Assembly: GCA_002269645.1 (NCBI GenBank)
Contig: NIVC01001886.1
Coordinates: 1 to 64,000 of the forward strand
Length of the DNA: 64,000 nucleotides
Direction: 5' to 3'
Origin: Macrostomum lignano
Taxonomy: Eukaryota
The number at the start of each line of letters is the position of its first letter. Position 1 is the stretch's first letter. Shown here piece after piece: positions 1 through 64,000 of the stretch. The notes under the pieces were generated by a model that saw only the letters and a list, made by a program, of their open reading frames with translations, made no database searches and was not told the DNA's origin. Both the position numbers and the translations under genes were made by a program.

Positions 1-110
1 AATTGAGTCACCAAATCAGTAAATAATTCAGTCACTAATTCAATCACCAGCTTAGTCACCAATTCAGCCTCCAGTTTAGTCACCCATTCAGTCACCAAAT
101 CAGTCACCTG
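1..110. repeat. Degenerate short tandem repeat with CAGTCACC core
   Basis: Repeated agtcacc(aaat/aatt/catt) units; the core resembles the satellite at 35505-37580. Confidence 0.6.
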
Positions 111-362
111 AATGTTTATCAATGTTTCCATCGCGGACGGCAAATCCAACGAAAACTCGTGTTATGGTTGATTAAATTGAATAAATTGATTAAAACTGAT
201 CAATTAAGTTGATTCGTTATCATTTTTAATCACGCATGCATGAAGCGACAAATTTACTCTAATTAGACAAATTAAAGCTGAAGGATCTGTATTGCCTTAA
301 AAGGTAGTGCCTTCCTTAAACAGTATTGAAAACATTGGGTAAAAGAGTTATACAGCTGTATC

Positions 363-785
363 TTGTTCCAGACCGTCCGCCCCATCACACTTCCCCATCC
401 GCCCACTCCCCCTCTATCTGCTCCCTGTATTTATCTTCTTCCTATACTCTTCTGCCTCCATTTAACGGTGTGCATGCTCGTCTCCAACGCCCCACTTTGT
501 ACTTCACCGTCCGCCATCATCATCCCTACAACCGCCTTCACTAACACTCTCTCCGCTCCCTCTCTCGCTCCCTCTCTCCGCCTCCCTCTATCCGCCCCTC
601 TCTCCCGCCCCCTCTACCTGGCTCCGCCCCTATCCGCCCCCTTTATCCGCCCCCGCCCCCGCCCTATCCGCCACTTTATCCGCCCCCTCTCTCCACCCTC
701 TCTATCCGCCCCGCCTATCCGCCCCCTTTATCCGCTCCGGCTCCTATCCGCCCCCTTTATCCGCCCCGCCCCTATCCGCCCTCTG
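363..785. repeat. C-rich low-complexity repeat ((c)tatccgcccc units) in the GPCR intron
   Basis: Many tatccgccc(c) copies directly upstream of the acceptor cag at 795-797. Confidence 0.75.
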
Positions 786-797
786 CTTTATTCGCAG

Positions 798-1221
798 CCG
801 AGCGGCAAGCTTTGGACAGCGATCGCGAAAGCGGCAGCGTCGGCGGACTGATGAGGCGTGCCAGAGTGCGGAGCCTGCGGATGTTCGCCGCGATCATCTT
901 GACCTTCATTGTCCTGTGGACACCCTACTGGCTGATCTACCTCGCCACCTGCGTGAGCAACCTGGTCACCGGTGTCTAGATCAGACTTCGGACCAGAATT
1001 ATCACTCCAGACTCGAACTGGCTAGCGATTTAATCTTCTGCTTCGGCATGAGCGTTAGCTCTGTGAATCCCTTTATCTATGCCTTCTGGGGTGGAGGCAG
1101 AGGCGGCGGCGGAGGTGGCGGCGGAGGCGGCGTCGGAGGTGGCGGCGGAGGCGGCAGCGGAGGCGACGGCGGAGGCCGGAATCATCAGCAAATTCCGCAA
1201 ATTCCAATGCTAATCATCTAA
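798..1221 (+). CDS. Last exon (TM6-TM7) of a class A peptide GPCR (GnRH/AKH/corazonin-receptor-like), with an apparent 1-nt frameshift near 976
   Basis: After the acceptor at 797, one frame reads RRARVRSLRMFAAIILTFIVLWTPYWLIYL (TM6, WxP) up to TAG 977-979. The adjacent frame continues LDQTSD...LASDLIFCFGMSVSSVNPFIYAFW (TM7, NPxxY) to TAA 1219-1221. Upstream exons are outside the window. Confidence 0.8.
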
Positions 1222-1764
1222 ATCTTCATGTTGGATATTTCTTTATTAACTTACCAAACTCGAGTCAAGAATTCGTAGAAATTACAACTTCCTGAAAGTT
1301 AAGCAAAGAAAACTTTTTAACTAATGTCTGGGCGGGATGGTTTTGAAAGTGAGAAAAGTTTTGTAAAATATTTTCAGGTCTTGACTCGAGGTGCAAATTG
1401 TTTGTTTGTCAATTCCCGCTGTATTTCAATAATTTGTACTGTGAGGCAACCGCTTCATCCTAATCACATAATTACGTAATTAGCCAGTTTTTCTCCTCTA
1501 TAAACATCTCTATGAGAGATGGATTTTATGGGTTCTGATTGGCATTGTAGTTGCTGTTGCTGTTCGGTGTTGCTAACGCTGCAAGTTAAGCACAGTTGAA
1601 CACGGTTAGCTATGGGCCATTCCAGCTGCTTCATCTGGCATGTATTTCTGTGTTTCTAAATCAAATGTTGCTGCTTTTTTCTTTTCTACTGTTTGATTTT
1701 TGGGAAGTATCGTCGTAAAAAGTTGTGAAAATCTTGAAAGCCTATGATCTACCTGACAATGTTA

Positions 1765-2110
1765 TAAATAGGATTTGGAAACTGTTTGATAAGATTGTAA
1801 AACTGTTTATAGGATTGTAAAACTGTTTATAGGATTGTGAAACTGTTTATAGGATTGTGAAACTGTTTATAGGATTTGGAAACTGTTTGATAAGATTGTG
1901 AAACTGTTTATAGGATTGTAAACTGTTTATAGATTGTGAAACTGTTTATAGGATTGTGAAACTGTTTATAGAACTGTAAAACTGTTTATAAAACTGTGAA
2001 ACTTTTAATTGTTACACAGTTCCCCTGTGAAACTATGTATAGAACTATAGAACTGTGAATCTGTTTATAGGGCTAAGAAACTGTTTATCGGACTGAAAAA
2101 CTGTTTAAAT
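1765..2110. repeat. 20-bp minisatellite (aaactgtttataggattgtg)
   Basis: Tandem copies, degenerate toward the right end. Confidence 0.9.
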
Positions 2111-2544
2111 GAGCTAGAAACTACACACATTTATGTCCAAGATTTGCTACTAAAAGTAGCGCTAGAAAAAGCTTCAACAATTATTCTTGAACAGCCACAA
2201 TTTTTATGATGGTAAGTTTTCAGTCAGCCTGTTGAGAAGTGAATTGCCTGTTGAGAAACATTGAAATAGACTAAAATACCTCAGCGCCCTAAGGACAGTC
2301 GGTATTTAATTAGAGCGTTAAAATCTTAAAGCTTTGATCAGCTGTAAAACGCAATCAAGTACGACATTCTGCAGTGCTTGCCATCCAAAAAGTGTAAGCT
2401 CACGCGACTCTTGTATATTTAGCTGGCGCGAATGAAATTTTTTCACATTTTCACCTGAAAGAGCGTTAATTAGGGGTGAACAATCTATTAATTCCCAAGG
2501 TTTGGGATTAAAAGGCTCGGTGACAATTGGTCACTCTTTCTTGG

Positions 2545-2810
2545 CTAACTAAGGAATTGCCCTTGTGAATCATATGATATCTGACAGAGGAATTCCCCTT
2601 GTGAATCATATGATATCTGACAGAGGAATTTCCCTTGTGAATCATATGATATCTGACAGAGGAATTTCCCTTGTGAATCATATGATATCTGCCTGAGGAA
2701 TTCCCCTTCTGAATCATATGATATCTGACAGAGGAATTCCCCTGTGCATCATATGAGAGGAATTCCCCTGTTGCATCATATGATATCTGCCTGAGAAATT
2801 CCCCATAGTG
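2545..2810. repeat. 36-bp minisatellite (gaggaattccccttgtgaatcatatgatatctgaca)
   Basis: About 7 tandem units; gives the 12-aa periodicity in ORF 2508..2969. Confidence 0.9.
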
Positions 2811-2883
2811 ATGAGCAATCGGTAAGACCTCAATTTTATAAACTGTCACCGCGCACAAACGTGAATTCAATCCTACTAAATTT

Positions 2884-5800
2884 CTACACAAATGCTTTCG
2901 CTTCGCTTCCGCCTGCGACTCCAGCAGCTGTCGATGCCGCAACGCTCGCACCGGAAGCTGTGGCGGCACTTCCGGCCAGTTCGCCGGCTGTGAGCAGGCT
3001 GACTGAGAACTTCTTGCCGCTGTTGGCGTTGCCGCCTCCGCCGCCGCCGCCGGTAGAAGCTGCTGCTCCAGCTATGCCGGATTCGGCGACGTCTTTGAAG
3101 TCGGACCGGATGATGTAGAGCAGGAAGCCGAGAAACTGGAACACATCGGCCACCACAGCTAGCCAATAGGACCAGCGCAGCTCGTTTCTGTGCAAAGCGT
3201 TCTGCTCGCCATGCTTGATAAAATCGCCCCACACAGCCACGGCTACCAGTAGGCAGAGAACTGCAAGTTTATAATGCAATAATTGCAAGTAATATTTGTA
3301 TGATGCAATAATCGTGCGTCCCATTCGAAGCTCGGAGAAGCTCATCACAGCAGGACACTAACCGAGACCAACTCTGCTTAATTTGCACAAGTGGCTGCGA
3401 GTTTGCTAAGATCTATCGACCCCTTGCCTAATATAGTTAACTCAATCCCTTCCAGCCAATAAGAATGGAGCAAAGGATTGGGGAAGCGGGATAGGCGTGA
3501 GGTGGGTAACAGTCGCAGCCAATCAAAACTCGTCACTGCTAAATCGATACTCACGAAGCATTCGTGATGTACACACTTACAGGAAGCAAGCAGACTGCTG
3601 ACAAATAGCAATCTCAGAGTCTTGCTGTGCATCGAGGCCTCGAATTTCATGCGAACAATGCCGATCGCTAGGGAGGCTACGGACGCCACCAGGCCTAGAA
3701 TGAATGCCGCCCTGGTCTTAATGAAGTCCGCTGCAATAGAGACAAGTTTTACACAGATTAGATCTGCTTAACAACAGCTGGCACCCCCCTGAACCCACAG
3801 CAATGCCATTCTATTTGATTCGAGACCATTTTATTTGATTAAGTGCCATTTTATTTGATTGGATGCCATTTTATTTGATTAGACGCCATTTTATTTGATT
3901 AGACGCCATTTTATTTGATTAGACGCCATATTATTTGATTAGACGTCCATTTTATTTGATTAGACGCCATTTTATTTGATTAGACGCCATTTTATTTGAT
4001 TAGACGCCATTTTATTTGATTAAGTGCCATTTTATTTGATTAGACGCCATATTATTTGATTAGACGCCATATTATTTGATTAGACGTCCATTTTGTTTGA
4101 TTAGACTCCATTTTATTCTATTGGAGGCCATTTTATTTTATTGAAGGCTATTTTATTTGACTAGACGCCATATTTTTTATTAGACGCCATTTTATTTTTT
4201 GGAGGCCATTTTATTTGAATCAACGCCATATTTTTTATTAGACGCCATTTTATTTGATTAGACGCCATTTTATTTTATTGGAGGCCATTTTATTTGTTTA
4301 GACGCCATTTTATTTTATTGGAGGCCATTTTATTTCACTAGACGCCATATTATTTGAATAGACGCCATTTTATTAGACTAGACGCCATATTATTCGAATA
4401 GACGCCATTTTATTAGACTAGACGCCATATTATTTGACTAGACGCCATATTATTTGATTAGATGCCATTTTATTTGATTAGATGCCATTTTATTTGATTA
4501 GATGCCATTTTATTTTATTGGAGGCCATTTTATTTGATAAGGAGGACATCAAGACACCAAAATGTTGGGCGATCAAGATCAAGATTTGTACGCGAGTTAA
4601 TGTGTAGCTTAGTGGGTAATTTTCACGCATACGAGGTATGGATTAACTCTGACAGTTCTCAGTTTCTCGGATAACTATTCTATCTTCAGAAGACGAAAGA
4701 CTGTTACTGAGGATACTAAAAGTACTGAAAATGGTAATGGGAGCAGTAATCCTTCAATTGGAATGGGACAAGCTCATACTTCGTATAAGGCTCGTATAAG
4801 AAGCAAAGTGCTTCCGACTTGTGGTTCCGCTCTCCAATCTTTCTCTTTGCTATGCAAATGCGATTAGTTGTCAATTATTTCTGCTTTCTCTTGCCTTATT
4901 TTTCCCTCGAAGTCTGACCATCACACAGTAAGTACAAAGTCAGAACTAAGCTGACCGATTTATATTTGTCTTGCGGGACTATTGCAGTTACGGATGCTTA
5001 CTAAAGTGCAGACCCGATGGAAGGGCGAATAGCGACTGCCGCAGGCTTGTTCGAAGTTGGCAGTTCCTACTGGAGCCGTTCGCCCCAGTTACTTTTGCCC
5101 GCAGCAGCAGCAGACGCTGCACATAGTCAGCCAGAGCTTTCAGTCCATGCGCACCACTTGCCGCATCGGGCCGCGAAATCTGCCGGCTGAATCGCGTGCG
5201 GTTGGATTGGCGGAGTGCTTTTGTTCCCATGGCTCTTTAGTTAGAATGCTTGAAAGATAGCGATCACCCACGGAGTTAGGGTAAGAGTTAGGGTAAGAGT
5301 CAAGGTAATACAAACTGCTGACAGAGCGGAAGCCTTGTCACCTGTCCGTCAGTGCCTCGGCAGAAAATTTCAGCCTCGATGTCATCCGGCACGCAGAGCA
5401 CGACGTGTCCTCGACGGTCGAGGACAGCAGGGCGAGATCGTCGGCGTAGCCAAGCACGCTGAGCCGCCTCTCCGGTCGACCCACGCGTCGCTGCAACAGG
5501 AAGCCGTCTGCCTACCTCGAAGTTTGTCTACCTTGGCGGTCTGGTGCCTGACGTGTGTGACATTTGTCCCACGCTTGACTGGCTGACAATGTATTTTCTT
5601 GTTGTTTTTGGAAGGTAAGGATTAGGGTAAGGATTAGGGTAAGGATTAGGGTAAGGATTAGGGTAAGGATTAGGGTAAGGATTAGGGTAAGGATTGGGGT
5701 AAGGATTAGGGTAAGGATTAGGGTAAGGATTAGAGTAAGAGTTAGGGTTGGGGAAAAATTCAGCATTTTCATCCACTGCGCAAGTGTCACTTCAGAATAA

Positions 5801-6972
5801 ATTAACCAGGATTTCTGTTCTCCACCAAGTAAAGAGAAAGTATATCCAGACACTCATCTGCCACACACAGCTGCCCAGACTTCCCAGCGGCTGCCTTAGA
5901 TTGAAGTTGAAGAAAAAAATTGGCAAAGAAGTTTCAGAGACTCTGCCAAGAGGACAGCCAGACGCCATACGGTCTCTGGTGTTTACGAGTACCAGCTTCA
6001 AGCTTTCTCTGTTTAGGTTGAATTTTGTGCAGTCACTTCTGGCTCGCCTGCGCTAGGGAGATAGACAGATTATCAGTACGGAGAGGAAGGGGATCATAAC
6101 CCGGGCAGATTGCGGCAGCTGACGTGGGGCAAAAGAACTTGCTTTTTTTCTGCTGGCCTTTGCAGATCCCACTGTGACCCGATTTTTTTACACAATTCAA
6201 GCTGAGTTTGTAGTGCAGCGCTTTGGGAAGTTATTCTGCAAAGTGTGTTTTTTACTTAATCGTTTCTTGCAGCCTTACCAGAGGATTTGTTCTACAGTGC
6301 TTTGGGAATAACTTGAGAAACATGGCGCCTCACTTTTGAGAATCGTGGCGCCTCTCTTTTGAGAATCATGGCGCCTCACTTTTGAGAATCGTGGCGCCTC
6401 TCTTTTGAGAATCATGGCGCCTCACTTTTGAGAATCGTGGCGCCTCTCTTTTGAGAATCATGGCGCCTCACTTTTTGAGAATCGTGGCGCCTCTCTTTTG
6501 AGAATCATGGCGCCTCTCTTTTGAGAATCATGGCGCCTCTCTTTTGAGAATCGTGGCGCCTCACTTTTGAGAATCGTGGCGCCTCACTTTTGGGATTATG
6601 GTGTCTCACTTTTGAGAATCGTGGCGCCTCAATTTTGAGAATCGTGGCATCTCAATTTTGAGAATCGTGGCATCTCAATTTTGAGAATCGTGGCATCTCA
6701 ATTTTGAGAATCGTGGCACCTCTTTTTTGATAAACCAACAACAACCAAGGGTTAAGAATTTATTACTATAGTCCAGAAGTCTTTGGCTGCAACCAAATTC
6801 GAGAAAAACTTATTGACAAAAGTCCCAGTGGGAACTCACGCTCAGCCGAGTGATCCTCCTTCATCACAATTGGCCAGCTCGGCAGCTGGGTGGCTGCCAC
6901 CACAGTGCCGGCCAGGCCGCAGCCGCAGGCCACCAGTATGGTCCTGTCTATCACTTGCAGCGAGGGCCACAT
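2884..6972 (-). CDS. Four-TM claudin/PMP22/EMP-like membrane protein; exons about 6972-6840, about 5232-5002 (uncertain), 3730-3581, 3260-2884
   Basis: TM1 ILVACGCGLAGTVVAATQLPSW then GTGAGT donor. Exon 3730-3581 (150 nt, phase 1-1) gives DFIKTRAAFILGLVASVASLAIGIV and LLFVSSLLAS. The last exon gives FLCLLVAVAVW and RWSYWLAVVADVFQFLGFLLYII, typical of TM2-TM4 in this superfamily. The acceptor of the second exon is not resolved. Confidence 0.7.
3815..4535. repeat. 20-bp minisatellite (ccattttatttgattagacg), intronic
   Basis: About 35 units; many contain CGCCATTTT or CGCCATATT. Confidence 0.92.
5300..5600. mobile_element. Degenerate non-LTR retrotransposon RT fragments in opposite orientations
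   Basis: Minus strand reads RRLSVLGYADDLALLSSTVE (YADD at 5437-5448) then VPDDIEAEIFCRGTDGQVTRLPLCQQFV. Plus strand reads FVYLGGLVPDV at 5523-5555 (the FxYLG motif of LINE RTs). Confidence 0.75.
5612..5750 (+). repeat. Telomere-like 12-mer tract (TTAGGGTAAGGA)n; related units at 5276-5303
   Basis: About 11 tandem units containing TTAGGG. Confidence 0.9.
6320..6720. repeat. 23-bp minisatellite (tggcgcctcacttttgagaatcg)
   Basis: About 17 tandem units in intron 1 of the claudin-like gene. Confidence 0.92.
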
Positions 6973-8059
6973 AGCCTTGAATATCGCCAAGTCCCAACAC
7001 GGCTGCAGACGGCGCGAGCCCTTCTAAGACCAATTTTCTAGCCAATAATCCGAGGAGGGGGGGGGGGGCGAACTTACTGAATATGCCAGATTCTTGTCCA
7101 CTGCTCGCATCTGTGTTCAGGCCGTTAGCCTTGTGCGATTGGCTGCGGACGAATAAGTCCCCCAAGATCCGGAGGGAAATGTGGGGGGGGGGGCGAGAGT
7201 GATTGAGAGTGGACGGCGCCCAGCGTTTGCTCCGACATAGGAAGTCGAGAATGTTGTGTTGAGCAGTGATGGCAGCTGGACCACACAGACGGAGCTTTTT
7301 CTGTTCAGGCCGCCCCCCACACCAATCAAACTATATGCAAGGACTGCGAATGCTTTCTTGGGCTTTGCAAATGACCCTTGAGGACTGTAGCTCGCTATAT
7401 GAATATTTGTTAATCATTTTCCCTTGTGTTTGGCCTCCCTGTGCTATCAGCATGGGTGATGAAAGACTGCTGGGATTGCGGTTAGGGTTAGGGTAAGGTT
7501 TAAGGTGTTAACGGCTTCCTGTAAGAGGTCAGATTGTATACTCTGAGGGCATTAGTGGCCAAGAATTAACATCTCGTTTTAGCAACCGTTTATCTTACTG
7601 ATATGATCAACAATCGATCAATCAGGCTTAACTGTCAGGATTGAGATTGGCAATTCCAAACAGCTGAACTCGTGCTTAACTACAGAGAGCTGACAACTGA
7701 CGGCTCAAAATACAGTTGTTCTAGAAGTGTCTCGCACAAACTATATGACAGGCAGCGGAAATTAAAACCCCGGTTCTCTATTGGCTATCAAAACTGAAAA
7801 AATAACGTTGAATTAGCTTATTTTACTCCTGCCACCTCAGAAATTGACATTCGTCAGTCTACGACAGTTGGACAGTTGACTCCTATCAATCACTATGGAC
7901 TTTGATTTTGAATTTGAGAATACAGATGTAGCGCTCTTTTAATTGGCTTTAACAATTACTCACTCACACTGGCTGATGTGAGCAATCCGGCTGGTAAGAA
8001 AGTACACTCATTCACCTCCGAATCGTGAACTTTTTTCAAAATCATTTTTTTGAAAAGGC

Positions 8060-8950
8060 TTATCAATGAGGGCTAATCAATGAGGGCTAGTCAATGAGGG
8101 CTAGTCAATGAGGGCTAGTCAATGAGGGCTAGTTAATAAGGGCTAGTTAATAAGGGCTAATCAATGAGGGCTAGTCAATGAGGGCTAATCAATGAGGGCT
8201 AATCAATGAGGGCTAGTCAATAAGAGCTAATCAATGAGGGCTAATCAATGAGGGCTAGTCAATGAGGGCTAGTTAATAAGGGCTAATCAATGAGGGCTAG
8301 TCAATGAGGGCTAATCAATGAGGGCTAATCAATGAGGGCTAATCAATGAGGGCTAATCAATGAGGGCTAGTCAATGAGGGATAGTTAATAAGGGCTAATC
8401 AATGAGGGCTAGTCAATGAGGGCTAATCAATGAGGGCTAATCAATGAGGGCTAGTCAATGAGGGATAGTTAATAAGGGCTAATCAATGAGGGCTAATCAA
8501 TGAGGGCTAATCAATGAGGGCTAATCAATGAGGGCTAGTCAATGAGGGCTAGTTAATAAGGGCTAATCAATGAGGGCTAGTCAATGAGGGCTAATCAATG
8601 AGGGCTAGTCAATAAGGGCTAATCAATGAGGGCTAGTCAATGAGGGCTAATCAATGAGGGCTAGTCAATGAGGGCTAGTTAATAAGGGCTAATCAATGAG
8701 GGCTAGTCAATGAGGGCTAATCAATGAGGGCTAGTCAATAAGGGCTAATCAATGAGGGCTAGTCAATGAGGGCTAATCAATGAGGGCTAGTCAATGAGGG
8801 CTAATCAATGAGGGCTAGTCAATGAGGGCTAGTCAATGAGGGCTAGTCAATGAGGGCTAATCAATGAGGTCTAGTCAATGAGGGCTAATCAATGAGGGTT
8901 AATCAATGAGGGCTAATCCAAAAGGGTTAATCGATGAGGGCTAATCAATG
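8060..8950. repeat. 14-bp minisatellite (aatcaatgagggct)
   Basis: About 60 units with a few recurrent variants (agtcaat, agttaataa). Confidence 0.95.
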
Positions 8951-9754
8951 ACGACCATCCCTAAAGGCGCGCACAGTGTATACACTGACTTTCGATGAAA
9001 AAAGTCAGGGCTGCTGTGCACCCTGTGTGACTGTGGCACCTGTGTCAGCCGGTTCAGCGCAATGGGCATGACTGCTTGCCTCCCCTCCCTGCTGGATGCG
9101 GGTCGAACGTCGCCTTGATTCCCCAAAGCCTCTAACCCAAAAAACTGCATGCAGTTCAAATACCACCGCTATCAGAGCACACACAAAGCTCGATAACTTT
9201 GATAACGCAAACACATCATTTTTGTACCGTTGAACGAGACTTAACTATTCGCAAGTGACAGTAACGCGTGGACTGCGACCACTTAAAAAAGTTCTAGTGC
9301 TGCTTTTCAGGTTTGAAAGACAATATTATTTTACAATCAGCCTTCAGCCAATCGAGCTGTTTACATAGAGAATTCATTTCATGGCTTCACAGCCATCAGC
9401 CAGGGACTTCTCATCCATTCGCTCTAACGAAAGCGAGCAGGGAAATTATTTTTGCAGTGGCGCATCAGCAATTCAGGTAAGTTATTACCTAGAAGTCCGG
9501 CCCTCTCTCTGAAGCGGCGTTCCTGTCTTTCCAATCAATTCGCGGTGACAGTGGAAACAGCCGGGGCGGGCAGTCTCCGAGGAAAGATAAATTTACTCTG
9601 GGCAAGACAAGTGAGGTGGGAGTGGACAGAAACTGGAGTAGCTAAAAGGAGTGCGGCACAACTGTCTTCTTTTGCTTTTGAGCCATGTAGTTCAGAATCC
9701 AATCACTAATTCATCATTTCTTCTTCTCTTCCGTTCTTTTCTGCTTTCTCCAGT

Positions 9755-11640
9755 CAGCTGGATGGTGAGGGCTGTGTGTGTCAAACACGATTTCAGCTGG
9801 ATTGTGAGAGCTGTGTGTGTCAAACACGAGTTCAGCTGGATTGTGAGGGCTGTTTGTGTCAAACACGAGTTCAGCTGGATTGTGAGGGCTGTGTGTGTCA
9901 AACACTATTTCAGCTGGATTGTGAGGGCTGTTTGTGTCAAACACGATTTCAGCTGGATTGTGAGAGCTGTGTGTGTGTCAAACACGAGTTCAGCTGGATT
10001 GTGAGGGCTGTTTGTGTGTCAAACACGAGTTCAGCTGGATTGTTAGAGCTGTGTGTGTGTCAAACGCGAGTTCAGCTGGATTGTGAGAGCTGTGTGTGTC
10101 AAACACGATTTCAGCTGGATTGTGAGAGCTGTGTGTGTGTCAAACACGAGTTCAGCTGGATTGTGAGAGCTGTGTGTGTGTTAAACACGATTTCAGCTGG
10201 ATTGTGAGGGCTGTTTGTGTCAAACACGAGTTCAGCTGGATTGTGAGGGCTGTGTGTGTCAAACACGAGTTCAGCTGGATTGTGAGGGCTGTTTGTGTCA
10301 AACACGAGTTCAGCTGGATTGTGAGAGCTGTGTGTGTGTCAAACACGAGTTCAGCTGGATTGTGAGAGCTGTGTGTGTGTTAAACACGATTTCAGCTGGA
10401 TTGTGAGGGCTGTTTGTGTCAAACACGAGTTCAGCTGGATTGTGAGAGCTGTGTGTGTGTCAAACACGAGTTCAGCTGGATTGTGAGGGCTGTTTGTGTC
10501 AAACACGAGTTCAGCTGGATTGTGAGAGCTGTGTGTGTGTCAAACACGAGTTCAGCTGGATTGTGAGAGCTGTGTGTGTTAAACACGATTTCAGCTGGAT
10601 TGTGAGGGCTGTTTGTGTCAAACACGAGTTCAGCTGGATTGTGAGGGCTGTTTGTGTCAAACACGAGTTCAGCTGGATTGTGAGGGCTGTTTGTGTCAAA
10701 CACGAGTTCAGCTGGATTGTGAGGGCTGTTGTGTGTCAAACACGAGTTCAGCTGGATTGTGAGAGCTGTGTGTGTGTCAAACACGAGTTCAGCTGGATTG
10801 TGAGGGCTGTTTGTGTCAAACACGAGTTCAGCTGGATTGTGAGGGCTGTTTGTGTCAAACACGAGTTCAGCTGGATTGTGAGGGCTGTGTGTGTGTCAAA
10901 CACGAGTTCAGCTGGATTGTGAGAGCTGTTTGTGTGTCAAACACGAGTTCAGCTGGATTGTGAGGGCTGTTTGTGTCAAACATGAGTTCAGCTGGATTGT
11001 GAGGGCTGTTTGTGTCAAACATGAGTTCAGCTGGATTGTGAGGGCTGTTTGTGTCAAACACGAGTTCAGCTGGATTGTGAGGGCTGTTTGTGTCAAACAC
11101 GAGTTCAGCTGGATTGTGAGGGCTGTTTGTGTCAAACACGAGTTCAGCTGGATTGTGAGGGCTGTGTGTGTGTCAAACACGAGTTCAGCTGGATTGTGAG
11201 GGCTGTGTTGTGTCAAACACGAGTTCAGCTGGATTGTGAGAGCTGTTTGTGTCAAACACGAGTGTGTGTGTGTTTGTGTCAAACACGAGTTCAGCTGGAT
11301 TGTGAGAGCTGTGTGTGTGTGTTCAGCTGGATTGTGAGGGCTGTGTGTGTCAAACACGAGTTCAGCTGGATTGTGAGAGCTCTGTGTGTGTGTCAAACAC
11401 GAGTTCAGCTGGATTGTGAGAGCTGTGTGTGTGTGTGTGTGTGTCAAACACGAGTTCAGCTGGATTGTGAGAGCTGTGTGTGTGTGTCAAACACGAGTTC
11501 AGCTGGATTGTGAGAGCTGTGTGTGTGTGTGTGTGTGTGTGTGTGTCAAACACGAGTTCAGCTGGATTGTGAGAGCTGTGTGTGTGTGTGTGTGTCAAAC
11601 ACGAGTTCAGCTGGACTGTGAGAGCTGTTTGTGTCAAACC
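9755..11640. repeat. 39-41+ bp minisatellite (caaacacgagttcagctggattgtgagggctg plus a variable GT tract)
   Basis: Constant core of about 32 nt followed by (GT)n of variable length; explains all ORFs from 9651 to 11730. Confidence 0.95.
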
Positions 11641-11869
11641 TGAGTTTAGATGTCTGTCATTTGTGTCAAATTTGAGACTGAGAGTGATATGAATGCCTTG
11701 AAGGCCTCTCATACTGTACAGTATAATCATAAATCAATCGAGAATGTGACATCAAGGGGCAGAGAAATGAGAAACTCGTTTGATAAAATGTTGACCGAAC
11801 TGTTACTTTCGACAAGTTAACAGAATATTATTCTGCATTTTTGTAAGCTCACTGAACCATCTGCTCCGT

Positions 11870-12640
11870 CATAATCACCTCGGCCATACACAGGCCCTTT
11901 GCCACAACACTACGAACTCCCGGACAGTCGCTGACTGCACCCGACAGCTCAACCTCCTGGCCAGTTGCAATACTGTCAGGCTGAAGTGGATCCCAGGGCA
12001 CTGGAACGAGTTAGCAGACACCCTCGCCAAGAGGGGCGGCTCTGGCTCCTTGGGCCCTGAGCCCCTGGTCCCTATCCCTTCTACGGTCATCAATCGTCAG
12101 ATCGATGACTGGGCTGACTCCCTCCACAGGGACAGATGGGCGGGCACCCAAAACTGCCGGCAATCTCGTGCCGCGGTTCCGTGCCCCTCTCGCAGGCTCA
12201 GAAACGTCCTTCTGAACCAAAATCAGAAGGATATTCGAGCCCTCGTCATGACCTTTGCCGGCCATGGCTACCTCGCCAAGCACTGCTTCCTCCGAAGCGA
12301 TCTGGAGAGTGAACTTTGTCCTTTTTGCGAGTACAACAATGAAGATGCTCAGCACTTTGTCACTGCCCTTTTTTTACCAGCGACCGGCTGCGCTACCTCG
12401 GGCCAAACCCGTCCATTGACGAGGTCTGCCAGCCCGCGGACAGCATCCCACACGGCTCATCCAGCGACAAGCCGAGCCACTTTCTTCCCTAGGAAAGTTT
12501 ACACTGCAGGACGGACTGGCGGACCACCCTGCGACCCGGCGTCCACGCCTCTGCCTGTCTGCGGGCCTTCAGGGGTTTAGCGGAATGGGCGACCCTCGCC
12601 TCCCTAGTCTACGGATCACCCTCAGCTGAGTCAAGTAAGT
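11870..12640 (+). mobile_element. 5'-truncated, decayed non-LTR retrotransposon 3' end (RNase H C-terminus plus CCHC knuckle; R1/Loa/I-group-like)
   Basis: ALCHNTTNSRTVADCTRQLNLLASCNTVRLKWIPGHWNELADTLAKRG is an RNase H WxPGH..NExAD motif with an internal deletion. Then GHGYLAKH...LCPFCEYNNEDAQHF (zinc knuckle). Ends in tcaagtaagtc. Confidence 0.85.
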
Positions 12641-13287
12641 CACCTCAGCCATGTTGTCACTGCGCGCCCATACGGTGCCCAAGCTGTTTTTGCCTTTCCA
12701 ATTGTCTTATTTGCAGATGCAATAGCAAATTAATTCAGTCTCTGTCGGACAGTCCTACAGTAAATGCACAAGCTATAGCCGTAAGCTTAGAGTTTGAACC
12801 TGAGGATAGTTCTGAACAGCACCTCAGTGCTGCTTCACAGATTTTAAAAAGATATGCTTCTCTCAATTGTTAGACACGGAAATCCCTCAGAATAAGGTAG
12901 AACGCCAAGAGAATGAAGAGTTGCAGGAAGTATACTAAGCCTCCTCCCTATACCGCAAGGTGCAGATCACCATTGACTGCAGCTTCTAAGCCATCCTGTC
13001 AATCGGCTATTGAAGGCAGGTAAATTTGAAGTTGGCCTCTTCTAATTGTGCATGACAGCCTAGCTGGTGCCGTTCTGGCTCCGCCTCAAAATGCTTCTGC
13101 CGGTCTGGGTCCACTAATTTACACAGGAAGTTGCGTGCTGCACTAATTAGGTCAAAAAATGTTTTTTTTTTAAGTGTTAGCTAAATTTTGCCTTTGACAA
13201 TGTTCCTTAACAAAGGAATCAATCAAGCGTTTTATTCGCTTCTCGTCGTTTCAGAAACAAGGCATAATAGTATAAGGATACTAACAG

Positions 13288-13591
13288 TAATAATAATTGA
13301 TTACACGGTACACCTGCCCCAACAATCGGCCGCCAGATGTGCAACCGACAGCTCAGCCGCAGCTATTGCGCGGCGCATCTGAAGGCTGCGTACGGCTGTT
13401 CAGTTCAAAGACTGGCGGACACCCTCAATTACCCCAGCTAATGCTGGCACCCATTTTACACCCTGGGTGGACTGAAGCAATACAGAGGGACCAAGAAGAG
13501 GGACGTCTTGCTGAAGGACCAAGAGTCGAGAGTCGAACCCCAGACCTTACAGTCTGGAGTCCGACGCTCTAACCCTTAGGCTACAATTCCC
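13288..13591 (-). mobile_element. tRNA-derived SINE, copy A
   Basis: Minus strand begins GGGAATTGTAGCCTAAGGGTTAGAGCGTCGGACT...GGGGTTCGACTCTC (A and B boxes); central tgtaaaatgggtgccagcattagctggggtaattg; (TTA)n tail; two further copies in the window. Confidence 0.85.
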
Positions 13592-14301
13592 TCAACAAGT
13601 TTTGAACGAAATATCGCCAAATAGCTAGAATTTCAAAACTTTCTACTCACTATCATTCTTAGTAACAGTAGTAATATCAGAGTTTGCGAAAAATAAGATC
13701 AGAGTTATGGTTAAAAATTAAAAACGTTTGTGCATATGAATGTCAGTAAATATTTGTTTTAATGGTTACAATTACAATTAATGGGTCGGGACTGACTCTG
13801 GTACATTTCCCGTAGAAATCCAATTTTATGAGCGTAATTACTCGTAGTGTATCTTGGCAAAAAACTTTATATTCTTCATTTAAAATATAGAAAAAAGTCA
13901 ACTTGAGTGCAGATTTGCATAATTAATTAAGCTGGTGATGACTGTGTTTATTTCGAGTCCATATCTGGAGGTGGGGAGCAGTTTTTTATTAACTACATTT
14001 TGATAGCAAATGGGAGTTAGAAAGAATTATAATAGCACACATTGTACAAGTCAAGCAAATTCTAATTATCAAATACTAGCGATAAAGGGACTTTCGGACT
14101 TGAACATGTCAGTCTCCCCTTAGTCATTTCACTATATAATAAAATAGAAAAAAACAACAGCAGGTACAACAGTGAGTGAATTAAGGAAAGGTATTTCAAT
14201 TAGAGCTTGAACTGGAAGTGAATGGTAGGCATATACCAGGGTAGCAATATGAATGCGGCTTGCTCTCATTCAATTAGTCGGCAAGGCCTAATTTAAACAA
14301 A

Positions 14302-14854
14302 TCAAGCCGGCTGCGATTCAGCGCCAGCGCCTCGCGCGCCTCCGGCTCGCTTCCGTTCGCGCCTGCGCGCTTTCCTCTGCCTGCGCCGGAGTTTGCGCCT
14401 CTCCCGGCGCTGACGCTTGCACTCGGGCGTGCTGCACTTGGAACGTCGGCCGGCCTTTCTGCCGCCCTTCCGGCGGCCTTTCCGGCCTTTGCGGCCTTTA
14501 CGGCCTTTCCGACCTTTACGGCCCTTCCGGCCCTTCTTCTTCCTTCGGCCGCGGCGCTTCCGGGCGCCACTGGGGCTGGCGTCAGATCCGGCGCTGGCGC
14601 TAAAAATAAAAATAAATGAATGACAATTCAAGGTGATCGAAAATCAATAGAATGGCGCCTATTATTTTTACGGTCCAGCATTACAGATGGACTTACACTT
14701 CAGGCCGCTGATTTCCGGTCTGAAGTGCGCCGCCTGCTTCAGGAGCCAGAAGCTGCAGCGGCTGTCGGCCAGAGGCTGGAGCCGCCTCACAGACGAGGCT
14801 GTAAGCGGCAACGCTGGCCGCAACGACCAGGGCCAGTGTACAAAGGCCCTTCAT
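14302..14854 (-). CDS. Two-exon secreted, highly cationic Gly-Arg-Lys repeat protein, 151 aa (exons 14854-14697 and 14599-14302)
   Basis: ATG at 14854 gives MKGLCTLALVVAASVAAYSLVCEAAPASG (signal-peptide-like). A 97-nt GTAAGT...TTTTAG intron (14696-14600) joins in phase 2 to ASAGSDASPSGARKRRGRRKKK(GRK)6GRRK...CSTPECKRQRRERRK; stop TGA ends at 14302. Confidence 0.8.
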
Positions 14855-16613
14855 GTGCGCGCGTCTTTGACTTTTTAAAAAAGTAAATGTGTATTATAAT
14901 CTTTTGCTACGAATAGCTGTCCGGTTCGACTCTTGAACGGTAGCAATTTAGTTTTCTGAATGCTGTTGTGGGCTTTGACTTCTGTTGTGGCCTTAAATAT
15001 GAAACTTCATAGAGCGAAGGGACGGGGAGGGAGGGTTGACGGAGACGAAAGGAAAGGGAAGGGAAGGGAAGGCCTTGGGTTTGGCGGCAGCGAGACTGAG
15101 GACCCATGCAAAGGGGAGAGTGTGGAATCGGGGGGCTCAAGAGAAGATGGAGGCTTAGGAGCCAATGTGCAAACGAAAGAAGGATGAATCGAAGGAATTT
15201 AGCCCATGCAGGGTTGGGTAATGTGATGACTAGGCGCCGCGTCCAGCCAGCCCCTCCTCCCCAAGTCCACACAAGACCCAAACCCTCGCTTTGAAGGCAA
15301 GAGGTTTTGCAGTTTCTGCGTTTGCTGTACTCTGAGTAACTGAACATTTAGTTAGTAACCTTGTACGCCTCGTCACGTGCGACCGATGCGGACCGCTGGG
15401 CCCGCGTCGACTTCGTCGCTCTTGATGTCGCCCGATCTATACGCACAACCTTCCTCTGCTCTCTCCCTCCTTCCATCTACATGTTATTGGGCGAGCGTGT
15501 GTTCTTGCATGAAGCTGGGCACATTAGCACTTTTCACCCATCTGGCTGCAGTTAACTTATAGAGTTCCCTACAGAAAGCGAACTCGATACCTCCTATAAG
15601 TCGTGATCGTGAGACCTACATGTAACTACTGTATAGCGTGTTGCTGGTCTGGTTGTTGCTAATGAGACCTATGCTCGTTCTACTATGCGGTCTACATGTA
15701 CGAGCGATACGTCTACTACATATATTAGCCAATGCACCTTCCTTTGGTGTACGGCAGATGAACTAGACATACCGATAGAAGAAAAACGATCGAGCCTTTC
15801 AATCCGCCATTGAACACAGCATGATATGCGACGCATCGATAGAGTTCGTCAAGAGACATTGATTTATCAATACAGATGCTCATGGCTCAAGTGCGATGAT
15901 ATCAAACTATTATGCTGTGTCGCTGAGACAGTACATGTACATGTACGAGCGTATCTTGATCTTGTTATGTACCCAGAAAGAATTGAGGGGGACAATTCTT
16001 ATATTTAATTATATATTAAACTTCTAAAAAATTGGCAAATTTATATCATGCATTTTAAATAAAAAGTCTATAAAAACGTGACAAAGGGGTGTGGTAAATA
16101 ATTTTGGCACCAGCTGATGGACCATCCCCCCGTCCCGCCCGGATCCGGGAATGTAGAAATTTAGTATTACTAACACGTTGGTCGTTGCGCGTTATAGCTA
16201 CATTATTACTACGTCGTTACTTTTCCATCTTGCTTTCCAATCGACTTAAGGCGAGCCTAATAGCTGCATTTATATATTTATCAATATAACTTACTTGCGG
16301 GAAAACACAAAATTCCCAATTTCCTATCGAATCGATCAACTTTCAAGCCGACATCCCTTTTAGTATTTAGCTACTGTTCGTTGCCAATCAAATCGATTTT
16401 AGACTCATAAAATAATAAGTACCAATCAACTAACTAAAAATAATCTTTTTTGTTTTTATAAAAGCTTTCTTCTGCTGATGAACTACAAATATTTGCTTTA
16501 ATTTATTTTACTAAGATTTTCTGGTTTAAAATAAGAACCAGCGGTAAATTATTATTCTTTTCAGCGAGGCTGTTGTTGCGCGGTAGTTCACTGTAAATTT
16601 TTCCTACCTGTCC

Positions 16614-19600
16614 ATGTCCGTATTTACATTAGAATATTGTTACACAAATATTTTTGCTATTGTAAGTACCTTTCAATATTTCCTGCATTTTTTGTCATTT
16701 TGTGTTCATTATTATTTGCTCTTTTGCAGCCCTTTTTGCTTTGAAAACTGCTGACATGCCACTATTTGCTTTTGAAAGTAAAGCAAAATAATTTTAATCA
16801 ATTAAATTTCAATTTTTAGTGAAAACCGATACTTATCTTTGCTCTTAATGACAAAATGTCACTAATTAGGCCCTAGCCCTATCCATTTTAGCCTTATAGT
16901 ATTAAGTATAACCATATTTATGACAGTGGTAAAAAGTATGTATTAGAAATGTGGCAGTTGTTATTCTTATGGTGACTGTATAAATAGTCAAACAGGTATT
17001 TTTTACAGTAAATGCATAAGGCACTATCTGGGCCTAATGCTAAGGTTTTAACTTAATATAACCATATAAATAGTAAAACTGTTATTTTAGGGTCATTATA
17101 CTTAAGAAGCAAAATGGCTATTTTTATATAGTCATGGGGAAGAAATTTAATTTATATTAATTAGTTAACAATTAGTGACAAGAACTACTATATATATTAA
17201 TAAAATATTTGTTTAATTCTATAAATTCTCTTATTATTTGCACTGCAAGTTTCTTATTTAATTTAGAACTATCTTTCTATTGATATGGTCATTGCAACAA
17301 TAATAACTGCTTAAAAATTTGACTATAGTATCTAAATGTCAATATAATTTGCTAAATTCAAGTTATTGTTTATTGCAACCAAGGCATAAAAATACTATTA
17401 GTATGATATTTGTATCAGTTATTATAAGACTAATGACAACTTAAAGCAATGCCAATACTAAGTAGCAAATTGGTAGGAACCAATGTCTATATATCAATTT
17501 CATTATTAGCCTTATATATATACTTTGTATATCTTATATTGCTATAATACATAGTTAAATGAACTAATAGTTATAATAAAATATGCCAAGGATTCCAAAA
17601 ACTAGTTAATGATGACAAAATCTTTTGACCCTAGTAAGCTTTGGGGTTGGAATTTTATAATACCTAGTGTTGTATCAATTATTTACAGATATCTAAGGCA
17701 TTATTAATGCTGATGCTTTTAATATTTTGTGTCATGTCATATATAAAGTTAGCCTAATAGATAGATAAAGTAAGGCAAGAGTTATAAAATGTCTCTAACG
17801 TCAAATGATTTTTAGGAAGGGAATAAGGATATTGATTCCCCAGGGAATTATCTTATCTGGAACCCAGGGAATTTACTGTCATTCCCTGGGGACCTCTGGG
17901 AAAAGATAATGGTGGATAACATAGATCATAAGTAGAATTTTATAAACTTTAATTTAAGCTTTGTACTACATGTTCAAGGCGCAAGGGTAAAAACTTTGGG
18001 TTTGGAATTAAATGATGGCATCAAATTGTTTCTTCCATATTCCAAAAATTATAATGAGCACTTTTCTGCAAAGCAGTTTGAGATCATGCTTTTTAGTCCT
18101 TTGGCTATAACTTCCTTATTTCAAATGTTTAAAAATTGAAAACTTCCACACTTGTGTATCTTTGAATTGTGCATCAATTGGTGCACAGTATGTATGCTTA
18201 ACTATTAGCAGTCATGCTTGGGCGCAACCTTGGGATTCACTCGGCCATTTCTATTGGCAACATACACATGTAAGTCGCTATTGGACAGAATAGTAGTCAC
18301 GTGACTGCTCTTAGCCAATAGTGACTTACATGTGTGTGTTGCCAATAGAAATGGCCGGGTGATTCCCAAAGTTGCGCATGTATGTTAGCAATATAGAAAA
18401 AATGCAAAAAACTGTAAAAGTACATTTCCATTTTTTTGCCACTAACTTTTTGTTACAATTAAAAAAACAACCTAATAATGTTATGCATCATAGTAAGACA
18501 CACCTACAACCCTCAAACATTTTAGCTTGAGTTTTAATATGCATGAGGAAATGCACTTTTGTAAAGACATAATCTTAAGACAAGCATTTCAACTGAAGCC
18601 TGTTCCTTTTTCTGCAATGAATCCATACAAAACTATACTCATTAAATAGATCAGATTCTTCTCTTTAAAATGACACCTCACTTTTGAAATTTGCTCTTGT
18701 AGTTTTGAAGTTACAGCAGTTTTTGTGAGATTTTTTGTCAATTTTTCGATGCACATGTCTCATATTATTTTATGCTTCACGAATTGGCTGGCTGTTTGTT
18801 CCTCATGCTCAGCACTTTGTGGGTTTCACAGAGCTCACTGAAGAACAAGTAGTATAATAACATGAAAAATGATTTTATAATTAACAAAAAAATTAAATCT
18901 TTACAATAATAAAAAATCTTTTAAATAAAAGCCAATTCAAATTATAGAATATTAATATTATAATTCAAATTGTAAATTAGCTTTTTTAAAAAAATATTGG
19001 GTAAAACAAAAGTTTTTATGGTGTTTAAAGTTTTTTTATAAAATGAAATACTTGAAATATATATTGTAACATTGTAGCTAAAACTTGAATTTAGGTTGTT
19101 CTATCTCAGTCAATGGCCTTTTGATATCTTTGCACATATGGCTTCTAGAAATTCTATAGTCTTATCTTCATAAACTGCAAAAACTTTCTGTTTTACCCAA
19201 TATTGTAATAAATGGTTCTATACGACTCAAGGCATAAATAAATGAATTTAATTGGTTCTAAAAGCAACTTAAAATTAAAAATGTCAAGAAAATAAAAAAA
19301 TAAAGAAACAATTAAAAAAGAAAAAAATAATGCAGTACATAGAATATATATATGCCTTTTTTCTATAACTCTATATTAACTTACAAACTAAAGTATACTA
19401 GAAGACCTAATTTCAAATCCCAATCCAAATCCTAACCTAAGAAAATCATTCCCAATCTTAACCTTGCTTGATGACTTTAATTCTATCCAATTTCTAATTA
19501 AGAGCAAGCTTAATTTGATCAATTGACCTAATAGATAAACTATTTAAAGTCTAAAGAGCAATTCATTTGCTAAATAAACAAATTGTACATTTGTTATTAT

Positions 19601-22600
19601 ATTTTCTAAAGACAAAATTATTTTATATAGTAGAAGTGCAAATGTAAGTACCAATCTAATTTAGGGTTTTAATAATGTAGCTCTTGTCTATTATATATAA
19701 AGTAGGTGATTTTGTACTTTCAAGGGTATCTTCTATCTATTAGTCTTTATTTTGTGAAAATATCCTATGATCGTGATAGCTGTAGCTAATTATAAGTATT
19801 TTACTACAAGCAAGCAATTTAATAATCAGTGTGGAAACCTAGTATTAAAAGATAGATTTCTCAATACTCTATGGTTTAAAACATGGACTTGGAGCAACCA
19901 AGTTAGTAATTCAAGCACTCATTTAGTTTTGGGCGACATTTCTAGTCCAGATTGGGCAACATTTCCAGTCACTGTCACAAAAAAACATTGTTTAGCAATT
20001 TGACAATCATTATTCACATTTTTAATAGAACAATCCATTACTACAAACAATGCAATATCTGTAAGTTAAAGAACATAAACAGAGCAAAATTGAACAAACT
20101 AAACTGACAACTGATTAGGTAGGTCAAACAAAATTAGCATAATCAGGTCTTATATAGGAAAGTAAGTCAGTCATTCAAATTAGCTTGTTAGGCATTCTGT
20201 CAATTGGTAGCACCATTAGATAGAATACATAGCCTGCGGCTTCACTTTCAGCCATTGTGAAATATGGGCAGTGTTATCATCCCTCTCAATTGCACTTGAT
20301 CAAATTGTACTTTGTGTTACTTATCTTGTTGTAGAGGCCATGTGCTGTGTGATATTTTTCTAGTGTTTTATCTGTAGTAACAAAGCCTAGCCCATCTCCC
20401 CATCTTCCTTTTAAAGGTCATTGGGTTCCTTTTCTTCTAGCATGCTGAATGTGTATATCTTTTTGCAGCCAAAATGGTGCTAAAGACACTGAAAATGACT
20501 TAACGAGTGCTTCAATTATTAAATTAATTGCTCTAATGACCTCTGGTTTAGACCATAGACTTAAAAAGTCTATCTTTAAGCATTGCTTTCTTTACTGGTT
20601 ATTAAATTGATTATTAACAGTATCAAAATGGCTTTCAAATAGCTGTATTAATGCCTGGTAAAGTTTTTATTTAAAAACCAAGATTGTAATATGTTTATTT
20701 CATACAAAACTTGTCTAGCTTCTCTAATAATTACATATTTGTGCAATAGATGTGTATATTAGTATTGGTAGGTTACATGTTTTACAAATAGCTTAATTTG
20801 AATTTCTTGGCCTATTTATAGAAACATTTACCAACTTAATATCCTTTATATGCTTTATATGCTTTTGCTACCACATGGAGTTAGTCATAGTTTATAGTTG
20901 GCATTGGACACTACATACATGCACAGTTTGGTATAAGAGGCAGAAGTCACATGACAAGATCCAGGCTAATTTTTGTGCACAAGCTCCAAATTAATGTGCA
21001 ATTAGAGAGCATTCTATAAACGCACCCCTCCAAATCAACCGCTATATAGGCCTCCCTAAAGGAGATTCATTATCGCCGGTACCGAATAGCACAGCCAGTA
21101 GAGAGTGCGCACACCTGCTCCGATCCGGTGTTTAGCAGCTTCGCAAAATGCCAACGCTGCGGCATTTTGTCAGCCTGGAAGCGCTACCTACCTGACACTG
21201 GCGATCCCAGCAAGCCGTACGATTATGGCAATTATGAGAAGGAATTATGGGTATTCTGGCATGGCGGCCACGACCCGCCTCAGCTGCGGGACAGTCTGGC
21301 GCACGATCTCACACCGTGGTCAGACAGCTCGGATGGCGGCGGCATCAGCTACGAGGTTCGGACTATGCTATTCAAAGCAGTGCATAATTGCATCGAGCGC
21401 TGTTTAACTGGCAAAGGCTACGTTCGACTAGGCCAATGGTTTGTCCGGCCGCTGGTGCCCGGCCTCTGTTTGGATCCGGCTGTGACGCAACAGTTCAGCC
21501 TGGCTTTGAACTATTTCCTGCACGGCGAATCCGTCTGCGCCGCTGTTGATGCTAAACTATATCCCCCTGTAAGCTAATTTAATACTCCTTTGCAGCAGTC
21601 TCGTTCTCGTTCTTTGCAGCAGCTTTTTACTAACCAACAATACCCCATTGAGATTTGTTAAATAGCAATTACCATTGAGATTCATCTGATCATTAATCTT
21701 CTCTTGTGAAATTAGATTACAATCTTACCAGTTGAGTTTTGATGCTTCAAAATAATCCTCACCGCTCGGTTTATAATATCCCCTTGTGAGATTTGTTAGC
21801 TCTGCTCACAATATCCCCTTGTGAGATTTGTTAGCTCTGATCACAATATCCCCTTGTGAGATTTGTTAGCTCTGATCACAATATCCCCTTGTGAGATTTG
21901 TTAGCTCTGATCACAATATCCCCTTGTGAGATTTGTTAGCTCAGCTCACAATATCCCCTTGGGAGATTTGTTAGCCCATCTCACAATATCCCTTTGTGAG
22001 ATTTGTTAGCTCTGCTCACAATATTCCCTTGTGAGATTCTATTTAATGCCTGTGTGCCCAATTGAATCAATCGCTTGTCTTAATTCAACCACAATACCCA
22101 ACCATGAAAATGCAGGTACACAGCCTGACCAAGCAGCAGTGCCAGGCTCGCACTCCCGTCATTCTGTCTCCACACGGCATTGCTGGCGAACTCACTGGCC
22201 GAGAATGGGATTCACAAAATCAGATTGAATCCCTAGTCTGGCGCGAGTTCTTTCCTCACGTTCGCACCGATCGCGGCTTTGTTGAGGTGGCCGTCGGGCA
22301 GCATCGCCTCTGGTACCCGGTGGATCTTCTGTTCGCCACCCAGGCGCCGCTGCCGCCGGAGCCGCTATCCCAGATTGAGCTCAATCTGGCTGCCGAATCA
22401 TCAGCAGATGCCTGTCTGCAACACCTGCTCGGCTGTCAGGGCTCGGATGCTAACGGCGTGCATCAGCAGCAGCAGCAGCAGCGCTGCACGTGTCGCAGGC
22501 GCACAAAGCCGCGCCCGGCACTGACCAGCGCCTATCACAATCGTTTCTTTCAAGCCACCGAGCGGACTGTAGACCGAGAACCGGCTATGCCGACGCTTAG

Positions 22601-25600
22601 CCCGCAGGAGCCACTCAGCGTTGAAGAAAGCGAAGCCGCAGCCGCCGCCGCCTCTGGGGCAGCCTCCATCCCAACGGCTGATGGCGTCGGGCAACAGCCG
22701 TCGTTAAAAGGCCTGCCAAAAAGTGAGCCAATCTCGCCGCCGGCCGCCGCGTCAGTTGAAGCAGCAAAGTCTCAGGGCGACGGCGTCGGACTGATGGACG
22801 ACGAGTCGCAACAGCAGCAGACCCAGGCGGCCGCCGCTTCTGCGCTTGCCGAATCTTCGTCGAGTCGGCCAGCTTCGGTCAAGACGCCGCAGTCTCAGCC
22901 AACTGGCAGCGAGTCTCAGCCCGCTTCGGCCGCCGCCGCTGCAGCCGCCCCGACGCCGCCCCTGCCGCCTCCGCCTCCCCCACCGCCGACATCCTCTGCC
23001 CAACAACAGCAGCAACAGCAGCCGCCACCGCTTCCCGCCTCCTCGATGCCTAACGGTCAAGCTAGCAGTGTTGCAGCCGACTCACTGTTGGAGCCTGGCC
23101 TCGGCTGGCTTTCCGTAGTGCAACAATCGCTGCGCAAGCGGCCGCTACCGCAGCTGGAGCCTTGGGAAGCCGATCTGAACGATTCTGGGCACGACGTTGT
23201 TAGCGAACTGCCCGAATGGACATCGCTGGCTGCATACGCTAAGCACGCTCGGCTCCTGCTACCAGCTCGCGGCATTTTGAACGGTCCCGCTAGCAGTGCT
23301 AATGCGACTGCCGCTGGCTCCGTAGGCGGTAGCGGCGCTGCCAGCGGCGTCGCTTTACCTATTGACGATTCGGCTTCGCCTTCGGGCATTGGTTCCCTAG
23401 TCGGCCTGAGAAGTTCGCCTAGTAAAGCCGGTTTGTCAGCCGACTCTAAGTCAAGTAAGCTTTTCATCATTGTATAATTTTTCTATTATTTGATTTATTC
23501 TCTTTATACCCTTATCCGACCTCTAGTTCGATTTGCTATTTTCAATATATCGAAGCAATCATCCCAAAAATTTCAGCCGCCGTGTCTCTGAAGAGCGAAG
23601 ACATACTTAAAGTAGAGAATCTGCAGATGCAAAGCATTTTTGAAGTTGAATCGCCAGAGCCCGTGAGTTGGTGGCTGTTTTTCTTAATTATTACCTTCTG
23701 TAGCCCAATCATTTTTGTTGCTCTTTAAATCTTTTAAAAGACTTAACAACCAAGAAGCAACAACCCTATGGAAAATCGCCTCCACACCACTACACCCAAT
23801 GGAAAATCGCCTCCATGCCACTACACCCAATGGAAAATCGCCTCCACACCACTACACCCAATGGAAAATCGCCTCCATGCCACAACACCCAATGGAAAAT
23901 CGCCTCCATGCCACTACACCCAATGGAAAATCGCCTCCACACCACTACACCCAATGGAAAATCGCCTCCACACCACTACACCCAATGGAAAATCGCCTCC
24001 ATGCCACTACACCCAATGGAAAATCGCCTCCACACCACTACACCCAATGGAAAATCGCCTCCACACCACTACACCCAATGGAAAATCGCCTCCACACCAC
24101 TACACCCAATGGAAAATCGCCTCCACACCACTACACCCTATGGAAAATTGCCTCCATGCCACTACACCCTATGGAAAATCGCCTCCACACCACTACACCC
24201 ACCCTATGGAAAATTGCCTCCATGCCACTACACCCTATGGAAAATCGCCTCCATGGCACAACACCCTATGGAAAATCGCCTCCACACTCGCACCCGCAAC
24301 GCTTTGCAGTTGGACAACGCAAACGCCGCTTGCGAAGGGCCCGGCTTACACGGCAATCCGTCCAGCAGCGGATGCGTCATCGGTGGCACCTCCATGGCCT
24401 CCTGCGGCGGCTCCGGCACGCTGCCCGCCTCAGACCTGTGTCGGATCTACCCGACCCCGCCCTCTCTAGAGAATCACATTCACCCGTCACCTGCGCCGGA
24501 AACCGACCAGGCCAATATGCTCAGTCCTGCCGCTGCGGCCGCTGGACACCACCACCACCATCATCACGCCTCGGCCGACTGCGGATCTGGCCCCGATCTA
24601 GCTAACGACGACGATTGGAGCTTCTTGACCTCGCAGCGTCATCAGGGCGGCAGTCTGGGCCAATTATTTACTGCCCAGAATCCTCCGATGCCTCATCTAT
24701 CGATTGTGTACGTACCGGAGCTGCCACAGACGCATCGGCCGCATCGGGCTGCTGCGGCAGCTGCTGGCCACGCAGGCGGTGGGCACTACGGCATTGGCCA
24801 GCAGATTGCTGCAACACCTTCGTCGGCCTCTGTCACCGCTGTCGGACACATGCCGGCCGGAACGCCGGTCACGCCCGGCTCATTCGCCGCGGTGGCAACG
24901 CCGGCCAGTGTCCGGACGCCCGGACAGGCGGGCACGCCGTGCGGTTCGATTGTTGGCGAACAGCTGGACCAGTCTCAGCTGTCCACAGGGCATCAGTCTA
25001 TTCAGGCGTCTCAGGCGCAACCGGTTGAAGCGCTGAGATTAAATTTGTTGCTATCTGACTCACTGCTTTGTCTGTGCCGAGATCAGGTACTTTCTTAGAT
25101 TTTTGGGTTGTTATCATGCTTGGTTCAAATCTAAACTGGCTCTACTCTACGGCAATTGCATTCCAGTATCCTCGATTAGCCACCACCCTTCCAAACCCTC
25201 AGCTGTTGAGCCACACTCCCATATCCTCAGTTGCTGGGCCAGCCTGTCAGATCCTCAGTTGCTGGGCCAGCCTCCCAGATGCTCAGTTGCTCGGCCAGCC
25301 TCCGATATATTCAGTTGCTGGGCCAGCCTCCCAGATGCTCAGTTGCTGGGCCGGCCTCCCAGATCCTCAGTTGCTGGGCGACCCTCCCAGATGCTCAGTT
25401 GCAGGGCCAGTCTCCCAGATCCTAAGTTGCTGGGCCAGCCTCCCAGATCCTCAGTTGCTGGCCAGTCTTCCAGATGCTCAGTTGCTGGGCCAGTCTCCCA
25501 GATACTCAGTTGCTGGGCCAGTCTCCCAGATCCTCAGACTGAGCCATCACCCTAGAAAATATCCAGAAAAGACCTTGTCTAATCTCTCAGCGCCTTATAC

Positions 25601-28600
25601 CTTCAATTAGCCGACTCGCCACTGCAAGCCAATATTCACATCACTTACATAGCAATTCTTCCCGCGCAATCCCCAGAACTTCGAGGCCTGCAACATCTGC
25701 GTGTGCCACGGCGACCTGACAGGCTCCGAGGCGGGCCTTTACATGCCCGGCCTGTTGGACCGGCGGCCTTCGCCTTGCCAGTGCGGCTTCTCAGCCAGCG
25801 CCAACCGGGCCCTTGGCCTCGGCTCCAACATCTTCTATGAGGATCTGTGCGACCTACTGGGCGATAGACGACGCCTGGATTATCGGCCCTGGCCGTCAAC
25901 TTATTCGCCGGCTGTGATTGACAGTCTGCTGAACTTTGTCTCTCTCACCATTCCGCTCAGGCAGTTCCGATCTCCTCCAGCTCAGCAGCAACAATCGCAG
26001 TCAGACGCAACCAACTCCGCCGTTGCAGTTGTCGCTGGCGCCGCTGCAGCCGCGGGCGCCGCAACTGCTGATCCCGCTGCTAGCAGCAGCCTGCATCCCG
26101 GTCATCTCGCTCAGTTTGAAGATTGCAACGAAGCGGCTAAATTAGTGCTACAGGTAGCCAGCTTGATCCTGATAGCCAGAATCACACTATGTGTACAGTG
26201 AGGGGGGGGTAATTTTCTCATCATCAGGAAACATTCAGCGCCTGTCCTGGGGGGGGGTTGTGGGATTCGCAACTTCAAGGTCAGGGGTTCGATTCTCGAC
26301 CCACTGGGAACAATTTGTGTCCTTGAGCAAGACAGCTGCAAAATGGGTGCCAGCATTAGCTGGGGTAATTGAGGGTGTACATGGCGACCCCCCAGTCCTT
26401 GGACTGAACAGCCGTACGCAGCCTTCAGATGCGCCGCGCAATAGCTGCGGCTGAGCTGTCGGTTGCACACCTGCCCATTAGGGCAAGTGTAATCAATTAT
26501 TATTATTATAAGCTATATAATAGATTGCCTACTGACAAGTAGCAAATAAAGATTGTGAAGTGAATTTCTTATAGTGTGTGCAAAAAGACTTCAACCATGT
26601 CTACATTTGGGGTGCTAGCTCAGCGTTTAATAACCAGCTGGTCTCATCGTGGGATTACAAGCTCACAGGGTTGCCTCTCATGAGTACTACAATGAATCGA
26701 GCATTCATCTTGAGTACTTAACCTGTATTAAGAGTACCTTGTTCAGGCCCATCGCGGAACAATTTTGTTGCTAGGCCGACTGGAGGGGAAGGATGGGAAA
26801 GAGTCCCAGATCCATCAGTCCTCCCTTCGAATTTCAGTTAAACAAGCATAAACGAGACAATCTAATAAGCCAGGGAATCTTTAATAACCCACCTTTAAAC
26901 AATCTAATCCGCAGGCGTGTACGCAGGGACTGCATCAGCCGCAGCAGCAGCAGCAGCCATTTTCACTGGCTGAACAGCCAACCCTGCTGCACCGATGGAG
27001 CTTAACTGGCCAGCTGCCCACGGCTGGCTCGGATTTGGTCCGATTATTAAAAAGCCTCAGACCCTGGTTCCAAGACTCGCTATGGGGCAAAGCGTTGCAA
27101 GGCAATTATTGGGTAACTGGCCCAATGACCTGGCAAGAGTTTCATCAGTTTGCTAGGCGAGGCTCCGAGGAGAGCTGCGAGCCGCAGCCTTTGCCATTAA
27201 TATCTGTCTATACTGACCGAGACGAGGGCATGCTGATTGCGCCGACCGCTGTGCGCGACTGGGAGCGTCTCGGCTTGGAGCCCTATAGCCGGCCAAAGAA
27301 ACTGCAGTTTGTAGTGCTGGCGCCAGTCCAGGCTAGCCGGGTATTGAAGAAAGCGGTCCGGCGTACAATGAGCGAACTGACTGTAGCATTCGCCGATTGC
27401 AAACTAGGCGAGCACAGTCCCGTTGCTTTATCGACTGATGGCGATTTCTTTTTAGATACCGGCCGATTAGAGTCCACAGAATTGCCGCCTAATTGCGTGG
27501 TTTATATGCTGGTTCGTGGCCAAACTGAGGCTTGCCAACTGCGCGACACAGTGGCCAAACTGACTGGCGGAGCTGTCCCCGTGCCGCTGTCCACGAGACT
27601 GTTGCTGGCTCCGGCCAAGGGCGATTTGCGTGCTCTGGCTCTGCGTGTTTACACTCAAGTGAGCCTGCTAGGTCATCTAGCATCTGTTGGCATTATCTAG
27701 CCTCCACGGAGATTATCTGATCTCTACTGACATGATCTAGTCTCTATTGGCATGATCTAGTCCCTACTGACATGATCTAAGCCTTACTGTCATGATCTAG
27801 TCCCTACTGTCGTGATCTAGTCTCTAATGGCATGATCTAGTCCCTACTGTCATGATCTAGTCCCTACTGTCATGATCTAGTCTCTAATGGCATGATCTAG
27901 TCCCTACTGTCATGATCTAGTCCCTACTGTCATGATCTACATGTAGTCTCTAATGGCATGATCTAGTCTCTAATGGCATGATCTAGTCCCTACTGACATG
28001 ATCTAGTCTTTACTGACATGATCTAGTCCCTACTGGCATGATCTAGTCTCTACTGACATGATCTAGTCCCTACTGTCATGATCTAGTCCCTACTGTCATG
28101 ATCTAGTCTCTACTGACATGATCTAGTCCCTACTGGCATGATCTAGTCCCTACTGACATGATCTAGTCCCTACTGTCATGATCTAGTCCCTACTGTCATG
28201 ATCTAGTCTCTAATGGCATGATCTAGTCCCTACTGATACTGACATGATCTAGTATCTAATGGCATGTTCTAGTCTCTATTGACATGATCTAGTCCCTACT
28301 GTCATGATCTAGTCCCTACTGACATGATCTAGTCTCTAATGGCATGATCTAGTCCCTACTGGCATGATCTAGTCCCTACTGACATGATCTAGTCCCTACT
28401 GTCATGATCTAGTCCCTACTGACATGATCTAGTATCTAATGGCATGATCTAGTCTCTATTGACATGATATAGTCCCTACTGTCATGATCTAGTCCCTACT
28501 GACATGATCTAGTCTCTAATGGCATGATCTAGTCCCTACTGACATGATCTAAGCTTTAATGTCATGATCTAGTCTCTAATGACATGATCTACTTCCTACA

Positions 28601-30239
28601 GATACTGACATGATCTAGTCTCTAATGGCATGATCTAGTCCCTACTGATACTGACATGATCTAGTATCTAATGGCATGATCTAGTCTCTATTGACATGAT
28701 TTAGTCTCTATTGACATGATCTAGTCCCTACTGTCATGATCTAGTCCCTACTGACACTGACATGATCTAGTATCTAATGTCATGATCTAGTCTCTAATGG
28801 CATGATCTACTTCCTACTGATACTGACATGATCTTGTATCTAATGACATGATCTAGTCTATATTGATATGATCTAGTCCCTACTGTCATGATCTATTCTC
28901 TATTGGTATGATCTAGTCCCTACTGACATGATATATTCTCTATTGGCATGATCTAGTCCCTACTGACATCATCTAGTCCCAGTCCCTACTGAGATACGCT
29001 ATTTAATCCTATCCCAACAAAACTACCCCTCCCCAGGTGCCGAAGCGAGTGCCTTATCCCACGGACGGTCGCTCGCTGTGCGGCTTCGGGCCGCTGAAAG
29101 ATCGCGAGAGCTGCCAGCGCGAGCTGGGCATGACCGGCCCCGTGTCTCTGTTCGCTCCGCCCTACGTGCTGCATGCAAGCTCCGATGAACCGGTGCTATT
29201 GTGCGCCTACTGCCTATCTGAGGACAGGCGCTGGCTACTTGCCACCCTAACAGACGAGCGGGGCGAATTAAATTATCGCCGATTAATTAATCTACGCGTG
29301 CCCGACTGTCATCGGCGTAGGAAAGCATCAACTAGACAGCTGGGACCCGAACGCCTGCTAGAGTGGATCTGCGACCTGCCAGAGACCAGAGCTCAACGCT
29401 GGCGGCTTGTGCTCAGCCGGCTGGGCCGTCTAGGCCACGGCGAACTGCTAGTGTGGGCCGACCTGCTCAAACGGGCCAGCCTGCAGCAGCGCGGCGCCCG
29501 CTCGGCCGCTCTGTGCGCAGTCGACGCCGATCCCCATCTGCGCGTCCTGCCCGACCAGCTCAGCCGGGAAGGTCCGCAACGCGGTCCGCCCAGCGTCGGC
29601 GCCGACCGGCGTGTCAGCAGCGCAATCACGCACATCCTTGTGCTGCCAACTTCGGCCAGTTTTAGTCAGGCTAATCCGGCCGACTTTCTGGGCGGCAGTC
29701 TGGGCGAGCCGGACCTCATGAACGAATTATTAGGCGATCCCGGCGTTCTAGGCGGCGATACTGGCAACGATTTGTTCAACGATTTGGATTTGAATTTCGA
29801 TATCCAACTGCCAGATATTGAGGAGCCGGTTGTTGGGCCGCAGGGCGGCGACGGGTCCGGCCAGTTGATGCAGCAGCCGCTGGCTCTTGGCTACTACCTG
29901 TCCAGCGCTCCGCCTGGCCCTGTGCCAGCCTGGTTCCGGGTGGCTCCACCTGAGCAGGCCGCAGTCTGCCTGCGCGCCAGCCTGCACCTCAACCAGCTGG
30001 CTTCTTGCGATCGAGCGCCGCTGTCGGCCGCTTGCGATCGCTCGCCAACGCATCCGTTGAACACCTACAAGACTACTGAGGTGCTGCGCTACGTGCTGGA
30101 GACCTGCCACAGTCTCAGCTGGCTTAGCGTTGATCCGGCCACTGGCGATCGGGTCTCCTGTCTGCCTAGGCACATCAACCAGCTATTCCTGCTGTACCAT
30201 TCTGTGCACGCCGTTAGCGCTAGCTGCCAGACGTCCTGA
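16614..30239 (+). CDS. MED13: Mediator subunit 13, 8 exons: 16614-16661, 21050-21568, 22116-23454, 23577-23662, 24310-25086, 25677-26153, 26915-27658, 29037-30239 (about 1730 aa)
   Basis: All introns are GT-AG and phase-compatible (5193 nt total). Motifs: LEYCYTNIFAI, SSFAKC..ELWVFW, VILSPHGIAGELTG, YPTPPSLE, NFEACNICVC..CQCGFSA, GPMTWQEFH, GLEPYSRPK, LCGFGP, WLLATLTDERGE, QQPLALGYYLS, LRYVLETCHSLSWLSVDPATGDRVSCLP. Confidence 0.95.
18222..18377. repeat. About 156-bp near-perfect palindrome (MITE-like hairpin) in MED13 intron 1
   Basis: Arms gcgcaaccttgggattcactcggccatttctattggcaac... and ...gttgccaatagaaatggccgggtgattcccaaagttgcgc, centred on gtcac|gtgac at 18300/18301. Confidence 0.85.
21770..22040. 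repeat. 35-bp minisatellite in MED13 intron 2
   Basis: cacaatatccccttgtgagatttgttagctctgat, about 8 units. Confidence 0.92.
23762..24290. repeat. 31-bp minisatellite in MED13 intron 4
   Basis: ccaatggaaaatcgcctccacaccactacac, about 17 units, ending about 20 nt before the acceptor at 24309. Confidence 0.93.
25195..25540. repeat. 28-bp minisatellite in MED13 intron 5
   Basis: cctcccagatcctcagttgctgggccag, about 12 units. Confidence 0.9.
26249..26510 (+). mobile_element. tRNA-derived SINE, copy B (MED13 intron 6)
   Basis: B box ggttcgattc; shares ctgcaaaatgggtgccagcattagctggggtaattg and aacagccgtacgcagccttcagatgcgccgcgcaatagc with copy A; tail gtgtaatcaattattattatt. Confidence 0.85.
27715..28990. 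repeat. 20-bp minisatellite in MED13 intron 7
   Basis: tactgacatgatctagtccc and variants, about 60 units. Confidence 0.95.
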
Positions 30240-30524
30240 TCGCCCAAGCCAGTAGTAATAGCCATGCGGAAGTGTATTTATTTGAAAAAAATTAACCTGT
30301 CCCTCTGTTTGCTCGTTTGTTTGTTTGTACTTCTAGTAAGCGCGGTTTTTTAAAAAGCACAAAGATTAACTGAAATTTACCGGTATTATCAAAAAGCTCT
30401 GCTGTTTGTACATGTAATTATTGTTGCCAGCTATTATCTTTTTTGTGTACATTTTATTGCATGTAGTTATTGTCTTTTGTCTGAGTGCTAATGACATCTG
30501 ATGGCTTTGGAATGCTGATTTGCA

Positions 30525-30980
30525 CTGATCAGGTGAGAATGGAGAATCGCTAATCCCATCAGGTGCGATTTGAGAATCGCTAATCCCATCAGGTGAGATT
30601 GGAGAATTTCTATCCCATCAGGTGAGATTGGAGAATCGCTAATCCCATCAGGTGAGATTGGAGAATTTCTATCCCATCAGGTGAGATTGGAGAATCGCTA
30701 ATCCCATCAGGTGAGATTGGAGAATCGCTAATCCCATCAGGTGAGATTGGAGAATCGCTAATCCCATCAGGTAAGATTGGAGAATCGCTAATCCCATCAG
30801 GTGAGATCGGAGAATTTCTAATCCCATCAGGTGAGATCGGAGAATCGCTAATCCCATCAGGTGAGATTGGAGAATTGCTAATCCCATCAGGTGAGATTGG
30901 AGAATCGCTAATCCCATCAGGTAAGATTGGAGAATCGCCAATCCCATCAGGTGAGAGTTAAGAGTCACTAATCCCGTCAG
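30525..30980. repeat. 30-bp minisatellite downstream of MED13
   Basis: aatcccatcaggtgagattggagaatcgct, about 15 units, no spacers. Confidence 0.92.
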
Positions 30981-32024
30981 CATGTGCAACTATGCCTGAG
31001 TAAAATGTTGTGATTGCTGTATTATAAAAGTTGTAAACTAATTGTAGATGTGTAATAAAATCAATTAATGCACTTTATATCAAGTAATATTTAAGCGTCC
31101 AAGTTAATTTGAGCCGTTCTATTGTACCGTAAATATTATATTGCTAATTTCTACTCTTGTTATAATTATTAGTTTTTATTCCATTGGAAGTGTTTTTGCA
31201 ACTCCAAATGCCGAAAATTTGCCTGTCTGAAGTTTCTAACATATTGCAATTACTAAGTACATCAATCGATTTGACAAATATGTACTTTAGCTGTAATTTG
31301 CACACATTCGATCGATCCGGCGTGCCCCTCCCTTCCCCGTGTATTGTAAGCTAGGCTAAGCTCTGTTTTAATGATTGAACTGAATTTTTTACTTTATAAA
31401 GTATTTGTCATAGATATTACTATTAAGTAGTTGAATCCGACCGTTTCTCATTCATAAAATCGTTCTGCTGCAGCTTATCTGTCGGCCACTCATCGATCTG
31501 TACAACGCGTTGCTGTATTAATTAATCTATCTGAAAATGCCAGCCTACTAACTAACGGTATTGTGTTTAAGTGTCTGTTTCAATTAATTTTATATTATAT
31601 TGATTGGTATGAATGGCGTTTCTTTATTAGTCAACGCATTGTGAAATTCATATTTTCGTATCAGGTCTCCGCACCTTTCACTTGTGTAACTCCTCTACCA
31701 TCGGTGGCAGCTCGTCCAGTGCGTTTTAAAGTTTAGCACGTATGTGTCCTATTCATTATATCCTAACGATCCACAACTGACTGAGATCTCACATTGTGTT
31801 CGCGATGTGTCCCCTTCTTCCCTGTTCTCCCCGTTCGTTAATTCTCTATTTGTCAATAAAGAACACCCTGTCTTACTGAGGAATAAAGATTTTCAAAAAA
31901 ATTATGCAATCCTCGCTTTCCCTGTCACACATGGAAAAGCATAAAAAAAAAACTGAAAATTGTTGCGCTTGCGTGCGTTTTAGTTATTTTAATTTGACAG
32001 TACGGCACGGGCTGGTCTGCCGAA

Positions 32025-33110
32025 ATTCCTACTGGTATAATTAGTCTATGGTTATTGCTACTGGTTTAATTAGTCTATGGTTATTGCTACTGGTATAATT
32101 AGTCTAAGATTATTCCTACTGGTTTAATTAGTCTATGGTTATTGCTACTGGTATAATTAGTCTAAGATTATTCCTACTGGTTTAATTAGTCTATGGTTAT
32201 TGCTACTGGTATAATTAGTCTAAGATTATTCCTACTGGTTTAATTAGTCTATGGTAATTCCTACTGGTATAATTAGTCTAAGATTATTCCTAATGGTTTA
32301 ATTAGTCTATGGTTATTCCTACTGGTTTAAATAGTCTATGGTTATTGCTACTGGTATAATTAGTCTAAGATTATTCCTACTGGTTTAATTAGTCTATGGT
32401 TATTGCTACTGGTATAATTAGTCTAAGATTATTCCTACTGGTTTAATTAGTCTATGGTTATTCCTACTGGTTTAATTAGTCTATGGTAATTCCTACTGGT
32501 ATAATTAGTCTAAGATTATTCCTAATGGTTTAATTAGTCTATGGTTATTCCTACTGGTATAATTAGTCTATGGTTATTCCTACTGTTTTAATTAGTCTAA
32601 GATTATTCCTAATGGTTTAATTAGTCTATGGTTATTCCTAATGGTTTAATTAGTCTAAGGTTATTCCTACTGGTATAATTAGTCTAAGGTTATTCCTACT
32701 GGTTTAATTAGTCTATGTTATTCCTACTGGTTTAATTAGTCTATGGTTATTCCTACTGGTTTAATTAGTCTATGGTTATTCCTACTGGTTTAATTAGTCT
32801 AAGATTATTCCTACTGGTTTAATTAGTCTATGGTTATTCCTACTGGTTTAATTAGTCTAAGATTATTCCTACTGGTTTAATTAGTCTAAGGTTATTCCTA
32901 CTGGTTTAATTAGTCTATGGTTATTCCTAATGATTTAATTAGTCTATGGTTATTCCTAATGGTTTAATTAGTCTATGGTTATTCCTAATGGTTTAATTAG
33001 TCTATGGTTATTCCTACTGGTATAATTAGTCTAAGGTTATTCCTACTGGTATAATTAGTCTATGGTTATTCCTACTGGTTTAATTAGTCTATGGTTATTC
33101 CTAATATTTT
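32025..33110. repeat. 29-bp minisatellite
   Basis: tattcctactggtttaattagtctatggt, about 37 units with alternating atgg/aaga variants. Confidence 0.95.
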
Positions 33111-33475
33111 AATTATTCTGTCTTGGGGTATTTCCAGTGGTTTACTTAGTCCGTGGGTATTCCACTGATTACTTAGTTAGTTAGTGATTAATTACTTTGC
33201 AAACCTTTCGTCTTTGTTACATAATGGAAGTAGATAATGTCTAGTTCCGTATGTGGTTTGGAGATTGCCCAGATGCTTCAGGCAAGGTTACTTCCTCATA
33301 TTCAATTCGGAATTATTGACTTTTGTAAATAAAAGTCTATTTAATTGGCTGACGGTCTTAACTGGTAGTTTGCTGTCGAAAACTTTAGCTTCTCTGGCAG
33401 AAAAAACCAGACTTTTACTTATATTTCTACTTAAAGTAGCAAAAATCTAAATCAACCGTTTTACGCGAGTAGGCA

Positions 33476-33570
33476 AGGTCACGTGATAGCTGGGGCCAAT
33501 AGCAGCAAAGTCAAGGCACTGCAGGTCATCGCATGCAGAGGGGTTTTGAATACGGCTATATAAATTGGGT
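33476..33570 (+). promoter_or_regulatory. Putative promoter of the MARCH-like gene: E-box (GTCACGTGA), CCAAT and TATATAAA
   Basis: ggtcacgtgatagctggggccaatagc at about 33477-33503 and gctatataaat at about 33555-33565, roughly 85 nt before ATG 33647. Confidence 0.4.
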
Positions 33571-33646
33571 TAATGGTGAACTCTTATCTCAGACGTGACT
33601 AAATTGTAATTAAAATTCGCTATCGCTATCCGCCAACACTGATAAT

Positions 33647-36600
33647 ATGGAGGCTGCCAAGACGACATGTCGGATTTGCTTATCCGAGGCATCGAGCATT
33701 GATCTAATATCGCCATGCAGGTGTACTGGAACACAAAAATATGTGCACAATGGGTGCATAATGGTGAGCATTCTATAAGAATTATATAGAATCCAATTTT
33801 TGTAGTCTTACTCTTAGGCTTATTATAGCCACATATGTTAAATAAGTCTCAGCATTCTGTGTCTGCAGAGTACATGTATGTACAATGAGAATAAATTGCT
33901 TTAAACCTATCAGATTCCAGCCAAACTGAATAAATGTTGTAAGCTTCTGTCAGATAACAGTCAAGAGTTACTCTATAGATGTTGTAATATAACAATTACT
34001 ACATAGTCTTAGATCTAACCTTATTTAACTTAAATCAAGTAATGTTTACATCTTGTAAAACACTCTTTAAAATAACCTAATGAAAAAGATATTGTAAATC
34101 TTTATCAGATTATAGTCCACTTGAGTTGATTCTATGAATATTTCAACCAGATTATAGTCGAATTGAGTAGATTCTGTAAATCTCAACCAGGTTACAGTCA
34201 AATTGAGTAGATTCTGTAAATCTCAACCAGGTTACAGTCAAATTGAGTAGATTCTGTAAATCTCAACCAGATTACAGTTAAATTGAGTAGATTCTGTAAA
34301 TCTCAACCAGGTTACAGTCAAATTGAGTAGATTCTGTAAATCTCAACCAGGTTACAGTCAAATTGAGTAGATTCTGTAAATCTCAACCAGGTTACAGTCA
34401 AATTGAGTAGATTCTGTAAATCTCAACCAGGTTACAGTCAAATTGAGTAGATTCTGTAAATCTCAACCAGGTTACAGTCAAATTGAGTAGATTCTGTAAA
34501 TCTCAACCAGGTTACAGTCAAATTGAGTAGATTCTGTAAATCTCAACCAGATTACAGTCAAATTGAGTAGATTCTGTAAATCTCAACCAGGTTACAGTCA
34601 AATTGAGTAGATTCTGTAAATCTCAACCAGGTTACAGTCAAATTGAGTAGATTCTGTAAATCTCAACCAGGTTACAGTCAAATTGAGTAGATTCTGTAAA
34701 TCTCAACCAGGTTACAGTCAAATTGAGTAGATTCTGTAAATCTCAACCAGGTTACAGTCAAATTGAGTAGATTCTGTAAATCTCAACCAGGTTACAGTCA
34801 AATTGAGTAGATTCTGTAAATCTCAACCAGGTTACAGTCAAATTGAGTAGATTCTGTAAATCTCAACCAGGTTACAGTCAAATTGAGTAGATTCTGTAAA
34901 TCTCAACCAGGTTACAGTCAAATTGAGTAGATTCTGTAAATCTCAACCAGGTTACAGTCAAATTGAGTAGATTCTGTAAATCTCAACCAGATTACAGTCA
35001 AATTGAGTAGATTCTGTAAATCTCAACCAGGTTACAGTCAAATTGAGTAGATTCTGTAAATCTCAACCAGGTTACAGTCAAATTGAGTAGATTCTGTAAA
35101 TCTCAACCAGATTACAGTCAAATTGAGTAGATTCTGTAAATCTCTCAACTAAATGACAGTCAAATTGAGTAGATTCTGTAAATCTCTCAACTAAATGACA
35201 GTCAAATTGAGTAGATTCTGTAAATCTCTTAACTAAATAACAGTCAAATTGAGAAAATCTGTAAATCTCTCAACCTGACTACACTCAAATTTAGTAGATT
35301 CTTGCTGTAAAATTTTACCAGCTTATTATCAATAACTTCAGTAAAAATTGCTCAAACAAATGAAAACCCACAGGCCTGGATTCACCTCGAAGGTGAGGTT
35401 GAGCCAAAAAAGCTGGCCTGCGAAATCTGCGGCAGCAAGTACAGGATGAAATCCAGGCGTTTTTTCCGGGTATGGACCGCCTTTGCTTGCTTGTGTCTGG
35501 GGACAGCAGTCATCACCCAGTTCAGTCACACTGCTCAGTCACCAGCCAGTTCAATCACACCCCAGTCACCAGCCAGTTCAGTCACACCCCAGTCACCACC
35601 CAGATCAGTCACTGCCCAGTCACCAGCCAGTTCAGTCACACTGCCCAGTCACCAGCCAGTTCAGTCACACTGCCCAGTCACCAGCCAGTTCAGTCACACT
35701 GCCCAGTCACCAGCCAGTTCAGTCACACTGCCCAGTCACCACCCAGATCAGTCACTGCCCAGTCACCAGCCAGTTCAGTCACACTGCCCAGTCACCAGCC
35801 AGTTCAGTCACTGCCCAGTCACCAGCCAGTTCAGTCACACTGCCCAGTCACCAGCCAGTTCAGTCACACTGCCCAGTCACCAGCCAGTTCAGTCACACTG
35901 CCCAGTCACCAGCCAGTTCAGTCACACTGCCCAGTCACCAGCCAGTTCAGTCACACTACCCAGTCACCACCCAGATCAGTCACTGCCCAGTCACCACCCA
36001 GATCAGTCACTGCCCAGTCACCAGCCAGTTCAGTCACTGCCCAGTCACCAGCCAGTTCAGTCACACTGCCCAGTCACCAGCCAGTTCAGTCACACTGCCC
36101 AGTCACCAGCCAGTTCAGTCACACTACCCAGTCACCACCCAGATCAGTCACTGCCCAGTCACCACCCAGATCAGTCACTGCCCAGTCACCAGCCAGTTCA
36201 GTCACTGCCCAGTCACCAGCCAGTTCAGTCACTACCCAGTCACCACCCAGATCAGTCACTGCCCAGTCACCAGCCAGTTCAGTCACACTGACCAGTCACC
36301 AGCCAGTTCAGTCACACTGCCCAGTCACCAGCCAGTTCAGTCACACTGCCCAGTCACCACCCAGATCAGTCACTGCCCAGTCACCAGCCAGTTCAGTCAC
36401 TGCCCAGTCACCACCCAGATCAGTCACTGCCCAGTCACCAGCCAGTTCAGTCACACTGCCCAGTCACCAGCCAGTTCAGTCACACTGCCCAGTCACCACC
36501 CAGATCAGTCACTGCCCAGTCACCAGCCAGTTCAGTCACTGCCCAGTCACCAGCCAGTTCAGTCACTGCCCAGTCACCAGCCAGTTCAGTCACACTGCCC

Positions 36601-37951
36601 AGTCACCAGCCAGTTCAGTCACACTGCCCAGTCACCACCCAGATCAGTCACTGCCCAGTCACCAGCCAGTTCAGTCACACTGCCCAGTCACCACCCAGAT
36701 CAGTCACTGCCCAGTCACCAGCCAGTTCAGTCACTGCCCAGTCACCAGCCAGTTCAGTCACACTGCCCAGTCACCAGCCAGTTCAGTCACACTGCCCAGT
36801 CACCAGCCAGTTCAGTCACACTGCCCAGTCACCAGCCAGTTCAGTCACACTACCCAGTCACCACCCAGATCAGTCACTGCCCAGTCACCACCCAGATCAG
36901 TCACTGCCCAGTCACCAGCCAGTTCAGTCACTGCCCAGTCACCAGCCAGTTCAGTCACACTGCCCAGTCACCAGCCAGTTCAGTCACACTGCCCAGTCAC
37001 TAGCCAGTTCAGTCACACTGCCCAGTCACCACCCAGATCAGTCACTGCCCAGTCACCAGCCAGTTCAGTCACTGCCCAGTCACCAGCCAGTTCAGTCACA
37101 CTGCCCAGTCACCAGCCAGTTCAGTCACACTGCCCAGTCACCAGCCAGTTCAGTCACACTGCCCAGTCACCAGCCAGTTCAGTCACTGCCCAGTCACCAG
37201 CCAGTTCAGTCACACTGCCCAGTCACCAGCCAGTTCAGTCACTGCCCAGTCACCAGCCAGTTCAGTCACTGCCCAGTCACCAGCCAGTTCAGTCACACTA
37301 CCCAGTCACCAGCCAGTTCAGTCACTGCCCAGTCACCAGCCAGTTCAGTCACTGCCCAGTCACCAGCCAGTTCAGTCACACTGCCCAGTCACCAGCCAGT
37401 TCAGTCACTGCCCAGTCACCACCCAGATCAGTCACTGCCCAGTCACCAGCCAGTTCAGTCACACTGCCCAGTCACCAGCCAGTTCAGTCACACTGCCCAG
37501 TCACCAGCCAGTTCAGTCACACTACCCAGTCACCACCCAGATCAGTCACTGCCCAGTCACCAGCCAGTTCAGTCACACTCTCACTCGCCCCTCAACCCCG
37601 CAGCCCCGCCTCGTGGTGAATCGAAAATCGCCCATCCTGGCTTTGATTTCGATCGCCCTGATCATGTTCGCCTGCGGCGCTGTGGCCTCAATGCTGAAAT
37701 ACTCGCATCTGCTAGACAAAACGCCGATGTCTGAGCTGCACATCTTCAATCCGGGTCTAATACTGAAGCTGCTGGGCCTGCTGCTGCTGTCCGTGTTCTG
37801 CTGCGCAGCCGTGCTGTGCCTGCTGTGCGCGGCTTTCTGCGCCGAGGACTCCCTGCTGAGCTGCGAGCTGACGCGTCGGGAGCTCCGACTAGTTGACCAT
37901 CGGTGTCCTGCCGATCGTAGCGACGACACCGCTGACGTCATGGCCGTATGA
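33647..37951 (+). CDS. Small MARCH-family RING-CH E3 ubiquitin ligase with 2 TM helices; exons 33647-33763, 35374-35469, 37604-37951 (186 aa)
   Basis: Spliced product MEAAKTTCRICLSEASSIDLISPCRCTGTQKYVHNGCIM|AWIHLEGEVEPKKLACEICGSKY gives a complete C4HC3 RING-CH with the conserved W. Both introns are phase 0 GT-AG. Exon 3 has two hydrophobic helices. Exons 1-2 are not called as such in the ORF track. Confidence 0.9.
34110..35300. repeat. 40-bp minisatellite in MARCH-like intron 1
   Basis: ttgagtagattctgtaaatctcaaccaggttacagtcaaa; near-identical core copies with degenerate copies at both edges. Confidence 0.96.
35505..37580. repeat. Composite 27/29-bp satellite filling MARCH-like intron 2
   Basis: Interspersed units cagtcaccagccagttcagtcac(ac)tgcc and cagtcaccacccagatcagtcactgcc. 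Confidence 0.96.
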
Positions 37952-38078
37952 ATACGATTGCTTAGTGTGCTCACAGTGCTCACAGGATCATGCTTTACTA
38001 GGGCCTTGATCAAATTGAGAGATCGTTAATCTCCTTCGGTTTTGTTTCACCCATTTCTGAAGACATTCAATTCTGCAG

Positions 38079-38297
38079 GAGGGGTTCTAGCCTAGAGCTT
38101 CGGACTCACAACTGAAAGGTCGGGGGTTCGATTCTCGACTAAATCGGGACAATGTGTCCTTGAGCCTCTGCACTGGTTCAGTTCACCCAGCTGTAAAATA
38201 GATGCCAGCATTAGCTGGGGTAATTGTGGGTGTGTGGCGACCCCCAGTCTTTCAGCTGGCGGTTGCCGCCCCAATAGGGCAGGTGTAATCAGTAATC
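38079..38297 (+). mobile_element. tRNA-derived SINE, copy C (internally deleted)
   Basis: tagcctagagcttcggact...ggggttcgattctcgac head; cacccagctgtaaaatagatgccagcattagctggggtaattg centre; gggcaggtgtaatca tail. Confidence 0.8.
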
Positions 38298-39154
38298 TTT
38301 AATCCTGCGTCTTGTAGCTCAGTTTTGTCTTCTTAAACAGTCAGTGAGTTGTCAATCAAGTTGATAGCTAAGCCGATCAATAACCATAATTTACTGGAGC
38401 AGCCACTGCCATAGAGGGTCGATCAATCATTGGCAATCAATAGGGGTTAGTTTCATAAAACATAAATATTTATAGCCAAATTAATGGCCAAGGCCAAATC
38501 AAGTCGTGAGCAAACGCACTCTTTGGCACAGTATATTCTGTGCTCTTTGGTTCTGAAAATATTAAAAGAACAATCATTGAGTTAAAAAGGCGCTCACATT
38601 TTTACATTTTCGTTATTTGAGATCATGTGCTACAAGAAGCAGCGTTTTAATAATTTTTTACTAAAATGTCTAGTAGACTACTGCTGCAAGACAATAAGTA
38701 GTGTAGTAAGTAAGTACTGTATGATATCGTTTTTTTCAAATTTTTAAAAATCCTGGTTTTTCAGTGTCAGTTTCGTTTCATGCTTTCAGTTAATAAAAAA
38801 CATATCAATCCTTTGTCTATGTACATACATATGACCATATTTTGGCATTCACAAGCTTGCTACCCCAACGGTGCCAAAGTTATGGGTGCCAATGATTCTC
38901 TATACTTTTTATGCATAACTATTTTTATAGCATTTAAATTTGATTATAATACCCGTGAGAATGCTGCTGCGTCTACTAAAAGTAGGACCCAGCAGATTCA
39001 AGCAATGTTTACTGTTGTTTTCATTTTTTAAATTCAGATTTTTACTTACGATTCTTTTGGAGGGAAAATATTTGCTTTAAACTGGCCACTAGGGCATTAG
39101 TGCCGATGCGAGCGCCATACTGAAGCACGGGCCGCCAGCAAGGGGCGCTAGCTT

Positions 39155-39840
39155 GGGAAGAGTACATACGGGAAGAGTACATACGGGAAGAGTACATACG
39201 GGAAGAGTACATACGGGAAGAGTACATACGGGAAGAGTACATACGGGAAGAGTACATACGGGAAGAGTACATACGGGAAGAGTACATACGGGAAGAGTAC
39301 ATACGGGAAGAGTACATACGGGAAGAGTACATACGGGAAGAGTACATACGGGAAGAGTACATACGGGAAGAGTACATACGGGAAGAGTACATACGGGAAG
39401 AGTACATACGGGAAGAGTACATACGGGAAGAGTACATACGGGAAGAGTACATACGGGAAGAGTACATACGGGAAGAGTACATACGGGAAGAGTACATACG
39501 GGAAGAGTACATACGGGAAGAGTACATACGGGAAGAGTACATACGGGAAGAGTACATACGGGAAGAGTACATACGGGAAGAGTACATACGGGAAGAGTAC
39601 ATACGGGAAGAGTACATACGGGAAGAGTACATACGGGAAGAGTACATACGGGAAGAGTACATACGGGAAGAGTACATACGGGAAGAGTACATACGGGAAG
39701 AGTACATACGGGAAGAGTACATACGGGAAGAGTACATACGGGAAGAGTACATACGGGAAGAGTACATACGGGAAGAGTACATACGGGAAGAGTACATACG
39801 GGAAGAGTACATACGGGAAGAGTACATACGGGAAGAGTAC
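39155..39840. repeat. Perfect 15-bp tandem repeat (gggaagagtacatac), about 45 copies
   Basis: No variant unit seen by eye; explains the MYSSR, GRVHT and VCTLP ORFs. Confidence 0.97.
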
Positions 39841-39911
39841 GGCTGTTAAAAGTCCCAAACATTATATGGATTCTATTTTTTAAAGCTTTCTGCACAAGAA
39901 GGACCTATTAT

Positions 39912-40750
39912 TTCGCTATCTAGGGGGCGCCAGAGATAAACACGGAGCGCTATTTAGGGGGCGCCAGAGAGGAGCAAGGAGCGCTATTTAGGGGGCGCCA
40001 CAGGAACATGCACGGAGCGCTATCTCGGGGCGCCACGGGAGCATGCGCGGAGCGCTATCTAAGGGGCGCCACAGGAGCTGAGGAGCATGCACGGAGCGCT
40101 ATCTAAGGGGCGCCACAGGAGCTGAGGAGCATGCACGGAGCGCTATCTAAGGGGCGCCACAGGAGCTGAGGAGCATGCACGGAGCGCTATCTAAGGGGCG
40201 CCACAGGAGCTGAGGAGCATGCACGGAGCGCTATCTAAGGGGCGCCACAGGAGCTGAGGAGCATGCACGGAGCGCTATCTAAGGGGCGCCACAGGAGCAT
40301 GCGCGGAGCGCTATCTAAGGGGCGCCACAGGAGCTGAGGAGCATGCACGGAGCGCTATCTAAGGGGCGCCACAGGAGCTGAGGAGCATGCACGGAGCGCT
40401 ATCTAAGGGGCGCCACAGGAGCTGAGGAGCATGCACGGAGCGCTATCTAAGGGGCGCCACAGGAGCATGCGCGGAGCGCTATCTAAGGGGCGCCACAGGA
40501 GCTGAGGAGCATGCACGGAGCGCTATCTAAGGGGCGCCACAGGAGCTGAGGAGCATGCACGGAGCGCTATCTAAGGGGCGCCACAGGAGCTGAGGAGCAT
40601 GCACGGAGCGCTATCTAAGGGGCGCCACAGGAGCTGAGGAGCATGCACGGAGCGCTATCTAAGGGGCGCCACAGGAGCTGAGGAGCATGCACGGAGCGCT
40701 ATCTAGGGGGCGCCAGAAAGAAGCACGGAGCGCTATCTAGAGGGGCGTCA
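39912..40750. repeat. 44-bp (and 36-bp variant) GC-rich minisatellite
   Basis: ggagcgctatctaaggggcgccacaggagctgaggagcatgcac; the short variant lacks one gagctgag. Confidence 0.94.
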
Positions 40751-42819
40751 GGGACCACAAAGCAGCTAGATATAACCCCTAGATATAAGTCTACGGGTTA
40801 GAGACCATTAGAGGTTCAAGGCGCCAGACCAGTGCACACAGCTGCTGTCTCCAATGTTCTTCATCAATCTGCATCAAATATAGCGCAGCTTCAGAGCTTA
40901 TCAATCGACTCTTTCACGGTTCGCAGGCCCAAGTAAAACTTTCCCCAATTTTAACTGAGTGATTGATTTTTTTGTATTTTTTAAGGAAGAAAAGCTAAAA
41001 AAGAGCTGTCATCATATCATCATCATCTATCGAAATTAGCATAATTCATTGAAAAACTCCGACATGAATAATTCATCAGCAACTCAATCGAAGTGCTCAG
41101 AAAGTCTAATTCAAACTTCCGGCTTGGAGTTGGAGTAGGTGATGATGGAGCTGTGAGGCTGGGCGGCTGACGCAAATGTGCTAATACATGTAAAACTATA
41201 CCCCCTGCCCAATACTTCCAAAGAATTTTCTTTTTCTTCAAAGCCAAAAAGCAATGGGATGCCAGGGATAAATTGCCGGGGTGACGTCACGCATGGGGCA
41301 AGAATGAGCAGACAAAATTCGAGGTGCAAATGTCAGATCTCCGAGCTGGCAACCCCCCCCCCCAAAATCGCTCTCTGCTCCAACAACCGCACCCGACAGC
41401 TCAGGATTTGAGCATCGAACACGTCGATCTTGATTTCCAGCTGACTCCCCTCTATCATCATCCAGTCTCGCTGTGAAATGAAATTTGAGTCGCCGCACTT
41501 ATCCGAGTTGAATGCCAGGGGGGATTGGGGCGGGGGGGTCGGGAGCGATCAGCTGACTCTGGCGCAACCTTTGGCTGTGGGATATAGATAGGCGGCCCTG
41601 TCTGAGGCCTCCGGCGCCTCCCCCCAGTGTCTCAAGTCCTGCAGCCCTGCCGGGTGACTCAGCGCCCCTGTTCTCAAATGAGGAGTGGAAGGTTGGGGAT
41701 CTGGGATATTATATAGGAGCGGCCTAGACGCCCCCTTCCATCATCACACATCCATTTAGCAATCCAGCCTCCCGCGCCCCCGCCTCATCGAAAGCGTTTT
41801 TGTCTCCGGGCGTCGAGCGCCCCCTGCCTCCGTCAAAGCCCCTTGCTTCCATTCCTTGCGCATTCAGCCTGAATGGAGAATAATGGGGGATTTCTATTAA
41901 GCTCTCCCCATCTCTCTGCAGCCGGGGGTTGCGTGCTCAGCAGACCCATATTATGGATTTGGAAATCGAGGCAAAAACTGGGAAGGCAAAACTATTCAAG
42001 CCCGAAGCTGGTCCATTCTTTTTTCTAAATTCCTTGGCTTTTTTATTCAATCCTGCCCCGGTACACTTGGCCAGCTGGGACCATTGTTGAGCGGCAGGCG
42101 AATGGTTTTCAATGGCTGCAAGGGCCTCTATATATGAAGTTGTCAGTCCTTATGGAACAATGAAGTCCTTAAACAGCACGCAGTCTTCATCTCACGGGGA
42201 CTCTAGGATGAATCATTGTTAGATTTATCTTATATAGTTTTGCAGCAAAAGGAATCGTTATAATAGAGAAAAGTGGCCTTTGTCACATGTCACTGGTCGG
42301 TTTGGACCATAGACATTGATGGATTGGAGGTCCCGAGTGTGCCGACTGTGTATTTTAGCTGCATGGCGCAGGAAGTTTCTGTTAGGCAAGGCATTGGTCC
42401 GCCTTCATTTGGATGTTTTTCTCACGGAAACTTGTGCCAGAGAAGGGAACTGCCTGTTGGGGGGGGGGGCTATACAGGTATCATGCTGCTTGGGACACTT
42501 CCTCCTCGGCCCCCCACTTGTTCAAACACAAGTGTGTCTCCCTACTTTGGAACACGATAGCGCTAGCTACAGCAGGCAAAGAAAACGTATCAGATAGTTG
42601 TAATCGGAGTACTTAGGCTACGTTGCAGGAACTGTTATTAGCAATAATTAGTTGTTTAAAAATAGCGTTGCTACGCCAAAGCTTCACATCCGCATCTAAT
42701 CAGCGCTATTCATTTGATCCGAAATTATTCAGGACTGAGATTGCTTTCAGTTTGAAACTGGACTGGCTGGTTGCAGCAGGCCAACAACACACAGCTTTGC
42801 ATTGTTGCATGGACTCCTG

Positions 42820-43110
42820 AGAAGGAGAGTAGGGTATGGAGGAAAGAGAGGAGTAGGGGAGAGAGAAAGAAGGAACAGGGAGACACGGAGAGAGAGAGAG
42901 AGAGGATAGAGCAAGGACAACTAGACTTGACTATATATAACGAAGTGTTCCTAGTGGTCCTTGGAATAGAGATAGAGAAAGAAAAGAGAGGAGTGAAGGA
43001 GAGAGGGAAGGGATGGAGATGGAGAGAGTGAAGACAGGGAAGAGGGAGAGAGGAAAGGGATGGCGATGGAGAGAATGAAGAGATGGAGAGAGAGAGAGAG
43101 AGAGAGACTG
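42820..43110. repeat. Purine-rich (GA) low-complexity tract
   Basis: Two GA-rich blocks ending in (GA)n at about 43087-43106. Confidence 0.8.
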
Positions 43111-45294
43111 AGCAGGAGGCGGGAGTGCGTCAGCAGCCTGAAGCACCGAGCACCAACGCAATGGAACAGCGAGTGCCAACGCTGGGGTAGCGCGAGAGTC
43201 GCATATTAAAAGCCCCCAGCTTTTGAAATTTAACAATTGCGCCTCAGGCGGAGGCAGGCATAGTCGGAGGCCCGGATCCAGAGTCAGCTCAAGCGCCTAG
43301 GAGTGAAGGCAGGGGGGGAAGGGCGCCCCATGGTGCCTTGTCACAACTGCAACCTCCTCACAAATTCCAATAGCTTAGCCGATGCCCCAATTCAAAGGCT
43401 TCCTTCTGCCATTATCCCGTAATTAGGGAAGGGGCTTTGGTTGAGTTGGCGAGCGAGGGCTTCAGGATGCGGGGGGAGCGGCTTGAGCACTCCCAGTGAG
43501 AGAAGAACTGGGTCAGAAAATTGCTGATGAGACGGACGACGCAACCAAAGGCTGCGCAACTCCGAGAGCACACAGTCATGCAATTTGTTTGGGGATCCAC
43601 GCCGGACACCTGGGGGGGGGGGGTAGGGAGGGGAGGGCTGAGCCGGCAGAGGGGGTTCGGGGAACTCCAGTCAGAAAAAATCCCAGCCCCCACGCAGCCC
43701 CGGTTCCTCCTGACGCTGCAGATCGTGAGTCAACCAGCTGTTGTGACAGGACTCCAAAGTCTTCAGCTCCAGATGGAGGATCGGAGCTTTGGAAAGCGGC
43801 CCCGCCTGAGGGTCGAGCCACCTGGGGGAGGATTTCTCAAGCACACACGCACGCATAGCATTGAGTCGTCTGGGGGGGTGAGGGCAGGGTTCTCTGTTTC
43901 CCCTTGTCAGGCAAAGCTGCCTCCGGAGCCGCTCCGCTAAGCTAAGCCTCCATATGTCCGCTGGGGGGAAACCGGGGGAGGGCGCCCCACCACTGCTCTC
44001 CCTGCCTGTCCCATGGGGCTGTCAACTCAGGAATGGGGCCTTTACTAAATCGGATACTCCAGTGAGTCAGTCAGCTGGACGCCTCGGGTTAGAAATCTGG
44101 ACTGGACGGTCATTTTCTAGACATCTTTTAGTTTAGAATCAGGGACGTCTCGGGTTATAAATCTGGAAGGTCATATTCTTTCATTCATTTTCTCTCTTTG
44201 AGGTCTTCGGGTCGGGTCCTCTAAAACTTCACTATTAGCAATCCGACCCGTTCAAGGTTTTTGTCTCTTCTCAGCTCTCTTCTGTCTTCTCTCCCATCTT
44301 CTCTCACTTATCTCTCATCTCTTCCCTCGTCACATCCTTCCTGTTATCTCCTCTCTCACCTTTTGCTCTATTCTCTCCTCGCTTCTCCTAATCTCTAATC
44401 TCTATTCCAACTTCTTTCCTCTCTCAGCTGGCCCCGCGCTAGTGAGGCATGAGCTAGATTATTTATCTGACCCTTGAAGTAAAAAAAAACTTTTTGGGGA
44501 AATACTCCCCTGACCAGGTGCACGAGGTTGCAGTGTGTGTGTGTATGTGTGTTCTCCTTTTCCGCTTCCTGCCTGCGCACGGCTTCGGGGATTTTTCTCA
44601 TTGTTTTGTTGAAGTTTTGAAGGCTCGAAGGCTGGCTGTGTGTTGATAAAACTGGCCCAATTTGTTTGCAGGCCCATCATCATGTCGGCTCACAGCCAGT
44701 GCAGACCAGGTGAGGCAACAGCAAACACGTCATGCCTATATACACATAGCTATACTCGTAAGTGTCGAATCGGGCTTGGTAACGGCATAGCAACCCGAAA
44801 TCCACAATGACATGAGCACCCATATCATTGATACCTTAGCTTCATCCAACCCCTCTGTTGAAACAGGAATCTTATATTATATCCACATAATATCCCAATT
44901 TATTGTCCCAGCTCAAACTGAAACCCCGACCCCCTCTGTGCAGCCAGCAAGCAAGGACCCCCAGCAACTCGTCCCAGGTGCTTTTGTGCGTGCGTGCTCC
45001 AGCTTTACCCCTGATATCAGCTGGGGTTCCCATGCAAGTATCTATAGATAGATAGCTATAGGCAAACAAATGTGTTGCATGCAGTGTATTCTGCCGGCTT
45101 GAACATGATAGAATATAATGTATACAGTACATGCTTATTCTAATTAGCTGGCTGTGTGAGTTATCCAGAGCTCCATAGAGTCTCTAATGATTTCGAATGA
45201 ATAGCATATAGTCATATTCATACTGATGCCGATGTAATTTGGCACCTTGCAGATCCAATAGCGCACCGCCTCAGATCCAAAATGACAACCCGTA

Positions 45295-46443
45295 TATCCA
45301 AAATGGCTCCTACTCAGATCCAAAATGGCTCCTACTCAGATCCAAAATGGCTCCTACTCAGATCCAAAATGGCTTCTACTCAGATCCAAAATAGCTCCTA
45401 CTCAGACCCAAAATGGCTCTACTCAGATCCAAAATGGCTTCTACTCAGATCCAAAATGGCTCCTACTCAGACTCAAAATGGCTCCTACTCAGATCCAAAA
45501 TAGCTCCTACTCAGACTCAAAATGGCTCCTACTCAGATCCAAAATGGCTTCTACTCAGATCCAAAATGGCTCCTACTCAGACTCAAAATGGCTCCTACTC
45601 AGATCCAAAATAGCTCCTACTCAGACTCAAAATGGCTCCTACTCAGATCCAAAATGGCTTCTACTCAGATCCAAAATGGCTCTACTCAGACCCAAAATGG
45701 CTCCTACTCAGATCTAAAATAGCTCCTACTCAGATCCAAAATAGCTCCTACTCAGATCCAAAATGGCTCCTACTCAGATCCAAAATAGCTCCTACTCAGA
45801 TCCAAAATGGCTCCTACTCAGACCCAAAATGGCTCCTACTCAGATCCAAAATGGCTCTACTCAGACCCAAAATGGCTCCTACTCAGATCTAAAATAGCTC
45901 CTACTCAGATCCAAAATAGCTCCTACTCAGATCCAAAATGGCTCTACTCAGATCCAAAATGGCTCTACTCAGACCCAAAATGGCTCCTACTCAGATCCAA
46001 AATAGCTCCTACTCAGATCCAAAATGGCTCCTACTCAGACCCAAAATGGCTCCTACTCAGACTCAAAATGGCTCCTACTCAGATCAAAAATGGCTCCTAC
46101 TCAGATCCAAAATAGCTCCTACTCAGACCCAAAATGGCTCCTACTCAGATCCAAAATGGCTCCTACTCAGACTCAAAATGGCTCCTACTCAGATCAAAAA
46201 TGGCTCCTACTCAGATCCAAAATGGCTCCTACTCAGACCCAAAATGGCTCCTACTCAGATCAAAAATGGCTCCTACTCAGATCCAAAATGGCTCCTACTC
46301 AGACTCAAAATGGCTCCTACTCAGATCAAAAATGGCTCCTACTCAGATCCAAAATGGCTCCTACTCAGACCCAAAATGGCTCCTACTCAGATCAAAAATG
46401 GCTCCTACTCAGATCCAAAATGGCTCCTACTCAGATCCAAAAT
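45295..46443. repeat. 22-bp minisatellite (ccaaaatggctcctactcagat)
   Basis: About 50 units; explains the MAPTQIQNGSYSDPK ORFs. Confidence 0.95.
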
Positions 46444-47644
46444 GGCGGTTTTAAGAAGATGCGGCTGCCAGATCTCACGCAAAAACCTCTCATGGTGCTT
46501 CCCATGAACTTTGCACCCATTCTTATCTATCAATTTTTAGTTCCTATTCTTACTGCAGAAGAAATTTCCTTTTCAGAAATCGCTTTGGAAAGCAAATCTT
46601 GAGTAATGAATCCAGAGCTCAGTGACTCACGCCAGCGCTAAGAAGAGAAGGTCCCCACCAGAAATTTGCTTTGGCTTTGTGAAGCAGCTTTTCATAAGAC
46701 CAGTATACTACGAGCGTATATTATAGTTATAATTCTACTAGTAATGTAGTTCTAGTTCTTAGTTATAGTAGTTCTAAATTATATTTATACTATAGTATAA
46801 TTTATTATAGTATATTTACAGTTGTACGAGTAGAGAAGCGAAACCTTTGGCCCTCTTCCCCTGCCTCGTTCACCACTTCAGTCCTGCAGGCGTGGGGGTG
46901 GGTATGTTGGAGACAGATGAGGATCTGACCAAAAATGAAGGAAAGGCCTGCAGGATCTTTTCCGCAGCAAGGGTCTGAGAAGCATTTGAGAAGCATTGGG
47001 ATAGGGGAGAGGTGAGAGAGATAAAGGAAGGAAGGGGCCAGGGGTTCCCAGGCCCAGTTCCCAGCGAGCCGAGCAGTTCTTCACCCACGCCCGATGACTC
47101 AGACGGACTTGACCGGGACGGTGGGGGTTGGGGGGCTTCACAATCCTGCTTTGGCATTTACCATGCTGTGTGTTGTTTAGCATGCAGAAATACTGCACTC
47201 AGTCAAAAGGCATACTAGTCAGTCAACTCAGTCAACTGACATGTCGGTGATGAGTGCATGATGATGATAAGTTGAGAGCGGACAGATGGCGTAGAAGTAT
47301 GCATACCGGGTGAAACTCAACTGCATCACGGAGCTGGTGGCTTTAAATGATCTAGGAAATTTGGTCTAAGATGCCTATCACCTATTTCTCTATATCCACA
47401 TACAGAATAGCACTCAAGGATGAGATGACTGCAAACATAAGCTCGGGCTGAGTGAGCGCATCTGAGAGTTTGTTCAAAACAAACGATGATGCCCGATAAA
47501 ATAAAATTTACGATTTCTATACATAAGAGGTCACAATCTCAATGACAGATTTTGCAGTCTGTGTATATTCTTGTTGACTTTTACGAGTATATTTCAAAGT
47601 GATGGTCTGCATCTGCACTTGAGCGATGCTTTCTATTGCTTGTA

Positions 47645-47810
47645 GACTCATTTTAGCGCCACGGGCACTCATTTTAGCGCCGAAGTCACTCATTTTAGCG
47701 CCGCAAGCCCTCATTTTAGCGCCGCAAGCCCTCATTTTAGCGCCGCAAGCCCTCATTTTAGCGCCGAGGGCACTCATTTTAGCGCCACAAGCACTCATTT
47801 TAGCGCTGCC
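47645..47810. repeat. 21-bp minisatellite (ctcattttagcgccgcaagcc)
   Basis: About 8 units. Confidence 0.88.
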
Positions 47811-47837
47811 ACACTCATTGTTCTAGCGACATAAACG

Positions 47838-48280
47838 CTTATGTCAGTGCTTATGTCAGCTCAGTGCTTATGTCAGTGCTTATGTCAGTGCTTATGTCAG
47901 CTCAATGCTTATGTCAGTGCTTATGTCAGCTCAGTGCTTATGTCAGCTCAGTGCTTATGTCAGTGCTTATGTCAGTGCTTATGTCAGCTCAATGCTTATG
48001 TCAGTGCTTATGTCAGCTCAGTGCTTATGTTAGCTCAGTGCTTATGTCAGTGCTTATGTCAGCTCAGTGCTTATGTCAGCTCAGTGCTTATGTCAGTCCT
48101 TATGTCAGCTCAGTGCTTATGTCAGTGCTTATGTCAGCTCAGTGCTTATTCAGTGCTTATGTCAGCTCAGTGCTTATTTAGTGCTTATGTCAGCTCAGTG
48201 CTTATGTCAGTGCTTATGTCAGCTCAGTGCTTATTTAGTGCTTATGTCAGCTCAGTGCTTATTCAGTGCTTATGTCAGCT
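47838..48280. repeat. 12/17-bp composite satellite (cttatgtcag[ctcag]tg)
   Basis: Mixed units; explains the MSAQCLCQ ORFs. Confidence 0.92.
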
Positions 48281-49364
48281 ATATCGGTTCAAATTCGATA
48301 AGTGTAATAACTATAGTATCGAGATAATTCGGCATGCCGCTGTGACGCCGAATGGAGACAGGCTTCAGCCTTCATGGATGGCTAAACGCGTCTGCGCATA
48401 GGGAAGTCCGGGTGACAAGGGGGGTTGGTTCAGGATGGAGGACCGATTTCTTGTTACCAAGGCACTAAAAGGTATTAGTATTCTGAGCATTCTGCTCGAT
48501 GCTATGTATAATATTAAGCAGCTATCACAGAGCATTCTGCACGCACTGGGGCAAACCAATCGAACCACGCCCCCTTTACCCCCCTCATTTTCCCTTCGTC
48601 TGTCCTCACGTTTTGACGACCTGATGGCAGAGTCGCTAGCCGCGGCAGTATCCAAATAGATAAATTCATATGCATTTATTCCCAAATTTCTTAAAACGCT
48701 CGATCCCCCAGTTTTCCATTTCTTCATTGCTCAATTCTTCTTTCCTTTCGAGTTTGCGCAATTTGCACAGAAATTGGCCAATTTTCGCTTTTATTACGGC
48801 GGCTTAATAATAGTGCAATAATAACTCACACCTTGAGCAAACCCCCAAATAATATTTGTTGAATGAATACAACTGCTACCAACACAGGCTGCTGCACAAG
48901 CAGTCGTTGCGTGAATGCATGGCCATATACATTTATAATAGCATAAAATTTCAAGTCATGCAGGTTCCATGAGAACGATCCCATTGTTATATAGTCATGC
49001 TGCCTTGCATATGGGCGACAGTTTGTGTAGCATAATAGCCTGGGGAACTTTTAGTATCCGGGCGACCCCCACCCCCCTCAGTCAGCTGGATCAAATCAGA
49101 TTTTCACAAATCCAAATATAATTAGCTTATAATAAATGCATATGATAAATAGTCGACTCAATGTTATTATCACATCATTTTGCGGAGAACTTTTTCGGCT
49201 TATACTAAATTATGGAATATAGTATAACCCAAAATATTCCGTCTTGTTAACGGACAACTGGTAATTAATCACTTTAATAAATGACGATCTTTGTCCCTGT
49301 GGCGTCTCGAAGGGGAGTCATGGGATCATTGGGGTTATGACCCCCCCATAGACGGCCGACTAAT

Positions 49365-49530
49365 CTCCCCTTCGGCGCTAAACTCTTCCCTTCGGCGCTA
49401 AACTTTCCCCTTCGGCGCTAAACTCTCCCCTTCGGCGCTAAACTCTCCCCTTCGGCGCTAAACTCTCCCCTTCGGCGCTAAACTCTCACTTCTGGTGCTG
49501 AACTAGCGCCAAAATCTTCCGCTGGCGCTA
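49365..49530. repeat. 20-bp minisatellite (ccccttcggcgctaaactct)
   Basis: About 6-7 units; the core is the reverse complement of the core at 47645-47810. Confidence 0.85.
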
Positions 49531-50460
49531 AATTTATCAATAAAAAATTGTCCAACTGTCAATTGAAAATGATATCAAGGAAAGAAGCCACCAACCCACT
49601 GAGTTAATTATTGGATTCTTTAGGCGACCGTAGCAGCTCCGAATACAATTTCCAGCTAAACTATTGTATATTATATGATTATCGTTTCAATTATATCAAT
49701 GGAATAATAAATTTGTCTAAATACAATGTAATTAATTATTCAACAATTCATTCATTTGACCTGGACACACTAGTTTCAAGCTAAGGCCATAAGTGAGTGT
49801 CAAAAGTTCAGGTGAGAATGGTAAGACGGAACCCCTACTAAAAGGAAGAAGGCAGGCAAGCCTTCATTTCATGTACATTCATTCCTCCAGCGTTCTGTTG
49901 GGCCCTAACCCTAACTACAGGGGGGGTAACTCTACTTACTTGTGCTTGCAAGCATGGACCCCAATTCCTGGGAGGGACCAGAGCAGGGGGCTGTGGACGA
50001 TACTCCAGCCAACCAACCCCTTACACTCAATTTTATTACCCCCCCGCAATTCCTTTAACGCCACCAACCCTTGAAAGGGCGAAAACCCTTTCTCAACCAA
50101 TCCAGTCGCGGAGGGGGGTGGGTGCGAAGGGTCCAACGCCCCTCCCCCACGTGGGCAGCCCGGCACAGGCAGTCCCAGCCCCTGCGGGCAGCCCAGCCCC
50201 CCTGCGTCAGTGAGCAGAAAGAGGGGGGTTGGTGTGGGTGGGGATGGGTGCGTGCTGGTGGAGGGTTGTAAAAGCTTGGTTTTAACTTCCAAACTGGAGG
50301 CTTCCCGTCCTCAAACAGCGCTTTGGCAGCCATATTTTGTGAGATATTGTGAGAGATATTTATCATTCCGCGTGTTAGTTACAACACAGTCCGCCTTCCG
50401 TCAGAGCAAATTTCAAAGAATATTTTCTTAAATAAGTGGCTGCCAGTGACAGGCAGTATA

Positions 50461-52530
50461 ATGCACTCTAACACAAGCATATTTCAGCAACAGCAACAAC
50501 AGCAGCAGCAACAGCAACAGCAGCAGCATCAACAGCACCAGCAACAGCTGTTATTGCAGGCAGCCGCTTTTGCGGCAGCAGCTGGCAGCGGCGGAGGCGG
50601 CGGCAGCAACAATGCTTCTATTGGCAAATATTCCGTTTTCACAGGTAAGAAGCGACCTGAATACCGTTGTTTGGGGAATTTTTCTTCTCTTGATTCTAAT
50701 CTTGGTTTTGTATTCATGTCTGCGCTCTCTTCTACTAAAAAGCCAGTTGTGAATCATTCCATTACGGTAATAGTTTTCGAAAGCATCCGGTTTCATGCAT
50801 ATGGTATAGGGGTGTCCGATCCGATGTTGATACAGAAGTGTAAGTTTAGCTTGTCATAGTCTTTCTGGTTACAGTGGTGAATGATGGAAGGTAAGTCTTT
50901 GTTTCTTTTGGAAAACGGCTGGCTATAGTATAGTAGAATAATAGAATGCACTTTTGACAGAAGCTTCCCACAGCAGTAATACTCGTACACAACTAACTAC
51001 TAAATATATAACGGAAACAACCGAGTCAACAGAACATTTTTAAATAGAAAAACTACACAAATTTCCATACAATTTGAGTTGCTAAAAAGTCCTGCTCTAC
51101 TCTTTCTACTTATTATGAGTAGTCTCAACCCCCCTGTTTTTCGGCAGAATAAAAAAATTTAGCATTTGAGGATGTTCCCAAAAATTGGTTGGTAAAATTT
51201 AGATGCGTAGATTCAAGTCACGAAAATCCATGCTCCAGACCGTGTACACGAGAGGGGCGCCATAATATACACGAGAGGGGCGCCATAATATACACGAGAG
51301 GGGCGCCATAATACACACGAGAGGGGCGCCATAATATACACTAGAGGGGCGCCATAATATACTCGAGAGGGGTGCCATAATATACACTAGAGGGGCGCCA
51401 TAATATACTCGAGAGGGGCGCCATAATATACACGAGAAGGGTGCCATAATATACACGAGAGGGGTGCCATAATATACACGAGAGGGGCGCCATAATATAC
51501 ACTAGAGGGGCGCCATAATATACTCGAGAGGGGTGCCATAATATACACTAGAGGGGCGCCATAATATACTCGAGAGGGGCGCCATAATATACACGAGAAG
51601 GGTGCCATAATATACACGAGAGGGGTGCCATAATATACACGAGAGGGGCGCCATAATATACACGAGAGGGGCGCCATAATATACACGAGAGGGGCGCCAT
51701 AATACACACTAGAGGGGCGCCATAATATACACTAGAGGGGCGCCATAATATACACTAGAGGGGCGCCATAATATACTCGAGAGGGGCGCCATAGTATACA
51801 CTAGAGGGGCGCCATAATATACTCGAGAGGGGTGCCATAATATACACTAGAGGGGCGCCATAATATACTCGAGAGGGGCGCCATAATATACACGAGAGGG
51901 GTGCCATAATATACACGAGAGGGGTGCCATAATATACTCGAGAGGGGCGCCATAATATACACTAGAGGGGCGCCATAATATACACGAGAGGGGCGCCATA
52001 ATATACACGAGAGGGGGCCAGGGGCGCCATAATATACACGAGAGGGGTGCCATAATATACACGAGAGGGGGCCAGGGGCGCCATAATATACACGAGAGGG
52101 GTGCCATAATATACACGAGAGGGGGCCAGGGGCGCCATAATATACACGAGAGGGGCGCCATATTAAGCAAACGGTGAGGAGCTTTTTACCCCCCCCCCTT
52201 AAATCAGCCCCTGTAGACTCTAGATGTTCGGCAGCAAGGTTCGGATTGTCCAAAAATGCTTTAAATTAGAACTCTATTAGAATATAAACATTCTATAGTC
52301 TATTAGAATCATAGGTCTCTCAGTCTCACCCTTGACGTGTCTCACCTACAGAGATCACGCAGCAGCAGCAGCTACAGCGCCAGAATCAACAACACCGGCG
52401 TCACACAATGGGCTGTCCACCGGCCCGCAATCCGCACCAGAGTGTGCAGGATGCGGAGAACATCCCCCCTGGCGGAGTTCAGGACCGGCCAGTCAAGCGG
52501 GGCCGCTACGATCAGCCGGGAGCAACAGCC

Positions 52531-52561
<31 letters not shown>

Positions 52562-52782
52562 CTTCGCTGCAGACGCTACACCAACAGCAGCAGCAACAGT
52601 TGCCGATGCCTCCGCCAGGCTGGGCTACAGCGGCGGCACAAGCTCTGCGCTTGCAGATGCCGCCGCCGCCGCAGCCGCAATTGTCGCACGCAATGGGTTC
52701 GGCGGGGCCTGTGCCTGGATCGTATGGCATTGTGCAGCCGCTCTATCCGATGCTGCAGCTGTTTAGGCCCATGCAGCAGCTT

Positions 52783-52814
<32 letters not shown>

Positions 52815-52819
52815 GCAGC

Positions 52820-52874
<55 letters not shown>

Positions 52875-55683
52875 GCACCAACACCAACAGTCGCAGCAGC
52901 AGCCTCAGCCTCCAGTCCAGGCGGCTGTCCCCAATAGCGCAGCGGATTCGCCGCTAGACCTGACAATTCCCAAAGCTGCCGTCGCGTCGCTAGCCAAGGC
53001 GAACGGACCGGCGACTTTGTCGGCGTCCGTCTGCGGCCCGGTGCCACTGGATTTGTCCTACAATTCTGGCAGGTCGACTGGCGCATCGAGGATCGATCGG
53101 TCGCGTAAGCAGCGTCGCTCTTTGCCGCCATCGATGCTGACGGCTCCGCAGCAGCAGCGACAGCAGGGGGTGCCGATACTCAGCCCGCTGCTCTTCCCCA
53201 GCCCGACTCTGCCAACAACGACGTCAACGTCTGCAGCAGCTCCGGCTTCGTCCAGCTCAGTCGGCGTCCATCATCAGCTGGCCGATCATCTGCCCCGTGT
53301 GGACGCCTCGCCGGAGCCTCCAGGCGTCCCGGGCTGCTCAGATTCGCAGCATTCGGCGCCAGGAGCCGTCGACGATCCGAGCGGCGGCCGCGGCGGCCGC
53401 CAGCCGGTGACCACCTGCCACCAGTGTGGCCGCGGCTTCGTCTGCCAGGGCGACATGAACGCCCACTTCGAGCTGGAGCACCTGGCCGCGCTAATGGGCG
53501 AATTCGACCATGGCAAGTCTTGGAAATCCTCCGCCGTGGAGAACAAGGAGCTCAACGTTGAGGCGACCATGGTGCGGCTGGAGAACGGCGACACGATCGG
53601 GTTCAAGTGCCCCGAGTGCGACTACTTTGCTAAGTGGCCCACCGAGCTGCAGAAGCACATCATGGTGCACTCCAGCGCCAGGCCGCACGTGTGCGTCGTC
53701 TGCGGCTGCACCTACAAGTGGAAGTGGGACCTCGGCAGACACTTCGACCGATCGCACGAGTCGGCCGCAATGCCCAATCCGTATAAGAAGAACTCAGCCA
53801 GGCCGTCCAGCGGCGGCGGCGGCGGCTACCCGAGCAGCGCATCAGCGGCTGCGACCTCCTCGACAGGCCGGTCAACTCCAAGGGCGCCGCGTCAAAGTGG
53901 CGGCAGCGGCAGTAGCCGTCTGGCTTCTCCATCGGCTGGCGGCTCAACGACGGCCGAGCTGCTGGCGTACTATTCCACTCCAGCCCGGTCCGCTGCCATG
54001 GCTGCCGCTGCTGCGTCTGCCGCTGCCGCCGCCGCCGCAGCTGCCGTCGGTGAGGCCGCTGTGTCCGCCGCAGCGTCGCCGTCTGAGCCCCGAGAATTGT
54101 CGCCTCCGCCTCCGCGGCTGGTGCTGAAGTCCGAGGATGAAGACGGCGTCAATAATGACTCACAGCTGCAGCAGCAGCTCGCCTGTCCTATCTGTGGCGC
54201 ACAGGTGAGTACCACTCATTTGGGGGGGGGGGGTGAAATCCCAAACTTCACAATCCCCAAACTTCACAATTCTCCAAACTTCACAATCCCCCAAACTTTA
54301 CAATCCCTAAAACTTCACAATCCTCCAAACTTCACAATCCCCAGACTTCATAATCCCCAGACTTCATAATCCCCAAACTTCACAATCCCCAGACTTCACA
54401 ATCCCCAAACTTCACAATCCCTAAACTTCACAATCCTCCAAACTTCACAATCCCCAAACTTCACAATCCCCAAACTTCACAATCCCCAAACTTCACAATC
54501 CCTAAACTTCACAATCCCCAAACTTCACAATCCCCAAACTTCACAATCCCTAAACTTCACAATCCCCAAACTTCACAATCCCCAAACTTCACAATCCCCC
54601 AAACTTCACAATCCCCAAACTTCACAATCCCCCAAACTTCACAATCCCCAAACTTCACAATCCCCCAAACTTCACAATCCCCCAAACTTCACAATCCCCA
54701 AACTTCACAATCCCCAAACTTTACAATCGCCAAACTTCGCAATCCTTCAAACTTCACAATTCCCCAAACTTCACTGTTAGCTCGAATGTACAATATACAA
54801 TTACAATATACAATATACAATTACAATATACAATTACAATATACAATATACAATTACAATATACAATATACAACACGTTATCAAATTTGCAGACTCGCTG
54901 GCCGGACGAGCTGAAGACTCACGTTGTCGGGCACAGCGAGTTCCGGCCCTACCGCTGCAGCGGCTGCCCCTTCGCCAGTCGCGAGCGCTCCGAAGTTGTC
55001 GCTCACATCGAAGCCTCCTGCTGCGAACCCGCTGGCGCCGGGCACCACCCAGCCGACTCGACGGTGCTGTGCGAGCCGCCGCCGCTCCTCGTCGGGGTGT
55101 TCGCCGACGGCGCCGAGGTGGCCGACTACGCAGAGAGGGCCGCTAGGCGGCAGCGGTTGCAGCAGTTCGATGGCGATGACGAAGAGGACGAAGCAGCAAC
55201 GGCCGGAGAAGCAGAAGAGGCGAATGACGACTCGAGAGATGAAGATGCCAAGGTGAGACTTGGTGAGCCTGTGCACTGTTGCTTCCCTTTATAGCCTTAT
55301 ATCTTCATAAGTGGTTTGATTTCTGCTCATGAAGCTCTTCTAGTTTAGATTCATTTCTGCTCATAGAGCTGTTCTAGTTTAGGTTCATTTCTGCTTATAG
55401 AGCTGTTCTGTTCATTTCTGCTCATTTAAATGTTCTACAGTTCCATAGCTAAAAATCGAAGGCTAACATCAAGTTCCGTCACCTTTACCAGGCCACTTCG
55501 CTGCTCAAATCAGAGCCCGGCTCGCCAGCAGAAGCTCCATCTTCCTCGGTCAGGGAGCCGCCTGAGATGCCCCGAGTTGGCAGTCCAACCGTTGCCAAGC
55601 GGCTTGACGCGCCGCGGTCTTGTGACAGCAGCAGCAGCAACAGCGGCAGCGGCGGCTCTAAAGAGCTTGCAAATCAATTCTAA
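50461..55683 (+). CDS. C2H2 zinc-finger transcription factor with polyQ and two CtBP-binding motifs; exons 50461-50644, 52352-54204, 54893-55252, 55492-55683 (about 862 aa)
   Basis: Phase-compatible GT-AG introns (2589 nt total). PLDLT and PLDLS motifs. Fingers: CHQC..HFELEH, CPECDYFAKWPTELQKHIMVH, CVVCGCTYKWKWDLGRHFDRSH, CPICGAQ|TRWPDELKTHVVGH (split by an intron), CSGC..HIEASC (atypical). Choice of last exon is less certain. Confidence 0.88.
51245..52160. repeat. 23-bp minisatellite in ZnF intron 1, next to a MITE-like terminus
   Basis: gaggggcgccataatatacacga, about 39 units; the right flank ccccccccttaaatcagcccctg resembles a CAGGGGC.GATTTA-type end on the minus strand. Confidence 0.93.
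54236..54775. repeat. 16/17-bp minisatellite (ccccaaacttcacaat) in ZnF intron 2
   Basis: About 33 units starting about 30 nt after the donor at 54205. Confidence 0.94.
54790..54872. repeat. AT-rich repeat (atatacaattaca)
   Basis: Short tandem array ending about 20 nt before the acceptor at 54892. Confidence 0.8.
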
Positions 55684-57524
55684 CTAGCAAGGCTGCTTGA
55701 ACAGACAAAAAGACACTGTATGTCCGATTCTTTGTTATCTTTTCCCACGGCTTAATATTATTATTTTTGCCCTCAGAAACATTGAAAACTTGTTCTTGCG
55801 AATCCTGTCGTTCTTCCCGTCTTGGTTTGCGCTCTTTGTGCGGCACATACAACCTGTACATACAGGCATGTAATTTTTGTTTCCGAGCAGACTAATTAAT
55901 TGCTGTATGCTGTAAAAGATGAAAACTGTAAAACAAATTTTACCGGCGAAATCTGACACGACGTATGCTCACTGTTAACGTCTTGGCTTCCTTTCCTCCC
56001 CTCCGATCCTGTTGCTGGCTGCAGCCGCATTCTAGGACGCCCCCCCCCGATACACCAGAGAACTGTTCCCATTCCCCATCTTTGTTTACATGTGCCTTTT
56101 TGCATGTTTACATCTATCAATAGACGCGTGCGCAGCCTCTGTTTAGCATTGAAACAATTCCGCGAACGTCCGCAACTAGGAAGTTTTTGGTGCTTGCGAA
56201 AATATTAAATCATTTCTATTCTCTCTTTTTTGTCCTTCATGCACGTACATGTTATGCAGCCACCCGCTACTGTAGCAATGTGTTTTGCACCTGTGTGTAT
56301 CCAAAAATACAGTGAAATTGCTTTGCGTTCAACAGTTTACATGGAAACCATAGATACATATGCAGGCTTAAACATATATTGATAGTGTTTTTCTCAATTA
56401 AATTCATAATAGGTAATCAAAGCACTGATTATGATTGCTGCAACACTCATACAAGGTCCAGAGGGGGAAAATAGGAATTGAAAAGGGAGGCCCATTGAAA
56501 ACGTTACCGTGACAAGAATTGCTAGAGTCATTGCAAACAACAATCTATACTAGCGACTCTTGTGACTCAAACGATTGTGTAATGCGACTGTTGGTCGACA
56601 CGAGCGCATCACGCGAGTTGGAGAATCGTAAGAGTGGCGAAAAGGTCATCAAAAATCGTTGTATTAGCGCTTAACTTTCTACTAACTCGAGTAGACTAAA
56701 TAGAGCTGTTATAAATTCAAAATGCGATTCTAATTTATGATCTGACGCAGATGCGCTTAGCGTATTTGCGACGCCACGCAACTCAGCGATTCCACAGCGA
56801 CTCTGGCCCCAGGGTCGTGGGGCGTCGCCCCGGAGTCATTCTGCATCAAGTTTGCTGCATCAATTCAATTGGTTTAAATTGCAGATTAAACGACTTGAAG
56901 GCAACAAGTTTCTTAGAATCAATCACGCACTTTCTCCCAAAGCCGGAACTGCCGGACTCTGCGCGGCGGTGCTGCCGAGGCTAGCGGGGATCCCTTCAAC
57001 ATCAGTTTTTATTGTTTGTTGAAAAAAGAGAACCAAACACAAACGAACAAGTAAACGGTAGGACAAATATGACAGAACACAATAAAAAACATTTAGTAAG
57101 CAGAAGCACACAGAACAGTTGAGAAAAGTCTTACAGACAAGCAATTGCTGCTTTTAAAAAGAGAGAATAGAGAACGCACACACTAGTCAAAGCAAAGTGT
57201 TAAATAATTAAAGTTTTTTTGTCAAAATTACATGGAGGTTTTGCACGGGGAGACAAACTGAACAAAACAAACTAGAAGCAGAAATCGGAAAAATAAAAAC
57301 AAATATTTATTTTGAAAAAACTGAAACAAAACGCGGTTCTGTACATGCAGGGGGATTAATAGATAAGAGCCGGCCCGCGAAGTCTCTCTATGCGGCCCTC
57401 AGGTTCTTTGAAACTGCCCAATAGCAATCCGGGTTTTTTCTTCTCATCTCTCCTCTCTCCTCTCTCCCCTCTTCTCTCTTTTATCTGCCCTTATTGGGGA
57501 TAGCAGCCAGGGTAAAAACCTTAG

Positions 57525-57830
57525 AGGGTAGCGACCAGGGTAGAACACCTTAGACAGAGGATAGCGGCCTGGGTAGAACACCTTAGACAGAGAATAGCGG
57601 CCTGGGTAGAACACCTTAGACAGAGAATAGAGGCATGGGTAGAACACCTTAGACAGAGGCTAGCGGCCTGGGTAGAACACCTTAGACAGAGGCTAGCGGC
57701 CTGGGTAGAACACCTTAGACAGAGGCTAGCGGCCTGGGTAGAACACCTTAGACAGAGGCTAGCGGCCTGGGTAGAACACCTTAGACAGAGGCTAGCGGCC
57801 TGGGTAGAACACCTTAGACAGAGGCTAGGG
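57525..57830. repeat. 33-bp minisatellite between the convergent ZnF and YTHDF genes
   Basis: gggtagaacaccttagacagaggctagcggcct, about 9 units. Confidence 0.9.
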
Positions 57831-58259
57831 TGGAAAACCAGACAGGGTAGCGACTTTAATAGACTCATAATTACATTTTTAAATACATTGAGCGAGAAGC
57901 GAACGGCGATAAAAAAGTATTATATAATTGCAAACTTGATACTTTATTAATTAAAGTAGATTATGTAATTGTAAAAACAGAGCAGCCATATACCGGAAAC
58001 CAACAATGACCATGGGCGCGTGCACACAAAGCGAGAATTTAAAGCATAGTAAAAAATTAAATTTCATACATCAATGTTGGCGAATGATTGGGTATTAATG
58101 GGGAGTTTATCATTTTTGCTAATCAACTAATACTTAGATAAATTTTGGGAATAAACACACACACATATATATATTTCACAAATCCACGTACAGATAAGAT
58201 TACACAACAGAAATCCATAGCTTAGAAAATCTGAATAAGAAAATATAGATTTATTAGTT

Positions 58260-58296
<37 letters not shown>

Positions 58297-59062
58297 TCAG
58301 ACATTCACGGTGTCAACGGTGGGAAAAAGCGATAGCGTAAAAAATATTGTAATACGAAAAAGAAGAAACAGGCGCAAAACTGCTAGCAGTAGTAGTAGTA
58401 GCAGCGCGTCAACTAAAATTGGGTAGAAAAACAGAAAAAAAACAAAAAATGGTTTTTTTGATCAGAAGCAAAAGATTTTTAATTTTCAGTTTTACACAGA
58501 GACGCGCGATTATGTGTAGATCATACTTATAAGGGTAATGCAGCATTGGCCCAAATCAATTGGGGCGCATGCGGACCCGCTGGGCTGAGAGTGTCCAACT
58601 TATCTAATTTCCGCTACGTTATGTTACTAACAGTAGTCTGTTGAGAAGTAACATAAATTTGTATAGATTGAAGGCGTTCTGCATGCGGCAATCTTTATTC
58701 TGCTCCCACCAGGCCCAATATGCATATGAAAAAAATTAATGAGTTAAAAAAATAATAACACAAACTATACGAACAACTTCTGATGAAAAAATCAAAATAT
58801 AACACAAAAGTACAGTTATATGAAGAGAAGAGTTCAACAATCAACAAATAGTTAATATAACTGGCATTACAAAATCACACACGCACACACCTAGAGATCA
58901 AAATGGGGACTGCACACTGCCAAATATTTGGTTTTAAACATTTTAGCAAAGAAGAAACCAATGTAAAGATTAACTTCCATAGTATCCTTACTGATAGTAA
59001 GCAGTGCATTCAAATTAAAGATGATATTTAACAAAACTAGTACTAGTTCAAATTCAACATAA

Positions 59063-60549
59063 TTAAGAGGGCGAGTTGCCTTCCAGTTCGCGTTTCTCAT
59101 AGTGACTAAAGTCGTCAAAGATGCTGGTACTGTGCCTATAGGACCTGATGATGCCGAGCACCTGGCGGCCCTGCTCAATAGGCACGTTTGTGCAGTCGCG
59201 AGAATTAGTCACCGGCTTGTTCTCGTTAGTTGCCACCCGGACGTGGCGCAATTGACTATTTGGCACGTCCTTAACGTAAATCCATTTGATTTTGAACTCG
59301 CCAAGCCATTTATCCTGGCACCAGACGCCAGCATTCTTATTAACGTCAACCTGCGTAATCATCTGGGCTACGCCGCAGAAATGGCCGGACCCGTTCACTG
59401 AGAACAGCAGATAGACTCGGCCGCCACGATTCGCTGTCCGACTGAAAGCGCCGTTGAGCACCTCGTTGCCGCGCTTTGTACTGCACCAAATCGAATATTT
59501 AATAGCTCGATGAATATCGTCTTCGCTGTAGCTTTTAATAACGTAGAACTCTGAGTTGTCTGGCACGTCGTGCTTAGCCGGATTAATGTCCTGCTCAAGC
59601 TGGCGCAGCTGCTCCTCCGATGCAGCCGGCACGGGCTCCAGCGATTGCAACTGGCCACGATTGCCAGATGCTGGCTGCTGCTGCTGCTGGTATTGCGGCA
59701 CGTAGCCCTGACCTGGAGCCATGGAAGCCGCATTGCCGCGAGCCGGCTGCTGCTGTTTCCCAGCGGCGTGACCTACAACCAGGCCGCCAGTGCCTTTGCC
59801 TAGCGCCTTCGGATTGCCAGCCTTGTTGCCAATAGCAACCGGCACGGCCACTGGCTCGCCGGGCGCCGAGCCGCCAGACGCCGGTTTTTGAGCACCGCCG
59901 CTGGGTCCGACAGGCGCCTGAGAGGCGGCAATTTTGGCCCAAGTTTTTGGAGCGGCAGCGCCGGCTGTCGACGTGCTCAACGCTGGGAAGTCGACAGCTG
60001 AACTGTCGGATTGTTGCTGCTGCTGCTGCTGTTGAACGCTAAGACCGGCGATGCCCTGCTCAAGGACCGCCACCGAGTCCGCCGTGCCGTTGTTAGCGGA
60101 CTGCGCCCCGGCTACAGCGGAGGCGGCTGTAGCAGCGGGCTGGTGCGGCATCGGCGCGTAGCCAGCAGGAGCCGGCGGCGGCGGCGGCGGCGGCGGATGC
60201 GCGTAGCCGGGCCACACAGTCAAGTCGCCACTCTCGAAGCTGTTAGCAGCCGCGGCGGCTGCGGCAGCTGCAACGGGATTCCACATGCCGCCACCGTATC
60301 CGGTCTGATGCGGCGAGGCCTGCATATAGCCGGGGTAGCCGTACGAGTTGCCCTGATAGTAGCCCTCGGGACTGTACTGCTGCTGCTGGGCGTAGTCGGC
60401 CGCCGGAGCGCCGGTTGACCAGACGGATCCAACGTCGACGCCGATCTGGCCGCCAGAGTAAGCAAAATTCTGCATCAGATAGGGCGCCTGGTGTTGACTG
60501 TAGTCTCCCATGGTCTGCTTGTTTAGCATCCGTTCTGTTAGGTTCAAGT
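59063..60549 (-). CDS. YTHDF: YTH domain family m6A reader (YTHDF-type); one large exon, any upstream exon not located
   Basis: [86 protein letters not shown] with all three aromatic-cage Trp; Q/P/G/Y low-complexity N-terminus; candidate acceptor tgcag at 60550-60551. Confidence 0.95.
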
Positions 60550-63429
60550 CTGCATGCATTTCATAAAAAGAGTTGCTTAGATGAGACAAACCTTTGAAGC
60601 TTGACGGGATGGATGGAAGTCGGCTATGGTCTCCATTCGAACACCCCATAATCACAGCAGCAAAATCTTATTGCGTATCTCACTCAGACAAACTTTGCTG
60701 GGAAAGTTTGCTATCAAAAACAGCAATTTTACATAGTCACTATCCTATTCTATAAAATTAGATTTTTCAAAATAGATGCTGTCTCTTGCTAATAATTTTT
60801 TTATTTTATTAATTGCAGATACATTTTGTGAATAGTAGTATATAAGTAGGTGTATAATATATATTGATATGATTGTCATTTATTGTCTATTAACAACTAT
60901 ACAGTGTATATAGTAAATGCTATATGTAGGTCTATACATGTGCAATAGCCAGCTGGCTGGCAAGGGGCCAAGCCAAGGTAAGTCACAAAAAATGCCTACC
61001 CAAAAATATAGATGTAACACTAGTTAGATGACAAGGCATCTAGCCTTAAGTCAAAGTTACTCCTATTGTTTACCCAAAATTATACTAATTTTTGCTTAGG
61101 TTCTTTTATAGGTAAGTCACATTTTTGGTCAAAGAGTAAGTTGCACTGCCAGTATAAATCAGGGGGGTTGCACATGTATGTGTTGGTCTAGACCCAAAAC
61201 TCTTACCCTATGCCTATGTGAACAATAAACCTAAAAATGTTGCTCTTTTAGAGTTAAGACCTAGGTCTTTTTAGTCAGTGATACTTGGGGCATGGAATGG
61301 TATATTCAGAAAACAAATTTAAATATTTAAACAAAAGAGCCAAGCACATCAATAAGATATAATTATTTATCACTTCTATTACTAGACATTAAAGGCAGTG
61401 AGAAACAAAAAATTGTAAATAATTTTTGGAATGTTTGGAAATTAAATATCAATAATTGAATATAGTATGCTTGAAATAATTTGATGTTTATTCTTTCTGT
61501 GATAGGGGGCATAGGCCTCAATTTCTACTTTTTAGAAAGTTGCATTTTAAAATATTACTATTGTTACATTACACAAATATAAGAAATATTTCTTATATTC
61601 AATATATTCTATATTATTTATATCATTGTTTGTTTTAAAAAGTAATAGAAAAATTTTACTATAAAAGGAAGCCAGTTGAAAGCCAAGAAAAATAAACTTG
61701 TCTTCTTTTCCTCTTCTTGTTTAGTTTTTCAAAGCTTTTTTACTTTGTATACTCTACTAGATATTCTATTTGGAGACAAAAGTCAAATCAGCTTCAGGGC
61801 TTATAATTGCTTAATAACCATGTTACTTATTTCAAGTAGTAGATAGCAACATAAGAATAGCCCTAAGATTGGGAGAATTCAATCCATTCTCAAAGAATGA
61901 GATATCTAGATTTAGAATCTGAGAAATTTCCTTAAGAAGGCAGAAATCCTACCATAGGATAGAATAGTCTAGACTCTAAGAAACCTGCCTCAAGGTAGAA
62001 AACCTAGCAAGTAAACTGTGAACCTCTGATCCTAGGAATGCCCAATATTGAGAGAACAAAAATCCTTAGAAGAGTAAAAGGATAGAGTAGACAGTGCCAT
62101 AAGACTGTTTAGGCTAGAAATATAGTATATATACATACACTACCATATACATGCCCAATACCCACCCAACCTATCTGAACTAGATGGGTGAAATGGCTGC
62201 TGGCCGAGTTAAGTTGCAAAATTGAAAATGCAAAAAACTAAAAATTTGGGAAAGAAAAGAGATGAAGAGAAAAAGAGAATAAAGGAAAGAGACAAGGGAG
62301 GGGGGAAAGAGGAGAGAGAAAGAGAAAGAGAAAAAAAGAGAAGGCAAAAAAAGTCATATACAAAGTGAAAATTAAGTCATAATCAGGGGAACTAAGTTGC
62401 AATTGAGAGGAACTAAGTCACAAATCTAGACAAAACTAAGTCACACTAGATGGGTGACATTTTAAGGTTGGGCATATATGTATTGTAGGGCTACTTTTCT
62501 ATTTCCTATTATTGAATATCCTAAAGCTGCCACTAAAGTTGTCAAAGGGATAACCTTCTGTCTTTATAAATAATCTCAATGCCACCAAAGTTGTGATAGC
62601 ACTAATAAGGATGAGCTTCCCTTTATTGGTTAATGTATTTTCATATCAATGTACTTATGCTTATTGATAGCGTGCCTACCAGTACTTCTCTATCTACTTC
62701 TATATTGGTAGCATCTATACATATACTGTATGCTTTGGCCTGAGAGGTCTAATGGCACTGTCTACTTTATTTACTCCTATAAGTTTTCTCTTAGTCCTAG
62801 GCATTCCCTGGATCAGAGGGTCATAGCCTTGTGAATTTTCCTTGCCCTGAAGCACTTTTCCTGCGCTGAGACGCTTTTCTTGCCCTAAGGCGATCTAACT
62901 ACTCTATAGTGCTTTCCTGCCTTGAGGCAATTCTCACTTTTAGCAGTTTTTGATACTCCCAATGAGGGGCTTAATATTATAGAAATGAATAAGCCTTTCT
63001 GAACAATAGCAAATTTAATATGAGAATGATTATATTAACTTTGCTTAGGCAAGTTTATTAGCTTGATAACGAGTCAATATGAGCTGCCACGAGTTATATT
63101 TCTTAGCCTCTTCTGGGCTCCTATTTATACTAAGATTTCAGAGCAAGTTTAAACAAAGTGGAATATTTTCGAAAATAACAACAGTTAAACAAAATCTGTG
63201 TAAATTTAAATGTGCAAGTTTCTAAGAAAGTGTAGCAAAATGTAATGTATTAATTGTGCATAAAAAGATATTCTCATTTCTTTACTTAACACAGGCACTA
63301 CCTTATATGCACTACCAATAGATAAATTCATGTTGTACAACAACTTGGTGATAGATTACAGTCATTTGGGTAATAAGACATTTTGATAACAGTTGTTTTA
63401 GTGATAAGAAAGTAATTTTGACATTCTTT

Positions 63430-63950
63430 CATTTTACGATCACCTAGCACTGTCCCTATGGGAGTCGGGACTTTTGTTATACGATCCCCCCACAGAGGAC
63501 GGCAAAATTGCTCTTAAAATCAAATATCAAAATGGGACCAATTCTAAGCGCATCATTTTAACATCAAATCTTGTGTCTTATAGAAGTTAGAAGCCTGTCC
63601 TTATATTCACGATATACAATCATATGTTATACGATCATTTAAATGGTGAATTTATATGCAGATGATTGCAAGACAAAACCGAAAGAGCTTGTGGGTTTCG
63701 AATTACGATCACTGCATTAGTAGAATTGTATTGGAGGGATTGTATGACGAAAGTGAATGGATTGCTACATATATTAACTGATTAATATATTAACTGATCA
63801 TTGTCACTCTACAGACTGTATCTTAAAACTGTATTTGTTATAAATTCGCACGCCATGCCCCCCTCACTTTTGTCATAAGATCACCCCTTGGTATAATACA
63901 TAGGTCCAATGAACTGGGGGGATCGTAAGACGAAAGTGAGGGGAGGCCGC
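63430..63950. mobile_element. Probable non-autonomous DNA-transposon remnant with direct and inverted subterminal motifs
   Basis: Motif cactttYgtYatacgatccccc occurs in both orientations (about 63470 +, 63735 -, 63866 +, 63915 -). Confidence 0.4.
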
Positions 63951-64000
63951 ATGCCCAAAAAGGTTGTAATACAGTTTTAGTAAAAAAGTGCTTCTCATTT

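Follow-up and report, generated by a model that had tools for sequence, protein, structure and literature searches.

Temporary adhesion in flatworms is among the few reversible bioadhesive systems for which a molecular model exists, which is built around secreted polycations rich in GRK and a postulated anionic release factor. In Macrostomum lignano, the adhesive protein Mlig-ap1 comprises 5,407 aa and is flanked by glycine-arginine-lysine "GRK" low-complexity regions (PMC8621496; PMC9229212), with KR regions that total more than 3,600 aa (PMC6410801). Two further flatworms, Minona ileanae and Theama mediterranea, have the GRK part as a protein of its own, the secreted ap3 (PMC6745481; PMC9229212). 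In Mile-ap3a/b, "multiple units of the peptide GRK" are present, and RNAi against them leaves the adhesive vesicles devoid of the electron-dense core (PMC6745481); Tmed-ap3 is a 3,700-aa protein with a signal peptide and a GRKHS low-complexity region (PMC9229212). Pjeta et al. proposed that an independent KR-rich gene may have fused to a mucin-like core, giving rise to ap1 (PMC6745481). In the adhesion model, the masking of the cationic regions by heparin blocks attachment, a small molecule of negative charge is predicted to act as the release factor, and worms fail to detach when lysine, arginine, or cationic peptide is added (PMC6410801). Sulphated glycosaminoglycans are present in planarian rhabdites (PMC5450325).

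An unannotated two-exon gene model that would code for a small polycation, similar to a miniature of this GRK module, lies on the minus strand at positions 14302-14854 of contig NIVC01001886.1 of M. lignano, within the window, the whole 64,000-nucleotide stretch of DNA that was analysed, which covers positions 1-64000 of the contig. Exon 1 (14697-14854, minus strand; 158 nt, 64% GC) starts with an ATG at 14854 and encodes a signal-peptide-like segment and the beginning of a neutral spacer; the nearest upstream in-frame stop is a TAA at 14896, and no start codon lies between the two. The intron (14600-14696, minus strand; 97 nt, 32% GC, phase 2) extends from GTAAGT to TTTATTTTTATTTTTAG and includes a T-rich tract, at the end of which the acceptor AG is located (14601-14600), while an alternative in-frame acceptor 6 nt further downstream would shift the start of exon 2 to 14593. 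The coding part of exon 2 (14302-14599, minus strand; 298 nt, 71% GC) terminates with a TGA stop at 14304-14302, and the phase-2 junction 14697/14599 restores a single 456-nt frame that encodes 151 aa. These coordinates, splice sites, and frame reproduce the hidden gene with a 97-nt intron that the original prediction had outlined. When unspliced, exon 1 runs into a stop within the donor (GTG TAA) and yields an ORF of 53 aa, which is missing from the ORF list because it falls below the default cut-off of 60 aa, in agreement with the earlier remark on its absence from that track. Exon 2 lacks an ATG of its own, and its ORF opens at a TTG inside the intron.

The coding region is framed by elements that are compatible with transcription. 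A TATA-like box read from the sequence (TATAATA, 14892-14898, minus strand) is positioned 44 nt upstream of the ATG as a putative core promoter, and the short 5' leader (14855-14890, minus strand) displays a T-run followed by an AG (14872-14871) that, speculatively, could serve as a spliced-leader trans-splice acceptor. Trans-splicing concerns 38.8% of M. lignano genes (PMC5730564). Downstream of the stop, two putative AATAAA polyadenylation signals (13985-13990 and 13947-13952, within 13947-13990, minus strand) would define, if used, an AT-rich 3'UTR of approximately 310-350 nt.

Sequence-intrinsic evidence supports the reality of the gene. The exons correspond to two GC-rich blocks (66-71%) embedded in flanks of about 30-40% GC, with the shifts falling at the proposed boundaries; in the rest of the window, verified coding sequence has a mean GC content of about 62%. 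The consensus splice sites, the restoration of the frame, the GC contrast, and the TATA-like and AATAAA signals are counted in favour of a real gene. The choice of synonymous codons also agrees with that of the neighbouring genes, with GGC accounting for 82% of the glycine codons versus 79% in the neighbours and with similar figures for arginine, lysine, and alanine. Only this agreement was used as evidence, and the codon-usage log-odds score, which gives no discrimination between the proposed frame and two antisense ones, was left out. A scan of the whole window on both strands for two-exon models (ATG, GTRAGT donor, polypyrimidine-AG acceptor, at least 140 aa) returned seven models, in which this locus is counted twice due to its second in-frame acceptor, and a signal-peptide-like start is found at this locus only. 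In 30 block-shuffled windows, no comparable two-exon model with a signal-peptide-like N-terminus emerged.

The GRK run provides a further indication of coding function. Its six units are spelled GGC CGG AAG / GGC CGT AAA / GGT CGG AAA / GGC CGT AAA / GGC CGC AAA / GGC CGG AAA, as the original prediction had listed, and the five differences from the consensus are synonymous in all five cases. Under random substitutions in (GGCCGGAAA)x6, the survival of (GRK)6 has a probability of P=0.0015 with five substitutions and of 0.006 with four. Read in antisense (RPF/RPL), the run likewise varies at third codon positions, but two of the five differences are synonymous there, and three change the amino acid. 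At the same time, the run is, in DNA terms, a degenerate 9-bp tandem repeat of seven copies with 85% matches (TRF), the window contains 86 TRF tandem-repeat rows, and more than half of the M. lignano assembly Mlig_3_7 (NIVC) is repetitive, with 15% made up of simple and tandem repeats (PMC5730564). Protein-level selection and a microsatellite origin, which the original prediction had opposed to each other, thus form a false dichotomy: the run is a tandem repeat and, in addition, looks constrained as protein. Repeat slippage probably built the GRK run, which, judging from the restriction of its differences to synonymous ones, seems to have been maintained at the protein level afterwards.

The tandem repeat also lends itself to the interpretation that the locus does not encode a functional protein at all and corresponds to an ORF of fortuitous or very recent (de novo) origin that arose on a GC-rich 9-bp minisatellite and is either untranscribed or transcribed without yielding a stable protein. 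This interpretation is unlikely, yet it retains appreciable weight, since the log-odds score fails to tell the coding frame from two antisense frames and since the locus is missing from a protein collection that holds the annotated proteins of the contig and has neither a homologue in the two protein searches nor a paralogue in the window. It is contrasted by the concurrence, at one and the same site, of the ATG with its signal-like start, a GTAAGT where the first ORF ends, a strong acceptor, a shared frame, the GC profile, and the TATA-like and AATAAA elements, as well as by the shuffled windows (0 of 30) and by the restriction of the repeat differences to synonymous ones (p ~0.002-0.006).

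The absence from the protein collection has to be read in the light of the annotation of the contig. The spliced protein is not found among 5.8 billion protein clusters, although annotated proteins of the same contig are present there: a gene called at 59063-60550 on NIVC01001886.1 (GCA_002269645.1) is identical to the YTH-domain ORF found at these coordinates in the window, whose cluster partner is BOX15_Mlig013895g1 [Macrostomum lignano]. Exact look-ups of the exon-2 ORF, the exon-1 ORF, and an upstream 146-aa ORF retrieved no record, and apparently the transcriptome-based annotation did not call the gene. However, the annotation of this window is demonstrably incomplete, as the N-terminal exon of Med13, located in the same window, has no match in the collection either. 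Because this exon is also missing and M. lignano transcriptomes are seemingly not included, the absence of the candidate is weak evidence against its expression.

At the level of homology, neither the word-indexed search of the 5.8 billion clusters nor an exhaustive HMMER search of 1.84 billion representatives revealed a homologue independent of composition, and the matches returned by both rely on the basic repeat alone. No Pfam family is matched by the protein at E<=10, and the best match among PDB sequences (E=0.34) is compositional. The protein searches disclosed no orthologue, hence no evidence of conservation, and tblastn and blastn detected no paralogue within the window, where the original prediction had suggested looking for paralogues by tBLASTn. 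A K/R-density scan of the six frames of the window did not find a second long polybasic ORF, the remaining matches being translations of simple repeats. Neither an LTR nor a TIR structure surrounds the locus, Pfam gives no match for the neighbouring ORFs, and Rfam gives none within the window. The string GRKGRKGRK was not found in published papers; among the entries listed, the sequence motifs and the expected tryptic peptides do not occur in the supplements of a seminal-fluid screen and of the adhesion paper, and the expected non-basic tryptic peptides do not occur in the footprint and tail proteomics tables (PMC6410801), whose reference transcriptome may lack the gene. By these searches, the predicted protein is an orphan, which fits the suggestion that it may belong to an undescribed family.

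The 151-aa protein is predicted to be arranged, from the N- to the C-terminus, as MKGLCTLALVVAASVAAYSLVCEA / APASGRQPLQLLAPEAGGALQTGNQRPEVASAGSDASPSGA / RKRR / GRRKKK(GRK)6GRRKGGRKAGRR / SKCSTPEC / KRQRRERRKLRRRQRKARRRERKR / AGGARGAGAESQPA. Codons 1-24 (14783-14854, minus strand) encode the putative cleavable signal peptide MKGLCTLALVVAASVAAYSLVCEA, in which a basic n-region (K2) precedes a hydrophobic core of 18-19 residues with a mean Kyte-Doolittle value of 2.2-2.8, followed by C-E-A|A, which complies with the -3/-1 rule. These heuristics and a helix at residues 3-21 in the single-sequence AlphaFold2 (AF2) model are in line with the signal-peptide-like N-terminus proposed earlier, and an uncleaved signal anchor is a possible alternative given the rather long core. 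Residues 25-65 form a neutral spacer of 41 aa (APASGRQPLQ...SPSGA; net charge -1) that ends at RKRR (codons 66-69; 14551-14562, minus strand). This tetrapeptide fits the furin/proprotein-convertase consensus R-X-K/R-R, from which its cleavage is predicted, and it sits exactly where the neutral spacer meets the polycation, as expected from the layout of a convertase precursor. The basic region holds 16 R-X-X-R sites, an abundance through which convertases might fragment it.

The following GRK block (GRRKKK(GRK)6GRRKGGRKAGRR; codons 70-105; 14443-14550, minus strand) is 36 residues long and consists of 24 K/R, 10 glycines, and 2 other residues, with six consecutive perfect units at residues 76-93 (14479-14532) and one more at residues 99-101. 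CSTPEC (codons 108-113; 14419-14436, minus strand) contains the sole two cysteines of the mature protein, which might close a small loop or link two molecules by a disulfide. The arginine-rich helix PECKRQRRERRKLRRRQRKARRRERKRAGGAR (codons 111-142; 14332-14427, minus strand) is predicted by AF2 with high confidence (block pLDDT 89-97) and is followed by a neutral tail up to residue 151; outside the two helices (3-21 and 111-142), confidence is low, and the GRK block is effectively disordered. The part encoded by exon 2 has 48 K/R out of 98 residues. Removal of the signal peptide would leave a net charge of +43, and the product after RKRR would be an 82-aa, 9.6-kDa polypeptide with a net charge of +40 and 54% K/R, almost without hydrophobic residues. 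The recount returns the polycationic composition, the RKRR site, the six GRK units, the CSTPEC pair, and the basic helix of the original prediction.

A precursor with this anatomy calls to mind more than one class of cationic protein. Antimicrobial-peptide precursors have a standard layout in which a signal peptide and a propiece are followed by a basic cleavage site and a cationic mature peptide, and the candidate matches this layout; it shares with precursors such as those of the Hydra arminins and cathelicidins the signal peptide, the propiece, the processing site, and the cationic C-terminal product. It could accordingly be envisaged as a secreted host-defence polycation, antimicrobial or directed against predators, with a lethal effect on target cells through condensation of their nucleic acids and ribosomes and with no structural role, in line with its net charge of +40 and its arginine-rich helix. 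For secreted cationic peptides, an excess of positive charge is reported to be both necessary and sufficient for condensation-based killing (bioRxiv 10.1101/2023.03.09.531820), and a charge-driven mechanism like that of such "polycation poisoning" peptides is also what is proposed for the candidate. Conversely, its propiece is neutral (net -1) and not anionic, its mature part is not hydrophobic or amphipathic in the way that most membrane-active antimicrobial peptides are, no known antimicrobial-peptide family is matched in Pfam or in the two protein searches, and the literal GRK repeat has a documented precedent in the adhesive proteins of flatworms. On balance, a purely defensive function is rather improbable.

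The density of basic residues, 54% K/R in the product, is protamine-like, and it raises the alternative of an intracellular nucleic-acid binder, be it nuclear, nucleolar, or one of the sperm nuclear basic proteins, for which the signal would be non-functional or replaced by another first exon. The confidently predicted helix at 111-142 is compatible with this alternative, and its stretch RQRRERRKLRRRQRKARRRERKR looks similar to arginine-rich RNA-binding and nucleolar-targeting motifs such as those of HIV Rev or lambda N. Protamines and sperm nuclear basic proteins are similar to the candidate in their very high share of arginine and lysine and in their small size, and protamines condense a polyanion, namely DNA. 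In contrast, a signal peptide, a spacer, and a convertase site are all missing from protamines, whereas the candidate has a secretory-type N-terminus and a mixed K/R/G repeat instead of arginine clusters, and no sequence similarity to protamines was found in the Pfam, protein-collection, or PDB searches. Moreover, the first ATG past the in-frame stop leads straight into the n-h-c pattern of a signal peptide, exon 2 offers no ATG from which a shorter protein could start and its ORF begins within the intron at a TTG, and the furin site and the spacer would be of no obvious use to a nuclear protein. Protamines lack a secretory signal and the candidate opens with a segment that heuristics class as signal-peptide-like, in keeping with the earlier argument against a protamine, and an intracellular role appears very improbable.

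The multibasic site is placed directly after a non-repetitive peptide, which also evokes a prohormone-like precursor, in which the N-terminal 41-residue peptide would be the active part and the polybasic tail would serve for sorting, condensation, or convertase inhibition. Polyarginine peptides are inhibitors of furin, which fits the last of these functions. Against this, no amidation glycine precedes the cleavage site, the peptide is not present in repeated copies, no similarity to known neuropeptide families emerged from Pfam or from the two protein searches, and the part of the protein that looks constrained is the GRK repeat and not the N-terminal peptide. The neuropeptide reading was set low also because, with G-R-K as the unit, nothing that could serve as a peptide is left between cleavage and amidation signals, and the prohormone hypothesis as a whole is hardly credible.

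Strikingly parallel layouts occur in three anonymous small proteins. P0001 and P0002, from the Tara Oceans eukaryotic metatranscriptomes, open with a signal-peptide-like segment, to which a 25-40-residue spacer, the multibasic RRRK, and a (GRK/ARK)n run are joined, and P0138, from an ENA contig, presents a comparable succession with KKKK and (GKK/GKN)n. Their lengths (116-153 aa) are close to the 151 aa of the candidate, whereas their spacers are acidic and their C-terminal domains are unrelated to that of the candidate. The phmmer E-values of the three (7e-5 to 2e-4) depend on the repeat alone. P0001 and P0138 were rejected as homologues, as composition-corrected BLASTP shows no similarity, and the three proteins are best treated as convergent analogues. 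Another instance of a secreted polycation is given by the Pc cement proteins of sandcastle worms, which are Gly/Lys-rich and undergo complex coacervation with polyanions in secretory granules; they belong to a different taxon, rely on Tyr/DOPA-containing repeats, and are not known to be homologous to the candidate.

The GRK adhesive proteins remain the nearest described counterparts in chemistry and taxonomy. They belong to the same animal group, Mlig-ap1 to the same species, and they share with the candidate the succession of a signal peptide (putative here) and a G/R/K run with extreme positive charge. They are secreted and interact with polyanions such as heparin, as the candidate would be predicted to do. 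The Gly/Arg/Lys low-complexity composition that characterizes the class is present; its size of thousands of residues is not, as a block of 36 aa in a protein of 151 aa compares with the more than 3,600 aa of Mlig-ap1 and the 3,700 aa of Tmed-ap3. The candidate, in addition, carries the neutral spacer with RKRR, the CSTPEC pair, and the arginine-rich helix. Neither ap1 nor ap3 is among the matches of the two protein searches; they are possibly absent from the collections, and low-complexity correction would suppress matches of this type. The link to Mlig-ap1 that the original prediction had drawn is correct, and the literature makes it more specific (PMC8621496; PMC9229212). On these grounds, the candidate is not filed as a member of the ap1 or ap3 family, and by analogy it probably works like a GRK module.

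The explanation that we prefer, tentatively and with a confidence that stops a little short of even, is that the locus is a real, unannotated two-exon gene of M. lignano for the precursor of a small secretory polycation, namely a miniature, free-standing GRK module. The analysis establishes the anatomy of the sequence, the statistics behind the gene model, the orphan status, and the organism, while expression, secretion, cleavage, binding partners, and role are inferred. The 24 N-terminal residues would act as a cleavable signal peptide and direct the precursor into the ER, and a furin-type convertase would cut after R66-K67-R68-R69 to separate the 41-residue neutral spacer from the 82-residue product (+40), composed of the disordered GRK block, CSTPEC, and the C-terminal arginine-rich helix. 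An electrostatic action is proposed for this product because hydrophobic residues are almost lacking. Its targets would be polyanions, for example the sulphated glycans of secretory granules, mucus, or glycocalyx, which it would bind, condense, or cross-link; sulphated glycosaminoglycans like those of planarian rhabdites are possible partners, and anionic surfaces might be bound too once the product is released. The favoured role would be that of a miniature counterpart of the GRK module, which in Mlig-ap1 makes up the flanks and elsewhere, as ap3, contributes to the core of adhesive granules. Adhesive, rhabdite or mucous, prostate, or other glands are the candidate tissues, and adhesion, mucus or rhabdite condensation, glycan binding, and antimicrobial defence, the functions put forward in the original prediction, would each be in keeping with such a product.

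A role in release, which had also been put forward, runs against the published model, in which cationic additions block detachment (PMC6410801). As that model needs an anionic release factor, a secreted polycation is a poor candidate for it, while it could take part in cohesion or in granule condensation. A more specific reading, improbable on present evidence, is that the small protein is packaged with the GRK adhesive system or acts on it. In this case, it might seed or cap the dense core of the adhesive granules, or it might tune the attachment time if it and Mlig-ap1 compete for the glycocalyx or for the anionic release factor. It could also represent the independent KR-rich type of gene that has been proposed as the fusion source of ap1. 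Together with this reading, a wider, undescribed class of small proteins of marine eukaryotes is envisaged, convergent in a layout that places a multibasic site and (G-K/R-K/R)n behind a signal peptide and a spacer, of which P0001, P0002, and P0138 would be further examples.

GRK polycations are already known in flatworms, and what would be new here is a small, unannotated, and free-standing version. Short low-complexity orphan ORFs are common, and the candidate may prove silent; if unexpressed, it would be merely a well-formed chance ORF or proto-gene, of little consequence. If real, a natural GRK polycation of 9.6 kDa would be far more tractable than adhesive proteins of several thousand residues and could be employed, in synthetic or recombinant form, as a tool to address the binding of GRK to polyanions, granule condensation, and detachment. 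The locus also indicates that the transcriptome-based annotation of Mlig_3_7 may miss short, low-complexity secretory genes. For researchers working on adhesion, the candidate supplies a concrete hypothesis that is cheap to test, and for the evolution of this adhesive system in M. lignano, it could bear on the origin of the GRK flanks of ap1.

The window, which corresponds to positions 1-64000 of the 179,127-bp contig NIVC01001886.1 in the Macrostomum lignano assembly Mlig_3_7, is rich in tandem repeats, and several of its long open reading frames (ORFs) derive from them. A perfect 15-bp repeat at 39155-39840 (GGGAAGAGTACATAC; 45.7 copies, 100% identity) generates, in four frames, spurious ORFs exceeding 230 aa, and the large minisatellite arrays at 35507-37579 (29 bp x 74 copies) and 9754-11634 (39/80 bp x 38 copies) give rise to long ORFs that are artefacts and reach 715 aa, which calls for caution in every ORF-based reading of the M. 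lignano genome. The called 846-aa gene at 50461-55683 (plus strand), which carries long poly-Q/poly-N tracts and C2H2-zinc-finger-like motifs, is itself broken up by minisatellites with units of 23 bp and 16 bp, located at 51245-52162 and 54240-54774.

Among the other genes, the Mediator subunit 13 gene (21128-30239, plus strand) is recognized by a strong Med13_C match (E=3e-53) and a weak Med13_N match; it is split among several long ORFs, and its introns are packed with minisatellites, for example at 21775-22038, 23763-24287, 25183-25537, and 27691-28978. Its N-terminal exon found no counterpart in the protein collection of 5.8 billion clusters, indicating that the annotation of this collection is incomplete. 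Between the candidate polycation gene and Med13 lies a 4-kb AT-rich stretch (16000-20000, about 29% GC) with no evident coding potential. A GenBank-annotated, single-exon YTHDF-type gene of 495 aa (PF04146) occupies the minus strand at 59063-60550 and recurs in nearly identical form on two further contigs (PAA52467.1, PAA59767.1), in keeping with the duplication of the M. lignano genome. Lastly, the minus-strand ORF at 2884-3348 has a weak, below-threshold match to PMP22/claudin (E=0.0017) and probably represents the final exon of a gene for a tetraspan membrane protein.

At the candidate gene itself, the main acceptor is followed 6 nt downstream by a second AG acceptor (14594-14600, minus strand; ...TTTTTAG CGCCAG|CGCC). 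In the scan of the window for two-exon models, its use preserves the reading frame and removes two residues, yielding a 149-aa product. The predicted protein shares its layout with three anonymous database proteins matched through their basic repeat, namely P0001 and P0002, from the Tara Oceans metatranscriptomes ERR1712223 and ERR1712088, and P0138, from an ENA contig: all are small and combine a signal-like start, a spacer, and a multibasic site followed by the basic repeat, whose unit in these three proteins is (GRK)n or (GKK/GKN)n. Composition-corrected BLASTP detected no homology between them and the candidate protein. These proteins may be examples of a class of secreted mini-polycations that recurs in marine eukaryotes and is as yet undescribed.
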